The notes beneath the pieces were generated by a model that saw nothing but the letters and a program-made list of their open reading frames with translations, had not been told where the DNA came from and did no database searches. From assembly GCA_964402535.1 (NCBI GenBank), contig CAYOCH010000001.1:8286-72285 (forward strand): 64,000 bases of DNA. The letters are read 5' to 3'. Below are positions 1 through 64,000 of this stretch, one piece after another. Both the position numbers and the translations under genes were made by a program. The stretch comes from an uncultured Candidatus Saccharibacteria bacterium. GTDB lineage: Bacteria > Patescibacteriota > Minisyncoccia > Phycocordibacterales > Phycocordibacteraceae. Each line of letters opens with the position of its first letter. Within the stretch, counting starts at the first letter, position 1.

Positions 1-738
1 GAGGAGCATGTGATACAGCGAGACTGCGATAAGCCGCGGGATCACGATGTCGAGCACCTCAGCGGGCGACGGCTCGACGACATATGAGGCTGGCGCAGCG
101 AGCACGGCCTCGTGGCTCCACTTGCCCTTCGCAGGGATGATGCCCTCGACGATGTCGCGCACGGCCCCGACCGAAAGCGGCAGGAGCCGGCGCACGGTCG
201 GCGTCTGCTCGAACGTCGACTTGAAGTTGCTGTAGACGGTGACGACCTTGTCGTAATCTCCGCCAGTGAAGCCGGCGGCGAGCTCGCGCGTGAGCTCGTC
301 CATCGATGAGAGCGGCACGTCGTCGCCCTTGTTCTCATAAGCCTTCGCAATGCGATAGCCGCGGCGGTTGAAGTATTCCTCTCCCTTCTTGCCGAAGGCG
401 TAAACGACCACCTCCTCCCTCTTGCGGCCCTCGAGCGCCTCGACAGCGCGCTTCAACACGCCGCTGTTCAAGGCGCCCGCGAGCCCCTTGTCGCTCGTGA
501 TCACGACGAGCGCGAGCGCGCGGCCCTCGCGGTGCACCGCGAGCGGGTGGTTGCGCACGTGCTCGGTGCCGGCGAGGCGCGTGAGGACAGAGAGCGCCGC
601 GCGCGCATACGGGCGGCCGGCGAGCGCGGATTGCTGCGTCTTGCGCATCTTCACCGCTGAGACGGCCTCCATCGCCGCCGTCACCTTGTGGGTGCGGTGC
701 GTCGCGCCGATCTTCGCCTTGATATCCTTGAGCGCCAT
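1..738 (-). CDS. atpG: F0F1 ATP synthase gamma subunit (N-terminal part; gene continues past window start)
   Basis: Reverse strand from 738 translates MALKDIKAKIGATHRTHKVTAAMEAVSAVKMRK..., typical AtpG N-terminus; last gene of the atpBEFHAG order; no stop before window edge. Confidence 0.85.
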   Translation of the reverse strand, partial: MALKDIKAKIGATHRTHKVTAAMEAVSAVKMRKTQQSALAGRPYARAALSVLTRLAGTEHVRNHPLAVHREGRALALVVITSDKGLAGALNSGVLKRAVEALEGRKREEVVVYAFGKKGEEYFNRRGYRIAKAYENKGDDVPLSSMDELTRELAAGFTGGDYDKVVTVYSNFKSTFEQTPTVRRLLPLSVGAVRDIVEGIIPAKGKWSHEAVLAAPASYVVEPSPAEVLDIVIPRLIAVSLYHMLL

Positions 739-762
739 ACCGAAGTTAGGACATCCGATGTC

Positions 763-2337
<1,575 letters not shown>

Positions 2338-2338
2338 G

Positions 2339-2710
2339 TTAGTTCGTTACGTTCTGGTAAATGGTGAGGAGCGCGCGCTTTGCCGAGCGGTCGAAGAGCT
2401 GCCCCTTAGCACGGGCGCGCCAGCCGCGGACGAGTGAGTGATTCACTGTCGCGTGCCGGGCAACGATGCCTGCCGCTGCTGCATCGCGGAGCGCCTGCGC
2501 CTCCTCGGCGTGGCTCGCGACCTCGACAACCGGCCGGAGCGCATGGCGGCGCGCAGCGACCTTCTTGAGCTCGCGCGCGATCGCAGGGAGCATCTTGAGC
2601 CGTCCAGCGCTCTTCAAATGCATGATGAGCTTGGTGACCGCCGCGTCAGAGACTGCCTTGTCCTCGAGCTCTGCGGTCGCCTCGAGCAAGCGGGTGTAGT
2701 CGTCAACCAT
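2339..2710 (-). CDS. atpH: F0F1 ATP synthase delta (OSCP) subunit
   Basis: Start trimmed to [20 protein letters not shown]; ATGGTTGA overlap with atpF stop; position between atpF and atpA. Confidence 0.75.
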
Positions 2711-3152
2711 GGTGTTCTCGGAGCACCTTCTCTGCGGCGAGCACCGCAAGCCGCGCGACTTCTCGCTCGCTGTCGCGCTTCGCTCTCGCCTGCGACTCCT
2801 CCGCGCGCGCCTGCGCATCTGCGGCGATCGCAACGACTCGCGCCTCCGCCTCTTTGAGGAGGAGCGCCTTCTCTTCAGTCGCGGCCTCGTGCGCGCGAGC
2901 GACGATCGCCGCCGCCTCGCTCTCGCTCGCTTCGACGCGCTTCGCTGCCTCCGCGTCGGCGCCTGCGAGCTTCTCCTCCGCCTTTGCAGCGTCCTCGACG
3001 CCCTTCGCGACGATCGCGCGGCGCTTATCGAGCGTCGCCATGACCGGCCGGTACAAGAAGTACGTGAGCGCCGCGAGCACGATAGCGAAGTTCACCGCCT
3101 GCGCGATGAGCAAGCGCCAATCGATCCCGAATGCGGAGAAGAGTTCTGACAT
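2703..3152 (-). CDS. atpF: F0F1 ATP synthase b subunit
   Basis: N-terminal TM helix followed by long Ala/Glu/Arg-rich coiled coil; operon position. Confidence 0.8.
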   Translation of the reverse strand: MSELFSAFGIDWRLLIAQAVNFAIVLAALTYFLYRPVMATLDKRRAIVAKGVEDAAKAEEKLAGADAEAAKRVEASESEAAAIVARAHEAATEEKALLLKEAEARVVAIAADAQARAEESQARAKRDSEREVARLAVLAAEKVLREHHG

Positions 3153-3163
3153 GCGCCCGCGGG

Positions 3164-3391
3164 TTAGACGAACTTGATGATGAACGCGACAACGAGCGTG
3201 AGGATGCCGAGCGCCTCGGTGAACACGATCGCGAGGATCATGTTGGAGACGATCTTGCCGGATGCCTCCGGATTGCGGCCGATCGCGTCCATCGCGCCGC
3301 TGCCGATCAAGCCGATGCCGATGCCTGGGCCGATGACGCCGAGGCCGGCGGCGATCGCCATGCCGATCAAACGTGCTGAATCAATGTCCAT
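3164..3391 (-). CDS. atpE: F0F1 ATP synthase c subunit (proteolipid)
   Basis: 75 aa, two TM helices, GxGxGxG motif and conserved carboxylate (FTEALGI). Confidence 0.9.
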   Translation of the reverse strand: MDIDSARLIGMAIAAGLGVIGPGIGIGLIGSGAMDAIGRNPEASGKIVSNMILAIVFTEALGILTLVVAFIIKFV

Positions 3392-3400
3392 GTGAATGTC

Positions 3401-3431
3401 GAAAAATAATAAAAGGCCCGGGTCACGGGGC
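3401..3431 (-). terminator. Intrinsic terminator-like hairpin (GGCCCG...CGGGCC) plus U-run between atpB and atpE
   Basis: Minus strand reads GGCCCCGUGACCCGGGCC then UUUUAUUAUUUUU immediately after the atpB stop. Confidence 0.5.
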
Positions 3432-3445
3432 CATGCCGCGCGAGG

Positions 3446-4201
3446 CTAGTGTGCCTCGTGTGGATCCACGATCGCGAGCTTGATGAAGAACAAGGTCAAC
3501 ATCGCGAACACGAGCGCCTGGATCAGCCCGATGAACATCTCGAATCCCATCAGCGGCGCCGGGAGAACGTACGGTAAAAAGTAACCAGCGACAAGCACCA
3601 TCACTTCACCCGCAAAAATATTCCCGAAAAGACGGAATGAGAACGAGACGAGCCGGCCGAGGTTGCTGATGAGCTCGATGAGCCCGACCGCGAACCCGAC
3701 CGGCGACTTCAGGTTAACATACTTACCCGCATATTTGAAAAATCCGAGGAGCGCGATGCCGGTGACCTCGATCGTGAAGAAGGCGATGATCGCGAGCGCG
3801 AGGGTGAAGTTGAGGTCGGTCGTGGGCGCACGCAGCACGGGGAGGAACTCGGAGGCGTGCACGAGCCCGATCGAACCGATGCCCGGGAAGAACTCGATCT
3901 CGTTGATGAAGGCGATGAAGATGAAGATCGTCGCCACAAGCGGAAAGAAGCGCCGCGCGAGCTGCTCGCTCTCCAAGACCTCGGCCATATAGGCGATCGC
4001 GCCCTCGAAGGCCCACTCGACGCCCGCCTGGAGCTTACCGGGCACGACCACGAGCGAGCGGCGGAAGAGGTAGGCCCCGCCGATGAGGAGCGCCATCACG
4101 AGCCACGCCATGATGAGCGAATTGGTGATGGGGAAACCGAAAACGGAGCCCAATTGCTCCGCCGAGAGGACGACACTGATGCCCGAATGCATTATACCCA
4201 T
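3446..4201 (-). CDS. atpB: F0F1 ATP synthase a subunit
   Basis: 251 aa polytopic membrane protein with conserved Arg-containing helix (LVSFSFRLFGNIFAGE). Confidence 0.85.
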   Translation of the reverse strand: MGIMHSGISVVLSAEQLGSVFGFPITNSLIMAWLVMALLIGGAYLFRRSLVVVPGKLQAGVEWAFEGAIAYMAEVLESEQLARRFFPLVATIFIFIAFINEIEFFPGIGSIGLVHASEFLPVLRAPTTDLNFTLALAIIAFFTIEVTGIALLGFFKYAGKYVNLKSPVGFAVGLIELISNLGRLVSFSFRLFGNIFAGEVMVLVAGYFLPYVLPAPLMGFEMFIGLIQALVFAMLTLFFIKLAIVDPHEAH

Positions 4202-4272
4202 GCTACCCGACGAGGGCTGGAATTGGAAGTCGAGGTATGTATACTTAAGGGCATTACGAAATAATTGAATCT

Positions 4273-4530
4273 ATGGCACGTCAAATTAACCCCGCTCTTA
4301 TCAAGCCGCTCGCGCTCGACGCCATGCTCGAGGCCGTCGTCGGCAAGGGTCCGATGCCCCGCTCGGAGGTCGTGAAGAAGCTCTGGGAGTACATCAAGAA
4401 GAACGACCTTCAGAATCCCGCCAACAAGCGCAACATCCTCGCGGATGACAAGCTTAAGCCGGTCTTCGGCGGCAAGAGCGAGGTCACGATGTTCGAGATG
4501 ACGAAGCTCGTCTCGGCGCACATGAAGTAG
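4273..4530 (+). CDS. SWIB/MDM2 domain protein
   Basis: 85 aa; KPLALDAMLEAVVGKGPMPRSEVVKKLWEYIKKNDLQNP is a typical SWIB domain. Confidence 0.7.
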   Translation: MARQINPALIKPLALDAMLEAVVGKGPMPRSEVVKKLWEYIKKNDLQNPANKRNILADDKLKPVFGGKSEVTMFEMTKLVSAHMK

Positions 4531-4550
4531 GGCTACTGCCCCTCTTAAGC

Positions 4551-4578
4551 AAAACCCGCCTCACGGCGGGTTTTGCTT
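4551..4578. terminator. Bidirectional intrinsic terminator (AAAACCCGCC-TCAC-GGCGGGTTTT)
   Basis: Perfect 10-bp stem carrying A4/T4 on both sides, between convergent SWIB gene and mscL. Confidence 0.7.
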
Positions 4579-4976
4579 TATCCGACCGGCTGGCTGCAGA
4601 ACTTGCAACGCGTGGCGCCGCGCGGGATCTCGCTCAGGCACTCCTTGCAGATCATCGTGGCGCTGCCCGAGTCGCCGCGGCGGGCGCGGTTGATAAGCAC
4701 GTTCATCGGCTTCACGACGAAGAAGAAGACGGCCGCCGCGACGAGCATGAACGAGACGACGGCGTTAATCAAGTGGCCGTACATGAAGCGGCTCCCATTC
4801 AGCGTGAAGAAGAGCCCGCCGAAGTCAGGCACCTTCACGAGTGCGGCGATCAAGGGCGTGAGGAGGTCAGCGACGAGCGCCGTCACGAGCGAGCTGAATG
4901 CTGCGCCGACCACGACGCCGACCGCCAGGTCGACGACGTTGCCGCGGAGCAAGAATTGTTTGAAATCTTTGAACAT
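4578..4976 (-). CDS. mscL: Large-conductance mechanosensitive channel
   Basis: 132 aa; MFKDFKQFLLRGNVVDLAVGVVVGAAF is the canonical MscL N-terminus. Confidence 0.9.
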   Translation of the reverse strand: MFKDFKQFLLRGNVVDLAVGVVVGAAFSSLVTALVADLLTPLIAALVKVPDFGGLFFTLNGSRFMYGHLINAVVSFMLVAAAVFFFVVKPMNVLINRARRGDSGSATMICKECLSEIPRGATRCKFCSQPVG

Positions 4977-4978
4977 AC

Positions 4979-5052
4979 TGGTCGGGCCGCCGGGAATTGA
5001 ACCCGGTCTACACGCACCCGAAGCGTGCGTACTACCGGCATACTCCGGCCCG
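4979..5052 (-). tRNA. tRNA-Pro(CGG), CCA encoded
   Basis: Cloverleaf: acceptor CGGGCCG/CGGCCCG, anticodon loop UUCGGGU, T-loop TTCAATT. Confidence 0.75.
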
Positions 5053-5053
5053 G

Positions 5054-5127
5054 TGCGCTCTGCAGGGATCGAACCTGCGACCTTACGCGTGTGAAGCGTA
5101 CGCTCTAACCAACTGAGCTAAGAGCGC
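5054..5127 (-). tRNA. tRNA-Val(CAC)
   Basis: Acceptor GCGCTCT/AGAGCGC, D-arm GCTCAGTTGGTTAGAGC, anticodon loop TTCACAC, T-loop TTCGATC. Confidence 0.8.
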
Positions 5128-5156
5128 GCTCCTGCACGATAACAGATTTATCTTTG

Positions 5157-5227
5157 TCGGGCTACCGGGAATTGAACCCGGTCTACATCCACCCCATGGA
5201 TGCGTACTACCGGTATACTATAGCCCG
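5157..5227 (-). tRNA. tRNA-Pro(GGG)
   Basis: Acceptor CGGGCTA/TAGCCCG, anticodon stem CATCC/GGATG with loop ATGGGGT. Confidence 0.7.
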
Positions 5228-5272
5228 CGACGAGGTTGAGAATAACACATGTCGTGATAAAATCGCTCGCAC

Positions 5273-5345
5273 GGGCCATTAGCTCAGTTGGTAGAGCGCG
5301 TCATTCGCATTGACGAGGTCAGGAGTTCGACTCTCCTATGGTCCA
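5273..5345 (+). tRNA. tRNA-Ala(CGC)
   Basis: GGGCCAT..ATGGTCC acceptor with G3:U70, anticodon loop TTCGCAT. Confidence 0.8.
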
Positions 5346-5378
5346 CAAAGGGTTTGGTATACTTATCCATCATGAAAA

Positions 5379-5677
5379 TGCCTGGAGAAGGGATCCGACA
5401 GTATCTGAATCAGCAGGAGTCAAATGAAGGCGCCGAGGCGCGTTTAAAGACCGAAATATCAGAGTATGTTGCCGGCATTGACGCGAACGCCACAGTCGAA
5501 TTCGAGACGTACAAGTGGTCTCGCGAGGCCGAGGAGGGCGATGGGCTCAAGATGACCTTCAAGTACAACGGCCGCGAAGAGGTGTACCGCGACCAGGAGC
5601 TGAACGATGCGTCGTTTGATGCCGCAAAGGATGTGTTCGACCGGTTCTATCGCGCCGCCAAGAACTCCATCGCGTAG
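5379..5677 (+). CDS. Hypothetical small acidic protein
   Basis: About 100 aa ORF between two tRNA-Ala genes; start trimmed to downstream ATG outside the tRNA; no recognisable domain. Confidence 0.4.
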
Positions 5678-5714
5678 CGATTTCGGAAAAAATACGGTAC
5701 AAATAGCGAGTAAG

Positions 5715-5785
5715 GGGCCTATAGTTCAGCGGTAGAACGCGTCCATGGCATGGACGAGGTCGGGGTCCGACTCCCCGTAGGTCCA
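5715..5785 (+). tRNA. tRNA-Ala(GGC)
   Basis: Acceptor GGGCCTA/TAGGTCC with G3:U70, anticodon loop ATGGCAT. Confidence 0.75.
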
Positions 5786-6718
5786 CTAAATTCCCAGATT
5801 CCCAAGGGCGTTCCTCACCTCAGCGATCGGGAGGGCGAAGCCGATATTCTGCGCGCCCTGCACCATCGCCACGTTCACGCCGACCGCCTCGCCCGAGAGG
5901 TCGACCAAGGGGCCACCCGAGTTCCCTGGGTTGATCGAGGCGTCGGTCTGGATCACGTTCTTCAAGGTCTCGGTGCCGCCGCTATCGTTTGCGGCGGTAA
6001 TCGTGCGGTTTAAGCCCGAGATCACGCCCACAGACACCGAATTATTGTATTCGCCGAGCGCGTTGCCGATCGCAAAGACAGACTGTGCGAGCTGGAGCGA
6101 AGAGGAGCTGCCGAGCGGGATCGTCGGGTAGCCGCTCCCTGCGACCTTCACCACCGCCAAGTCCTCTGTCGGCGAACGCCACACGACCGTGCCGTCCTTC
6201 TGCTTGCCGTTTGAGAGCAGCACCGTGTAGGTCGCGTTCGCGTCCGGCACGACGTGCTTGTTGGTGACGGTATAGCCGCTCGAGCGGACGAAGAATCCTG
6301 TCCCGGCCGAGACCTGCTGCGTCGTCGTGCCCACCTGCTGATAGACCGGCACCTGTACGCCGAAGTCTTGGAAGAACGGGTCGTTGCCGAACGGGTTCTC
6401 ATAGGTCACCTGCAATTTAGGCACGACCTGGCTCTCGACGATCGAGACGACCGCAGGCGACGCGGCTGCGACCGCGTCCTGCAACGTCTGCGTCTGCGAC
6501 TTCTGCGCCACCTGCTGCCGGCGCGTCAGCTCCGAGAGGTTGGCGTTCGTGCTCGCGGCCGTCGAGCTCGCCGAGGTGGCGACCTGTAATATCTCACCCT
6601 GAAGTGCATTGATCGTGCGCGACAGCTTCGCGATCTGGCTGTTCTCGTAGACGAGCCCGCCCACGACGATAATCATCGCCAGGAGCCCCACGAGCCAGAG
6701 CGTGTCTATCTTCTTCAT
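5786..6718 (-). CDS. Trypsin-like serine protease, HtrA/DegP family (no PDZ domain evident)
   Basis: Catalytic His (TNKHVV), Asp (TEDLAVVKV), Ser (GNSGGPL); N-terminal TM anchor; start trimmed to MKKIDTLW. Confidence 0.8.
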   Translation of the reverse strand: MKKIDTLWLVGLLAMIIVVGGLVYENSQIAKLSRTINALQGEILQVATSASSTAASTNANLSELTRRQQVAQKSQTQTLQDAVAAASPAVVSIVESQVVPKLQVTYENPFGNDPFFQDFGVQVPVYQQVGTTTQQVSAGTGFFVRSSGYTVTNKHVVPDANATYTVLLSNGKQKDGTVVWRSPTEDLAVVKVAGSGYPTIPLGSSSSLQLAQSVFAIGNALGEYNNSVSVGVISGLNRTITAANDSGGTETLKNVIQTDASINPGNSGGPLVDLSGEAVGVNVAMVQGAQNIGFALPIAEVRNALGNLGI

Positions 6719-6783
6719 GCCCTTAATGATACTACGCCCGCACATTACGCTTGTATTTCGAGTCCTATGCACCCCCGAAACGG

Positions 6784-7113
6784 CTAGGCATCCAATATCT
6801 TTACTGAGCGCTTAATAGCGACAAATCCATAGGCCCATAGGAGCGGCAACCACAGCGGCATGAGGCCGAACAATGAGCGCCTCGTAAACGTCTCGACTCC
6901 TGTGCTGATGAAGAGCGTCTCCGATACCGTCATAATTCCGAATCCAAATACGAGGACGAGCATGTCATTTACTTCCCTCTTCGTATACATGGCCGCAGCG
7001 ATTATCGCGACATACAAGAGCGTGAGCGCGTAATCATCCGACACAAGAGGAATTAACGCGATCATCGCGAGTACTGGCAGCGCATTGAGCACGATACTAA
7101 GAGATTTTGTCAT
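6784..7113 (-). CDS. Hypothetical small membrane protein
   Basis: 109 aa, 3-4 predicted TM helices; start trimmed to MTKSL so as not to overlap the tRNA. Confidence 0.45.
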   Translation of the reverse strand: MTKSLSIVLNALPVLAMIALIPLVSDDYALTLLYVAIIAAAMYTKREVNDMLVLVFGFGIMTVSETLFISTGVETFTRRSLFGLMPLWLPLLWAYGFVAIKRSVKILDA

Positions 7114-7131
7114 GCATTCTGCTATAACCGG

Positions 7132-7204
7132 TGGACCATAGCGGATTCGAACCGCTGACCCCCTCATTGCAAATGAGGTGCTCTACCAACTGAGCTAATG
7201 GCCC
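7132..7204 (-). tRNA. tRNA-Ala(TGC)
   Basis: GGGCCAT acceptor with G3:U70, anticodon loop TTTGCAA, T-loop TTCGAAT. Confidence 0.8.
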
Positions 7205-7235
7205 GATATTGCTAGTTTATCACGAGATGTCGCAA

Positions 7236-7270
7236 TAAAAAAAACGCGCGGAGGGCAATCTCGCGCGCGG
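7236..7270 (-). terminator. Intrinsic terminator (CGCGCGCGAG hairpin plus U8)
   Basis: Minus strand: GC-rich hairpin followed by UUUUUUUU; lies about 210 nt downstream of the ddl stop and upstream of tRNA-Ala. Confidence 0.6.
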
Positions 7271-7480
7271 CACGTCTGTGGTCGCAGCTGACTCTATGTC
7301 AGTAGGTTCGCGTTCGCCACGCTACTTCACGACTCGGGTCCACTCCTGTTCCTAGATCTCGCGGTTCAGGAATGTCAGTTGGTCACTGCCGACCGAACTC
7401 GTTCGTCACAAGGGCGCACCGGTTGATCAGTCCGGCTCACACCGTGGGTATGTTTCCCGCCACTGCTGACCATGAGCATC

Positions 7481-8452
7481 TTACGCGACTGCTTGTCCAC
7501 GAGCAAGACCAACGAGATGCGATAAGAAATCTGAAAACTTCACACCCACCGCGGCGAGCGCCTTGGGCATCAAGGATTCGGTCGTGAGGCCCGGGAGTGT
7601 GTTGGTCTCGAGATAATAGATGCCCTTCTGCGTTACGATAAAGTCGCTCCGCGAGTAGTGGCGCACGCCGAGCGCGCGATGCATCACCTTGGCGAGCCGC
7701 TGCAGCTCCTCGCTCGCGACGCGCGAGAAGTGCCCGGGGCAGATCTCGCGGCTCCCGCCTGAATATTTCGCATCGTACGAGAAGAAGTCGTCTCTTGGAG
7801 GGATGATCTCGATCGGCGGGAGCGAGTAGAGCGGCTCGCCGCGGAGGTTCTCGACGACGCCGACCGTCGCCTCCCTCCCCTTCACGAGCTCCTCGATCAG
7901 CACGCCGCGTGCGCCCTCGTCGAAGAGTTGCTCGGTCGCAGCAAAGACCGGCGCATAGCCGCCGAGGATCGAGACGCCTACCGAGGAGCCCCAACCGACC
8001 GGCTTCACCACCACCGGCTGATGGAAGGAGCGTATCGCCTCGGCGACGCCCTCTGCCGCATCTTCTGCCCGCTCGATATAGCGGAACTCAGGCGTGAGTA
8101 CGCCCGCCTCGAGCGCACGCGCCTTGGCCATCACCTTGTGCATCGCGAGATACGACGCGAAGGAGTCAGCGCCCGCATACGGCACGCCGTAGCGCTCCAA
8201 GAGCTTCTGCACCTCGCCGTCTTCGCCATACTCGCCATGGAGCCCGACGAGAGCGACGTCGACCTGCCGCAGTACGCGCTCTGGCTCGACGACACGACCC
8301 CGATAGTGCCACTGCCCATCTCGGTCGATAAAGATGTCCCGCGCGTGGTAACGCTCCTCGGGCAGGTTCGCGATGATCGCCGCGCCGGTCTTAAGCGAGA
8401 CCTCGTGCTCCCGGCTGGGACCGCCGCGCAATACGCCGACTATCGTCTGCAT
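7481..8452 (-). CDS. ddl: D-alanine--D-alanine ligase
   Basis: 323 aa ATP-grasp; conserved Ddl blocks (GxxGEDG, KPxxxGSSxG, ExNTxPG). Confidence 0.9.
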   Translation of the reverse strand: MQTIVGVLRGGPSREHEVSLKTGAAIIANLPEERYHARDIFIDRDGQWHYRGRVVEPERVLRQVDVALVGLHGEYGEDGEVQKLLERYGVPYAGADSFASYLAMHKVMAKARALEAGVLTPEFRYIERAEDAAEGVAEAIRSFHQPVVVKPVGWGSSVGVSILGGYAPVFAATEQLFDEGARGVLIEELVKGREATVGVVENLRGEPLYSLPPIEIIPPRDDFFSYDAKYSGGSREICPGHFSRVASEELQRLAKVMHRALGVRHYSRSDFIVTQKGIYYLETNTLPGLTTESLMPKALAAVGVKFSDFLSHLVGLARGQAVA

Positions 8453-8459
8453 CCCCGAA

Positions 8460-9707
8460 TTATATCAGGCTGCGAGAGCGCGCTGCGCGGTGCTTCGCAA
8501 GAGAAAACCGGTGCGCCTCGGCGTTCGCAAGCACCGCATCTGCCTCGCTGATACCCGCCGCGCGGGCACCGATCACTTCGCGCGGTCGGTGCCGCTCGTC
8601 TTTGACGAGCGCAACCACCGGTATCTTCACGCCAGCGTCCGCGAGAGCTGCCTCTGCTGCCTTCTTTTGTGTCTTACCGCCGTCGACGACGATCGCCTGA
8701 GGGAACGGCCACTCCGGATGATTGAAGCGCCGTGACAGGATCTCTTTCAGCGATCCGACATCGTCGTTCTTCTTGATGCCACGGATACGGAACGTGCGGT
8801 ACTCGCTCTTCACCGGAGCGCCATCTGACACGACCGTCATCACGCCGATCGCATTCGTCCCCGCCAAGTGCGCCGTATCATAGGCTTCTATCCTGTATCC
8901 AAATCTGTCCGCGGTCGCGTACATATTTGGATGCAGGTTTTCGTCCTTGATGAGCGAGACGTCCTGGATATGATCGAGCGCGAAGAGCTCTCGGCGCGCC
9001 TCTGCCGCGTCCTCGAACCGCTCATCCTTGGCCGCCTCGCGCATCTCGCGCGTTAGCGCGACGCGCAGCTCCTTGCCGCGACCGCTCAAAAACAGCTTCA
9101 CCTTGAGGATCGTGCGGCGATAATGCTTTGCATCAATCTCTCGCGGGTACTGGCCAATCTGCGTATTAAACTCGATTTTGGCGCGGTGATGCTTGCTCGT
9201 GTGGCCGACCGGCTTCGGGGTATCGAAAAACGGGAAGATGCGGCGGATGAGCCGCAGCCCCTCGCGCAGCTGCGCGCCCGAAGGGAACGGTCCGTAGATC
9301 GACTCAAACCGGCTCCCGGCGGCGATCTTCTTTACAAAATCTATGTCCTTGCCGCGCACGGCGAGCACGCGCGCGATCGGCTCCTTGGTGATGATCGCGT
9401 AGAGAAAGCTTTTATCATCCTTGCCCTCGACGTTGGCCTTGGGCTTGTACTTCTTGATGAGCGCGGCCTCGCGCACCAAGGCCTCGAGCACGGTCGGGCA
9501 CGTCTCGTGCGCGACGCGGTCAGCGCGCGTCACCATGTCGACTATGCGCGGCCCGCGTGTCGCGATCAGGTCGTCGTCGAAATAGCTCCGCACGCGGTCG
9601 CGCAGGCTCGTCGCCTTGCCGACATAGAGCACCGCCCTCCCCTTCTTAAAGAGGTACACGCCCGGCACGTCCGGGAGGTCAGACTGTTTTAGGTCGCTTC
9701 TTTGCAT
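8460..9707 (-). CDS. uvrC: Excinuclease ABC subunit C, short form (GIY-YIG plus UvrBC-interaction plus endonuclease domain; C-terminal (HhH)2 apparently absent)
   Basis: N-terminal GIY-YIG (VPGVYLFKKGRAVLYVGKA), UVR motif, C-terminal EAYDTAHLAGT...IVVDGGK block homologous to the UvrC nuclease domain; only 415 aa. Confidence 0.8.
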   Translation of the reverse strand: MQRSDLKQSDLPDVPGVYLFKKGRAVLYVGKATSLRDRVRSYFDDDLIATRGPRIVDMVTRADRVAHETCPTVLEALVREAALIKKYKPKANVEGKDDKSFLYAIITKEPIARVLAVRGKDIDFVKKIAAGSRFESIYGPFPSGAQLREGLRLIRRIFPFFDTPKPVGHTSKHHRAKIEFNTQIGQYPREIDAKHYRRTILKVKLFLSGRGKELRVALTREMREAAKDERFEDAAEARRELFALDHIQDVSLIKDENLHPNMYATADRFGYRIEAYDTAHLAGTNAIGVMTVVSDGAPVKSEYRTFRIRGIKKNDDVGSLKEILSRRFNHPEWPFPQAIVVDGGKTQKKAAEAALADAGVKIPVVALVKDERHRPREVIGARAAGISEADAVLANAEAHRFSLAKHRAARSRSLI

Positions 9708-12366
9708 GATGCAGCGCTTTGGCGAGGTACTCGCCCGTGTGCGAACCCTTGGTGTCGGCGACCTCCTCTGGCGTCCCCTTCGCGACGACCTTGCCGCCGC
9801 CGACGCCGCCCTCGGGCCCGAAGTCGATAAGATAATCCGCGCTCTTGATCACGTCCAGGTTGTGCTCGATCACGACGACTGTGTTGCCGCGCGCGACGAG
9901 CTCTTGCAGGATCTCGATCAGCTTCTTCACGTCCTCGTAGTGAAGGCCGACCGTCGGCTCATCGAGGAGATAAATAGTCTTTAGCGCCATCGGGCGGTAG
10001 AGCTCCGAGGCGATCTTCACGCGCTGCGCCTCGCCGCCCGAGAGGGTGGTCGCGCTCTGGCCGAGCGTGAGGTACTCGAGCCCGGTCGCGTTCAAGCTCG
10101 CGAGCCGGTCTGCGATCGCCGGGATGTCGGCGAAGAACGCCTCCGCCTCCTCGATCGTCATCTGGAGCACCTCGTGGATGTTCTTGCCGCGATACGTCAC
10201 CTCGAGGGTCTCCTTCATGAATCGCTTGCCCTCGCAGATGTCGCAGGTCACGTAGACCGTCGGCAAGAAGTGCATCTCGACCGCGATCGAGCCGTTGCCC
10301 TGACAGGCCTCGCAGCGGCCACCTGCGACGTTGAAGGAGAAGCGACCCGGCTTCCATCCCCTTGCGCGCGCCTCGGGCGTGGCGGCGAAGAGGTCGCGGA
10401 TATGCGTGAACGCGCCGGTGTAGGTCGCCGGGTTAGAACGCGGCGTGCGGCCGATCGGCGACTGGTCGATCAAGACTGCGCGGCCGACGTACTCGGTGCC
10501 GGTCATCGAGGCGACATGCTCGAGCCCAGCACCAGAACGAGTTCGGTGCTGGGTAAACTTGGCCACAATATTCTTGTGCAGAATGTCGTAGAGGAAGGTC
10601 GACTTACCCGAGCCAGAGACGCCGGTGATGCACACGAGCTTGCCCAAAGGCACGTCGATATTCTGGTTCACGAGGTTGTGCAGCGTCGCGCCGCGCACCT
10701 TGATCGCGCCGCGCTCGCTTGTGCGGCGCGACTCGGGGATCGGGATCACTGTCTCGCCGCGCAGATACGCGAGCGTCTTCGATTCCGTCTCGTTCTTCTT
10801 CGCCATGAGCAATTCGTCGAGCCAGCCGTGCGCGACGACCTTGCCGCCGTGGATGCCGGCGCCCGGGCCGATGTCGACGATATAGTCGCCCGCATAGATC
10901 GTGTCCTCGTCGTGTTCGACGACGACGATCGTGTTGCCGAGCTCCTTCAGGGTGAGGAGCGTTGTGATGAGACGGTCGTTGTCGCGCTGGTGGAGACCGA
11001 TCGTCGGCTCGTCGAGCACGTAGAGCGCGCCCGTGAGCCCGCTGCCCAGCTGTGAAGCCAAACGTATCCGCTGTGCTTCGCCCCCAGAAAGAGTCGCGGC
11101 CGACCGATCAAGCGTGAGATAGTCGAGGCCGACGTTCAGCATGAAGGTGAGGCGGCTCTCGATCTCCTTCAAGATCGGCGCCGCGATGTCGAACTTCATC
11201 TCCGAGAGCTCAAGTGAGTCGACAAACTTCTTGGCGTCGCCGATCGACATCGAGGTGAAGTCGACGATGTTCTTGCCGAGCCCTTTCTCTTTGCTGCTCT
11301 TCAGGTACACCCGCAGCGCCTCCGGGCGCAGACGCTTGCCCTCGCAGACGGGGCACGGCGCTTCAGAGAAGAGCGACTCGGTGCCGAGCCCGTGACAGGC
11401 CGGACACGCACCGTAGGGCGAGTTGAAGGAGAAGAGCCGCGGCTCCACCTCGGGGAACGAAGCGCCGTCCTCGGGGCAGATGAACTTGGACGAGAGCGTC
11501 TCGACCGTGCCGTCGGCGTGACCGATCTTCACCAAGCCGTCCGCCTCCTTGAGCGCGAGCTCGAGCGCCTCGGAGAGGCGCTCGCGGGCTGCCTGCGTCG
11601 AGCGCGCGAACTCTGATACGTAGATCGAGTCGACGACCGCGTCGATCGAGTGCCGCTTGTTGCGGTCGAGCTCGATCTTCTCGCGCAGCGACTGCAGCTT
11701 GCCGTCGACGACGACGCGCTCGTAGCCCTTGCCGAGGAGGTCGTAGAGGAGCTGATAGTATTCGCCCTTGCGGCCGACAACGACCGGCGCATAAATCGTG
11801 ACCGCGCTCTTGTCGACCGCGACGCCCATGATCCTTCCGGCGTCAGGGCCTCCGGCCGTGCTAGTTCCTTTGCGCTTCGCCTCGACGCGCGCGAACACCA
11901 TCTTGATCATCTCTTCTTTGGAGAGGCGCACGATCGGCACGTCGTGATGGATGCAGTAGGGCTGGCCAGCACGCGCATAGAGGACACGCAGGTAGTCGTA
12001 AATCTCCGTCACGGTCGCGACCGTCGAGCGCGGATTATTGGAGCGGCTCTTCTGGTCTATCGATATTGCGGGCGAGAGGCCAGAAATTTCATCGACATCC
12101 GGCTTGGCCATCTGATTCAAAAACTGCCGCGCATACGCGGACAAGCTTTCTACGTATCGCCTTTGGCCTTCTGCGAAAATAGTGTCGAACGCGAGCGAGG
12201 ACTTCCCGCTCCCCGAGAGGCCGGTGATCACCGTCATCGCCCCGCGCGGCATCTGCACGTCGATGTTCTTCAAGTTATGCGTCCGGGCGCCTTTGACGTG
12301 CAGCCAGTCAGACCCATGGCGGTGCCCATGGGCTTCATGTGCTTGCTTACTGCTCTTTTTAGTCAT
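9679..12366 (-). CDS. uvrA: Excinuclease ABC subunit A
   Basis: 895 aa with two ABC ATPase modules and zinc-finger CxxC pairs; conserved throughout. Confidence 0.95.
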
Positions 12367-12680
12367 GGATATGGGAACTCCTGCCCGTGGCGGGACAGGT
12401 ACGGCTTGACTATACCATAACGAGTACTACAATTGAATTGAGCTTAGGCTCGGTTTTATTAGCTTAGTCCGGCCAATATGGCAGTACTCTTGCTAGAAAA
12501 ATTGAGCCCTGTTCTTCCAGCTGCATTTTGACTATCTGCATCGAATCCCTGAACAAGGTTCTTCCGATCCAGATCTAATTCCCGAGTCAATGACAACTTG
12601 CAGTTAGAATTAAGTTACGTCTTGTCATGACGTGACCGAAGTAAGAATCTCGGGTGTTCTTGCAGGACAGTGGGCTCAAT

Positions 12681-12712
12681 GCGAACCGCCTACCGGCGGT
12701 TCGGCGTTTTTA
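12681..12712 (+). terminator. Intrinsic terminator-like hairpin (CGAACCGCC-TACC-GGCGGTTCG) plus T5, plus-strand polarity
   Basis: Perfect 9-bp stem followed by GCGTTTTTA on the plus strand, yet no annotated plus-strand gene upstream. Confidence 0.5.
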
Positions 12713-13513
12713 TCATATTTGCATCGAGTCTTGAACTTCGTAAGTCTCTGCGGTCAGTATCAGCTCTATAGAACGCGCCCAAAGAAGATATATGTTACTT
12801 AGTGCAGCATTATGATCAAGAGGTGTTGGGAAGAGTGTGTGTATTTGCTGAACTAATCCGGTTCTATTTTCTGCCGAAATCGCGTAATCAATCGAGCCGC
12901 TTGGATTGGGGTCATTCGTTGGATGCTCAATGATATATTTAATAATCTGCAGTATCTTCGACAGATCGTCTTGAAGCGTTTTATCATCCGCCGCGAATGA
13001 AGCCATCTGGGTCTGGAAAACACGAACGGCTTGGACGTCCTGATTTTGAATAGCAGAGGAATACGAACTTCGCATTTGGTTCACATCTTGAAGTTCCTTA
13101 GTTATGTCTGCCCACAGCAGTGTCGCCGTCGCGCTGATTGCTTTATCGCTGTCATTGAGATAGGGCTGCAAACTACTGCTAGCGTTCTGCAAATGTGTCG
13201 CCGATTCATTTAACGCAGTCAGTATCACGACGTCTGACTGCGATTCTCCGAATGTTGCTTGCGCCTCGGAATAGGTTTTAGTTTTCCCATATAGCTCTGA
13301 AAGGGCAACAAGAAAAGAGTATATATAGTCGCTTGAATGCTGAGAATATTTACTATCATCCGTATTTGATGCGACGGAAGCATTAGTGGTATTTGCAGCT
13401 ACACTGTCGCCTGTGATAGGAGGGCTAGCGACGGAATGAATTCCCCATGCGATAGCTACAATCAATACGAGAACGACAACCGGGAAGAGTGTCGACTGTT
13501 CTGACGGCTTCAT
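12713..13513 (-). CDS. Hypothetical secreted/membrane-anchored Ser/Thr/Asn-rich protein (low-GC island)
   Basis: 266 aa, N-terminal TM helix; about 45% GC versus about 65% in flanking genes; no recognisable domain. Confidence 0.5.
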   Translation of the reverse strand: MKPSEQSTLFPVVVLVLIVAIAWGIHSVASPPITGDSVAANTTNASVASNTDDSKYSQHSSDYIYSFLVALSELYGKTKTYSEAQATFGESQSDVVILTALNESATHLQNASSSLQPYLNDSDKAISATATLLWADITKELQDVNQMRSSYSSAIQNQDVQAVRVFQTQMASFAADDKTLQDDLSKILQIIKYIIEHPTNDPNPSGSIDYAISAENRTGLVQQIHTLFPTPLDHNAALSNIYLLWARSIELILTAETYEVQDSMQI

Positions 13514-13544
13514 TAATACATAGTTTTCACCTAGTGCGCTACTG

Positions 13545-15587
<2,043 letters not shown>

Positions 15588-15592
15588 ATACG

Positions 15593-16843
15593 TTAGGCGT
15601 AGTAGGAACGGACAAAGTCTGCCCGATATTGTTCAAATCGTCCATCGATGATCGCCTGCCGCGCGCCAGCGACGAGGTCGAGGATGAAGCCGACGTTGTG
15701 CATCGAGGCGATAGCTGCGCCGAGCATCTCGCCCGAGCGCAGGAGGTGCGCGACATAGGCGCGAGAGAACTGCTCGGTGCCTGTTACAGCGAGCTCTGGG
15801 TCGAGCGGGCCGAAGTCTGTCCTATATTTTTCGTTCGTGAGACGGATGACGCCTTGTTTCGTATAGATCGAGCCGTGCCGGCCGAGCCGCGTCGCTGCGA
15901 CGCAGTCGAAGAGGTCCATGCCGTTCGCGATGCCCTCGAGGATATCGCCCGGCTCACCGATCCCGAGGAAGTGCCGCGGCAGCTCCTCGGGCAGTTCCCC
16001 CACGGCTGCCGAGAGCGCGCTCCGCATATCCTCCTTGCTGAAGGAGCCGCCGATGCCGATGCCGTCGAAGCCGAGTGAGGCGATCTCGCGAGCCGACTCG
16101 GCGCGCAGATCTTCGTGACGGCCGCCCTGCACGATGCCGAAGATCGCCTGCTTCTTGCTCGCGTCGATATTCTGCCGGTGCGCCGTAAGCGACCGCGCCG
16201 CCCAGCGATGTGTGCGTTCCATCGCCTCCTTCTGGTATTCATACGGCTCAGTCGGCGACGTGCATTCGTCGAAGGCGAAGAAGATGTCCGCGCCGAGTGC
16301 GTGCTGGATCTCGATCGTGCGCTCTGGCGTGAAGCGATGCAGCGAGCCGTCCAGGTGCGAGGTGAAGGAGACGCCCTCGTCGTCGATCACCGCGAGCTGG
16401 CCGTGCTGGCTCGCGACGCTCTCGTCGAAGTGCGCGAGCCCATGTCGGGACGTCGTACGTCCTACATCAGATGTAGGACGTACGACGTCCTCCACATTCG
16501 AGATCTTCGAGATCTTACGGCCGAAGGCCGCCCCGAGCGAGAAGACCTGAAAGCCGCCCGAGTCAGTGATCGTCGGCCCGCTCCAACCCATGAACGTGCC
16601 GAGCCCGCCAGCCTCTTGGACGATCTTCTCTCCCGGCTGCAGGTAGAGGTGATAGGTGTTCGCGAGGACGACCTCGGCGCCGAGCGCCTCGAGGGTCGAG
16701 GGCAGGATGCCTTTCACGTTCGCCTTCGTTCCCACCGGCGTGAAGGCGGGCGTGCGGATCGCCCCGTGAGGCGTCGTGAGGATGCCAACACGCGCGCGGC
16801 TCTTCAGCTCGCGTGATTCAATTGAGAATGAGATCGCGCTCAT
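15593..16843 (-). CDS. tgt: Queuine tRNA-ribosyltransferase (tRNA-guanine transglycosylase) with about 43-aa insertion
   Basis: TDSGGFQVFSLG, FDECT and Zn-site CxCxxC-like blocks conserved; 416 aa versus about 375 typical; extra segment after FSLG contains a perfect palindrome. Confidence 0.85.
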   Translation of the reverse strand: MSAISFSIESRELKSRARVGILTTPHGAIRTPAFTPVGTKANVKGILPSTLEALGAEVVLANTYHLYLQPGEKIVQEAGGLGTFMGWSGPTITDSGGFQVFSLGAAFGRKISKISNVEDVVRPTSDVGRTTSRHGLAHFDESVASQHGQLAVIDDEGVSFTSHLDGSLHRFTPERTIEIQHALGADIFFAFDECTSPTEPYEYQKEAMERTHRWAARSLTAHRQNIDASKKQAIFGIVQGGRHEDLRAESAREIASLGFDGIGIGGSFSKEDMRSALSAAVGELPEELPRHFLGIGEPGDILEGIANGMDLFDCVAATRLGRHGSIYTKQGVIRLTNEKYRTDFGPLDPELAVTGTEQFSRAYVAHLLRSGEMLGAAIASMHNVGFILDLVAGARQAIIDGRFEQYRADFVRSYYA

Positions 16844-16863
16844 TCCCTCACCCTAACAGATTT

Positions 16864-17391
16864 TCAGTGAGTCGGCTTCGTGACCTTCACGAGCTCAACC
16901 TCGAAGACGAGGTCGGAGTTCGCTGGGATCACATTGCCAACCGCCTGGCTGCCGTAGGCGAGCGCCGCGGGGATGAGGAGCTTGCGCTTGCCGCCCTCCT
17001 TCATGCCGACAAGGCCCTGATCCCACCCCTTGATCACCTGGCCGGCGCCGAGCGTGAAGGTGAAGCCCTGTGTGCCGCGGTTCGCTGATGCGTCGAAGAC
17101 GGTCCCGTTCGTGAGCGAACCGACGTACTGCACCGTGACGCTATCGCCCACTGCGGCAACCGTGCCGGTACCGACGGTCTCGTCCTGTATGAGGAGCTCT
17201 TTGAAGGGTTCGCTAGGCATGGTTGAAGTGGTTGAAGCGGTTTGTGATTGTCCGGGAGTAATGTTCGCCTGATTCTGCTCCTCTTGCGCTGGCGCGGAAG
17301 AGCCGAACGGCGAGAGATTCGGGAGGATAAAAAAGAGCACGACGACGGCGAGTGCAAGCGCTGTGGCGATACCGGTTTTCGTTGGTGTCAT
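16864..17391 (-). CDS. FKBP-type peptidyl-prolyl cis-trans isomerase, membrane-anchored
   Basis: C-terminal FKBP domain (VTVQYVGSLTNGTVFDAS...GAGQVIKGWDQGLVGMKEGGKRKLLIPAALAYG). Confidence 0.85.
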   Translation of the reverse strand: MTPTKTGIATALALAVVVLFFILPNLSPFGSSAPAQEEQNQANITPGQSQTASTTSTMPSEPFKELLIQDETVGTGTVAAVGDSVTVQYVGSLTNGTVFDASANRGTQGFTFTLGAGQVIKGWDQGLVGMKEGGKRKLLIPAALAYGSQAVGNVIPANSDLVFEVELVKVTKPTH

Positions 17392-17416
17392 ATGGTTAGG
17401 CTATGTCGTGAGTATA

Positions 17417-17725
17417 CTACGGCGCGCGGAACGCCTTGAACCGCTTCACCTCCTCGTCGACAGCGGCCTTGGCGAGCGCCTCGTGATCCGGCACCTCCAT
17501 GTCGAGGAACGCCTGGAGCGCAGCAGAGTCTCCTGCCTCGGCGAGTTTGCCGAACGCCTCACGCTTGTCCTCGGCGAGCTTGCCGACCACGGCCAGGGTC
17601 GCAGCCTTGAGCGCCACTTCGCCGAACTGGGCGATGAGTGGTTTTTGTTCTTCGGGCGTGAGTTCAGAGAGGCCGAGATCGGCGGCGATGAGCGCGGTGA
17701 GTTGGTCGTCTGGCATGGGTGTCAT
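17417..17725 (-). CDS. Hypothetical protein
   Basis: 103 aa after trimming to MTPMPDD; helical and acidic; no domain recognised. Confidence 0.4.
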   Translation of the reverse strand: MTPMPDDQLTALIAADLGLSELTPEEQKPLIAQFGEVALKAATLAVVGKLAEDKREAFGKLAEAGDSAALQAFLDMEVPDHEALAKAAVDEEVKRFKAFRAP

Positions 17726-17735
17726 CTTAGCATGG

Positions 17736-20090
17736 TTAGCGGATAAGCCGCGCGAAGTCGTCGAGCTCGGGCGGCTTCGCAAATGCGGAGAAGAAGCTCG
17801 TGATGCCCGTGTTCTTGATCGGCGCACCAGAGATGAGTCGGCCGTCGACGACCCCCCACGCGACTCGATATTTGCCGGAGTCGTCCGCCGCGTAGATCAC
17901 CTCGTTCGGATGCGTCGTGAGATATTTCGTCATCACCTCAAGGCGCGCTTCGGCTGTACCGCCGAACGCGAAGACCTTGGTCCCTGCCGAATCGATATAG
18001 AGATGCGTCTCTTTGACCGGCACGTCAAGACCGTAGTTGTTGCGGACGACATCGGCCGCCTGCTCATAGGAGCCCGAGTGGATCAGGTTGCCTGAGCCGT
18101 CCCTGATCGCGTTGCCAGAGCCGTCATGCACGACCGGCGCCTCTGGTGCGAGAGCAGGCGCCGGGGTCGGCACGTTCGCGGCGTTGACTGCCGCCTCGTG
18201 CGCCTCTTGTGCTGCCGTGAGATCGTTGGTCTCGACTGACGGTGGCGGCTGCGCCTCGATATGCGCATCCTCTGGTACGGGCGCGCTCGGAACCGGCGCT
18301 TCGATATGCGGCGCGCCTGACAGCTTCATCCCCTCTGCTGCGTTCACGATGTCGCCGTGCGCCGCGTCAGAGAAATGCAGCGCGCCGTCTGCACCGATCG
18401 AGAGATGCGCACTCTTGTCGATCACGACGCTCCCGCCCTCGCCGAAGAACTTGTGATCCATCGCGAGCCGATGAATCACGCCGTTGATCTTCTCTGGATG
18501 CGCTTTAGCATCAAATAGCCTCTCAATATCACTGTTTGCTTGCATCCCCGCTGGCGGCTGATCAGGCAGCTGCTTGATCAAGTCCTTCAGCATACCCTCG
18601 TAGCCGTGTGACGAAGCGCCGACTGACACGACCGGCGCTTCTGCGATCGGTGCTGGTGCAGCCACCGCAGGAGCCGCCTCAGCTGCCGGAGCCGCGGTTG
18701 CTGCTGCCTGCGGCACCTCCGGCGGTGCTGGCGGCGGCGTCGCATCGGGCACTGACGATGCGTGTGGTGCTAGCGTTGGCGCTTCGCTTGTCTGTGATGC
18801 CATGGGTGCAGCCGCATGGTGACCCAACTTGTCACCAAGCCATTCGCGGACATGCGCCGCCCAGTCCGACTGGCTCACTTCTCTGATCAACTCGCTCATC
18901 GCAAGCGTCATGCCTGCTGAAAAGAGTATCGCCTTTACCATCGCCTTCTCTTTCGCATGCGTTCCGCCCTTTTCGAGCTCGCTCTTCTCAAACTTCAGAA
19001 ACGCTGTCGAAAGTCCGGCGACGCGCTGCGCTGCGACGCCGGTGAGACATGCAAACGCTGCCGGGAGTGACGCGCCGGAGGCGATACCAGCGCCGACACC
19101 GAGCGTGAGTCCGACTGCGATCTTTGTCTTCCATCCCATCTTGTTGTATTTCTCCCCAAGCCGACGAAATCCGCTTTCGACCTTACCCATCTTGGCAAGA
19201 CCAGCATCGAGTTCTTGTGAGCGCACCGCAAGCATCTCTCCAGGAGTCGCGGGTTCCTTCTCCTGCTTCGTCTCCTTCTCTGCATCTGCCTTCGCCGTCG
19301 CCTCGGCAACAAGCCGCTGCAATTCTTCTTGTGCCTCCTTGCGCGTCATCTCCTCGCTCTTCCGCCAGACTGCCGGCCCTTCCGCATTCGCCTTATCAAT
19401 ATCGAATGTCGGCGTTTGCCCCGCCGACTCCTGTGTTGGCAGAGTTGCTGGTTCCGATTTCGCCGGCGCTTGCCGCGCGTCGAGGCGCGCTTGCCCCTGC
19501 GCTATCGCGCGATTGAGCGCACTGCTCTTCGGGTCGTTGATCGATTCACCTTTTTTGAGAGCCTCAGTATTGTCTGCCGTTCTTTCTGCAACCTGCTGCT
19601 GTGCCTCTTGCTGCAAGCTCGCCTTGAGCGCCTCTACATCCGCGCCCGTTTCCAATCCGGCATCAAGGTCGATATCGACATGCTGTTCTTGTCCTGCCGG
19701 CGATAGCGCATCTATGTTCTGAAGGGTGTCCGAAATGACCTGTTCTCGCTCCTCTGGCGTAAATCTGGTCTGCTCTTTTTCTGCCGCAGCTGCCTCCGCG
19801 TAGACGCGCTCGCGGCGTACTGAGTTCAGATCTTCGACCTGCCTCGTCATCGCGTTTTCAATCCTGTCTTTGCTCTTGGCTGCTTTGGCCTTCGGATACG
19901 CTCGGGCGAGCTTAGCGACACGATCGAACATCTCGTTCGCACCCTTCCATGCCTTGCCCTCGAATTCACCGGGATCCTCGCCCGCAAGCTTCAGGCGCTT
20001 CCCCATCGCTGAATACCCCTTCTTTGCTTCTTCAAAAGAGGCCTTCGGATCGAACGGTTTCGCGCTGTCGTCGGGGGGATATTCAGCCAT
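17736..20090 (-). CDS. Large hypothetical membrane protein (coiled-coil N-terminus, 2 TM, Pro/Ala-rich linker, C-terminal globular domain)
   Basis: 784 aa; 5 nt downstream of the ATPase gene on the same strand (operon). Confidence 0.55.
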   Translation of the reverse strand: MAEYPPDDSAKPFDPKASFEEAKKGYSAMGKRLKLAGEDPGEFEGKAWKGANEMFDRVAKLARAYPKAKAAKSKDRIENAMTRQVEDLNSVRRERVYAEAAAAEKEQTRFTPEEREQVISDTLQNIDALSPAGQEQHVDIDLDAGLETGADVEALKASLQQEAQQQVAERTADNTEALKKGESINDPKSSALNRAIAQGQARLDARQAPAKSEPATLPTQESAGQTPTFDIDKANAEGPAVWRKSEEMTRKEAQEELQRLVAEATAKADAEKETKQEKEPATPGEMLAVRSQELDAGLAKMGKVESGFRRLGEKYNKMGWKTKIAVGLTLGVGAGIASGASLPAAFACLTGVAAQRVAGLSTAFLKFEKSELEKGGTHAKEKAMVKAILFSAGMTLAMSELIREVSQSDWAAHVREWLGDKLGHHAAAPMASQTSEAPTLAPHASSVPDATPPPAPPEVPQAAATAAPAAEAAPAVAAPAPIAEAPVVSVGASSHGYEGMLKDLIKQLPDQPPAGMQANSDIERLFDAKAHPEKINGVIHRLAMDHKFFGEGGSVVIDKSAHLSIGADGALHFSDAAHGDIVNAAEGMKLSGAPHIEAPVPSAPVPEDAHIEAQPPPSVETNDLTAAQEAHEAAVNAANVPTPAPALAPEAPVVHDGSGNAIRDGSGNLIHSGSYEQAADVVRNNYGLDVPVKETHLYIDSAGTKVFAFGGTAEARLEVMTKYLTTHPNEVIYAADDSGKYRVAWGVVDGRLISGAPIKNTGITSFFSAFAKPPELDDFARLIR

Positions 20091-20094
20091 AGCC

Positions 20095-22899
20095 TTATCG
20101 CGAGAGGTAGCGCTCCCGAATCATGTTCTCTACCGTAGCACGGTCGCGGCCGTAGGTGAGGGAGGAGAGCTGGATAAGGTCGTTCACCTGCTCGTGATTC
20201 AGTGCCGGCAGATCGGGCGTGCGCAGGTCGAAGGGCTGCTGCGGTACGCCCTGCGAGAGGATCTTCATGTATGCATTGCGGTTCTCGATATTCACGAAGT
20301 CGAGGGCGACGAAGACGGGCGCGAACTGCTTGGCGAAGAACTCGGCATCCTCCTCCCCGACGCGGAAGACCGCCATGTTCCCCACGTTGCCGAAGACTGC
20401 GTCGCGCGTCTTCTCCTCGATCTGGCTCAAGAATTGGTGCGCGACCGTCAAGGAGAGCTTGTACTTGCGCGCCTCCGAAAGGATGCCCGGGATCGAGTCG
20501 GTCGTCACGTTCTGGAACTCGTCGATATACAGATAGAACGGCGGATACGCCGCGCGCGGATTGTCAGCGCGCGAGAGCGCGGCCATGAAGAGCTTGCCGA
20601 CGATGATGAGGCCGAGGAGGTTCGCGTTCTTCTCGCCCAAGCGCCCCTTCGAGAGGTTGATGAGCAGGATCTTCTTGGTATCCATCACCTCGCGGAATTT
20701 GAAAGAGGACTCCTGCTGCCCCACGATCGGGCGGATGAAGTCGTTCGCCGTGAAGTCGTCGAACTTGTTCGTGATATAGGGCACGATATTCTCCAAGGCC
20801 GCGTCACCGCCGGCCTTCGTCGCGATGTCTGTCCAGAACTGGTTCACGATCGGGTTGAGGCTCTTCGCGAGCTTCATGCGGCGGTACTCGCTGTTCGAGA
20901 GCACGCGCGCTATGTCGAGGATCGTCGAGCCGCTCGAAGGATCCTCCATCACGAGCTGCGTCGCATTACGGAAGTATTGCTCGAACGCGGGACCCATCGA
21001 CTCGGGCACGTCGCCATAGAGCCGCTTGAAGATCATCAGGAGCTCGTTGACGATGAACGTCTTCTGCTCCGGCCGCGAAAGATCGTATTCGAGGAAGTTG
21101 AGCGAGAAGGGGCGCGAGAGATCTGCCGGATCGAAGTAGATCACGTCCTTGTAGCGCTCGGGCGGGATCGCCGCGAGGATGTCGAGGATATCGGTGCCAT
21201 GCGGGTCGATAAAGCAGCAGCCCTCGCCCGCATTGATGTCCTGAATGATCATCGACTTCATCAGCCCGGTTTTGCCCGTGCCCGTCTGGCCGATCACATA
21301 GAGGTGCCGCAGGCGATCCTCGCTCGTGAGATAGATCGGCGTTTCTTGTCCGCGGTAGGAGTTGATGCCGAGAAGCGCGCCTGATTGAGGGAGGTTCATG
21401 GGTGCCGCGGCGTGCGTAAATCGCGCCTGCTTCAGGTGCGGCGAGCTCGCGATACCCGCTGGCGGGAAGTGATAGAGCGTCGTGAGCTCGCGCAGCGATA
21501 AGGGAAGCGCCTCTGCCGCAGGGACGCGGAATGAGAAGTCCTCGAACAACGCTTGCGCGCTTCGGCCTTCGATGCGTTTGAAGTCGAGCCGGTTCCCTTG
21601 CGTGTTACCGAACTGGTTGAATCCGGCCTCGAGCTCGCTCAAGACCTGCCCGGCCTTGCGCTCATCGGCAGAGGACGCGACAAGCCGGATCGTCGCGCCG
21701 ACGATCGGCGTCGCGATCTTCTTCTCGACCTCTTGGATGTAACTCTTGTTCGCTTCGGCTTGGCGCGTCTCGGCCTCCTTCGCCTTCTCGACATCCTTGG
21801 GCTTGCTCGAAAAGAGCCGCTTGCTGAAGTCGCGTGCAAGCTCGCCAAACGCCGTCTCGGGCGTGGTGAAGGCGGCTTGGCGCTTCTCCCCTTTTCGCAG
21901 CGCCTGGAGGATCTTGCTGTAGTGGCGCACGTGCCGATCGCCGCGCGGCTCGATGATGAGCTGTATCGCGGCACCCTCGCCCTTGTGCTCGATCTTGGCG
22001 AACGCGTTCGTGATCGCGTTAATCGGGTCGTAGTCGAACTCCGGGTACTCCTTCAAGGGGAGCGCTGGATTCTCGGCCAAGGTCGCGACCGACGCGAGCG
22101 AGGCACCCTTGGGAGCGAAGATGTTGTAGTCCAAGGGCTGCGGGACCAGGTGTGCGTCCGGGAAGATCGCGAGGAGCTGCTTCTCGAAGAGCGCTGCCTT
22201 GCCGTTCGGCACTGCCGCATAGAACTGGAGCTCGGGCGAGTTCGCCGGCACAGCGAGCTCGAGCGCGAAGTAGGGCGGCTCGTCGCCCTGTGCATCGCCG
22301 ACCGAGAGCAACCCGGCATAGAACTGCTCCATGCCGGAGATGAGCTCCTTCAAGGTCTTCTGTCGCGCGCCCTGCTCTTGCACCTTCGGCGCGGGTAGCG
22401 CGATCTCGTAGAGCGTCATCTTGAGCGCGCGGAATCGGGGCGCCTTCTCGTCGGCCCCGGGCACCACGAGGCCGGCGGCGATGTAGCGCACCAGGTAGCG
22501 GTGGAAGTCGTCTGCGACCTCGGGGTCGCCCATCTTCTCGACGATCGCGAGCGCATTCTTGATCCCATGCTCCTGCATCGCCTGTTGCAGGCTCGCGATC
22601 ACGCGCTCGTCGTCGCCAAGGGCGAGATCAGAGAGGATAGCCTCGGCCTCGCTCTTCTTGGTCTTCTCGCTGATGCGATACTCGCGGGCGAGCACCTTAT
22701 CGGGCGCGTCGGCATGCTCCTTGACCTGCTCCGAGATGATGCGCACGTGCTCGAACGCGCTTGGCGACTTGCCCCTGCCCGCCAGCTCCGCCTCTTTCTT
22801 GGCCACTTGCTCGCGCAGGTAGGCCAATTCCGCTTCAGGCGTGGACAACGTCGGTGCCGATTCCATGTGATATCTAGTATACTGCACGCGAATGCTCAA
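20095..22899 (-). CDS. FtsK/HerA/TraD-VirD4-like P-loop ATPase (type IV secretion/conjugation coupling-protein-like)
   Basis: 934 aa; Walker A VIGQTGTGKTGLMK, Walker B YLYIDEFQNV, downstream TVAHQ motif; N-terminal about 450 aa lacks TM helices. Confidence 0.6.
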   Translation of the reverse strand: MSIRVQYTRYHMESAPTLSTPEAELAYLREQVAKKEAELAGRGKSPSAFEHVRIISEQVKEHADAPDKVLAREYRISEKTKKSEAEAILSDLALGDDERVIASLQQAMQEHGIKNALAIVEKMGDPEVADDFHRYLVRYIAAGLVVPGADEKAPRFRALKMTLYEIALPAPKVQEQGARQKTLKELISGMEQFYAGLLSVGDAQGDEPPYFALELAVPANSPELQFYAAVPNGKAALFEKQLLAIFPDAHLVPQPLDYNIFAPKGASLASVATLAENPALPLKEYPEFDYDPINAITNAFAKIEHKGEGAAIQLIIEPRGDRHVRHYSKILQALRKGEKRQAAFTTPETAFGELARDFSKRLFSSKPKDVEKAKEAETRQAEANKSYIQEVEKKIATPIVGATIRLVASSADERKAGQVLSELEAGFNQFGNTQGNRLDFKRIEGRSAQALFEDFSFRVPAAEALPLSLRELTTLYHFPPAGIASSPHLKQARFTHAAAPMNLPQSGALLGINSYRGQETPIYLTSEDRLRHLYVIGQTGTGKTGLMKSMIIQDINAGEGCCFIDPHGTDILDILAAIPPERYKDVIYFDPADLSRPFSLNFLEYDLSRPEQKTFIVNELLMIFKRLYGDVPESMGPAFEQYFRNATQLVMEDPSSGSTILDIARVLSNSEYRRMKLAKSLNPIVNQFWTDIATKAGGDAALENIVPYITNKFDDFTANDFIRPIVGQQESSFKFREVMDTKKILLINLSKGRLGEKNANLLGLIIVGKLFMAALSRADNPRAAYPPFYLYIDEFQNVTTDSIPGILSEARKYKLSLTVAHQFLSQIEEKTRDAVFGNVGNMAVFRVGEEDAEFFAKQFAPVFVALDFVNIENRNAYMKILSQGVPQQPFDLRTPDLPALNHEQVNDLIQLSSLTYGRDRATVENMIRERYLSR

Positions 22900-22936
22900 C
22901 TTCCTCTCCGCCTGTATAAATCTTGATCCGATCGAG

Positions 22937-23509
22937 ATGGTGAAGACCGGCAGCTACGTCGGCATCGCCGTGCTGGTCTTCGCCGAGAGCGGACTCCTCT
23001 TCGGCATCTTCCTCCCCGGCGACTCGCTCCTCTTTGCGGCCGGGCTCCTCGCGGCGGGCGGCGTGCTCTCGATCCAACCGCTCATCATCTTCGTCGTCAT
23101 CGCTGCGATCATCGGCGACTCGGTGGGCTATTGGTTCGGCGCAAACGTCGGCGTCAGCTTCTTCAAGCGCAAGGACTCCTTCTTCTTCAAGCAGGAATAC
23201 TTGAAGCGCACTGAGCGCTTCTACGAGACCTACGGCGGGCGTGCCGTCGTGCTCGCCCGCTTCATCCCGATTGTGCGTACGATCGCCCCGATCCTCGCCG
23301 GCGTCGGCTCGATGACCTATCGCCAATTCATCACCTACAACATCATCGGCGGCACGCTCTGGGGCGCCGGCATGCTCGCGCTCGGCTTCTCTCTCGGCTC
23401 CGTCCTCCCGAACGCCGAGTCCTATGTCCTCCCGCTCTCGCTCGTGATCATCGTCCTCTCATTCCTCCCTATCCTCCTCAACCTCCTACGCGGCAAAAAG
23501 GCAGTCTAG
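22937..23509 (+). CDS. DedA/VTT-domain family membrane protein
   Basis: YVGIAVLVFAESGLLFGIFLPGDSLL and FIPIVRTIAPILAGVG motifs typical of DedA; start trimmed to MVKTGS. Confidence 0.8.
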   Translation: MVKTGSYVGIAVLVFAESGLLFGIFLPGDSLLFAAGLLAAGGVLSIQPLIIFVVIAAIIGDSVGYWFGANVGVSFFKRKDSFFFKQEYLKRTERFYETYGGRAVVLARFIPIVRTIAPILAGVGSMTYRQFITYNIIGGTLWGAGMLALGFSLGSVLPNAESYVLPLSLVIIVLSFLPILLNLLRGKKAV

Positions 23510-23715
23510 TAGCCGATGCTATTGAGCGTTGTCGTGTAGCTCGAGAGGAACTGCGGGATCGCGAAAGCGAGGCCGATGAGAGGCAGGATGATAAGCGCGG
23601 CGGTGACGACGCCCGTCCAGAAGAGATACTTGCGCGCAGACTCTGCCGCGGCGGCGGCCTTCTCGGCATTCGCGTTTATCTCGTCGAGCAATGCTTTGAG
23701 TTCGGGGTCGATCAT
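23506..23715 (-). CDS. Hypothetical small membrane protein
   Basis: 69 aa with one C-terminal TM helix; overlaps DedA stop by 4 nt. Confidence 0.35.
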   Translation of the reverse strand: MIDPELKALLDEINANAEKAAAAAESARKYLFWTGVVTAALIILPLIGLAFAIPQFLSSYTTTLNSIGY

Positions 23716-23736
23716 GCCGACAGTATACGGTGCGTC

Positions 23737-24078
23737 TTAAAGCGGTTTACTCCAGAAATGGAAAACCCAGTTGATCACCATCAGCACGAGCGCGAAGAAG
23801 AAAGCCGGCCAGAAGCCCGCGACGACGAAGCCCGGCACGATATAGGCGGTGACCATCACGAGGAGCGCGTTGATCACGAGCGAGAAGAGGCCGAGCGTGA
23901 TGATGTTGATGGGAAGCGTGAGGATCGAGATGACCGGCTTGACGAAGAGATTCAAGGCGCCGAGCACGACAGCTGCGATTGCAGCGCCCGGATACGTCAC
24001 GGAGATGCCCTGCACGATATAGGCTGCGACCAATATCGCGAGCGTCGCAGTGATCCAGTGGACGAGCAACTTCACCAT
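23737..24078 (-). CDS. DUF360/YvlD-like (phage holin family 4-2) membrane protein
   Basis: 113 aa, 4 TM; pattern GALNLFVKPVISILTLPINIITLGLFSLVINALL matches the YvlD family. Confidence 0.65.
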   Translation of the reverse strand: MVKLLVHWITATLAILVAAYIVQGISVTYPGAAIAAVVLGALNLFVKPVISILTLPINIITLGLFSLVINALLVMVTAYIVPGFVVAGFWPAFFFALVLMVINWVFHFWSKPL

Positions 24079-24085
24079 ACTCGGA

Positions 24086-24835
24086 TCATATCAAAGATAC
24101 GACGATATAGACCATGAACGCGCCGAGGAGCGTCATGAGGGTGGTGAGAGCCCGCGGGTGACGGTGATGGCTCTCGGGGATCAGGTCGCTCGCCGACAGG
24201 TAGAGGAAGGTCCCGACGAAGAGGCCGAGCGCGAGCCCGATGTATTGCGGACCGATCGTAAAGAAGAGCGTGGCGGTGGCGCCGAGCAATGGCGCTGCTG
24301 CGTCGACAAGGAGCCAGCGGAAGGCGCGGCGCCAGGTGCCCCCGTTCTTCAGCACGAGATTCACCGTGTTGATGCCGTCAGAGAAGTCGTGGGTCAGCAC
24401 GGCAGCCGTCACGACGACGCCGACCGCCGCCGAGGCCTGAAAGCCGATGCCGATCGCCAAGCCATCGAGAAAGCTGTGTGCCGAGAGAGTAAACGCGCCG
24501 AAGCTGCCTCGTGCAGTGTGCGCCTGGTGCTCGTCATCTTCATCATGCGTGTGCAAGAGGATCAGCCGGTCGAGCACCAGATAGCCGAAGAAGCCTGCGG
24601 CGATCGCGAGCGCCACCGTCTCGGCGCTGTAATAGGCGGTACCGAGCGCCAATGCTTCGGGCAGAATGTCAAAAAGCGCGACGCCCGCGACTGCGCCAGC
24701 CGAGAAGCCGAGGATCAGATGCAGCTTGTCGCGGAACTTCAAAGCGAAGCTACCGCCGATAAAAGTCGCCGTGAACGCCGCGAGTGCGAACAGGATGGTC
24801 ATGCCGTCATGATACACCATCCCCGTTAGAACCAC
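24086..24835 (-). CDS. ZIP family metal (zinc) transporter
   Basis: 8 TM helices; His-rich loop HTHDEDDEHQAH; conserved HDFSDG block of ZupT-like transporters. Confidence 0.8.
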   Translation of the reverse strand: MVLTGMVYHDGMTILFALAAFTATFIGGSFALKFRDKLHLILGFSAGAVAGVALFDILPEALALGTAYYSAETVALAIAAGFFGYLVLDRLILLHTHDEDDEHQAHTARGSFGAFTLSAHSFLDGLAIGIGFQASAAVGVVVTAAVLTHDFSDGINTVNLVLKNGGTWRRAFRWLLVDAAAPLLGATATLFFTIGPQYIGLALGLFVGTFLYLSASDLIPESHHRHPRALTTLMTLLGAFMVYIVVSLI

Positions 24836-24882
24836 CCGAGAGCGGTGAGGATGAAGAGCTGCGAAATGGGTACCGGATGCTC

Positions 24883-25590
24883 CTATTTGACCACCTGGTC
24901 GAGCGCCGCCTTAAAGTTCGCGTAGGGGTACGCGCCGAGGATCAGCTGCTTGCCGATCACGAAGGCCGGGGTCGCGTTCACGCCCGCCTTCTGCCCTTCT
25001 GCCTTGTCGGAGGCGATTGCAGCGTCGTACGCCGCTTTGTTCGCGGCGACAGCTGCGGTGACCTTCGCCGCATCGATGCCCGCGACCGACTCCGTCGTCT
25101 TCTTGATCCAAGCGAGATAGTCGGCATCGTTCAGGGTGTTCTCGGTCGGCTGTGTCGCGTAGATCGCAGTGCGCCAGTCCATGTACTTGTCCGGATAGAG
25201 CTGCCACACCGCGCGGCCATACTCTGCGCCGACCAAAGAATCAGGACCAAGGAAGGCGAAGTCCATCACGACGATCTTGACCTTGCCGGTGGCGACATAG
25301 TCCGTAATGATCTGCGGCAGCGTATTCACCTCGAACTGCTTGCAGAAGGGGCACTGATAATCGCTCCAGAACGCGATCGTGAGGGGCGCATCGGCTTTGC
25401 CGATGTAGGGGTCGCCGGCCGTCTTCAGGTCCTTGACTTCTGCCTGCGCCGCAGGCGGCTCGTCGCCCTGCTGCCCTGCCCCAGCCTGCCCGGCAGGGCG
25501 AGAGCCGTTCCAGAGCACGGCGCCCGCGATCAGGATGCCGGCCACGATGACGGCGACGGGTAAGAATTTGCTAGTGTCGGTGGTTTCCAT
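24883..25590 (-). CDS. DsbA-like thioredoxin-fold thiol:disulfide oxidoreductase, membrane-anchored
   Basis: CPFC active site in WSDYQCPFCKQF; start trimmed to METTDTSKF. Confidence 0.8.
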   Translation of the reverse strand: METTDTSKFLPVAVIVAGILIAGAVLWNGSRPAGQAGAGQQGDEPPAAQAEVKDLKTAGDPYIGKADAPLTIAFWSDYQCPFCKQFEVNTLPQIITDYVATGKVKIVVMDFAFLGPDSLVGAEYGRAVWQLYPDKYMDWRTAIYATQPTENTLNDADYLAWIKKTTESVAGIDAAKVTAAVAANKAAYDAAIASDKAEGQKAGVNATPAFVIGKQLILGAYPYANFKAALDQVVK

Positions 25591-25642
25591 ATGCGGGAGA
25601 TGATAGCATGCGCATAGACTGCGCAACCTGGGAGATATCGTT

Positions 25643-26116
25643 ATGAAAATCGCTACACTCGGCATCATCCTGAACGATAAGGGCGAGGTCCTCCTTGGCT
25701 TGAAAAAGAAGGGAGAGATCGGCACGGGCAAGCTCTCGGGCCCTGGCGGCAAGCTCGACCCGGGCGAGACACTCGAGAGCTGCTTGCTCCGTGAGACGCG
25801 CGAGGAGCTCGAGATCGAGCTTGATCCACGATCGCTCGAGCTCGCCGCACGGATCGACTTCTACGCCGACAACGCGTGCGACTTCTGCGTCTGGGTGTAT
25901 CGCGCAGAGATCTTGTCGGGAGAGCTTCATGAGACCGATGATATGGTACCGGGTTGGTTCCCGCTCACAGACGAAACATTCAAGCGGACCTACGAGGCTG
26001 ATCGGCACTGGCTGCCCAGAGCAGTCAATGGCGAGAAGTTTCGCGTCGACGTGTTCTATAAGGATCGCGCCAATACCTTTGACCGCATCGGCGAGTTCCA
26101 TCCGCTCACCATTTGA
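25643..26116 (+). CDS. NUDIX hydrolase (MutT-like)
   Basis: NUDIX box GPGGKLDPGETLESCLLRETREELEIE. Confidence 0.85.
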   Translation: MKIATLGIILNDKGEVLLGLKKKGEIGTGKLSGPGGKLDPGETLESCLLRETREELEIELDPRSLELAARIDFYADNACDFCVWVYRAEILSGELHETDDMVPGWFPLTDETFKRTYEADRHWLPRAVNGEKFRVDVFYKDRANTFDRIGEFHPLTI

Positions 26117-26118
26117 AA

Positions 26119-26148
26119 CGGCCGCCCCTCGGGGCGGCCGCTTTGTTT
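26119..26148 (+). terminator. Intrinsic terminator (CGGCCGCCCC-TC-GGGGCGGCCG plus CTTTGTTT)
   Basis: Perfect 10-bp GC stem plus T-rich tail immediately after the NUDIX stop. Confidence 0.75.
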
Positions 26149-27253
26149 ACTGGTACTGGATGTAAATTGGTGACGGATCGAGGTTAAGCACCTCGGTTGT
26201 CGTGAGGAGGCCGGTCGATGGCGGTTTGACGTCGTTCTTATAGAAGAGCTTCACGCCGGTGAACTGCACGGGCTCGTCAGCGATCACGCGCGCGTAGGTG
26301 TTCTTCTTCTTCGCCTGCGAGCCCCAGCCGTCCATGTCCATCACGATCTGCACCTCGGGGAGCGGAGTGATGTCCCGGTAGTTCGTAACCATCTCCTCAG
26401 TGAACCGGTGCACCACGAGGACCTTTGGCGGCAGCTTATTGTCGCGCACGAGCTGCGCCAGATAACGTGCCGCAAAATTGATATCCGCTGCGTCGAAGGT
26501 GCCGATCATGCGCCCGGGCGCCTCGCCGTACTTCATCGAGAACTCCGGATCGATCGCGAGATGCACATCCGGCAGCTTGAGATACTTCTCGAGCAATGGA
26601 AGCTCGTCCGCGAGCGTGCTCTTCCCCACCTGCACGTCAATGAAGAGGAGCCCGTTTATCTTCCGCGCCATCTCGAGCGCATGATCGATCTGGTCGTCCG
26701 GCATGCGGAGGATGTACTTGCCCTCTCTGCCGGCGGTCGCCTGCGCGACGACCGCGATGTACTGGATCGCGGGGATGGTCGGCGTCGTCGGATCAGCCTT
26801 CGCCCACTGCTCCGTCGAGCTCGCGAGCATCGAGATGACCTGCTCCTCGGGATATTCGCCCAAGATGCCCATGCCTTTCGAATAGAAGTTCCCGTAATAG
26901 GCGACGATGCGCTTGAAGGGCAGGATCGCCCCCACCTCCGGGTACGCAGTCGAGACCGGCCACGGGTGGCCGGGCATATACACGGTTGAGGAAGCGGTCG
27001 AGATCGGCAGCGTGGGTGGCGTTGAACTCGCGGTAGTCGAGGTCGCCGTCGAGGTAGCGATGGTGATATGCGCGAGCGCAAGCATCCGCGCGTTATAGTC
27101 AGCCTTGTCGAGAGTCGGGAGCGGGATGAATCTTTCCGGTGAATTCGCCGCCTCGCTCAAATACTCGCTCGCGACGAATCCCGAGAACCCGAGGAGATAC
27201 ACGAGGCCGAGTATGACGACGACAATCAACGTCACGCGGACCTTCGTGTTCAT
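26147..27253 (-). CDS. Hypothetical secreted protein (N-terminal TM anchor, Thr/Ser-rich linker, globular domain)
   Basis: Start trimmed to MNTKVRV; no confident domain assignment. Confidence 0.45.
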   Translation of the reverse strand: MNTKVRVTLIVVVILGLVYLLGFSGFVASEYLSEAANSPERFIPLPTLDKADYNARMLALAHITIATSTATSTTASSTPPTLPISTASSTVYMPGHPWPVSTAYPEVGAILPFKRIVAYYGNFYSKGMGILGEYPEEQVISMLASSTEQWAKADPTTPTIPAIQYIAVVAQATAGREGKYILRMPDDQIDHALEMARKINGLLFIDVQVGKSTLADELPLLEKYLKLPDVHLAIDPEFSMKYGEAPGRMIGTFDAADINFAARYLAQLVRDNKLPPKVLVVHRFTEEMVTNYRDITPLPEVQIVMDMDGWGSQAKKKNTYARVIADEPVQFTGVKLFYKNDVKPPSTGLLTTTEVLNLDPSPIYIQYQ

Positions 27254-27289
27254 GATGCCCCTATAGTAGCCCATGCGGCCGCCCTGCCG

Positions 27290-28471
27290 CTAGTCGCCCG
27301 AGTCGCGCTCACTGCTGCCCCCGTCCTTCTGGCCGTTCGAGTCAGTCTTCGACTTGTGCTTCGACTGATCAGACTGTCTGTCGTGAGAGTCCGTCTGCTC
27401 GGTACTCAACTGGAGCCCTTGCTGCAGCGATGTGTCGGCCGCCTTCGCCGCGCTCTCAGAGTCGAGGAGCGACGAGAACGCCTTCTGCGCGTCGCCCGAA
27501 TGTTGCTCGGACTGCGCGTTCTTGAGAGCGTCCATCGCCTGCTGCAGCGACTCGACCGAGCTGCCGACGATCTCGCGCTGCACCGAGGAGCTCGCGGGCG
27601 TCGTCGTCGAGAAGTCGCGGATCGTGTTCGAGGCGTTCGCAATGATCTGCTGCACCGCCTGCACGCGCGCGTCGAACTGCTGCTGCGCATCAGTGTCGCC
27701 GTAACCGCGCGAGCGTACGGGCGCGCCCTCACGCAGCGGCGGCGTTGTCGAGCCGCTCGTGCTCGCGAGCGGCGCCGCAGCGCTCCAGTACACCTGTGCG
27801 GCGTTCTCACGCGCCGCGTGCGCGGCCTCAGCGCTCGCGCCGACCGCGTCCTGGAGCGACGCGACGTCAGAGGCGAGCGAGCTCGTGGCCGCGCCGCCGA
27901 TCACCGAGAGGATCTGCGCATGCGCGTTCACCCCCGCCTCGAAGTCGACGGCAGCGTTCACGAGCGCGACCGTGGGAGTCGTGGATGCCGCCTTCTGCAC
28001 TATCGTATTAAAAGTCTCTGCACTTTTCTGAAAATTGGTCTGGAGCGTCTGCACGTCGGCGATCGTGAGGCGCCCCTGCGCCGCCAGTGTTTCTGCTTCT
28101 TGGAGACGCCGCAGCGCGACCTGCGCCTCCCAGCGCGCCTGTGGTACCGCGCCGAAGGTCATCGCGCTCGTCGCCGGCTCCATGACGTAGAGCTTGACCG
28201 GGTAGAGCAGGTCGCCCGGCAAGGCGCCCTCTGAGGCATACGCCGCCGAGCCGCCCGTGAGCACCACGAGCAAGAGCGCGGCGATCGCGTACCTTGAAGA
28301 GAAGCGCGAGACGTAGACCCGCCACGGCGAGACGATGAGCGGCGGGTGCGCCTCCATGTGCGCAGAGAGGCGCGCGAATACCGCCGCCTTCTCCGCCGGA
28401 GAGAGCCGGATCTTCTTCAATCCCGCTATGCCTTTCTGTAGGGTTTCGTCAGTCATGTTTGGCTTCATCAT
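27290..28471 (-). CDS. Putative anti-sigma factor (membrane-spanning, immediately downstream of the ECF sigma gene, 23-nt overlap)
   Basis: Single central TM helix, cytoplasmic N-terminal domain, long Ala/Gln-rich extracytoplasmic part; gene order sigma then anti-sigma. Confidence 0.5.
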   Translation of the reverse strand: MMKPNMTDETLQKGIAGLKKIRLSPAEKAAVFARLSAHMEAHPPLIVSPWRVYVSRFSSRYAIAALLLVVLTGGSAAYASEGALPGDLLYPVKLYVMEPATSAMTFGAVPQARWEAQVALRRLQEAETLAAQGRLTIADVQTLQTNFQKSAETFNTIVQKAASTTPTVALVNAAVDFEAGVNAHAQILSVIGGAATSSLASDVASLQDAVGASAEAAHAARENAAQVYWSAAAPLASTSGSTTPPLREGAPVRSRGYGDTDAQQQFDARVQAVQQIIANASNTIRDFSTTTPASSSVQREIVGSSVESLQQAMDALKNAQSEQHSGDAQKAFSSLLDSESAAKAADTSLQQGLQLSTEQTDSHDRQSDQSKHKSKTDSNGQKDGGSSERDSGD

Positions 28472-28988
28472 AGCCTGCCACCTTGCGCAGCTGCTTCAGT
28501 CCGCGATGGAGCCGGACCGAGACCACGTTCACCGTGACGCCGAGGATCTGGGCGATCTCTTTGGGACGCAGGTCCTCGACGTAGCGCAGGTACACGGCTT
28601 GTTGATATGTCGCATCAAGGTCACGAATCTTACCGAGCAGTGCCCGCGCCTCGTGCGACATCTCGATCTGCGCCTTGCCGTCCTCGCTCTCCATAAACAC
28701 CTCGATGTCCGTCTCGGCCGCCTCGGCGAGGGCGTCGAGCGAGACCGCCTTCTTGCGGCGGTACCAGTCGATGATCCGGTTACGCGCGATCGTGAAGAGG
28801 AACGCCCTGCCCCGGTGCACCTCGACCCTCCCGGCGGCCACCACTTCCCAGAAGCTTAAGAACGACTCTTGCATGATGTCGAGCGCCACCTCCTTGTCGG
28901 AGGTTCGGAGAAGGCAAAAGCGATAGATCGAATCCGCTTCGTCGACATACATCTTTGCGAATTGTTTCTTCAAATCATCCGGGGCCAT
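28449..28988 (-). CDS. RNA polymerase sigma-70 factor, ECF subfamily
   Basis: Region 2 (FLFTIARNRIIDWYRRKK) and region 4 HTH (YLRYVEDLRPKEIAQILGVTVNVVSVRLHRG). Confidence 0.85.
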   Translation of the reverse strand: MAPDDLKKQFAKMYVDEADSIYRFCLLRTSDKEVALDIMQESFLSFWEVVAAGRVEVHRGRAFLFTIARNRIIDWYRRKKAVSLDALAEAAETDIEVFMESEDGKAQIEMSHEARALLGKIRDLDATYQQAVYLRYVEDLRPKEIAQILGVTVNVVSVRLHRGLKQLRKVAGYDEAKHD

Positions 28989-29139
28989 ACATGAAGACGT
29001 GCGGGAATGCCCTTTCTTACGCGTGCGGCTGTAAGAATGGGTCATTCATGACGTCTAGGGGTGTGTGAGCACTTCAGAAATATATCCGAACGGTACCAGA
29101 AACGATACCACCGATTCATTAGCAATTAATTAGCAGCAC

Positions 29140-30135
29140 ATGACATATATCAGGAAATGGTTCGGGCTCTTCCTGGCTCTGTCGCTTTCGATGACGCCCG
29201 CATTCGCGTCCGCGGCACCGGGACACGGCGACGGGAACGGCAGGGCCGAGGGAGATTCCGAACAACACGCAGCACGTAGCGCGCTCACGCTCTCGATGCC
29301 GGCGATCCGCACGACGCCGGCGCAGGATCCGGTAGAGTGGCGCGGCGGCACCGATAACGGCCTCGGCAACGCCGGCCGCAACATGGGTCTCGGCACGGAG
29401 AAGCATGCGGACGCCGAGGACGGTAACGGCACGACCACGATCGTCAGCGAACATCACGGCGACACTGCCGACAAAGACGACGATGAGTGCGCCGAGGCGA
29501 CTGTCTCGAGCGACGACGATGACTGCACGGCGACCACGACGCCGCCTGCAGCCGCCGCGCCAGTGGTGAGCTCGATCACAGCCGCTCCGGCGACCTCCAC
29601 CGCGACGATCGCATGGATCACCGACACTCCCGCGACGAGCGTCATCTACTGGGGCACGGCGAACCCGCTCGACCCGAACGCTTCGACAACGCTCTCGATG
29701 AGCGATCCTGCCCTGCTCACAGGCCACTCGCTCAGTCTGACGGGTCTCACCGCGAGCACGACGTATGAGTTCATCGTCCGTTCCGCAAATAGCGTCGGGA
29801 CGACGACGTCGAACCCGTTCACCTTCACGACGCATCCGGTCGTCGCGCCGCTCTCGCTCTCGAGCGTAATGCCGACCTCGACGACGCCCGGCGCGGTGAC
29901 ACTCTCGTGGACGACGAACGCCCCGGCGACGGGTACGGTCTTCTTCGGCACGACGACGCCGCTCGACCTCCTGGCCACGACAACGCCCAGGGTCTCGACG
30001 ACGACCTTGAGCACGGCTCACTCGCTCACGATCACGGGCCTCACGGCGAGCACGACGTACCACTTCGTCGCGCAGTCGACGGACGCCTCGAACAACACGG
30101 CCACTTCGAGCGACATCCCGTTCCTCGTTCCTTAA
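29140..30135 (+). CDS. Secreted protein with two fibronectin-III-like repeats
   Basis: Signal peptide; two about 95-aa repeats (ATSTATIAWITD...TGLTASTTYEF and PGAVTLSWTT...TGLTASTTYHF). Confidence 0.55.
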   Translation: MTYIRKWFGLFLALSLSMTPAFASAAPGHGDGNGRAEGDSEQHAARSALTLSMPAIRTTPAQDPVEWRGGTDNGLGNAGRNMGLGTEKHADAEDGNGTTTIVSEHHGDTADKDDDECAEATVSSDDDDCTATTTPPAAAAPVVSSITAAPATSTATIAWITDTPATSVIYWGTANPLDPNASTTLSMSDPALLTGHSLSLTGLTASTTYEFIVRSANSVGTTTSNPFTFTTHPVVAPLSLSSVMPTSTTPGAVTLSWTTNAPATGTVFFGTTTPLDLLATTTPRVSTTTLSTAHSLTITGLTASTTYHFVAQSTDASNNTATSSDIPFLVP

Positions 30136-30189
30136 CGCTGGATAGGTAGGATGTGCAGGCAGCCGACCCCCAGCGGGCCGGCTGTCGTT

Positions 30190-30507
30190 TTAGGCATGAG
30201 CGGATTTCGTGCGCTTAGCAAGGATGCCCCGCACAGAAGGGCTCACCGCCTTGTCCGTGCGATGGATGCAGCCGATCCAGCAGCACGGGCGGCGCTTGCT
30301 CTCGTTCAGCTCCGAGCGCACTCGCGCGACATGTTCTTTTCTCGTCTTGTCCTGCTTGACGGAGATCGCCCAGCAGATCCACTCGTTACGCGCCAAGGGC
30401 GTGAGGCTCTCCCATGCGGCACGCGCCTTCGGGTCGGCGGCGAGCGCGGTGCGCAAGTCTTGCGGCAAATCGTGCACGACCCCGCCGGCAATCAGTGTGC
30501 TGCTCAT
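30190..30507 (-). CDS. YdeI/OmdA-domain protein
   Basis: 105 aa; HVARVRSELNESKRRPCCWIGCIHR resembles the OmdA (PF13376) C-terminal motif. Confidence 0.55.
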   Translation of the reverse strand: MSSTLIAGGVVHDLPQDLRTALAADPKARAAWESLTPLARNEWICWAISVKQDKTRKEHVARVRSELNESKRRPCCWIGCIHRTDKAVSPSVRGILAKRTKSAHA

Positions 30508-30590
30508 GCACGTATTTTACGAAAGCGCGGCGCATGTGTCACTTTTCATCATTAACGTTAGCGTCACGGCGCCAGTGCTACGCTCCGCCC

Positions 30591-30974
30591 ATGATCAAAG
30601 ACGCACCATCATTCAGCAGCTATTCGGTGAGCGACGTGAACGAAGCAAAGCATTTTTACGGCGATATCGTCGGCGTACCGTGCGCGGAGCGGCCCGAAGG
30701 CCTGGAATTGAAGCTCAACGGCGGCCGCGTATTCCTGTATCCGAAGAGCGACCATGCGCCCGCGACGTTTACGGTGCTCAATTTCAAAGTGGCGGATATC
30801 GACGCCGAAGTCGACGAGCTCGCCGAGCGCAGCGTGCATCTCGAGCGCTACCCCGGCATGCACCCTGACGGCAAGGGCATCTGCTGGAACGACGGCCGCA
30901 CCCCGGGCCCGCGCGCAATCGGCTGGTTCAAGGATCCTGCCGGCAACATCCTCGCCGTGATCCAGGAGAAATGA
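30591..30974 (+). CDS. VOC (glyoxalase/bleomycin-resistance) family protein
   Basis: 127 aa; beta-alpha-beta-beta-beta pattern with conserved His/Glu positions; start trimmed to MIKDAPS. Confidence 0.65.
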   Translation: MIKDAPSFSSYSVSDVNEAKHFYGDIVGVPCAERPEGLELKLNGGRVFLYPKSDHAPATFTVLNFKVADIDAEVDELAERSVHLERYPGMHPDGKGICWNDGRTPGPRAIGWFKDPAGNILAVIQEK

Positions 30975-31023
30975 GTGCGCTTCGTCGTGCGAGCGCCTGC
31001 TGAGGCAGGTATATACTAGTGGC

Positions 31024-31395
31024 ATGCAAACCGACAAGAAAAAGCTTTTCGTGAATACGCTCGCATGGGGAGTGGCGCTGTGGTTCTTCGGCTACGCGCT
31101 CGGGTTCGTCTTCTTTGCGCTCGTGCCGCCCAGTGAGATCGGCTGGTACGTGACGCCCTTCGGCGTCGCGCTGACGCTCTGGGTCCTCTATACGAAGATC
31201 GCGCGGCATGACTTCACCTGCTACGTCGCGCTCGGCGTCATATGGGCGCTCATCGCGATCCTCCTCGACTACCTCTTCATCGTGAAGCTCTTGGGTGGAG
31301 CGGGCTACTACAAGCCGGACGTGTACCTCTATTACGCTCTCACCCTCGCGCTCCCGATCATCGTCGGCTGGCACAAGCTCCACCGCGCGAAATAG
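31024..31395 (+). CDS. Hypothetical membrane protein (4 TM)
   Basis: 123 aa hydrophobic; no domain recognised. Confidence 0.45.
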   Translation: MQTDKKKLFVNTLAWGVALWFFGYALGFVFFALVPPSEIGWYVTPFGVALTLWVLYTKIARHDFTCYVALGVIWALIAILLDYLFIVKLLGGAGYYKPDVYLYYALTLALPIIVGWHKLHRAK

Positions 31396-31400
31396 TATTT

Positions 31401-31423
31401 TGAGCAAGGACAGTCCTTGCTCA
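31401..31423. terminator. Hairpin TGAGCAAGGA-CAG-TCCTTGCTCA between convergent genes
   Basis: Perfect 10-bp stem; T-run on the upstream side (TAGTATTTT). Confidence 0.5.
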
Positions 31424-31428
31424 CGGCA

Positions 31429-31839
31429 TTATGCAATTCGTTGCAGCTCCCCATTCAATACGATCGGATCGAAGCCGCGGATCTCGTCGTGGAGGATCCC
31501 TTCGGGAATGTCGTTATAGAGGAATATCTTCTTGCCGATGCGGAAGGCGTCGTACATCTCGAGGAATGTCGCCCCGCCGATATATTTCTTGGCGCCATCC
31601 TTATCGAAGTTTAGGACGAGGACAGCATCGTTATCCTGTATCACCTGTGTACTGTGCGCAATCATGCCGCCCTTCCATTTGGCATGGACGTCAGTACCTA
31701 ATGCCCGATGCCGCTCTTCGGCTGCTGGATCGTCGAAGCAATTGGGCAGCGTCACCATATGACCCAGCTTCTGCAGTTCAGCCTCGATAGGCGGTATCCG
31801 ATCGTAGAATCTCTTGCTGCAAATCACAAATATCTTCAT
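31429..31839 (-). CDS. Nucleoside 2-deoxyribosyltransferase-like protein
   Basis: MKIFVICSKRFYDRIPP...VLVLNFDKDG...GGATFLEMYDAFRIGKKIFLYNDIP resembles the NDT/DUF4406 fold; about 52% GC. Confidence 0.4.
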   Translation of the reverse strand: MKIFVICSKRFYDRIPPIEAELQKLGHMVTLPNCFDDPAAEERHRALGTDVHAKWKGGMIAHSTQVIQDNDAVLVLNFDKDGAKKYIGGATFLEMYDAFRIGKKIFLYNDIPEGILHDEIRGFDPIVLNGELQRIA

Positions 31840-31850
31840 TTGTGGCAATG

Positions 31851-32441
31851 CTACTTCCTCCTCCGTTCTTCGAGCCATGCGGGAATAGGGCCGAAAGTTA
31901 GAGGCACTGTGCATATCTCCGTTCGTGTGACATCAAACGTCAACATATAGAGCTTATCGGCACTATCGAAGATCGCCTTCTCCCAGTCGAATCCGAGCTG
32001 TGCTGAAACCCTACGGACCGTATCCTCATCCTTCCCTTCCACTTCAGTTATCGGGTCGAGCCACGGCCATGTATCGAGCATTATTTCTGTCGTTCCGAGC
32101 TTCCACAGCTCGCGCTTTGTTTCTTGTTCAGCTTTTATCGAGAGGCCGATAGCAAGCATAAATGCTTTCGTCTTGTCATAGTCATCAACGACGAGCTCAA
32201 TCTCCTTCATCCCTTCTATAGTCTCGCTATTGCGCTGCTTGAATGTCAGCGTGATAGCGTCACCCTCATCGCGCAAGCGTATCCAGGCTGCCTTCTTGTC
32301 GAGGCGCAGATCCTCGTAGTCGAAGATCGTGCGTCGGATGAGCCGCTCGGGCGTCACAAGTGTCGCACCCGCTGCTTCAAGCTTCCGGCGCACATCAGCG
32401 TGAGCCGGACCGATAAACGTCGCTTCGATTTCTGTATTCAT
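31851..32441 (-). CDS. CYTH-domain protein (CyaB-like triphosphate tunnel metalloenzyme)
   Basis: N-terminal EIEATFIG resembles the EIExKF motif of CYTH; 196 aa; start trimmed to MNTEIEA. Confidence 0.55.
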   Translation of the reverse strand: MNTEIEATFIGPAHADVRRKLEAAGATLVTPERLIRRTIFDYEDLRLDKKAAWIRLRDEGDAITLTFKQRNSETIEGMKEIELVVDDYDKTKAFMLAIGLSIKAEQETKRELWKLGTTEIMLDTWPWLDPITEVEGKDEDTVRRVSAQLGFDWEKAIFDSADKLYMLTFDVTRTEICTVPLTFGPIPAWLEERRRK

Positions 32442-32536
32442 ATGCTGGGGGACTTGGAATCGGACCAAGATTGAGAGCTTCAAAGGCTCCTGTCCTACCA
32501 TTAGACGATCCCCCAATGAGCGCACTCTATCACTTT

Positions 32537-33337
32537 TTAGCTGCCGCACACGGCAGCGAGAGACGAGAGGTCGGACGCCGTCGGCTTCAGGTTGCCGCTC
32601 TCGTTCTGCGCATACATGATCGCCTTCGGGTCGCCGTTGTGGCCGAGGCCGATCGCATGGCCGAACTCGTGGGCCAGGACGCGCACGAGCTGCGTGCTGC
32701 CGATGAACTCGAAGATATCGATCCGCTCGCCTGCGGCATCGCGCACGAACTCGCCCTCCTCGAACGGGCGACCGGCCAGCTGATTGTACTGCTCTACGAG
32801 TGCGTTCAACGCGGCCACGCTCGCGTTAAAGGTCGCGACGCCGGCGTTGATCGAGTCCGCGAGCGCGTTCAGCGCGTCGCGCTCTCCGTTCAAGGTCTTG
32901 AGCTCCTCGGGCGTCGCGCCGCCGCGCGCGTTCACCTCGGCCACCGCCTGGTTATAGGCGTCCTGCTGCGCGACGAACTGCTCGTGCAGGGCGTCGAGAG
33001 AGGCGCGGGCTGCGTCAGCGTCGGCCTGCTTCTGCGCGATCTGCGCGCCGAGCTTGGCGTTCGCCTCGCGCTCGTCGTAGATGAGGTTCACCTTCAGGGC
33101 CGCGTTCGGGTCATAGGTGAGGAGCGGCTTCCCTCCGGCCTTGTTCCAGATCGCAGCGGCCGTCTCGAGGTCGCTCACGAGCTCTGCGCGCGTGATACCG
33201 AAGCGCGAATCGACCTGCCCCACCGCATACGGGATCGGCCGCGTGCACGGGATGTGCTGCTGATAGTAATAATAGAGACCCGCCGCCGTCGCAAGCGCGA
33301 CGATAAAGACGACGATCCAATTGAGTGCGTCTCTCAT
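32537..33337 (-). CDS. Zinc metalloprotease, metzincin-like (HEFGHAIGLGH)
   Basis: HExxHxxGxxH motif plus downstream Met-turn (AIMYAQ); N-terminal TM anchor; coiled-coil middle. Confidence 0.7.
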   Translation of the reverse strand: MRDALNWIVVFIVALATAAGLYYYYQQHIPCTRPIPYAVGQVDSRFGITRAELVSDLETAAAIWNKAGGKPLLTYDPNAALKVNLIYDEREANAKLGAQIAQKQADADAARASLDALHEQFVAQQDAYNQAVAEVNARGGATPEELKTLNGERDALNALADSINAGVATFNASVAALNALVEQYNQLAGRPFEEGEFVRDAAGERIDIFEFIGSTQLVRVLAHEFGHAIGLGHNGDPKAIMYAQNESGNLKPTASDLSSLAAVCGS

Positions 33338-34398
33338 TCGGCAGAGCCGAGCTCGAGGACAGCGAGCTCGAGAGGGAGCGCCGGGATCGGCGCGAAGCGG
33401 ATCCGATCAGCTGCGGTGAGGAATGCGAGCATCGTGTCGTGCGTGATGCCCTTCTCTCTTGCATACGCCTCGAGCGATGCGAACTCGTCTGCACCGTACT
33501 CTTGTGCGAGCTCGCTCCGGAGCTCGGGTGCATAGCGCACGAGGAGCGTGGCCCGCAGCGTCTCGAGTATGAGCTCGAGGAAGAGCCGCATGTCGACCCC
33601 GGCCTTGGCCGCCTTCTCGATCGCCTCGAGCGCCTTGCCGCGTTCGCCTGCCGCGAGCGCGCCGATGAGCGCGTTAACTTGCTCTCTCTTAGGCGCTCCC
33701 GTATGAGCCTCGACCCACACTCTAGAAATCTCTCCTGGCCTTTCTTCTTTTGCGGCTACCGTCTCCTTTATCCATTTCTCACCCGCAATGACCTTCTGCA
33801 ATGTTGATAACGCATCGCGATAAGAACCGTCACCAATCATGGCTATCAAATCCGCTGCGTCAGGCGCCAACTTGTATCCCTCCATCTTCGCTACGCGCGT
33901 TACTACTTGTGCGAGCACCGCGCGGGTCGGCTTCTTAAACTCGAAGACCTGGCAGCGCGACTGCACGGTCTCGGGCACCTTCTCTAATTCTGTCGTCGCG
34001 AGGATAAAGACTGCGTGAGGGGGCGGCTCTTCAAGCGTCTTCAAGAACGCGTTCCACGCGCTCTTCGAGAGCATGTGCACCTCGTCGAGGATGTAGACCT
34101 TATAGGGCGAGGCGAACGGCAGCGTATAGACGCCCTCGGAGAGTGCGCGGATGTCCTCGACGCTGTTGTTCGAAGCCGCGTCGACCTCGTAGAGGTCGCG
34201 CTCGTCGCAGCCGATTGCGCTCGCAAGGATGCGCGCGACCGAGGTCTTGCCGAGCCCGCGCGTGCCAGCAAAGAGGTATGCGTGGCCGAACTTCTTCGCC
34301 TTGACCGCCTCCTCGAGGGGCTTCGTCACCTGCTCTTGGCCGACCACTTCGGCGAACGCCTGCGGCCGATAGATCCGATAGAGCGACTGGTGCGCCAT
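33334..34398 (-). CDS. dnaX: DNA polymerase III subunit gamma/tau, short form
   Basis: AAA+ clamp-loader motifs (GTRGLGKTS, DEVHML, SRC); 354 aa. Confidence 0.9.
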   Translation of the reverse strand: MAHQSLYRIYRPQAFAEVVGQEQVTKPLEEAVKAKKFGHAYLFAGTRGLGKTSVARILASAIGCDERDLYEVDAASNNSVEDIRALSEGVYTLPFASPYKVYILDEVHMLSKSAWNAFLKTLEEPPPHAVFILATTELEKVPETVQSRCQVFEFKKPTRAVLAQVVTRVAKMEGYKLAPDAADLIAMIGDGSYRDALSTLQKVIAGEKWIKETVAAKEERPGEISRVWVEAHTGAPKREQVNALIGALAAGERGKALEAIEKAAKAGVDMRLFLELILETLRATLLVRYAPELRSELAQEYGADEFASLEAYAREKGITHDTMLAFLTAADRIRFAPIPALPLELAVLELGSAE

Positions 34399-34415
34399 AG
34401 TCGCTAGAGTATATC

Positions 34416-34472
34416 AAAAAGAAAAAGCCCCGGGACAGCTCCACTCGATGAGGTCGATGGAGCGCCCGGGGC
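34416..34472 (-). terminator. Intrinsic terminator (GCCCCGGG...CCCGGGGC long hairpin plus UUUUUCUUUUUG) 17 nt upstream of the dnaX start
   Basis: Minus strand: 45-nt GC-rich hairpin followed by U5CU5. Confidence 0.65.
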
Positions 34473-34567
34473 CAAGGGAGATTACAAGTGAAGAAGACTT
34501 ACCACTACTGCTCCCTCCCACGAGGGAGCAGGCTAAGGATCAGGAAAGCGATAACCTTCACCAAAGC
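34473..34567 (-). ncRNA. Candidate small structured RNA (about 150 nt including terminator) upstream of dnaX
   Basis: Bracketed by a consensus promoter and the intrinsic terminator; contains perfect hairpin GCUCCCUC-GUGG-GAGGGAGC enclosed by a GUGAAG/CUUCAC helix; no ORF. Confidence 0.45.
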
Positions 34568-34573
34568 CTCACT

Positions 34574-34602
34574 ATTCTAGCGCACCCCTATAATCTTGTC
34601 AA
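34574..34602 (-). promoter_or_regulatory. Sigma-70-type promoter TTGACA-17 bp-TAGAAT (minus strand)
   Basis: Plus-strand TGTCAA at 34597-34602 and ATTCTA at 34574-34579 give a perfect -35 and near-consensus -10 with 17-bp spacer. Confidence 0.65.
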
Positions 34603-34630
34603 ACCCCCAAAATATGCCGGAATTACTGGC

Positions 34631-35641
34631 TTATGCGTGACCAGACGCTGTCACCACCTGCTCGAGCTCGGCGGCGGAATTGGCGGCCATGAGCTTGGCG
34701 CGGAGGTCGGCGGCGCCGTCAAAGCCGGTGACGAATGCCTTGATGTGCTTCTTGAGTATCGAAAAGTTCTTCGGCGGCGCGAGCTTCTCAAATCCGTGCG
34801 CGAGTTCGACGAGCGCCATCAGCTTCTCTTGCAGTCCATGTTCGGGTTTCGTAAATCCATCATGCATGATGGATTTACGAAACCCATCATTGCCGCGCTC
34901 CGCAAATACCCACGGATTGCCAAACATGCCGCGGCCGATCATGACGCCGTCACAACCGGTCTCTGCGGCGAGCCGCTCCCCTTCTGCGATGCTCTGCACA
35001 TCGCCATTCCCTATGAGGAGCACATCGGGCGCGATCCGGTCGCGGAGCTCTTTAGCCTTCTTCATCCGCTCCCAATCGGCGGGGACGAGCGAGAGCTCCT
35101 TGCGCGTGCGCAGGTGGAGCGTGAGCGCCGCCGGTCGTGCCGAGAGGATCGGCGTGAGCCACTCTAGAAGCGTCTCTTTGTTATAGCCGATGCGCGTCTT
35201 CACCGAGACCGGCAGCCCTGCAGACTTCGCCGCCTCGATGAGTTCGACCGCTAAGGTCGGCGACTTGATGAGCGCTGCGCCGGCACCCTGCTTCTCGATG
35301 CTCCTATCCGGGCAGCCCATGTTGAGGTCGACGCCGTCGAAGCCAAGCTCGGCCACGACCTTGGCGCCATACGCGATCATCTCGGGTTTCGCCGAGAAGA
35401 TCTGTGCGACGATCGGATGCTCAGCGCTCGTGAACCGCAGATCGCGCATAAGCGGATTCTCTGCGTCCGGCATCTTAGCGATCTCGCGGGTGTGAAGGAG
35501 CCCGTCGGCCGAGACGAACTCGGTCCACGTGACGTCCGGCTTGCCATGCTTCGCAACGAGCGCGCGGAAGGCAGCGTCGGTGACATCCGCCATCGGCGCC
35601 ATCGCGAAGAACGGTCGCGAGAGCTTATTCCAGAATGACAT
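34631..35641 (-). CDS. dus: tRNA-dihydrouridine synthase
   Basis: TIM-barrel Dus motifs (APMADVTD, NMGCP, VKTRIG, conserved catalytic Cys); 336 aa. Confidence 0.85.
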   Translation of the reverse strand: MSFWNKLSRPFFAMAPMADVTDAAFRALVAKHGKPDVTWTEFVSADGLLHTREIAKMPDAENPLMRDLRFTSAEHPIVAQIFSAKPEMIAYGAKVVAELGFDGVDLNMGCPDRSIEKQGAGAALIKSPTLAVELIEAAKSAGLPVSVKTRIGYNKETLLEWLTPILSARPAALTLHLRTRKELSLVPADWERMKKAKELRDRIAPDVLLIGNGDVQSIAEGERLAAETGCDGVMIGRGMFGNPWVFAERGNDGFRKSIMHDGFTKPEHGLQEKLMALVELAHGFEKLAPPKNFSILKKHIKAFVTGFDGAADLRAKLMAANSAAELEQVVTASGHA

Positions 35642-35667
35642 GCAGACACCCTAGCAGACTTCGCCGC

Positions 35668-36534
35668 TTACCGCTTTGTGCCGTCCGACTTTCGCTTCAC
35701 GTAGACTTTACCGTCGAAGCGCAGGTCGACGTAGACGAGCGAGCCGTCGCCAAGGTTCATGCTGCCCTTGCCCGAGGTGAGCGCGGTAAACGCCGCTTGC
35801 TCGTGACCGAGCACATAGGTCACGCGGGTACCACTCGCGAGATAGTCGTCGATCTCGTCGCCGCGGAGCGCGACCCTGGTCACCTCCGTGCCGAAGGTCG
35901 CGAGCTGCCGCGCGAAGTCGAACGTGCTCGGCAGCTCGTCTGCGCGCGCGATAGTCGCTCGGAGAGGTTCAAGCACATCGCCAATCAGGGGCGCGTAGAC
36001 CGCGAACGGGTTGATCGTCTCGGTCGTCGTCGCAGCAGGTGCGAAGACGAATCCGTTCGCGTCAAAAACATAGCAGTTCTCGACTCCCGATGGCTTGGAG
36101 CTTGCCCCGTTGGAAATCAGATTTTCAACGGGGCACCAGCGTGCGACCGCGACGCGGTCGTTCACCTTGATCGAGAGGCCCGTGAGCCCGTTGTGGAATA
36201 TCGAAATGGAGGCGATCTCCGGATGCGCCGCCATGATGTTCGCGCGGATCTGCCCGTCCGGATAGAAGAACATCGAGTCGCGCGGCACGAGCCCCAGATA
36301 GCTGCCCTGCATCGCCGAGGTCGCAACGTCTGAGAGCGACTGGTCAGCGCCGTAGATCGTGACCTCGCTGATGCGCACGGCGCTCTGGTTCAAGCCGTAG
36401 AGCAGCCCCGCGAGCGCGAGGATTGCGAGAACGACAAACGTGATCAAGACGCGGCGTCGGCGCTGTCGGCGGCGTTCTGCAAGCCGCGCGCTACCGTGCG
36501 GTACCGAGGACAGTCTTGCCGACATACGGCACAA
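35668..36534 (-). CDS. FtsQ/DivIB-like POTRA-domain protein
   Basis: Arg-rich cytoplasmic N-terminus, single TM, then VRISEVTIYGADQSLSDVATSA POTRA-like segment. Confidence 0.45.
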   Translation of the reverse strand: MCRMSARLSSVPHGSARLAERRRQRRRRVLITFVVLAILALAGLLYGLNQSAVRISEVTIYGADQSLSDVATSAMQGSYLGLVPRDSMFFYPDGQIRANIMAAHPEIASISIFHNGLTGLSIKVNDRVAVARWCPVENLISNGASSKPSGVENCYVFDANGFVFAPAATTTETINPFAVYAPLIGDVLEPLRATIARADELPSTFDFARQLATFGTEVTRVALRGDEIDDYLASGTRVTYVLGHEQAAFTALTSGKGSMNLGDGSLVYVDLRFDGKVYVKRKSDGTKR

Positions 36535-37759
36535 GCACCTCGGGCACCTTGATCGTGCCGTCGGCTTGCTGGTAGTTCTCGATGATAGAGACGAGGATGC
36601 GCGGCGTCGGGATCGCGGTCGAGTTCAAGGAGTGCGCGAAGCGCATATTCCCCTCTGCATCGCGGTAGCGGATATTGAGGCGCCGCGTCTGGAAGTCGTG
36701 GAAGTAGGAGGCCGAGCTGATTTCGCGGTACTTCTGCTCTGCCGGGACCCAGAGCTCGACATCATATTTCTTCACCTGACCGAGGCCGAGGTCGCCGCCG
36801 CAGTTCGCGACCGTGTGATACGGGATATTCAAAAGCTCGATGAACTCCTCGGTGTTGCGGTTGATCTGCTCGTGCATGCGCACGGTCTCGTCGTGCTCGG
36901 CCTTGCAGAGCACGACCTGCTCCCATTTGAAGAACTCGTGCACGCGGATGAGGCCCCGGACGTCCTTGCCGTGCGCGCCCGCCTCACGACGGAAGCAGGG
37001 TGAGAACGCGAGGAACCGGATCGGGAACTGCGCCTCCTCGACCGTCTCGTTCATGTAGTAGCCCATCGTCGCGACCTCGCCGGTGCCGGCCAGATAGTCG
37101 CCGTCTTGCGTCTTGTAGAGATCTTCTTCGCCCTGCGGGAGATAGCCCGTGCCCATGAACGGTTCGCGCCGCACGAGACTCGGCACGCTCATGAGCGTCA
37201 TGCCCTTGCCGCCGAAATGCTTCAACGCGAGCTGCCACACCGCGTTCGCGAGGAGCACACCGTCATTCTTCAAGAAGTAGCCGCGGAATCCGGCGACCTT
37301 CGCACCGCGCTCGAAGTCCGCCATATCGTTCGCGACCATGAGCTCGACATGGTCCTTAGGCGTGAACGAAAACTCGGTGGGCGTACCCCACTTCTTCACC
37401 TCGAGATTATCAGCGTCGCTCTCGCCGTCCGGCACCGACATGTCAGGGACGTTCGGCACCGTGAGCATCAGCTGCTGCCACTCGTTCATGACGCCCTTCA
37501 GCCGCTCCTCTGCCTCAGTCATGCCGTTCTTGAGCTCGCGCATTTGCGCGAGGAGCTTCTCGCGATCCTCGCCCTTGGCGATCTGGATCTCGTTGCTGCG
37601 GCGGTTCTGCTCTGCGCGCTTGGTGTCGAGCTCGAGGCGGATCGCCTTGCGCTCGTCGTCGACCTTGATAAGACGGTCGATGTCGACCTCGATATGCTTC
37701 TTAGCGGCGCCTGCTTTGATAATGTCCGCATTCTCGCGGATAAAGTGAATATCGAGCAT
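36491..37759 (-). CDS. serS: Seryl-tRNA synthetase
   Basis: 422 aa; N-terminal coiled-coil arm plus class II motifs 1-3. Confidence 0.95.
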   Translation of the reverse strand: MLDIHFIRENADIIKAGAAKKHIEVDIDRLIKVDDERKAIRLELDTKRAEQNRRSNEIQIAKGEDREKLLAQMRELKNGMTEAEERLKGVMNEWQQLMLTVPNVPDMSVPDGESDADNLEVKKWGTPTEFSFTPKDHVELMVANDMADFERGAKVAGFRGYFLKNDGVLLANAVWQLALKHFGGKGMTLMSVPSLVRREPFMGTGYLPQGEEDLYKTQDGDYLAGTGEVATMGYYMNETVEEAQFPIRFLAFSPCFRREAGAHGKDVRGLIRVHEFFKWEQVVLCKAEHDETVRMHEQINRNTEEFIELLNIPYHTVANCGGDLGLGQVKKYDVELWVPAEQKYREISSASYFHDFQTRRLNIRYRDAEGNMRFAHSLNSTAIPTPRILVSIIENYQQADGTIKVPEVLVPYVGKTVLGTAR

Positions 37760-38636
37760 GATTTATCAGTATACTGCACCCATGGAGATACGCGAGCTTG
37801 CGAAGGAGGAGTGGCCTGCACAACTACGGGAGATCCCGCAACCGCCGAAGCGCCTCTGGGCGCGGGGCGTGCTACCGCCGAGAGAGAACAAACTCCTCGC
37901 GGTCGTCGGCAGTCGTGCGATGACCCGATACGGCCAAGAGGCGTGCGAGCGGCTCATCATGGGGCTCGCAGGCTACCCCGTCACGATCGTCTCCGGCCTC
38001 GCGCTCGGGGTCGACACCTGCGCCCACAAGGCGGCGCTCGCTGCCGGCCTCCACACGCTCGCCGTGCCGGGCTCGGGTCTCGACGATTCGATCCTCTACC
38101 CAAGGAGCAACCGTCCGTTCGCAAAGCAGCTCCTCGCAAAAGGCGGCGGGATGATCTCTGAGTATGAGCCCGTGACGCCCTCGCACGTGCGCTACTTCCC
38201 CGAGCGCAACCGCATCATGGTCGGCCTCTCCGACGCGGTGCTCGTAGTCGAGGCCGGTGAGAAGTCGGGCACGCTTATCACCGCGCGTCTCGCATCGGAC
38301 TATAACCGTGACCTCTTGTGCATCCCGCATCGGATCGGCGACCCGCACGCGTTCGGCCCGCACCTCTTCATCCGTCTCGGCGCGGCGCTCGTCACCGATG
38401 CGCTTCACATTCTTGAGGTGCTCCACATCCCGCCCCGTGAAGCGAGCTCGACCGCAACGCCGCGCGACTTAACTGACGCCGAATCGGTTGTCTGGGATAT
38501 GATCGCCGAGCCTAAGACGCGCGACGAGATCCTGCGTGGTGCTGCGGGCGGCGCGGGCGAGATCATGACCGCGCTCATCGCGCTCGAGCTGCGCGGCCTC
38601 GCGCGCGAAGAGTTCGGCGCGTGGCATCGCGTTTGA
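37758..38636 (+). CDS. dprA: DNA-processing protein DprA (Smf)
   Basis: Rossmann-like DprA core (LLAVVGSRAMTRYG...IVSGLALGVDTCAH...GGGMISEY). Confidence 0.85.
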   Translation: MIYQYTAPMEIRELAKEEWPAQLREIPQPPKRLWARGVLPPRENKLLAVVGSRAMTRYGQEACERLIMGLAGYPVTIVSGLALGVDTCAHKAALAAGLHTLAVPGSGLDDSILYPRSNRPFAKQLLAKGGGMISEYEPVTPSHVRYFPERNRIMVGLSDAVLVVEAGEKSGTLITARLASDYNRDLLCIPHRIGDPHAFGPHLFIRLGAALVTDALHILEVLHIPPREASSTATPRDLTDAESVVWDMIAEPKTRDEILRGAAGGAGEIMTALIALELRGLAREEFGAWHRV

Positions 38637-39430
38637 ATATTTACATATATAAACATTTAAACGTGACAATCTACTCTTGGAACATGCTCTACCGGAACGC
38701 TGAGCAGGATCGCGCGTTCGACTTCATTTCTCACGCCACCTTCGACATATTCTGCCTGCAGGAGGTGCCGATTGAGTTTTTGCAGAGACTCGAGACGCTG
38801 CCCTACCACGTTGCGCACCGGAGCGAGCGTCTCCTGCTCGGAGAGAAGATCCACAACTATGTCGTCATTCTCTCGAAGCATCCGATCATCGCGACCGGCG
38901 AAGTCCCGCTGCCCGAGTACAAGCACCTCTTGCCGTGGCGCACCCGCCTCTTCGTGACTCTCATGCCCGACCGCATGTTCACCTGGGTGACGAACCGCAA
39001 GAACGTCTACGCGGACATCGAGACGCCACAGGGCTCGATGCGCGTCTTCAACCTGCATCTCATCCTCGCGCGGCCGGCCTGGCGCCTGCACGAGTTCGAG
39101 CTCTCGATGGCTGAGCGCGACCCCTCTCGCCCCACGATCGTCTGCGGCGACTTCAACGTCCTCGAGTCGCCGCACATCACGCCGCTCAACTGGCTCCTCG
39201 GCGGCCCGCTCAGAGATGCCTTCCGCTACCGGCGCGAGCGCACCGTGATGGAGACGCATTTCGTCGAGCACGAACTCGTCAATGCGATTCGCGGCAGGGT
39301 CACGCATCCGTTCTCTCGGTCGCAGCTCGACCACATCCTCGTCTCCTCTTCATTATCGGTGACAGATGCGAGCGTTCTTGCAGAGCGTTACGGTTCTGAC
39401 CACGCTCCGGTGCGTGCAGAAATCGCATAG
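38621..39430 (+). CDS. Endonuclease/exonuclease/phosphatase (EEP) family protein
   Basis: FDIFCLQEV, VCGDFN and SDHAPV catalytic motifs; true start may be GTG at about 38663 (VTIYSWN). Confidence 0.7.
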   Translation: MASRLNIYIYKHLNVTIYSWNMLYRNAEQDRAFDFISHATFDIFCLQEVPIEFLQRLETLPYHVAHRSERLLLGEKIHNYVVILSKHPIIATGEVPLPEYKHLLPWRTRLFVTLMPDRMFTWVTNRKNVYADIETPQGSMRVFNLHLILARPAWRLHEFELSMAERDPSRPTIVCGDFNVLESPHITPLNWLLGGPLRDAFRYRRERTVMETHFVEHELVNAIRGRVTHPFSRSQLDHILVSSSLSVTDASVLAERYGSDHAPVRAEIA

Positions 39431-39452
39431 CGACGCTTGACCATATATAGGT

Positions 39453-41864
39453 GTGCGCGTTATGAGTGAGGGGGTGAGCTCCAAACTACTCATCGTCGAA
39501 TCACCGACCAAGGCGCGCACGATCGGTCACTACCTGGGCAAGGACTACACGGTCCTCGCTTCAGTCGGCCACGTGCGCGATTTGCCCAAGACGAACAAGG
39601 ACGCCGTCGACATCGAGGGCGGCTTCGTGCCGCGCTACGTGATCCCCGCCGAGAAGCGTGAGGTGATCGAGAAGATCGAGCGCGCCGCCAAGAAGGCCGA
39701 CGAGATCTATCTCGCGACCGACCCCGACCGCGAGGGCGAGGCGATCGCGTGGCATATCAAGGAGGTCGCCGGACTGAAGCAGCCTAAGCGCGTCGCCTTT
39801 CACGAGATCACGAAGGAGGCGATCGAGGAGGCGCTCAAGGAGCCGCGCGCGATCGACGAGCACCTGCGCCAGGCGCAGGAAGCCCGCCGCGTGCTCGACC
39901 GCATCGTGGGCTACGACCTCTCCGGCCTCATCTGGAAGAAGGTGCGCTACGGCCTCTCTGCCGGACGCGTGCAGTCACCTGCGCTCCGGATCCTCGCGGA
40001 GCGCGAACGCGAGATCACTTCGTTCATCCCGGTCACGTACTTCGTGCTCTCTGCGCTCTTCACCTCGAAGAAGGGTGAGATCGCCACGACCTGCACCGAG
40101 CAGCCCGCGACGCGCGAGGAGGCCGAGCGGATCGTGCGCGAGGGCAAGAGCGCGTCGTGGCAGGTCGCCGACGTGAGCGAGAAGGCCGAGGAGCGCAACC
40201 CGCGTCCACCCTTCACCACCTCGACGCTGCAGCAGGCAGCCTCGACGCGGCTCGGCTTCGCACCTTCGCGCACGATGCGCGCCGCGCAGAAGCTCTACGA
40301 GGCGGGTCACATCACCTACATGCGTACCGACTCGGTGAACCTCGCGAAGGAGGCGGTCGCCAAGCTCGCCGGCGTCGTCGAGAAACAATTCGGCAAGGAG
40401 TACCTGCAGGTGCGCGCCTACAAGACGACGAGCAAGAACGCCCAGGAGGCGCACGAGGCGATCCGCCCCACCGACCCTTCAAACACGCACGCAGGCGCGA
40501 CGCCTGACGAGACGCATCTCTATGAGCTTATCCGCACGCGCACGCTCGCCTCGCAGATGGCGGCCGCCAAAGTGATGCGCACGTCGATTTCAATACAAGC
40601 AGATAAAATGATTCCGCTCTTCGTCGCGAACGGCTCGCGGGTCATCTTCCCGGGCTGGCTCGCGCTTGACGTGAAGGCGCGCGGCGAGGACGTCGAGCTG
40701 CCGCACGTCGCGAAGGGCGATGCCGTGTCGCTCCTCTCGCTTACCAGTGAAGAGAAGCAGACCGAGCCGCCGAACCGCTACACCGAGGCCGGCCTCATCA
40801 AGGAGCTCGAGAAGCGCGGCATCGGCCGCCCCTCGACCTACGCCTCGATCATGAAGACGATCCAGGATCGCGGCTATGTAGAGAAACTCGGCAGGGCGCT
40901 TAAGCCGACCGCGACCGGCATGGTCGTCTCCGGCTGGCTCGAGGAGCACTTCCCCGAGTATGTGAGCGACACGTTCACCGCCGAGATGGAGGATGAGCTC
41001 GACGAGATCGCCCGCGGAGAGCGCGGCTACACCGAGACGCTCTCGGCCTTTTATGGACCGTTCGAAAAGGCGGTGCACGCCAAGGACAAGCTGCCCAAAG
41101 CGACCTCGCTCGGCAACGTAGACGCCAAGTTCCCCTGCCCGATCTGCGGCGGCCCGATGGAGTTGAAGCTCGGCCGCGGCGGCGTCTTCATGTCCTGCAA
41201 GCGCTACCCGGACTGCGTCGGCGCCCGCACCGAGGACGGCGCTGAGCTCAAAGGTGACGAGCCGATCGGCAGCCACCCCGAGACCGGCGCACCTATATAT
41301 GTGAGGAGCGGCCGCTACGGGCCGTATGTCGAGATGCCCGAGCCCGAACCAAGGTCAGACCTTAAGAATTCGGATCCAAGGTCTGACCTTAGTTCGGGTA
41401 CGAAGAAACGCGGTAAAGGGCGACCGAAGGTCGCTGCCAAGCGCGCGAGCATCCCTGCCGGCACTAAGCCCGAGGACGTGACGCTCGCCGACGCCGTGCG
41501 CTACCTCTCGCTCCCGCGCGAGCTCGGGACGCATCCCTCGACCGGCAAGCCGGTCATCGCCTCCACCGGCCGATTCGGCCCCTACGTCGGGAGCAACGGC
41601 GAGTTCCGCTCACTGAAGAAGCAGGACCCCTACACCGTGACGCTCGACGAGGCGCTCGCGCTCCTTGCGCAGCCCAAGCGGCCGCCCAAGGGCGTCGAGA
41701 TCGTGCGCGAGATCGGCGCGCACCCAAAGTCTGGAAAGCAGCTCGTCCTCTACAAGTCGAAGCAAGGTCTCTTCCTCAAGAAGGGCTTGCGCCGCATCTA
41801 CCTGCCTTCGAATACGAGCGCCGACGCGCTCACGCCCGCAGAAGCGGCCACGTATCTCGCATAA
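39453..41864 (+). CDS. topA: DNA topoisomerase I
   Basis: TOPRIM (LLIVESPTKARTI), catalytic Tyr region, C-terminal Zn-ribbon (CPICGGPMELK...CKRYPDC) and basic tail. Confidence 0.95.
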   Translation: MRVMSEGVSSKLLIVESPTKARTIGHYLGKDYTVLASVGHVRDLPKTNKDAVDIEGGFVPRYVIPAEKREVIEKIERAAKKADEIYLATDPDREGEAIAWHIKEVAGLKQPKRVAFHEITKEAIEEALKEPRAIDEHLRQAQEARRVLDRIVGYDLSGLIWKKVRYGLSAGRVQSPALRILAEREREITSFIPVTYFVLSALFTSKKGEIATTCTEQPATREEAERIVREGKSASWQVADVSEKAEERNPRPPFTTSTLQQAASTRLGFAPSRTMRAAQKLYEAGHITYMRTDSVNLAKEAVAKLAGVVEKQFGKEYLQVRAYKTTSKNAQEAHEAIRPTDPSNTHAGATPDETHLYELIRTRTLASQMAAAKVMRTSISIQADKMIPLFVANGSRVIFPGWLALDVKARGEDVELPHVAKGDAVSLLSLTSEEKQTEPPNRYTEAGLIKELEKRGIGRPSTYASIMKTIQDRGYVEKLGRALKPTATGMVVSGWLEEHFPEYVSDTFTAEMEDELDEIARGERGYTETLSAFYGPFEKAVHAKDKLPKATSLGNVDAKFPCPICGGPMELKLGRGGVFMSCKRYPDCVGARTEDGAELKGDEPIGSHPETGAPIYVRSGRYGPYVEMPEPEPRSDLKNSDPRSDLSSGTKKRGKGRPKVAAKRASIPAGTKPEDVTLADAVRYLSLPRELGTHPSTGKPVIASTGRFGPYVGSNGEFRSLKKQDPYTVTLDEALALLAQPKRPPKGVEIVREIGAHPKSGKQLVLYKSKQGLFLKKGLRRIYLPSNTSADALTPAEAATYLA

Positions 41865-41899
41865 GACAAAAATAAATGTGCGGGTGTATAGTACCCGCA

Positions 41900-43492
41900 A
41901 TGACGACCGTCAAGGAGATCATCGCCGCGATGGCGGCGCCGTCGCCAGAGGACGTCGCCTTCGTCGAGAAGGCGTACGACTACGCCAAGAAGGCGCATGA
42001 GGGCCAGACCCGCTACTCGGGCGATCCGTATTTCATTCACCCGGCCGCCACCGCCAAGATTCTCGCCGAGTACGGCATGGACGCGACGACGATCGCCGCC
42101 GGCCTCCTGCACGACGCCGTCGAGGACGGCCGCGTCTCGCGGGAGGAGATCGAGAAAGAGTTCGGCAAGGAGCTGATGTTCATCGTCGACGGCGTGACCA
42201 AGCTCGGCACGCACAAGTACCGCGGCGCCGAGCGCCACGCAGAGTCGCTCCGGCGGCTCCTGGTCGCGACCGCGAGCGACATCCGCGTCCTGATCGTGAA
42301 GCTCGCCGACCGCAAGCACAACATGCAGACGCTCGAGTTCGTGCCCGAGCACAAGCGCCGGCGCATCGCGCTCGAGACGCTCGAGATCTATGCGCCGATC
42401 GCCGACCGGCTCGGTATGGGCAAGATGAAGAACAACCTCGAGGATCTCGCCTTCCCCTATGTCGACCCCGATGCCGCCAAGCACGCCGCCGAGGTGCGCA
42501 AGCTCGAGACGCAGGAGACCGAGGACGGTCTTGCCGCCGTGCAGAAGGAGCTCAAGAAAGAGCTCGGCAAGAAAGGGACGACCTTCCGCACTGAGATCCG
42601 GATGAAAGGCCTGTGGAGCCTGCACCAGAAGCTCTCGCGCAAGAACGATGACATCAGCCTGATCCACGACATCGCGGCGCTTCGCATCATCGTCCCCTCG
42701 ATCGAAGACTGCTACACGACGCTCGGGATCGTGCATGCGCTCTACAAGCCGCTGCCGGGCGAGTTTAAGGACTATATCGCCTTCCCGAAGCCGAACGGCT
42801 ACCAGTCGCTCCACACCACCGTCGTGACGCCGGTCGCCGGCATCGTCGAGATCCAGATCCGCACCGAGGAGATGCACAAGGTCGCGCAGTTCGGCATCGC
42901 CTCGCACATGACCTACAAGCAGCTCGGCAAGGGCGTCGAGAAGCTCGGCAAGGAGGTGCAGAAAAGCCGCTTCTCTGCGATCTCGTTCTCGTGGATCCGC
43001 TCGCTCATCCCCTCGCTCATGCGGGTGTCGAAGAGCGACGCTGGCGCGCACGGCGTCGCCAAGGTGCCGCCCTGGCTCGCCGAGCTCGCCGAGGCGCACA
43101 CCGACGTCGCTGGCTCGAAGGAGTTCGTCGAAGGGCTCAAGGAGGACTTCTTCTCGCACCGCGTGTTCGTCTTCACGCCGCAGGGCGACGTGATCGACCT
43201 GCCCTCACAATCGACGCCGATCGATTTCGCCTATGCGATCCACAGCGACCTCGGCGACCATCTGCAGGGCGCGAAGGTCAACGGCAAGCTCGTCTCCTTT
43301 GATACGCAGCTCGGCAACGGCGAGGTCGTCGAGATCATCCGCCGCGACTCAGCGCACCCCTCGCCCAAGTGGCTCGATATCGCGCGCACCTCGCTTGCGC
43401 GCCGGCATATCCGCGCGGCACTCGGCCTGTCAGACGTGAACCCGCGCCCTGGACGCCGTCAGCGCCGATTCTGGAAGAAGCACAGCGCTTAG
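41900..43492 (+). CDS. Bifunctional (p)ppGpp synthetase/hydrolase, RelA/SpoT family
   Basis: HD domain (HPAATAKILAE...HDAVED), synthetase domain (RMKGLWSLHQK...YQSLHTTV), TGS domain. Confidence 0.9.
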   Translation: MTTVKEIIAAMAAPSPEDVAFVEKAYDYAKKAHEGQTRYSGDPYFIHPAATAKILAEYGMDATTIAAGLLHDAVEDGRVSREEIEKEFGKELMFIVDGVTKLGTHKYRGAERHAESLRRLLVATASDIRVLIVKLADRKHNMQTLEFVPEHKRRRIALETLEIYAPIADRLGMGKMKNNLEDLAFPYVDPDAAKHAAEVRKLETQETEDGLAAVQKELKKELGKKGTTFRTEIRMKGLWSLHQKLSRKNDDISLIHDIAALRIIVPSIEDCYTTLGIVHALYKPLPGEFKDYIAFPKPNGYQSLHTTVVTPVAGIVEIQIRTEEMHKVAQFGIASHMTYKQLGKGVEKLGKEVQKSRFSAISFSWIRSLIPSLMRVSKSDAGAHGVAKVPPWLAELAEAHTDVAGSKEFVEGLKEDFFSHRVFVFTPQGDVIDLPSQSTPIDFAYAIHSDLGDHLQGAKVNGKLVSFDTQLGNGEVVEIIRRDSAHPSPKWLDIARTSLARRHIRAALGLSDVNPRPGRRQRRFWKKHSA

Positions 43493-44448
43493 ACTGAAAA
43501 ATTGGAGACTGAGTAGAGCTCGTCGTCTTCAGACGGCTCCTCGGGCGCGGCCGCCGGGACTGGATCTGGGAGCGCAGCGTTCTCCCGCGCGGCAGCCTCC
43601 TCAGCCTTCTGCTGCGCGGCGAGTGCGTCGGCCAAGACCTGCAGATCCTCTGGAGAGAAGAAGTCGATCATGAGCCGACCGCCTTCTGCGTTCGTCTCGA
43701 TGATGACGCGCGTGCCGAGCGACTCGGTGAGCGCCTTCTCGAGCTCGAGCATCTCTGGCGTCTTGCGGTGGTGCTTGTGGACGCGCTCCTGTGCGATCGA
43801 GCGCGCGATGCGCTCGGCCTGCCGCACTGGCAGCTTCTTCAAGATGATCTCCTTGAAAAGCGTCTCGCGCTCCTCAGGCTTGTCATTGAGCGCCATCAGC
43901 GGGCGCGCATGCCCCTCGGTGATCTCCTTGTTCACGATCGCCATCTGAATGTGATCAGGCAGCGAGAGGAGACGGACAGAATTCGAGACGTACTCGCGGC
44001 TCTTACCGATCTTGGCCGCGGTCTCGGCGTGCGAGATGCCGAACTCGTCGATGAGCTTCTGCAGCGCCTTGGCGCGATCGATCGCGTTCAAGTCTTCGCG
44101 CTGGAGGTTCTCGATGATCGCGAGCTCGAGCTTGGTGAGATTGCTCTCGCCGTGGCGGATCACGACCGGGAGCTGCTTCAGCCCCGCGAGTTTCGACGCG
44201 CGCAAGCGTCGCTCGCCGGCGATAAGCTCGTAGACGCTCTCGAGACCGCCGTCCGGCTTCTCTACTTCGGTGCGGCTCACGACCAAGGGCTGCAGCACGC
44301 CGTATTGGCGGATGCTCTCGGCGAGCGAGGTCAGCCCCGCCTCGCTGAACTCCTTGCGCGGCTGGTACGGATTCGGGACGATACGGTCGGTATCGATCCA
44401 GAAGACCGAGTCGTACTTGGTCGGGATATAGCCCGCATCATCCTTCAT
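43489..44448 (-). CDS. parB: Chromosome partitioning protein ParB/Spo0J
   Basis: ParB box (LQPLVV...YELIAGERRLRASKLAG) and HTH. Confidence 0.85.
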   Translation of the reverse strand: MKDDAGYIPTKYDSVFWIDTDRIVPNPYQPRKEFSEAGLTSLAESIRQYGVLQPLVVSRTEVEKPDGGLESVYELIAGERRLRASKLAGLKQLPVVIRHGESNLTKLELAIIENLQREDLNAIDRAKALQKLIDEFGISHAETAAKIGKSREYVSNSVRLLSLPDHIQMAIVNKEITEGHARPLMALNDKPEERETLFKEIILKKLPVRQAERIARSIAQERVHKHHRKTPEMLELEKALTESLGTRVIIETNAEGGRLMIDFFSPEDLQVLADALAAQQKAEEAAARENAALPDPVPAAAPEEPSEDDELYSVSNFSV

Positions 44449-44503
44449 ACACTCATTTTAACACAATGAAATCCGCGACCGAAAATGCTAGTGTTAGCGC
44501 ATT

Positions 44504-44585
44504 GCCGGGATGGCGGAATTGGTAGACGCAACGGATTCAAAACCCGTCGACGCAAGTCATGAGAGTTCGATTCTCTCTCCCGGCA
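44504..44585 (+). tRNA. tRNA-Leu(CAA)
   Basis: Type II tRNA: 3-bp D-stem, anticodon loop TTCAAAA, long variable arm, T-loop TTCGATT. Confidence 0.7.
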
Positions 44586-45245
44586 CTAAAGTTTCCCGAC
44601 GAGATCGAGGCCTGGTTCGAGTGTGTCGTCACCCTCCTCCCACGAGGCCGGACAGACCTGCCCCTTGTGCGTCTCGACGAACTGCGCGGCCTTGAGCTTG
44701 CGCAGGGTCTCGGCGCCCTTGCGGCCGATCGAGTTGTCGTTCACCTCCATGGCGCGCAGGATGCCTGCCGGGTCGATGATGAACGTACCGCGCAGCGCAA
44801 GTCCCTCATCAGCCGTGAGCTGCGGGCCCTCGTCCTCGATCAGGACGCCGAAGGCTGATGCGATCTTGCCAGAAGGATCGGCGCCCATCGGGTACTCGAT
44901 CGCGCGGATGCCCTCGGAGGCGTCCTTCCACGCCTTGTGCGTGAAGACCGTGTCGGTCGACATCGAAATCACCTCGGCGTTGGCCGCCTGGAACTTGGGG
45001 TAGAGCTTCGCCAATTCCTCGAGCTCGGTCGGGCAGACGAACGTGAAGTCCGCCGGATAGAACGCGAGCACGACCCACTTGCCGCGCAGGGCTGAAAGCG
45101 ACATCGTCTTGATCTCGCCGCCATGGAATGCCTCGAACTCTGCATCGGGCGCCGACTGCCCCACCTTGACCTGCGCGGTGTAGTCGACGACCGGATCGTG
45201 GAACTCGCCGCAGTGCTCGCAGTAGTTGCTTTTAGTATCTTTCAT
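44586..45245 (-). CDS. Peroxiredoxin (AhpC/TSA family)
   Basis: Peroxidatic Cys in FTFVCPTE; start trimmed to MKDTKSNY; N-terminal CxxC extension. Confidence 0.85.
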   Translation of the reverse strand: MKDTKSNYCEHCGEFHDPVVDYTAQVKVGQSAPDAEFEAFHGGEIKTMSLSALRGKWVVLAFYPADFTFVCPTELEELAKLYPKFQAANAEVISMSTDTVFTHKAWKDASEGIRAIEYPMGADPSGKIASAFGVLIEDEGPQLTADEGLALRGTFIIDPAGILRAMEVNDNSIGRKGAETLRKLKAAQFVETHKGQVCPASWEEGDDTLEPGLDLVGKL

Positions 45246-45288
45246 GGGCGTGTTGATTACGTGGAGGCACATGATACCATCGCGCGTG

Positions 45289-46182
45289 ATGACAATACAA
45301 TTACTCGCCATCGCCGGCCCGACCGCCTCGGGCAAATCCTCTCGCGCCGTCGAAGAGGCGCTCACGCGCAACGGCGAGATCATCTCGGTCGACTCGCGTC
45401 AGGTCTACCGCGGGCTCGACATCGGCACCGAGAAGGTTACGGCATCTGAGATGCGCGGTGTGCCGCACCACCTGCTGGATATACGCGAGCCGGAGGAGAC
45501 ATATTCCGCTGGCGAGTTCGTCGCGGATGCGACAACGGCCATTAACGATATCGTCGCTCGCGGCAAGCTGCCGATCCTTGTGGGCGGCTCGCACTTCTAC
45601 TTCGACGCGCTCCTTCAGGGGCTGCCCGACAGCGCCGACCCTGACCCGACGCTCCGCGCAGAGCTCGAGCGGCTCTCTGACGAGGAACTCTGTGCTCGCG
45701 TGCGCGCTGCCGATCCGCGTCGCGCTGCCGAGCTCGACCCCAAGAACCGCCGCCGCTTGATCCGTGCACTCGAGATCATCACCGCCCGCGGCTCCGTCCC
45801 GGAGCGGCGTTCGTTATCTTGTACGACCGTTGAAGATAACGAACACCGGCGACCATTTCAAGCCGAGTGGATCGAGATAAATCCGGATCGGGATGAGCTG
45901 CGGGCGCGGATCGACGCTCGGCTCAAGAGCGCGTTCGAGCGCGGCCTGATCGATGAGGTGCGGCGGGTCCGCGAACGTGTGGGCGACGCGCGGATCAACG
46001 AGCTCGGGCTCGAGTATCGCGTCGTGGGAGAGTTCTTGCGCGACGAGCGCAGTGAGGCATCACTCCTCCCTGCTCTCTCCGCCAAGCTCTGGCAATATGC
46101 CCGCCGGCAGAAGGCCTGGCTGCGCAAGCTCCGCGACGAGAACGTTATTGCGGGAGCGCCGTCGCACCCGGACAGAAGCTGA
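45289..46182 (+). CDS. miaA: tRNA dimethylallyltransferase
   Basis: P-loop IAGPTASGKS, DSRQVYRGLDIGT, and typical MiaA remainder. Confidence 0.85.
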   Translation: MTIQLLAIAGPTASGKSSRAVEEALTRNGEIISVDSRQVYRGLDIGTEKVTASEMRGVPHHLLDIREPEETYSAGEFVADATTAINDIVARGKLPILVGGSHFYFDALLQGLPDSADPDPTLRAELERLSDEELCARVRAADPRRAAELDPKNRRRLIRALEIITARGSVPERRSLSCTTVEDNEHRRPFQAEWIEINPDRDELRARIDARLKSAFERGLIDEVRRVRERVGDARINELGLEYRVVGEFLRDERSEASLLPALSAKLWQYARRQKAWLRKLRDENVIAGAPSHPDRS

Positions 46183-46750
46183 AGCCGAGATTCTTGCCTG
46201 CGAATTGCTGATTCACGGGCAGCGTCACTCCCAGGTAGTAATTCAAGCCGCACATCTGCGCTTGCGAGAGCCCGAGCGTTACCTCAAGGAACTGCTCAGC
46301 ATCGAGCCGCGACTGGCCGATCGGTTCTGACGTGAGGTTGATCGTGAAGACCTGTGTCGCTACATCGTAGTACGCATTGAAATCGGCCGCCGTCCCCGCT
46401 TGGCATTTCGACTGATCCGTGAGGCAGGTACCGAGATTCCCTGCAAGGAGATAATTCCCGCTGTTGGCCTTGTCAGCGAGTGTGACGCCGTTACGTATGA
46501 AATTGCTCGTCGTCACTACCGTCCCGTCTCGCAGCGTGATGCTCATCATCTTCGCCTCCGGCGTACTGGTGCCCGAGGAAGCGCCGGTCGTGTAGGGCGT
46601 CACCGAACCGCTCGTCGGCAAGGTCGTCGTCGTGGTCGGCTGCGTATTGTTGGTGGTCGATGATTTCGGCGCGAACAAGAGATACCACGCAGCGGCTACT
46701 ACAACCGCTCCGACAATGACGATGACTACGCCGGTAAGAACCTTTTTCAT
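46145..46750 (-). CDS. Hypothetical secreted protein
   Basis: Start trimmed to MKKVLTG; TM anchor, poly-Thr linker, then globular domain. Confidence 0.4.
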   Translation of the reverse strand: MKKVLTGVVIVIVGAVVVAAAWYLLFAPKSSTTNNTQPTTTTTLPTSGSVTPYTTGASSGTSTPEAKMMSITLRDGTVVTTSNFIRNGVTLADKANSGNYLLAGNLGTCLTDQSKCQAGTAADFNAYYDVATQVFTINLTSEPIGQSRLDAEQFLEVTLGLSQAQMCGLNYYLGVTLPVNQQFAGKNLGFSFCPGATALPQ

Positions 46751-46751
46751 A

Positions 46752-47753
46752 TTAGCCGCCATTATTGATACATCCGGTCTGAACCGCATTATTCACATCC
46801 GCCTGCCAGGGGCTGAAATTGCCCGTCGCCTTTAACAGGCACGCTGCTGCTGAAGCACTGCAATTGAGATTCGCGGCCGCATCTATGCACCTTTGCGGTA
46901 TCGAACTGCCGGGAATCGGGTTGCCGCCCTTGAAACCGGCAGCGCAATTCAAGCTAGTGCCGTCCGGCAATCCTGCCGCCGCGGTGCACGCCTTATTGTC
47001 GTAACATGATCCATTCCTTTGAAGAAGCACCTGGAACGCGCCGACGGCGCTCGATCCACTGCCCCATTTGTAGTTGATGAGATTCTTCCCGCAGCTGCTC
47101 TCTGGGCGAGCGATGCACGCGAACGTGTTCGCCTCCACATTTGAGAGTGAATAGCCTCCGGCGGCTGCAGCCGCCTGTACTGCAGCAGGATCACAGGCGC
47201 TTCCGGCAGGAGCGCCCGGTAAGACACTATTCAACGTTCCGGCATTTATGCCCGCCGTGTTCTGTTCGACAGACTGACTGAGGCTGCCTTTAAGCGGGAT
47301 GCACCCTGTCTCTTGGATATTGCCCGAGGTGATGAGTGAGGACCACGTACCACCCACGGCACCCGGGTTATACAAGACCGCCATGATCGCGTCGACGATC
47401 ATCCAACCGGCGAGCGCGATGACGATGCCGGCGATCGTGTTCCAGAGCACCGACTTCGCATGTTCCCTGCCGCCCGCGTTCACCGGGTTTAGCACGAACA
47501 AGAAGCCGGCATAGGCGATCATGATCGGCGCGACGAACACGATCGCGATGGTGATAGAGAAGGCGATGATGTTGTTCGCCACCATGATGAGCATTCCCCA
47601 CCCCGCGGCGCAGGTCTCTGAGCCCAGGATGCCGCTCACCTGCTGTGGCGGGATGATCGGACCGAAGAACGGTATAGCCGCGTGCGCAGTGTACGGGATA
47701 GTGAACGAGCCGATGACGAACAGCAGCGCGATAATCGCGACATGAGAACGCAT
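46752..47753 (-). CDS. Two-TM pilin-like domain fused to Cys-rich extracellular domain
   Basis: N-terminal part shares the TM1-(GGREHAKS)-LW-TM2 architecture of the 58.9-61.5 kb paralog array; C-terminal about 200 aa has 12 Cys. Confidence 0.5.
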   Translation of the reverse strand: MRSHVAIIALLFVIGSFTIPYTAHAAIPFFGPIIPPQQVSGILGSETCAAGWGMLIMVANNIIAFSITIAIVFVAPIMIAYAGFLFVLNPVNAGGREHAKSVLWNTIAGIVIALAGWMIVDAIMAVLYNPGAVGGTWSSLITSGNIQETGCIPLKGSLSQSVEQNTAGINAGTLNSVLPGAPAGSACDPAAVQAAAAAGGYSLSNVEANTFACIARPESSCGKNLINYKWGSGSSAVGAFQVLLQRNGSCYDNKACTAAAGLPDGTSLNCAAGFKGGNPIPGSSIPQRCIDAAANLNCSASAAACLLKATGNFSPWQADVNNAVQTGCINNGG

Positions 47754-47831
47754 AGCCCTATCATACCTCCCTGCCGCCTCCCCGAAGCGGCTTTCCCCAC
47801 TGCGGCTCATCTGCTATGGTTTGTGCAGTTC

Positions 47832-47902
47832 GGGCCTATAGTTTAATGGTAGAACGTCGGTCTCCAAAACCGTCGGTCGAGGTTCGATTCCTCGTGGGCC
47901 CG
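47832..47902 (+). tRNA. tRNA-Trp(CCA)
   Basis: Acceptor GGGCCTA/TGGGCCC, anticodon loop CTCCAAA, T-loop TTCGATT. Confidence 0.75.
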
Positions 47903-47904
47903 CA

Positions 47905-47934
47905 TAAAAAAGAGTCAACCACAAGGGTTGACTC
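47905..47934 (-). terminator. Hairpin GAGTCAACC-ACAAG-GGTTGACTC followed by U6 on the minus strand
   Basis: Perfect 9-bp stem; A6 on the plus strand precedes it, so polarity is minus. Confidence 0.55.
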
Positions 47935-48195
47935 AGGACACGGGCGGCTAGAGAAGAAAGAAAGCAGAAAGAAGAGGAAGACGCCGTGTGGGGGGGTGGG
48001 ACAAGCATAGGCGAGTCCCGAAGGTACAGAGAGGAGAAGAGCGGTGGAAGAAGGATGAAAGAAGTGAAGGTGAATGGGTTTGGGTGAGGAGGAGAGAAAT
48101 TAGTAGCAAAAACGGCTACGCAATCTCTCGCTCCCTGCCAAACCGTCGACACCATTTCAAACTCCTTCCACCTATATATACGGCCGCCGAGGCCG

Positions 48196-48233
48196 AAAAG
48201 TTTCAAAGCAACAGCCCCGCATTTGCGGGGCTG
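48196..48233 (-). terminator. Intrinsic terminator after rpmG (CAGCCCCGC-AAAU-GCGGGGCUG plus U-rich tail)
   Basis: 9-bp GC stem followed by UUGCUUUGAAACUUUU on the minus strand. Confidence 0.65.
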
Positions 48234-48237
48234 TGGC

Positions 48238-48393
48238 TCATTTCTTGGTCTCCTTGAAGAGGACGCGCTTCTTAAGCACAGGGTCGAACTTCATGAGCTC
48301 GATCTTGCGCTCCGTGGACTTCTTATTCTTGCGCGTCCAAATGACGTGCGCCGACTTGGTCGACTTGAGCTTGAGCAGACGGTCTTGAGACAT
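48238..48393 (-). CDS. rpmG: 50S ribosomal protein L33
   Basis: 51 aa: MSQDRLLKLKSTKSAHVIWTRKNKKSTERKIELMKFDPVLKKRVLFKETKK; not in ORF track (below 60 aa). Confidence 0.8.
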   Translation of the reverse strand: MSQDRLLKLKSTKSAHVIWTRKNKKSTERKIELMKFDPVLKKRVLFKETKK

Positions 48394-48420
48394 GCGAGAA
48401 ATCTAACAGAATAGGCGCGT

Positions 48421-51093
48421 TTAGGCAACTGCCGCTGCCTTCTTAGCGCGTGACGTACCCTTCTTCACCTCAAACGCCGGCTTGTCGCCCTTGATCGAGA
48501 CCGTGACCGTGCCGCCCTCCATGACGCCATGGTCGACCATCATGCCCGCAAGCGGCGTGAGGATCTCGTCCTGTACCGTGCGGCGCAAGGGGCGAGCGCC
48601 GTACTGCGGGTTGTAGCCGCGCTCGGCGAGCCAGCTCCGCACCTCCGGCGAGATGACGAGCGTGATGCGCTTCGCGGCGAGGCGCTTCATCACCTCCTCG
48701 ACCTGGTTGTCGACGATCCGGCCGAGCGCCTCCCTGGCGAGCACGTCGAAGATGATGATGTCGTCAAGACGATTCAAGAACTCGGGGCGGAAGTGCTCCT
48801 TAAGCGCATCCAGCACCTTCTCTTTGGTCTCTTCGTAGCGGGTCGCGTCGGTGGCGTCCGCCTTGCCGAAGCCGATATGCGCGAGCCGGTCGATATACTC
48901 GCCGCCGATATTGCTCGTGAGCACGATGATCGTGTTCTTAAAGTTGACCTTGCGGCCTTTAGAGTCGGTTAGGTGACCGGAGTCGAGCACCTGCAAGAGG
49001 ATGTTGAATACCTCGGGATGCGCCTTCTCGATCTCGTCGAAGAGGACGACGGCGTACGGGCGGTGGCGGATGCGCTCGGTCAAGGTCCCCGACTCTTCGT
49101 AGCCGACATACCCTGGCGGAGCACCGATCAGCTTGGCGACCGAGTGCTTCTCCATGAATTCGCTCATGTCGACGCGGACGAGCGCGTCCGGATCGTTGAA
49201 CATGAACTCGGCGAGGCGGCGTGAGAGCTCCGTCTTGCCGACACCGGTCGGACCGAGGAAGAGGAATGAGCCGATCGGCCGGTTGGGGTCGCTGATCCCG
49301 ACGCGCGAGCGCTTCACGGCGTCCGCAACCTTCTTCACCGCCGCGTCCTGGCCGATGATGCTCATCTTCAAGGACTCCTCCATGCGCGAGAGCTTGGCGG
49401 CCTCCTCTTCGAGCATGCGCGCGACCGGGATGCCGGTCCAGCGCGACACGACCGCGGCGATATCCTGCTCCGTCACCTCCTCGTTCAAGACGCGGCGCGA
49501 CTTCTGCAGCGTCTTCAAGCGCTTCAGCTTGGTCTCGAGATCCTTCTGGATCTGCGGGATCCGGCCGTAGCGGATCTCGGCGACCGTGCCGAGGTCGGCA
49601 GCGATCTCGGCATTATCTGCCTGCACCTTCAAGGTCTCGAGCTCAGCCTTGGCGGCGCGGATGCCCGTGAGCACCTCCTTCTCGTTCTTCCACTTGAGCT
49701 CGAGCTCGCTGGTCTTCTCTTTCAAATCGGCCATCTCCTTGTCGATATCCTTGATGCGCTCCTTGATCTGCTTCGCATCTTCGCTCTCGAGGTCCTTGGC
49801 GAGCGCCTGCTTCTCGATCTCGAGCCGGCGGATCTTGCGGTCCGTCTCTTCGAGCAAGGGCGGCTTGTTCTCAAGCGCGATGCGCAGCCCAGAGGCGGCC
49901 TCGTCGATCAGGTCGATCGCCTTGTCCGGCAAGAAGCGGTCGGAGATGTAGCGCGACGAGAGCTCGACGGCCGCGACAATCGCGCCGTCAGTGATCCGAA
50001 CGCCGTGGAAGAGCTCGTACTTATCGCGTAGACCACGCAAGACGGCGATGCCGTCCTCGACCGAGGGCTCCTGCACGAACACCGGCTGGAAGCGGCGCGT
50101 GAGCGCAGCATCCTTCTCGATATATTTCTGGTATTCCTTCAAAGTCGTAGCGCCGATAATACGGATCTCGCCGCGCGAGAGCGCAGGTTTCAGCATGTTT
50201 GAGGCGTCCAAGGAGCCCTCTGCTCCGCCGGCACCCACGAGCGTGTGAAGCTCGTCGACGAAGATGATCGCCTTACCCTCTGCGCGCTCGACCTCCTTCA
50301 TCACGTTCTTCATGCGCTCCTCGAACTCGCCGCGGTACTTGGTGCCCGCGATCATGAGCCCGAGATCGAGCGAGAGGAGCTCCTTGCCCTTAAGCGATTC
50401 GGGCACATCGCCCTGCGCCATGCGCGCCGCGAGCCCCTCGGCGATCGCCGTCTTGCCGACGCCCGCCTCGCCGATCAAGACCGGGTTGTTCTTGGTGCGG
50501 CGCGCGAGGATCTGGATCACGCGATTGATCTCGGTATCGCGACCGATCACCGGGTCGAGCTTGTTCTCTGCTGCAAGCTTGGTGAGATTGCGGGAGTACT
50601 TGGCGAGCGCGCGGAAGCGCTTGGGCTCTGCACCCTGGCCATCCTTAGAGCTCTTGAGCTCCTTCAAGATCGCGAGCGCCGCGTCGCGACCGATCGAGAA
50701 GCGCGCGAGGAGATCTGCCGCCGGCCCCGGGTGCTCGATTACCGCCAAGAAGAGATGTTCCGTGCCGACGAACGTGTCGTTCATCCGCGCAGCAATCTTG
50801 CCGGACGCTTCGAGCGCCTGTGCGAGGTCAGGGGTGAGATAGATCTGATACGAAGGCGAGAGGACGGAGGCCGTCTCTGGCGCCTCGAGATGCTCGAGCA
50901 CAGCGTCCGCGAGCATGATCGTGTCGACCTCCATCCGGTCGAGTATCGAAAACACGAGCGACTCCTCCTGCAGCACGAGTGCGGCAAGCAGGTGGAGCGG
51001 CGAGACGTGGTTCTGGCCGCGCTCGATCGCGAGCTCGTGCGCGCGCCGCACGGCTTCCTTGGCTTTGGTGGTGAAATTATTGAATGGAGGCAT
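48421..51093 (-). CDS. clpB: ATP-dependent chaperone ClpB
   Basis: 890 aa; Clp N domain, two AAA+ modules ([15 protein letters not shown]; [15 protein letters not shown]), middle coiled coil. Confidence 0.95.
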
Positions 51094-51121
51094 AGCGGTG
51101 CGGAATAGCTAGTAAAGAGAA

Positions 51122-51889
51122 CTACTTCGCGGCCGTCGTCGTTGCAGCAGTCGTCGTCGCGGTGAGGAGCGCCGTGATCGTGTTCGCACTGAGGAGGAGG
51201 CCAGCCGTACCTCCTGCCGCGATGCCGATCAGATCACCCGAGAGGTCGACTGCTGCGCTGCCGGCGCCGATGTCGGGAAGCGTCGTGTAGATGCCCTTCG
51301 ACCCGACGCGAGCGACGATGCCGGTCGAAGCGGCACCGTCTGCACCGATCGCGAGCACGGTCTGACCGAGCTTCAGGTTGGCAGCACTGATGAGATCGGG
51401 CGAGGCCATCTTGGGGAGCGCTGCAGAGTCGGCAAACCCGTAGATCGCGATACCCTTCCCTTCATGCGAGAGCGAGGCAGGGACGAACGCGCCGTTCGTG
51501 AACTCGACCAGCACCTCCTTGGTGAGCGCGTCCTGCGCCGCAGTCGCGACCGCACGCGACTTAGGCAGATAGGTGCCGATGGCGAGGGCGGGCGTCGAAG
51601 TGCCGGTATCTGCCGCGTAGATTGCGATCGCACGCGTAGCGTCAGCGCCGATCGCCGCGGTGACCAGGTCCTGGTTCGACGGCGCGGGCGCCTGCTGGGT
51701 CACGGCGGGAGCGGCCGCTGCGACCGTCTCAATCGTGCGTTCGACGACGCGATTCACCGTCTGCGTGACGAATGCGGGTGCGCGGTCGAGGAGCGATACG
51801 GTCAAGATGCCGGTCGCGACCGACGTCACGAAGTTCACGAGGATCGTGAGGAGAATCAGCTGCGATTTCGTCAGTTCCTCTATGTTCAT
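51122..51889 (-). CDS. Hypothetical membrane-anchored Ala/Thr-rich protein
   Basis: 255 aa; N-terminal TM; no domain recognised. Confidence 0.4.
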   Translation of the reverse strand: MNIEELTKSQLILLTILVNFVTSVATGILTVSLLDRAPAFVTQTVNRVVERTIETVAAAAPAVTQQAPAPSNQDLVTAAIGADATRAIAIYAADTGTSTPALAIGTYLPKSRAVATAAQDALTKEVLVEFTNGAFVPASLSHEGKGIAIYGFADSAALPKMASPDLISAANLKLGQTVLAIGADGAASTGIVARVGSKGIYTTLPDIGAGSAAVDLSGDLIGIAAGGTAGLLLSANTITALLTATTTAATTTAAK

Positions 51890-51901
51890 ATCGGTATAAT
51901 G

Positions 51902-53026
51902 CTACCCGCGACTACTGCTGTCAATGAACGCGACCGACGCGGCGAGCGCACTCGCGAACCGCCCGAGATCCCGCTCTGAAACGCGCGGACCCCACGAGAT
52001 CCGAAGCGTCGATTTCGAGCGTTCTGCGTCTCCGGTGAGGGCAAAGATCGCGCGCGAACCCTCTTGCGAATCCGTCTCACAGGCGCTCCGCGTCGAGATA
52101 GCGAATCCGGCTTCATCGAGGAGCGCCACCAGGTAGTCTGTATCGCGACCGGGTAACGAAACATTAAGGACGTTCGGCGCCTGCGCTTTGCCCTCGTTGA
52201 TATATACGTTCGAAACATCGCGCATGATTCGTCCGACGAGCTCCGAGCGCGCCGCCGCTGCGACAGCGCGAAACGTCTCGCGATTGTTCGCGGCAGTGTG
52301 CAGTGCCGTCGCAAATCGCGCTGCAAGCTCGGGCGACTCGCTGCCAGAGCGCAAGCCGCGCTCTTGGCCGCCGCCTGCATATATAGGCACGAGCGGGATC
52401 GTGCGGTGCGCGATCACGGCGCCGATCCCGCGCGCGTCGCCGACCTTCGAGCCATCGAAGACGAGCAGGTCGGCGGCAAAATGAGCGCGGGTGACCTTCT
52501 CCGTCAAGGGCGCCTGTGAGGCGTCGACGTGCAGCAGTACCTTCCCTATCGCCTGTTTCACCTCGCGCGTATTCCAGATCACACCCGTCTCGCCGCAGAC
52601 GGCGTCCATCGAGACGAGAACCGTCTCGGGGCGGATCATCTTCTTGAGTGCGGCGACATCAATGCGCGCATCCTTGATCGGCAACGGCTCCACTGCGACG
52701 CCCTCTGCCGCAAGCAGTTTCGCGTTCTCGACGATCGAGGCATGCGCGCTCGGCAGATAGAGCACGTGCAGGTTGTTGCGGCCGGGCGCATCAGCGTCTG
52801 CACTCTGCCGCAACGCTCGCACATGCCCGAGCATCGCGAGCGCGTTGCCCTCGGTCGCGCCGCTCGTGAAGAGGACGTCGTCGCTCTGCACCTCGGCGAG
52901 CCGCGCGATCGCCGTCCGCGCCTCTTCGAGCACACGCTTCGCCTCCCGCCCCTCCGTATGCGGCGAGGACGGGTTCCCGGTCGCGCCGGCAGCGGCGTCG
53001 AGATAGACCCTGGAGCGCGAGAACAT
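51902..53026 (-). CDS. Cysteine desulfurase-family class V aminotransferase
   Basis: PLP-lysine region and conserved Cys loop near the C-terminus (STRSACETD). Confidence 0.8.
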   Translation of the reverse strand: MFSRSRVYLDAAAGATGNPSSPHTEGREAKRVLEEARTAIARLAEVQSDDVLFTSGATEGNALAMLGHVRALRQSADADAPGRNNLHVLYLPSAHASIVENAKLLAAEGVAVEPLPIKDARIDVAALKKMIRPETVLVSMDAVCGETGVIWNTREVKQAIGKVLLHVDASQAPLTEKVTRAHFAADLLVFDGSKVGDARGIGAVIAHRTIPLVPIYAGGGQERGLRSGSESPELAARFATALHTAANNRETFRAVAAAARSELVGRIMRDVSNVYINEGKAQAPNVLNVSLPGRDTDYLVALLDEAGFAISTRSACETDSQEGSRAIFALTGDAERSKSTLRISWGPRVSERDLGRFASALAASVAFIDSSSRG

Positions 53027-53083
53027 AGCAGTATTCTACACGACATTGCAGATACGCCATTTTTGTGATGAAATGGGGACATT

Positions 53084-54553
53084 ATGGCGCGGGAACAGCG
53101 ACCGCCCGTCATCGCGGTGATGGGTCACATAGACCACGGCAAGTCCTCTCTCTTGGACTATATCCGCAAGGCCAACGTCGTCGCCGGCGAGGCGGGCGGC
53201 ATCACGCAGCACGTCGCCGCCTACATCGCTGAGCACGCGGAGCGCAAGGTCACCTTTCTTGATACACCGGGCCACGAGGCGTTCAAGTCGCTCCGCACGC
53301 GCGGCGCGGCCGCAGCGGACATCGCGATCCTCGTCGTCGCGGCAGACGAGGGTGTGATGCCGCAGACCTTGGACGCGCTCGCCGCCATCACGGAGGCCAA
53401 GATCCCCTACGTCATCGCGATCACCAAGATCGACAAGAACAACGCCGACATCGGCCACACCAAGAACTCGCTCATCGAGAACGGCATCTATATCGAGGGC
53501 ATGGGCGGCGACATCGCCTATGCGCCGATCTCGTCGAAGACAGGCGAAGGCGTACCCGAGCTCCTCGATCTCGTGCTCCTCGCCTCTGACCTTGCAGAAC
53601 TCACGGCCGACCCCGCAGCGAGCGCGACCGGCTTCGTCCTCGAGTCGACGCAGGACCCTAAGCGCGGCGCCTCTGCGACGCTCATCATCAAGGACGGCAC
53701 GCTCACCAAAGACGGATTCGTCGTCGCAGGCGACGCATACGCGCCGATCCGCTTCATAGAAGACTTCCGCGGTGCTCGCATCGAGAGCGCCGGCCCCTCT
53801 GCGCCGGTGCGCATCTCGAGCTTCTCTAAGCTGCCGGTCGCCGGCTCTCTCTTCTCTATCGCCGCAACGAAGAAAGAGGCAGAGTCGCTCACCGCCGAGG
53901 CTGCTAAAGCGCAGGCGGCGACCGTCGAGCGCAGCGCACTCGCCGAGGGCCTCGCAGAACTTCCGCTCGTGGTGAAGGCAGACGTCGCAGGCTCGGTCGA
54001 CGCGATAGCGCACGAGCTCAAGAAGGTCACCCACGAGCGCGCGATCGTACGCGTCATCGCCTCGGGCGTGGGCAGCGTCTCTGAGGGCGACGTCAAGACG
54101 GCGTATGCCGCGAGCGGCGCGATCATCGCCTTCAACGTCGGCACTGATCCGATCGCGAGCGAGATCGCGCTCCGCGATGATGTCGGCATCTATACGTTCT
54201 CGATCATCTATGAGCTCTCAGAGAAAGTGCGTGAGCTCCTCGCTGCGAGCGTGCCGAAGGTCGAGACCGAAAAGGAGATCGGCCGCGCACTCGTGCTCAA
54301 GCCCTTCTCTTCGACCGCAAAGAAGCAGGTGCTCGGCGTGCGCTATGTATCGGGTGCGCTCTCAGTCGGCGACCGCGTCAAGCTCATCCGCAAGGGTGAA
54401 GAGATCGGGCGCGGCAGCATCGCGAACTTGCAGCAGGCTCGCGCGGACGTGAAGGTGGTCAAGGCCGAGGGCGACTTCGGCACTGAGATCGAGTGCCGCG
54501 CGGCAGCAGCCTACGGCGACGAGATCATCGCCTTCGAGGTGACGCAGGCATGA
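53084..54553 (+). CDS. infB: Translation initiation factor IF-2 (short form lacking the N-terminal region)
   Basis: G domain ([30 protein letters not shown]) then IF-2 domains II-IV; 489 aa. Confidence 0.9.
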
Positions 54554-54855
54554 GCAAGCAGACCGACCGCGCCGCAGAGATCGTCGCGCACGAGGCGGCA
54601 GAATTTATCGCCCGCGAGGCAGGCACCGAGTCGCTCATCACCGTGATTCGTGCGCAAAGCGTCGCACACGGCGACCGGATGCTCGTGTTCGTGAGCGTCT
54701 TCCCGGCTGACAAGACGCACGCCGCGCTCGCCTTTCTCGACCGGCAGCGTGAAGCATTTTCTGATTATCTGAAAGAGCACATCCGTATGCGCTTACCTCG
54801 CGTCGAGTTCTTGCTCGAGAACGGCGAACATTCAGGAGGCCCGGGCGGGAATTGA
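54550..54855 (+). CDS. rbfA: Ribosome-binding factor A
   Basis: ATGA overlap with infB stop; KH-like fold sequence ITVIRAQSVAHGDRMLVFVSV; canonical infB-rbfA order. Confidence 0.75.
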   Translation: MSKQTDRAAEIVAHEAAEFIAREAGTESLITVIRAQSVAHGDRMLVFVSVFPADKTHAALAFLDRQREAFSDYLKEHIRMRLPRVEFLLENGEHSGGPGGN

Positions 54856-54908
54856 ACCCGCGCATCGCGGTTTTGCAGACCGCTGTGTTACCACTTCACC
54901 ACCGGGCC
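54837..54908 (-). tRNA. tRNA-Cys(GCA)
   Basis: Acceptor GGCCCGG, anticodon loop CTGCAAA, T-loop TTCAATT, U73 discriminator. Confidence 0.75.
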
Positions 54909-54950
54909 ATGTGTACGAGAATAACAGAGAAGATAGTATCATCCAAAGAC

Positions 54951-55039
54951 GCCGAGGTGATGGAATGGTAGACATAGGGGACTTAAAATCCCCAGAGGAC
55001 ATAAACACCCTCATGAGAGTTCGAGTCTCTCCCTCGGCA
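54951..55039 (+). tRNA. tRNA-Leu(TAA) with unusually long variable arm
   Basis: Acceptor GCCGAGG/CCTCGGC, anticodon loop CTTAAAA, variable region about 21 nt, T-loop TTCGAGT. Confidence 0.65.
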
Positions 55040-55040
55040 C

Positions 55041-55850
55041 ATGACGACGCGGACGAAACGCATAGGGGTCTTCGATTCCGGCTTCGGCGGGCTGCACGTC
55101 CTGCGCTCGATCGTCCGCGAGCTGCCCGACTATGAATACGTCTACTTAGGCGACACCGCCCGCGCACCCTACGGCGACCGGCCGCAGGAGACGATATATG
55201 CGTATACCAAACAGGCGGTAGACTTTCTCTTCTCGCACGGGTGCGGCCTCGTGGTGATCGCCTGCAATACGGCCTCGGCCGACGCGCTGCGCAAGATTCA
55301 AGACGAGTACGGTGCAAAGAAGAAGGTGCTCGGCGTCCTGATCCCTGCAGCTGAAGAGGCGGTCGAGATGACCGCGAACCGCCGCGTCGGCGTGATCGCA
55401 ACGCACAGCACAGTCGAGTCGGGCAAGTTCGTCCGCGAACTCGCCAAGCTCGACGAAGGCGTCGCGGTCTATCAGCAAGCGTGCCCGCTCTTGGTGCCGC
55501 TCGTCGAGGCCGGCGAGCACGACACGCCCGAGATGACGACGATCCTCGAACGCTACCTCGAGCCGCTCAAATCGAGAGACATAGACACGCTCATCCTCGG
55601 CTGCACGCACTACGGGATCCTCGAAGAGAAGATCCGTGCGGCTATCGGGCCCCAGGTCGCGATCGTCTCTGAGGCGCAGGTCGTGCCCAAGAAGCTCGCT
55701 GACTATCTCTCTCACCACAGAGAGATCGAAGAGACGCTCAGCACGACACCCGCCGTGCATTTCTATTCGACTGACCGCACTGACAAGTTCCAGACGCTCG
55801 GCAGCAAGCTCTTCGGCCGACCGATCGAGGTCGAACAGGCTGACCTATAA
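55041..55850 (+). CDS. murI: Glutamate racemase
   Basis: VFDSGFGGL, two catalytic Cys (IACNTAS and GCTHYG). Confidence 0.85.
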   Translation: MTTRTKRIGVFDSGFGGLHVLRSIVRELPDYEYVYLGDTARAPYGDRPQETIYAYTKQAVDFLFSHGCGLVVIACNTASADALRKIQDEYGAKKKVLGVLIPAAEEAVEMTANRRVGVIATHSTVESGKFVRELAKLDEGVAVYQQACPLLVPLVEAGEHDTPEMTTILERYLEPLKSRDIDTLILGCTHYGILEEKIRAAIGPQVAIVSEAQVVPKKLADYLSHHREIEETLSTTPAVHFYSTDRTDKFQTLGSKLFGRPIEVEQADL

Positions 55851-55863
55851 ATCGAACGATTTG

Positions 55864-55936
55864 TGCTCCCACCAGGGCTCGAACCTGGGACCCACTGCTT
55901 AAGAGGCAGTTGCTCTACCAACTGAGCTATAGGAGC
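55864..55936 (-). tRNA. tRNA-Lys(CTT)
   Basis: Acceptor GCTCCTA/TGGGAGC, anticodon loop CTCTTAA, T-loop TTCGAGC. Confidence 0.75.
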
Positions 55937-56028
55937 TGTATAGCGACAGTATACTAGTCGCCTGGTTGTTTCAACTGTGACCTGTGCATAAATGGTAGAC
56001 GTACTCGGTCTTAGGCTATGCTTTCTGA

Positions 56029-56670
56029 ATGGGAAGACATGCAAACCACTTCGACCTGTCATGGACTCACGATCTCGCGTATGTTGTGGGACTCTTAACA
56101 AGCGACGGCAATCTGTCTCCCGATGGTAGACACATTAATCTTACCTCTCGCGACAAGGAACTTGTTGAATATGCTCGCACGATTCTGGGTCTTACAAACA
56201 AGATCGGCAAGAAGGGTCGAGGGGGTTCGTTAACCAAAGACTATTATGTGCTGCAGTTCGGCAGCATACAATTCTATTCCTTTTTGCTTAAGATTGGGCT
56301 GACACCTGCGAAGTCAAAGACGCTAGGGCCGCTTGCGATCCCTCAACATTATTTCTGCGATTTCGTTCGCGGCTGCATCGACGGAGATGGAAACATCAGT
56401 GAGGCCTTGCACCCTGAGAGTTCGCTTATCCAGCTCCGTTTGCGCATTTCATCGGCAAGCCCCGCGTTCTTACGATGGTTGTTGACTCAACTGCGGCGGC
56501 AGTGCGAGGTGCCTGGGGGCTGGATCTATTTAGACAAGAAGAAATCTGTGAGTATGTTATGTTTTGGCAAGAGAGATTCAATCGATATATTACGAAGGGC
56601 GTACGAATATAAATCAGCGTATTTTCTGAGACGAAAATATGCGATTGCTAGGAAATATCTGGGCGAGTAG
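56029..56670 (+). CDS. LAGLIDADG family homing endonuclease (two-motif, single-chain type), free-standing
   Basis: Motif 1 YVVGLLTSDGNL and motif 2 FVRGCIDGDGNI about 100 aa apart; about 47% GC versus about 65% genome. Confidence 0.7.
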   Translation: MGRHANHFDLSWTHDLAYVVGLLTSDGNLSPDGRHINLTSRDKELVEYARTILGLTNKIGKKGRGGSLTKDYYVLQFGSIQFYSFLLKIGLTPAKSKTLGPLAIPQHYFCDFVRGCIDGDGNISEALHPESSLIQLRLRISSASPAFLRWLLTQLRRQCEVPGGWIYLDKKKSVSMLCFGKRDSIDILRRAYEYKSAYFLRRKYAIARKYLGE

Positions 56671-56742
56671 CCGAATTGGTACAGGCGCATGGCTTAGGAC
56701 CATGTCTCGCAAGAGGTGAGGGTTCGAGTCCCTCCTCGCCCA
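56661..56742 (+). tRNA. tRNA-Leu(TAG)
   Basis: Type II tRNA: acceptor GGGCGAG/CTCGCCC, anticodon loop CTTAGGA, long variable arm, T-loop TTCGAGT. Confidence 0.75.
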
Positions 56743-56749
56743 CTTGAGC

Positions 56750-56777
56750 TTGACAAACACGTGTTTTCGTGTATTAT
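56750..56777 (+). promoter_or_regulatory. Sigma-70-type promoter TTGACA-16 bp-TATTAT for the SPFH/NfeD operon
   Basis: Consensus -35, 16-bp spacer containing ACACGTGT palindrome, good -10; strong GAAGGAG SD 9 nt before ATG at 56836. Confidence 0.6.
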
Positions 56778-56835
56778 AGATAGCTAGATAGCGGGCTCTT
56801 TCCGCTACCCATCAACTCACAGAAGGAGAAGTCCA

Positions 56836-58008
56836 ATGTTAGACACCGTGCTTTCGTGGATGATCATCGTGCTTTTTGGCATGATGGCCGTCTGTATCCC
56901 CTTCTTCCTGCAGCAACTCGGCGAAGCCAGCATTCTCTTCACTACCGTGAAAGAAGGTACGGCTAAGGCGATTGTTCGCGGAAAATCCTTCGAACGATTC
57001 ATCATGTCATTCGAGGGCCGTCACCTGAATGACCCCGGGAAACCCTGGTTCGACGCTCGCCTGACGAAATGGGAGGTGGTTTACCACGGCGATATTCGGG
57101 GAGAGCTTGGGAAGGATGCGCATTACGACAATCGCTGGTGGCCGACTCGCTCACTCGGTCTGTATTGGATCGGATGGCCGTGGTCACATAGCGTCTATGT
57201 CTACGCGTTCGAATGGAATGAAACGGCGACGGATCGCGAAGGCAAACAGGTCATACGTCCTCGTGCAGAAGCTACCGACTACGTCGTTATCGGCGACTTC
57301 ACGTATGCAATCAAGACCGATGCCGCTGAAACAGCGGATCGCCTGCCGACCGACGAGCTCACGCTAGTCACGGTAGCGATTCAGAACCCGTATCGCGCCC
57401 TGTTCAACGGCGAAGACTGGATGCGCCGTACCACGTCTGCAATCAACCGACTGATCCGTGATATTGTCGGAAGGAAGACATTCGCTGAACTCATATCTTC
57501 TGATCTCGGGTCATTTTCTGGAGATATAGCTCGTCTGAGCAGAGAATTGCCCGGGGATGATCCGCAATCTAAACAAGGCGGACTCGAGGGGCGTTACGGC
57601 GTAGAAATACGCACAGCGGATCTGCAGACTGTCACCCTCACGGGGAAAGCTCAGGAGCGGAACGAGGAAGCGGCCGCGAAACAATACGTCGCCACTCAGG
57701 ATGCCTTAGCAGCAAGTATCAAAGGGAAAGCAGAAGCGGACGTCGCTCGGATGAAAGGTGAACAAGAAGCTGTGGTTATCGCACTGAAAGGTGCGAGAGA
57801 AGCCGAGGCGCTTGATAAACGCCTCGAAGTCATTAAGCGCCATGGCAAAGTCGCGGTTCAACTTGCCGGCTACGATGCATTGCAGGAGTCGGCAAAAGGT
57901 GCCGGCAGCACGATCATCTGGGCTAACGACCCACTTGGTCCGCTTGCCAGCCTGTTCCCGCACGGTCACCGCCAGCAAACTCAACAGAAAGGAGCCAAAC
58001 AAGCATGA
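56836..58008 (+). CDS. SPFH/band-7 (stomatin/flotillin/HflK-like) domain protein
   Basis: N-terminal TM, SPFH core, C-terminal Ala/Glu/Lys-rich coiled coil typical of flotillin-like proteins. Confidence 0.75.
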   Translation: MLDTVLSWMIIVLFGMMAVCIPFFLQQLGEASILFTTVKEGTAKAIVRGKSFERFIMSFEGRHLNDPGKPWFDARLTKWEVVYHGDIRGELGKDAHYDNRWWPTRSLGLYWIGWPWSHSVYVYAFEWNETATDREGKQVIRPRAEATDYVVIGDFTYAIKTDAAETADRLPTDELTLVTVAIQNPYRALFNGEDWMRRTTSAINRLIRDIVGRKTFAELISSDLGSFSGDIARLSRELPGDDPQSKQGGLEGRYGVEIRTADLQTVTLTGKAQERNEEAAAKQYVATQDALAASIKGKAEADVARMKGEQEAVVIALKGAREAEALDKRLEVIKRHGKVAVQLAGYDALQESAKGAGSTIIWANDPLGPLASLFPHGHRQQTQQKGAKQA

Positions 58009-58838
58009 CTACTGAAGATGTATGGATCAAGATAGGCTTCATATTCGCTCTTGCGGTCTGCTGTGCTGGAATGCTCGTCGTGACGATGTTCCTACGTAGC
58101 GGCGGGGCACACGCCGGCAAGATGGCACGCAAGCAAGCCAATGAAGATGCGATGCGCGACCAGAAACCGCGTACTGAGCCTGAGCCAACGACAAGGCAGA
58201 AAAAGAGGTACGAGTGGTTCAAATGGATCACTTCGTACTTCCCGATTCTCGCCCTCGCAGTCGCTACAACATTCCTCGCGTACTACTGGCTGACGGCTGA
58301 TTCGCCATCAATTAACGCAGTATGGACGGCAGTCAGGAGAAATGGTCTCTGGATAATTCTCGGGCTCTCTGTCTTATGGCTCACGCCTATTTTTCTTCCA
58401 GCAGAAGAGGACGAGAAGAGCGAAAAGCGCCGAAAGGAACGCGCTAGCGAGGCACGAAACATCGCGTACGGACTCGCAGCTGCAATGTTCATCGTCCTGC
58501 CGATCGTGAACTTCTTCTGGGGTGAGACGTCAGCGGCGGCGAAGTCGGAGGCGCAATTGCCCTCGGCGAAGCTGCCCTTGGCGAGCGAGCCGCAGTCTAA
58601 GTGGCCGAAGCTGGCCATCCCTGCCGGAGGGGAGTCCGAGAGGATCCCCCTCCCCGTCGGCGGCATGCACGTGTCGGTCGCCGGCTGGAACATCAAGGTG
58701 CACAACGTCTTCAGCAATGGGACGGAATGCATCTCCGGTGCGGCTGGGTGCGGAGACGGGGACATCGTCTCTGTCTATGTGACCTCCGACTCAAGAGAGC
58801 CGATGGTAGTCGCATACGCATACGAACCCAAGAAGTGA
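58005..58838 (+). CDS. NfeD-like membrane protein (partner of SPFH protein)
   Basis: ATGA start/stop overlap with the SPFH gene; multi-TM N-terminus and C-terminal beta-rich domain (GGMHVSVAGWNIKVHNV...DIVSVYVT), as in NfeD OB-fold. Confidence 0.5.
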   Translation: MTTEDVWIKIGFIFALAVCCAGMLVVTMFLRSGGAHAGKMARKQANEDAMRDQKPRTEPEPTTRQKKRYEWFKWITSYFPILALAVATTFLAYYWLTADSPSINAVWTAVRRNGLWIILGLSVLWLTPIFLPAEEDEKSEKRRKERASEARNIAYGLAAAMFIVLPIVNFFWGETSAAAKSEAQLPSAKLPLASEPQSKWPKLAIPAGGESERIPLPVGGMHVSVAGWNIKVHNVFSNGTECISGAAGCGDGDIVSVYVTSDSREPMVVAYAYEPKK

Positions 58839-58853
58839 GTTAGCAGCACCTTG

Positions 58854-58896
58854 CAAAAAAAGGCCGCACGGATATTCCGGCGGCCTTTTTTCTTTT
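58854..58896. terminator. Bidirectional intrinsic terminator (A7-GGCCGCACGG-ATATT-CCGGCGGCC-T6CT4)
   Basis: GC hairpin with A-run upstream and T-run downstream between convergent NfeD-like gene and first pilin-like gene. Confidence 0.8.
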
Positions 58897-58904
58897 GCCT
58901 ACCC

Positions 58905-59189
58905 TTATGGCACCTGCGCAGACGTCGTTTGCTGATTGATCTTGTCGAGGTTGAAGGTGCCGAGCGCGATGTTGATGATCCCGTATGCGCCGAAGATGAT
59001 CACGAGACCGACGAGCCCCCACATGATCGCGCTCCTGCCCTCTTTGCGCTTCGTCTCGTCGCCCGCGTGTGCGATGAACTCGAACACGCCCCAGATGAAG
59101 ACGACGAACGCGCTCGCTGCGAGGAGCAGGATGACCGGATTGACGATCTGCGCGACGACCTTATCGAGAAAGTCGTTGAGCGCGGCCAT
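58905..59189 (-). CDS. Two-TM pilin-like small protein, paralog 1
   Basis: 94 aa; TM1-AGDETKRKEGRS-IMWGLVGLVIIFGAYGIINI; family motif G[DN][EP]xxKxxEG...LWGL[VI]G. Confidence 0.65.
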   Translation of the reverse strand: MAALNDFLDKVVAQIVNPVILLLAASAFVVFIWGVFEFIAHAGDETKRKEGRSAIMWGLVGLVIIFGAYGIINIALGTFNLDKINQQTTSAQVP

Positions 59190-59192
59190 CTG

Positions 59193-59570
59193 TTACTGGC
59201 CGACCTGGACGCCCGCCTTCGGCGTGCCGCCCGTGACGCCGGAGTTGTTGCCGAAGGTCACCGTGCCCGTGAGGATGTTGACCAGGCCCCAGATCGAGAC
59301 CATGACGAAGAAGCCGATCAAGCCCCAGAGCATGAGCCCCTTGCCCTTCTCCTTCACGTCTTCGTTGCCGGCGCCGATGATGAACGTCTCGAACACGCCG
59401 TAGAGGAAGACGATGAACGCGATCGCGAAGAGCACCGGCACGATGATGTTGTTGATCGTGTTGATGATGAACGTGCCGACGTCAGAGACGTTATTGATTG
59501 CGGCCATGGAGACCAAGGGCAGTGCGAGTGCTGCGACCGTTCCGGTAGTAAGGGCGAGGGCTTTTTTCAT
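59193..59570 (-). CDS. Two-TM pilin-like small protein, paralog 2 (with signal peptide)
   Basis: 125 aa; GAGNEDVKEKGKGLMLWGLIGFFVMVSIWGLVNIL. Confidence 0.65.
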   Translation of the reverse strand: MKKALALTTGTVAALALPLVSMAAINNVSDVGTFIINTINNIIVPVLFAIAFIVFLYGVFETFIIGAGNEDVKEKGKGLMLWGLIGFFVMVSIWGLVNILTGTVTFGNNSGVTGGTPKAGVQVGQ

Positions 59571-59651
59571 AGGTTAGATAAATGAGTAACGGATTAATTG
59601 TAGCGCCCGAGAGGGGCGGGTCAATACGGCTGGTGGATGCGTGTGGATAGC

Positions 59652-60218
59652 CTAAATGCCAGAACCGGTGCTCACGGAACACTGCGCAACGTCAGACACG
59701 ACGCTACCGTCAGGACAATACACATTGTTTGTGACAGGTGCACTCGCACTGGTTTGAGATGCCCCAGTAGGCAACGTCGCACTGGTTTGTGTAGGTGGCG
59801 GAGGCGGGATCGAGGCGCCAGAACCGGTCTGCGACGCGGATTTGCCGATCGTCGGGAAGTCCGGCGCGTTGCCGCCAGGCCGCAGACCGAGCGTGGACAT
59901 GAAGAGGTTCACGAGCCCCCAGAGTGAGAGGATGACCACGAAGCCGATCACGCCCCAGAGCGTGAACTGACGTCCTGTCGAGCGGCTCGTTTCGTCATCT
60001 GCTCCCTTGATGAAGTAATTGTAGACACCCCAGATAAAGACGATGAAGGCGATCGCCATCACTACTGGCACCAAGACGAAGTTGATGAAGTAGATGATCT
60101 GGTCGGTGTAGGGCTTCTTGATCGCGTCGATGTTGATGCCTTGCTGCGCTGCTGCGGCAAACGGCAGAGCGAACGCTGCTGCAAGCGATGAGAGGCGGAG
60201 GAGTCTTTTCATGGTCAA
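59652..60218 (-). CDS. Two-TM pilin-like small protein, paralog 3 (Pro/Thr/Ser-rich C-terminal tail)
   Basis: 188 aa; KGADDETSRSTGRQFTLWGVIGFVVILSLWGLVNLF; tail IPPPPPTQTSATLPTGASQTSAS. Confidence 0.65.
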   Translation of the reverse strand: MTMKRLLRLSSLAAAFALPFAAAAQQGINIDAIKKPYTDQIIYFINFVLVPVVMAIAFIVFIWGVYNYFIKGADDETSRSTGRQFTLWGVIGFVVILSLWGLVNLFMSTLGLRPGGNAPDFPTIGKSASQTGSGASIPPPPPTQTSATLPTGASQTSASAPVTNNVYCPDGSVVSDVAQCSVSTGSGI

Positions 60219-60225
60219 GATCAGA

Positions 60226-60693
60226 TTAGTAGTTCGGCGGCTGGATGTACGGCTGCGTCTGCCCTGTCCCCGTGGTCGGAGGTGGCGGTGGCGGCGTGCT
60301 CTGTCCGCTGCTGCCCGAAGGATTACCGGTACCGTAGACCGGAGCGACTGCCGGACCGAAGGGCGAGATCGAGGTCGGCGTCGGCGGCGCGTAGTAACCC
60401 GCGAGACCGAAGGTGTTCGCCACGACGTTCACGAGCCCCCAGATCGAGACCATGACTGCAAAGGCCACGAGCCCCCAGAGGATCAGGTGATGACCCTCCT
60501 TGACCTTTTCCGGATCACCGTAGGAGAAGATGTATGAGCGCGCGATCCCGTAGAGGAAGACGATGAACGCGACCGCGAAGAGGACAGGGACCAAGACCGA
60601 GTTTATGATATACAGGATATTCTGTGCCACGAGACAGATCGTATTCGCACAATAGTTCCCCACCGTAACGCCGAGGCCGAATGAGATATTCAT
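60226..60693 (-). CDS. Two-TM pilin-like small protein, paralog 4 (poly-Pro tail)
   Basis: 155 aa; YGDPEKVKEGHHLILWGLVAFAVMVSIWGLVNVV; tail STPPPPPPTTGTGQTQPYIQPPNY. Confidence 0.65.
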   Translation of the reverse strand: MNISFGLGVTVGNYCANTICLVAQNILYIINSVLVPVLFAVAFIVFLYGIARSYIFSYGDPEKVKEGHHLILWGLVAFAVMVSIWGLVNVVANTFGLAGYYAPPTPTSISPFGPAVAPVYGTGNPSGSSGQSTPPPPPPTTGTGQTQPYIQPPNY

Positions 60694-60714
60694 ATGAATG
60701 CAGTATATAGCCGA

Positions 60715-61029
60715 CTATGCCTGGGGGGCGATGCCGAGCGTGGATAACATGATGTTCACGAATCCCCAGACGGAGAAGAGGACGATGAGCCCGATGATGC
60801 CCCAGAACATGAACTTGCGCCCCTCCTCTCGCTTGGTCTCGTCTCCGCCGTGGATGAACAGATAGTCGACGGCGCCCCAGACGAACGCCGCGAACGCGAG
60901 CGCGAAGATGACCGGGATGACGACAAGGTTGAAGAGGCCGATAATGCCGCTCGAGCCGCTCCCGACATATTGTGCGAAGGTCATGCTAGCCGCCGAGCGC
61001 CTGGACGGTCGCCTGGATCGCCATCGCAA
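60715..61029 (-). CDS. Two-TM pilin-like small protein, paralog 5
   Basis: 104 aa; HGGDETKREEGRKFMFWGIIGLIVLFSVWGFVNIM. Confidence 0.65.
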   Translation of the reverse strand: MRWRSRRPSRRSAASMTFAQYVGSGSSGIIGLFNLVVIPVIFALAFAAFVWGAVDYLFIHGGDETKREEGRKFMFWGIIGLIVLFSVWGFVNIMLSTLGIAPQA

Positions 61030-61480
61030 TCGCCTGCGCGCCGAGGAGGACGAGCGCGCCGATGACTGTCCACAGGAGCATCGTGCGCGCCTCCGTGATC
61101 TTGCCTGGCTCGCCCTGCGCGGTCACGAACTTGAAGCCGACATAGACGACCATCAGGATCACGACGATCGTGCCGATGCGGATGATGAACTTGAGGATCT
61201 CGCCCAAGAACCCTTCGAGACTGTCGCCGCTCGTCAAGGGGTTCGTGAGAGTGACGCTCGAACCCTGTCCGGTCACCCTGTCACCCGAGTTCGTCACCGG
61301 AGCGGTCACGGAGGAGTCCCCCGAATTGACGACCGCCGCACAGACTTCTCCACCCGCATCGACGCACTGATTCGGATTCAATGTCCCTGGCGTGCAGTTC
61401 GTCGGGCACGTGAGCGCACGAGCGCTTGGTGCGACGACAAAGAGGGAGAGGACGAATGCGGCGACGATGAGAGTACGCAT
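60986..61480 (-). CDS. Two-TM pilin-like small protein, paralog 6 (Cys-containing N-terminal extension after signal peptide)
   Basis: 164 aa; QGEPGKITEARTMLLWTVIGALVLLGAQAIAMAI; N-terminal CPTNCTPGTLNPNQC...EVC. Confidence 0.55.
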   Translation of the reverse strand: MRTLIVAAFVLSLFVVAPSARALTCPTNCTPGTLNPNQCVDAGGEVCAAVVNSGDSSVTAPVTNSGDRVTGQGSSVTLTNPLTSGDSLEGFLGEILKFIIRIGTIVVILMVVYVGFKFVTAQGEPGKITEARTMLLWTVIGALVLLGAQAIAMAIQATVQALGG

Positions 61481-61481
61481 G

Positions 61482-62777
61482 TTATGGCTGTAAGAGTGCG
61501 GTGAGCGACCGCTCGGCTCCCGCGAGCGCGGCTTGCAGGTTCAAGCGGCCGCTGATCACATTCCCAATCATAGCCGAGAAGACAGCGTCGGTGTCTGCAG
61601 GCGCTGGGGATAGCCAGCCCTTCGCATAGAGCGCTTCAGAATAGGCGACGGCTGCCGTCGCGTCTGCGGGCGCCTGCGAGAGCTGCGAGAGAGAGGCCGG
61701 CGCAAGGCCGGTATTCGCGGCCGCAGTGGCCTGCGCCGCAGAGTTCGTGAGGTTGGCGGCCGCCTGGTAGGCGCCTGCAGAGTTCCTGGCTCCGCGCGGG
61801 AACATGAATGCATAGACAAGCCCGTATGTGCTCTTCCCATTCGCGGTCGCCGGCTGCGGCACCGGTACCATGTCCATATCGAGGTTCGGGTTGGCCGCGC
61901 GGATAAAGCGCGCCTCAGAGGCGTAGCCGAGGTAGAGCGCAAGGTCGCCCGAGAGGAACGCCTGCTGCGAGTCCGGCAGGGACGCATTCCACGTGTACGA
62001 GACCTTCGATGGATCAGTGAACTGGGTATAGAAGCCGACAACGGCCTGCCCTGCCTGCCCATCTGCCGAGCCGAGATTCGCGACCGGCACGCCCGCGGCC
62101 GAGTAGCCGGCCACCCCGACGCCGGTCTGGATAAAGAGCGTCGAGAGGATGCCGCGCGCGTCGTGCACATTGTCGTAGGTACCGAGCGCGATCAGCCCGC
62201 GCGAGACCTGGCGCGAGGCGGTGAGCTTGGCCGTGCGCGGCACGAGCCCCACCAAGGCCTCCCAGGTCGCGGGTGGCTGCGCGATCCCGCTCGACGAGAG
62301 GATTGCGCGGTTGGTGAAGAGTGCGATCGGGTCGATCAAGAACGGCACGCCGTAGTAGCCCTGGTTGCCAGGCGCGGCGAAGATATTCCCCCCTTCGACG
62401 AACGCGCTCTGAAAGGTGCGCGCCGAGAGGGTCGCAAGCGGGATCGGCGTGAGGAATTTGGCGAGCGGCTTCAAGAGCTCCTGCGAGGCGAGAATCGCGT
62501 CTGGCGCTGCGCCGGTCGCGATCGCCGAGGCGAGGTCAGAGGCGAGCGTCGCAGGGTCCTTCTGCACATAGGTGACCGCCTTCATCGTCTGATCAGTCTG
62601 CTGCGCAGCGTTCAGGGTCGCGGTCATCGCCGTGCCGGGGAGCGTGCCCCAGATAAGGACGGTGCCGACGGCGTTCGTCGAGCCCTTGTTAGAGTAGGTC
62701 GCAAAGGTGAAGAGGCCGATCACCGCAGCGAAGGCGAATACGCCGAAGAGGATGGTCTGGAAGAGGGATAATTTCAT
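61482..62777 (-). CDS. Membrane-anchored extracellular solute-binding-like protein
   Basis: 431 aa; N-terminal TM then periplasmic-binding-protein-like alpha/beta sequence; 2 nt upstream of the pilin array on the same strand. Confidence 0.45.
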   Translation of the reverse strand: MKLSLFQTILFGVFAFAAVIGLFTFATYSNKGSTNAVGTVLIWGTLPGTAMTATLNAAQQTDQTMKAVTYVQKDPATLASDLASAIATGAAPDAILASQELLKPLAKFLTPIPLATLSARTFQSAFVEGGNIFAAPGNQGYYGVPFLIDPIALFTNRAILSSSGIAQPPATWEALVGLVPRTAKLTASRQVSRGLIALGTYDNVHDARGILSTLFIQTGVGVAGYSAAGVPVANLGSADGQAGQAVVGFYTQFTDPSKVSYTWNASLPDSQQAFLSGDLALYLGYASEARFIRAANPNLDMDMVPVPQPATANGKSTYGLVYAFMFPRGARNSAGAYQAAANLTNSAAQATAAANTGLAPASLSQLSQAPADATAAVAYSEALYAKGWLSPAPADTDAVFSAMIGNVISGRLNLQAALAGAERSLTALLQP

Positions 62778-63362
62778 TTAGGGTGCTGTGAAGATAATAC
62801 CGTAGTGATGCGGCCCGGCGCGGAACGACTTCTGCTTGTGGAAGCCGCCATTGATGAAAAAGGCCTCGGCGTCGCGCTCGGTCACCACCTTCTCAGGCGT
62901 GGGGCCCATGCCGCCGTAGCTCCCTGCCCAATCAACCACCATGAGCTTGCCGCCCTGCTTCAAGACGCGCTTGATCTCGTTCAAGAGCCCGTAGCGGTTC
63001 TCGACTTGGAAGAAGGTGTTCGCGAGCAGCACCGCGTCGAGCGAGGCGTCGCGCAGGTGCGAGCCGCCCGGCTTCTCGATGTCGCCCCAGATCGCGTCGA
63101 TCGTGTTCACGTGGTGCGCGTGGGTGTTGTGCTTCAAGTGCTTCAAGACGTCCTCTTGAATATCGACCGCATAGACACGCCCGTCACGCCCGACCACCGC
63201 TGCTGCTGCGCGAGAATAATGACCCGAGCCGGCGCCGAAGTCGCCGACCCGCATCCCCTCGCGCAGCCCGATCTGGAGCACGTTCTCGTGCGGAGAACTG
63301 AAATGCGCGCTCATGTCATAAAAATACCACGTGTCATCCGCTACCGAACGCGCAATCAACAC
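62778..63362 (-). CDS. Class I SAM-dependent methyltransferase
   Basis: Motif I VGDFGAGSGHYS, motif II DAVLLANTF; true start may be MSAHFSS at about 63314. Confidence 0.7.
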   Translation of the reverse strand: MLIARSVADDTWYFYDMSAHFSSPHENVLQIGLREGMRVGDFGAGSGHYSRAAAAVVGRDGRVYAVDIQEDVLKHLKHNTHAHHVNTIDAIWGDIEKPGGSHLRDASLDAVLLANTFFQVENRYGLLNEIKRVLKQGGKLMVVDWAGSYGGMGPTPEKVVTERDAEAFFINGGFHKQKSFRAGPHHYGIIFTAP

Positions 63363-63426
63363 TCGTTATCCGTATCTTCTCGATAGTCGACAATCCACTA
63401 ATTATAACGGCCGTTAGAATTAGTGG

Positions 63427-63942
63427 TTAATCCTCGATCGGTAGACCGAAATGCTGACGGAGCGGTTTGTCGTATTCAATCTTCTCAACGATCGCATACA
63501 ACACATCCTTCCCGACCCGCAGCTCAGATTTCAACAACGTAACGAACTCCTCGCAATCATACGGGAATGCCCACACGCTGGCCTGTAACTTTACGAATCC
63601 AACGTCACGCATTAGGTCGCGCAGACGAAATCGGACGGACTTGCGTCTCTCGGGGATATCAAAAATGACGAGCCGCCATCTCTTGTCCCATTTCCGCTTC
63701 TTTATCAATTGCGCTTTCTCCTTCTCGAACAGGAGCGCCGTGCGACCCTTGTCCGTGATGCGCAGAAACGTCTTGCCGTCTTCCTTAACCCATTCCGCTA
63801 ACCCTTTATAAACAAGCTTGCCTGCAGCAGTCTTCGCGTAATAGCGGAAACGGTTCAGGTCCTTCGGCTTCCCGAGCAGTTGAATCGCATTTCCAGCAAG
63901 CGCTCCGACCGTCACGATCGTGGCGAGGCCGAGCGTTATCAA
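63427..63942 (-). CDS. Hypothetical protein with Cas2-like/PaaX-like C-terminal segment
   Basis: 171 aa; WRLVIFDIPERRKSVRFRLRDLMRDVGFVKLQASVWAFPYD resembles the Cas2 core; about 50% GC; no CRISPR array nearby. Confidence 0.35.
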   Translation of the reverse strand: MITLGLATIVTVGALAGNAIQLLGKPKDLNRFRYYAKTAAGKLVYKGLAEWVKEDGKTFLRITDKGRTALLFEKEKAQLIKKRKWDKRWRLVIFDIPERRKSVRFRLRDLMRDVGFVKLQASVWAFPYDCEEFVTLLKSELRVGKDVLYAIVEKIEYDKPLRQHFGLPIED

Positions 63943-64000
63943 GAGTGCTCGTTGAATATCGCCGCGTCGCCGAGCAGATCTCGCTTCTTGTTCCAGCTTA

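Follow-up and report, generated by a model that had tools for sequence, protein, structure and literature searches.

A conserved array of six VirB2-like pilin genes in a Kaiserbacteria-like member of the Patescibacteria

Why should a bacterial chromosome carry six adjacent genes for proteins that look alike in architecture and differ so much in sequence? Such genes lie on the minus strand at 58905-61480 of the window, by which we mean the whole 64-kb stretch of DNA analysed here. A sequence-only reading had taken them for divergent T4SS-type pilins diversified as a surface filament or adhesin. The open reading frames were found exactly at the positions it gave, and the array as an observation is confirmed, while the interpretation is supported in part. 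Judged by the names that homologs and related loci carry (Kaiserbacteria, Paceibacterota or Minisyncoccia), the host belongs to the CPR/Patescibacteria, and the window is a piece of chromosome from a Candidatus Kaiserbacteria-like bacterium of that group. The question has some weight, as a very large part of bacterial diversity falls to the Patescibacteria, which live fixed to other microbial cells. For the one species of theirs that is open to genetics, both the T4SS and its pilin array are essential (PMC10633639).

Gene models and family assignment

The first gene, g1 (58905-59189), encodes 94 aa without a signal peptide, and its second helix is typified by ...FGAYGIIN. It is preceded by g2 (59193-59570), with 125 aa, a signal peptide and a conserved Gly/Thr-rich tail. 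Next comes g3 (59652-60212), with 186 aa from an ATG, a signal peptide and a Pro/Thr/Ser-rich tail with a two-Cys segment at its end. The product of g4 (60226-60693) has 155 aa, no obvious signal peptide and a poly-Pro/Thr tail; that of g5 (60715-60984) has 89 aa from an ATG, no signal peptide and almost no tail; and that of g6 (60986-61480) has 164 aa, with a signal peptide and a Cys-containing extension of about 80 aa before the hairpin. TTG starts would lengthen two of these frames, g3 to 59652-60218 and g5 to 60715-61029, but the ATGs at 60212 and at 60984, the latter one base past the g6 stop, are likelier, and public gene calls of 186 and 89 aa agree with them. Are the six frames chance ORFs? 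This was rejected, as each of them recurs, intact and separate, in dozens of species.

To which family do the proteins belong? The whole-protein HMM scores against the Pfam family T4SS_pilin (PF18895) are 40.3, 38.0, 29.9, 32.0, 43.5 and 30.3 bits for g1 to g6, all above the gathering score of 26.6 bits, and precomputed PF18895 matches are also present on the same proteins in public contigs. The HMM check thus bears out the assignment to the T4SS/VirB2-type pilins of the CPR for six proteins of six. None of them reaches the gathering score of TrbC/VirB2 (PF04956; 27.9 bits), the best being g6 with 24.9, and g1 and g3 score 13.7-14.7. The most divergent and most TrbC/VirB2-like of the paralogs is g6, which still aligns with the profile of g1-g5 at a probability of 94% in hhalign (E = 1.4e-7). 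Identity among the six is 21-37% over the full length and 18-48% in the core. A published definition of a patescibacterial VirB2-like pilin array takes at least two PF18895 or PF04956 genes, in tandem or with one non-pilin gene between them, in a Patescibacteria genome and of low identity (PMC12102498); here six adjacent PF18895 members of low mutual identity were found.

The anatomy of the proteins follows what had been described. In all six, two strongly hydrophobic 19-mers (Kyte-Doolittle scores 1.6-2.9) flank a short charged loop such as DETKRKEGR, as expected for two TM helices, and the optional signal peptide corresponds to an N-terminal signal-like hydrophobic segment on g2, g3 and g6. 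The quoted motifs GDETKRKEG, GDPEKVKEG and LWGLIG...SIWGLVN hold for g1-g5 and are degenerate in g6. The two Pro/Thr-rich tails are those of g3 (IPPPPPTQTS...) and g4 (TPPPPPPTTG...). An AF2 model of g2 predicts a signal helix followed by a two-helix hairpin (helices 28-65 and 70-100, pLDDT 82-93), and a fold search with this model returned generic helical hairpins only. Sequence-profile searches with the g6 alignment or the g1-g5 alignment matched no solved pilin in the PDB.

Neighbouring genes and conservation

The array does not stand by itself. One nucleotide upstream of g6 lies a co-directional gene (61482-62777, minus strand) for a membrane-anchored protein of 431 aa, which had been called solute-binding-like. 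Its single sequence has no Pfam match, and a profile of 61 orthologs matched 4r9f (MBP1) in the PDB with E = 4e-13 over residues 84-430, 5ci5 with E = 4e-10 and many further sugar-binding proteins. The similarity covers both lobes, so the protein is assigned to family 1 (sugar/MalE-type) of the solute-binding proteins. No genes for partner ABC permeases or ATPases were found among the scanned window proteins or the conserved neighbours in related loci. The packed unit begins with a gene for a class I SAM-dependent methyltransferase (62778-63362, minus strand; 194 aa; Methyltransf_11 62.9 bits), which abuts the solute-binding protein gene.

How far is this arrangement kept? Around the array, 80 loci of related species were compared. 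A g6-type pilin directly follows the solute-binding protein gene in 74 of the 80 with a median gap of 2 nt, and the median gap between that gene and the methyltransferase gene is -4 nt. Exactly six pilin genes are present in 63 loci, the full order g6-g5-g4-g3-g2-g1 in 56, and methyltransferase, solute-binding protein and six pilins in this order in 51; the neighbourhood in related genomes therefore answers the earlier call for such a comparison with a conserved gene order. Synteny across the clade is, however, wide, with gyrA upstream and IF-2 downstream of the array region, and for this reason gene order is weaker evidence for a functional link of the pilins to the methyltransferase and the solute-binding protein.

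Within an array position the core identity is 0.54-0.75, against 0.18-0.48 between positions. The most conserved paralog is g2 (core identity 0.75, dN/dS 0.18), with over 1,100 homologs, of which the 120 best are of equal length and 73-84% identical; its tail is conserved as well, with F106, N108 and P117 invariant. Orthologs of g1 are present in 79 loci (0.64, dN/dS 0.20), and the values for g4 and g5 are 0.70 with 0.24 and 0.61 with 0.25, respectively. The highest dN/dS values are those of g3 (0.37, with a core identity of 0.54) and g6 (0.34). Length varies freely only in the N-terminal extension of g6 and in the C-terminal tails of g3 (0-379 aa among orthologs) and g4 (11-58 aa). The core dN/dS of 0.18-0.37 is similar to that of the neighbouring solute-binding protein (0.21); these values refer to the alignable cores, since the tails could not be aligned, and are approximate because dS is about 1.1-1.3, near saturation. 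The diversifying selection that had been proposed among the paralogs thus finds no support in the cores: they are ancient ortholog groups at fixed positions. As far as the alignments tell, the six paralogs are an old, conserved set under purifying selection, each position a separate ortholog group. Such position-by-position orthology with purifying selection across about 80 species was not found described in the searchable literature.

Is there any T4SS machinery at hand? No virB4, virB6 or virB3 was found among the selected ORFs of the 64-kb window (Pfam/NCBIfam) or among the conserved ORFs within 10 kb of the array in the 80 related loci. In two reference loci, the large flanking ORFs out to 10 kb are those of housekeeping genes, gyrA and IF-2 among them. 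In Paceibacteria, virB4 is reported near dnaA (PMC12102498). The link between the array and a T4SS would accordingly come from the family annotation and from analogy with other lineages. A VirD4/TraD-like ATPase operon had been noted at 17.7-22.9 kb. Within it, the minus-strand gene at 20095-22899, unlinked to the array, encodes a TraD/VirD4-like (coupling-protein-like) P-loop ATPase of 934 aa, with TraG-D_C at 28.1 bits (cut-off 22), DUF87 at 23.2 bits and sub-threshold NCBIfam TraD/VirD4-like matches. Its 784-aa neighbour could be assigned to no family. A homolog of the 934-aa ATPase within 10 kb of the array was seen in none of the 80 loci, and a functional link between the array and this operon 36 kb off is weak. 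Patescibacteria have many coupling-protein homologues, which as a rule are not linked to virB4 (PMC12102498).

A seventh paralog, fused to a Cys-rich domain, had also been noticed. The protein (46752-47810, minus strand) has a signal peptide, a pilin-type helical hairpin and a C-terminal Cys-rich domain that may be of the lysozyme or lytic-transglycosylase kind. It is matched by the clade pilin HMM with E = 8e-7 and by hhalign at 93%; PF18895 does not match the window protein, though it does match some orthologs. By these profiles it is a distant relative of the array pilins and not a clear PF18895 member. Its C-terminal domain has conserved cysteines and an invariant Glu in a ...PES.CG... motif, in which it may be likened to VirB1-type and other secretion-associated lytic transglycosylases and lysozymes such as EtgA. 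Unlike these enzymes, it forms one protein with a pilin-type hairpin, is Cys-rich and has no match to the Pfam SLT or lysozyme families.

Transcription signals of the operon

The genes are closely packed, with intergenic gaps of -4 to 28 nt in related loci except for a g3-g2 spacer of about 86 nt. Where does the unit end? Between g1 and a convergent gene for a 277-aa membrane protein lies a bidirectional intrinsic terminator (58855-58892), made of an A6 tract, a 10-bp GC-rich stem with one bulge and a T7 tract. The predicted fold has a dG of -29 kcal/mol (z = -5.3), and 0 of 200 shuffles were as stable. Direct reading and RNA folding thus agree on the strong terminator that had been described beside the array. 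An intrinsic-terminator consensus scan missed it because of the bulge in the stem; direct reading and folding recovered it.

Where does transcription begin? Upstream of the methyltransferase gene, the consensus scan alone points to a promoter-like site (TTAACC-18-TATAAT, 63401-63430, minus strand), and the strict -35/-10 pattern is not conserved there in related loci. The same kind of scan places a sigma-70-type promoter for g2-g1 (TTGACC-16-TACAAT, 59597-59624, minus strand) in the 81-nt g3-g2 spacer. A comparable -35/-10 pair stands upstream of g2 in 74 of the 80 related loci, versus 0-3 loci for any of the other operon genes. Thus g2-g1 is the only part of the operon with a conserved predicted sigma-70-type promoter of its own.

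The 9-mer TTATCCACA is the DnaA-box consensus established for E. coli and B. subtilis. Seventeen nucleotides upstream of the -35 hexamer of the g2 promoter lies the element CTATCCACA (59642-59650, minus strand), which matches this E. coli / B. subtilis consensus at 8 of 9 positions and occurs nowhere else in the 64-kb window. Several related loci have a perfect TTATCCACA upstream of g2. The shorter form TATCC[AC]CA is found there in 65 of the 80 loci, with the 17-nt spacing to the -35 hexamer in 46 of 57, and of 75 matches to YTATCCACA in 1.17 Mb of loci, 53 fall at the g2-upstream position. By its likeness to the consensus the element is a putative DnaA site, and another transcription factor could recognise it. 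Other sites resembling TTATCCACA in the related loci were considered as signs of a regulon; those upstream of the PaaX-like gene are the left arm of another palindrome, ATATCCTTATC-N18-GATAAGGATAT, and therefore have no bearing on the g2 box.

Possible roles of the six pilins and comparison with known systems

What, then, are the six genes for? With moderate confidence, we read the region as a conserved chromosomal operon of a Kaiserbacteria-like bacterium that encodes six anciently diverged VirB2-like pilins of a patescibacterial T4SS. By analogy with VirB2 and TraA, each of the six pilins would insert in the cytoplasmic membrane so that its loop faces inwards and its two ends outwards. A T4SS powered by VirB4, with its genes at another place in the genome, would extract them and polymerise a pilus, or a channel stalk, reaching the host cell, and the Pro/Thr-rich tails that vary in g3 and g4 would then lie on the outside. 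Most likely the six are distinct in role, since they are individually conserved and not turning over. In such a set g2 may be the abundant major subunit and the other five minor, initiating or tip subunits; it is its promoter and its conservation that would make g2 the candidate.

Could the paralogs instead be interchangeable variants of one surface subunit, serving surface variation or host matching as in the VirB2 arrays of Bartonella and Anaplasma? So the sequence-only reading took them, and the idea is also put forward as a speculation in PMC12102498. It agrees with the low core identity of the paralogs, with the tails of g3 and g4 and the N-terminal extension of g6, which from species to species are hypervariable in both length and composition, and with more distant loci (L067-L081) in which g4- and g5-type members are exchanged or missing and g3-like copies number two to four. 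But each position is a stable ortholog with signature residues of its own, in a fixed order over dozens of species, the core dN/dS is no higher than in the adjacent solute-binding protein, the g2 tail is itself conserved, and neither recent duplicates nor gene-conversion tracts were seen. The rapid turnover or positive selection of the Bartonella/Anaplasma type was thus not seen in the cores, and we regard interchangeable antigenic variants as unlikely. In this large clade the six pilins are an ancient and fixed set of which one member has a promoter of its own, and this favours a division of labour over surface variation. Decay of one larger gene into fragments, or genes of the holin or bacteriocin-immunity type, is rejected as next to impossible, and nothing was found that speaks for it: the ORFs are intact, with their own starts and stops, and separately conserved in up to 80 species, so they are not pieces of one pseudogene; all six are under purifying selection and belong to PF18895, and a PHROGs scan gave no relevant holin or phage-family match.

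Another view keeps 'pilin' as an annotation only and makes the six proteins envelope-resident small two-helix membrane proteins, for instance parts of a T4SS channel or partners of the co-transcribed solute-binding protein. The absence of T4SS core genes nearby, a methyltransferase gene and an orphan solute-binding protein gene so tightly coupled to the array, and the generic hairpin predicted for g2 would all suit it, and pili are normally absent from Gram-positive-type T4SSs (PMC12102498, PMC10633639). It has to face the significant similarity to the T4SS-pilin family, the near-threshold TrbC/VirB2 score and the similarity to a pilin-like protein of conjugative elements, besides a homologous array in Saccharimonadia that lies inside a T4SS cluster and is essential (PMC10633639). 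We hold this view to be rather unlikely.

To our knowledge, a pilus built of PF18895 proteins has been observed in no organism. If the six pilins do form filaments, a bolder scenario can be drawn, which as a whole we hold to be quite improbable. They may build one hetero-subunit T4SS pilus, with g2 as the major subunit and the rest as minor, initiating or tip subunits with Pro/Thr tails; the membrane-anchored sugar-binding protein would join as an adhesin for host glycans, together with the methyltransferase; a DnaA-controlled promoter of the major pilin would tie pilus output to replication in an obligate episymbiont; and the pilin-lysozyme fusion would put a wall-cutting enzyme on the filament or at its base. 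In the literature searched, no multi-subunit VirB2 pilus, DnaA-controlled pilin promoter or pilin-muramidase fusion was found. The locus in any case offers concrete things to test, namely the candidate for a major subunit, the conserved cis-element, the sugar-binding protein co-transcribed with the pilins and the putative fusion of pilin and lysozyme.

How does the array compare with known systems? TrbC/VirB2 pilins (PF04956), such as the T-pilin of Agrobacterium and TrbC of RP4, are likewise small, with two helices around a charged loop and a signal peptide in some. Here, unlike there, the host is monoderm, the paralogs are six and not one, the Pro/Thr tails are long, and no virB3 or virB4 is adjacent. 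Another counterpart is the Mbov_0395-family pilin-like conjugal transfer protein of Mycoplasma ICEs (NF045849), whose 80-residue model aligns over its full length with g2 (model positions 2-80, E = 4.6e-6) and also with g6; the scores of 26.2 and 19.2 bits, respectively, fall short of the 40 bits set as the curated cut-off. Hosts on both sides are monoderm or wall-less with FATA-type systems, whereas the Mycoplasma gene is single-copy on a mobile element and the array here is chromosomal with six genes. Type IV pili sets (PilA with FimU-PilVWXE) serve as an analogy only. There, too, anciently diverged and individually conserved pilins stand in a fixed operon order and one member is more strongly expressed, which for g2 is only predicted. 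The protein family and assembly machine are unrelated, and hetero-assembly here is hypothetical.

The nearest counterparts are in the Patescibacteria themselves, where tandem arrays of 2-11 VirB2-like pilins were reported in 383 assemblies, most commonly in Microgenomatia and Saccharimonadia (PMC12102498, Quinonero-Coronel et al. 2025). In Southlakia epibionticum ML1 the T4SS cluster itself contains a series of predicted pilins that is essential (PMC10633639, Wang et al. 2023), and this array was counted as six pilins (PMC12857230). VirB2-like pilin arrays in this superphylum are therefore already published, and the basic finding here is confirmatory. The present array shares with them PF18895 membership, tandem arrangement, the number of six genes counted in S. 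epibionticum, low within-array identity, the superphylum and a chromosomal location. It differs in coming from the class Paceibacteria (Kaiserbacteria-like), in lying neither in nor near a virB4 cluster, and in being packed behind the methyltransferase and solute-binding protein genes.

Array anatomy and pilin family

The window, in which there are 13 tRNAs besides housekeeping genes, comes from the chromosome of a bacterium of the CPR/Patescibacteria; six tRNA genes (Pro-CGG, Val-CAC, Pro-GGG, Ala-CGC, Ala-GGC and Ala-TGC) cluster at 4979-5786 and 7130-7204. Six successive ORFs occupy the minus strand over 58905-61480. They are g1 (58905-59189, 94 aa), g2 (59193-59570, 125 aa), g3 (59652-60218, 188 aa from a TTG, or 186 aa from the ATG at 60212), g4 (60226-60693, 155 aa), g5 (60715-61029, 104 aa from a TTG, or 89 aa from the ATG at 60984) and g6 (60986-61480, 164 aa). 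On identical contigs the public gene calls give 186 aa for g3 and 89 aa for g5. The alignment reveals a common core in all six proteins, with identities of 30-37% among g1-g5 and 21% to g6. Each protein has a short charged loop flanked by two strongly hydrophobic segments; g2, g3 and g6 have in addition a signal-peptide-like N-terminus, and g3 and g4 end in Pro/Thr-rich tails. In the AlphaFold model of g2, a signal helix is followed by a two-helix hairpin (pLDDT 82-93), and the tail is disordered.

The sequence-only reading had described this six-gene array and its anatomy accurately, and the strong bidirectional terminator that it placed at the array end was found at 58855-58892 (dG -29 kcal/mol, z = -5.3). 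Its assignment to T4SS-type pilins also holds. All six proteins pass the curated Pfam threshold of PF18895, "Type IV secretion system pilin" (26.6 bits), with scores of 29.9-43.5 bits, and none of them matched phage or holin families. With the TrbC/VirB2 model g6 scores 24.9 bits, near but under the cut-off of 27.9, while the NCBIfam model for a pilin-like conjugal transfer protein from Mycoplasma integrative elements gives end-to-end alignments with g2 and g6 that stay under its threshold. In profile-profile comparison g6 is related to g1-g5 (94%, E = 1.4e-7). The array is real and the pilin classification is correct. A reading of the six ORFs as pseudogene fragments was excluded, since each is intact and separately conserved. 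There are more than 1,100 homologs of g2, and the named ones are from metagenome-assembled genomes of Minisyncoccia, Paceibacterota or Kaiserbacteria.

Conservation of the six positions

Are the six paralogs recent variants of each other? The comparison set was 80 loci from a scan with one genome per species, many of them from Candidatus Kaiserbacteria or Paceibacterota and one on a complete 993-kb chromosome; their ORFs were assigned to the best-matching window paralog. Exactly six pilin genes are present in 63 of the 80 loci, and the order g6-g5-g4-g3-g2-g1 is found in 56. A g6-type pilin directly follows the gene of a solute-binding protein in 74 loci, and the whole series of methyltransferase, solute-binding protein and six pilins is kept in 51. 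Over 76 core columns, identity averages 0.54-0.75 among genes at one position versus 0.18-0.48 between positions, and signature residues distinguish each position. The more distant loci (L067-L081) keep g6, g2 and g1, and the middle members vary. The most conserved of the six is g2. The parts with freely varying length are the N-terminal extension of g6 and the tails of g3 (0-379 aa) and g4 (11-58 aa).

Pairwise Nei-Gojobori dN/dS on conserved columns is 0.20 for g1, 0.18 for g2, 0.37 for g3, 0.24 for g4, 0.25 for g5 and 0.34 for g6, compared with 0.21 for the solute-binding protein and 0.13 for the methyltransferase; these values are rough because dS is about 1.1-1.3. The cores are under purifying selection. 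The diversifying selection suggested earlier is therefore disfavoured for the cores, given the position-wise orthologs, the fixed order and core dN/dS of 0.18-0.37, and the pattern argues for a long-standing functional differentiation of the six paralogs. That they are interchangeable variants is quite unlikely, being weakened by the same position-wise orthology and purifying selection.

Operon layout, g2 promoter and neighbouring genes

The packed unit starts with a class I methyltransferase gene (62778-63362), and the solute-binding protein gene (61482-62777, minus strand) sits between it and the pilins. In the related loci the median gap is -4 nt from methyltransferase to solute-binding protein, 2 nt from there to g6, then 1 nt (g6 to g5), 28 nt (g5 to g4), 9 nt (g4 to g3), 86 nt (g3 to g2) and 4 nt (g2 to g1). 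The overlapping or abutting frames suggest co-transcription of methyltransferase, solute-binding protein and pilins. Gene order alone is no proof of functional linkage, because synteny is broad in the clade, with gyrA upstream and IF-2 and ClpB downstream. The 431-aa solute-binding protein has an N-terminal membrane anchor, and its 61-sequence profile matches solved family-1 sugar-binding proteins over both lobes (4r9f, E = 4e-13). Protein family scans of selected ORFs found no ABC permease in the window. This orphan membrane-anchored protein could be a glycan-binding surface protein and not part of a transporter.

The g3-g2 spacer of the window (59571-59651, minus strand) contains the promoter TTGACC-16-TACAAT. 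In 74 of 80 loci a comparable -35/-10 pair lies 5' of g2; for any other operon gene this holds in only 0-3 loci. Located 17 nt 5' of the -35 hexamer, CTATCCACA is the sole such 9-mer in the 64-kb window; it matches TTATCCACA, the DnaA-box consensus established in E. coli and B. subtilis. TATCC[AC]CA is found 5' of g2 in 65 of 80 loci with nearly fixed spacing, and of the 75 YTATCCACA sites that the 1.17 Mb of loci contain, 53 fall at this position. Either DnaA or another factor may bind the DnaA-box-like element. Co-regulation by DnaA through it is conceivable, because virB4 is next to dnaA in Paceibacteria (PMC12102498). Look-alike sites 5' of the adjacent PaaX-like gene in related loci were rejected as g2-type boxes, since they are part of a different palindromic operator. 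This conserved palindrome, ATATCCTTATC-N18-GATAAGGATAT, lies 5' of the gene of the PaaX-like regulator (with a Cas2-like domain), at L023:2830-2880 with equivalents in L037, L040, L064, L030, L031 and L039, and is probably the regulator's own operator. The PaaX-like gene of the window is at 63427-63942, and the region equivalent to the palindrome is just past the window end.

On the other side of the array, 56029-58838 has lower GC (0.52 over 56-58 kb) and contains an SPFH/Band-7-like protein, a membrane protein of 277 aa and, between tRNA genes, a LAGLIDADG-like ORF. The stretch may be prone to insertion, since this side differs among related genomes. Elsewhere, a 266-aa ORF without a Pfam match (12713-13513, minus strand) has a GC3 of 0.43 against about 0.8 in its neighbours, with a local GC of 0.50, and may be horizontally acquired; the long flanking ORFs (9679-12366 and 13545-15587) look like uvrA and uvrB.

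Proposed pilus model and published arrays

The seventh paralog fused to a Cys-rich domain, also claimed earlier, is borne out at 46752-47810 (minus strand) as a distant relative: the protein matches the HMM for pilins of the clade (E = 8e-7), and comparison with the profile of g1-g5 gives 93%. Its orthologs, 44-70% identical, occur in many Kaiserbacteria-like genomes; some sources call them "pilin", and some carry PF18895. A Glu and nine Cys are invariant in the C-terminal domain, which is modelled with pLDDT >90, has no Pfam annotation, and gives weak lysozyme matches among PDB profiles (best E = 0.005). The gene thus appears to encode a pilin-type hairpin fused to a predicted lysozyme/lytic-transglycosylase-like domain. 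A DsbA/thioredoxin-like exported protein (24883-25752, minus strand) may be relevant to disulfide formation in g6 and the seventh paralog, whose exported domains are Cys-rich.

By analogy with VirB2/TraA, with which the hairpin anatomy is compatible, the pilins would be inserted in the membrane with both termini outside, then extracted and polymerised by a VirB4-driven machine encoded elsewhere, with the tails at the outer face. The six probably have distinct roles, and g2 is the candidate major subunit because of its own promoter and highest conservation. In none of the 80 loci was a virB4, virB6 or coupling-protein gene found within 10 kb of the array, and the TraD/VirD4-like ATPase of the window (934 aa, 20095-22899) is 36 kb away; in Patescibacteria such genes are abundant and mostly unlinked to virB4 (PMC12102498). 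Directly 3' of the ATPase gene is a 784-aa Ala/Pro/Glu-rich protein (17736-20090, minus strand) with one central hydrophobic stretch and no Pfam or NCBIfam match. That the six are membrane proteins forming no filament is unlikely.

This kind of feature is already known. Quinonero-Coronel et al. screened 3,035 genomes of Patescibacteria for PF18895 and PF04956 and reported 441 arrays, each of 2-11 VirB2-like pilin genes, from 383 assemblies, with a mean within-array identity of 25%; adaptation to host strains was proposed as their role, in analogy to Bartonella and Anaplasma (PMC12102498). Wang et al. described a series of predicted pilin genes within an essential T4SS cluster of Southlakia epibionticum (PMC10633639), and a 2025 review counted six pilins in this cluster and speculated on a pilus in a monoderm (PMC12857230). 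Our literature search found nothing on T4SS of Kaiserbacteria. New here, from sequence, are the conserved orthology of all six members, a promoter for g2 accompanied by the DnaA-box-like element, the sugar-binding protein packed with the pilins and the putative pilin-lysozyme fusion, details worth follow-up with functional roles that are putative only. The array itself is the same phenomenon as the published patescibacterial arrays (PMC12102498).
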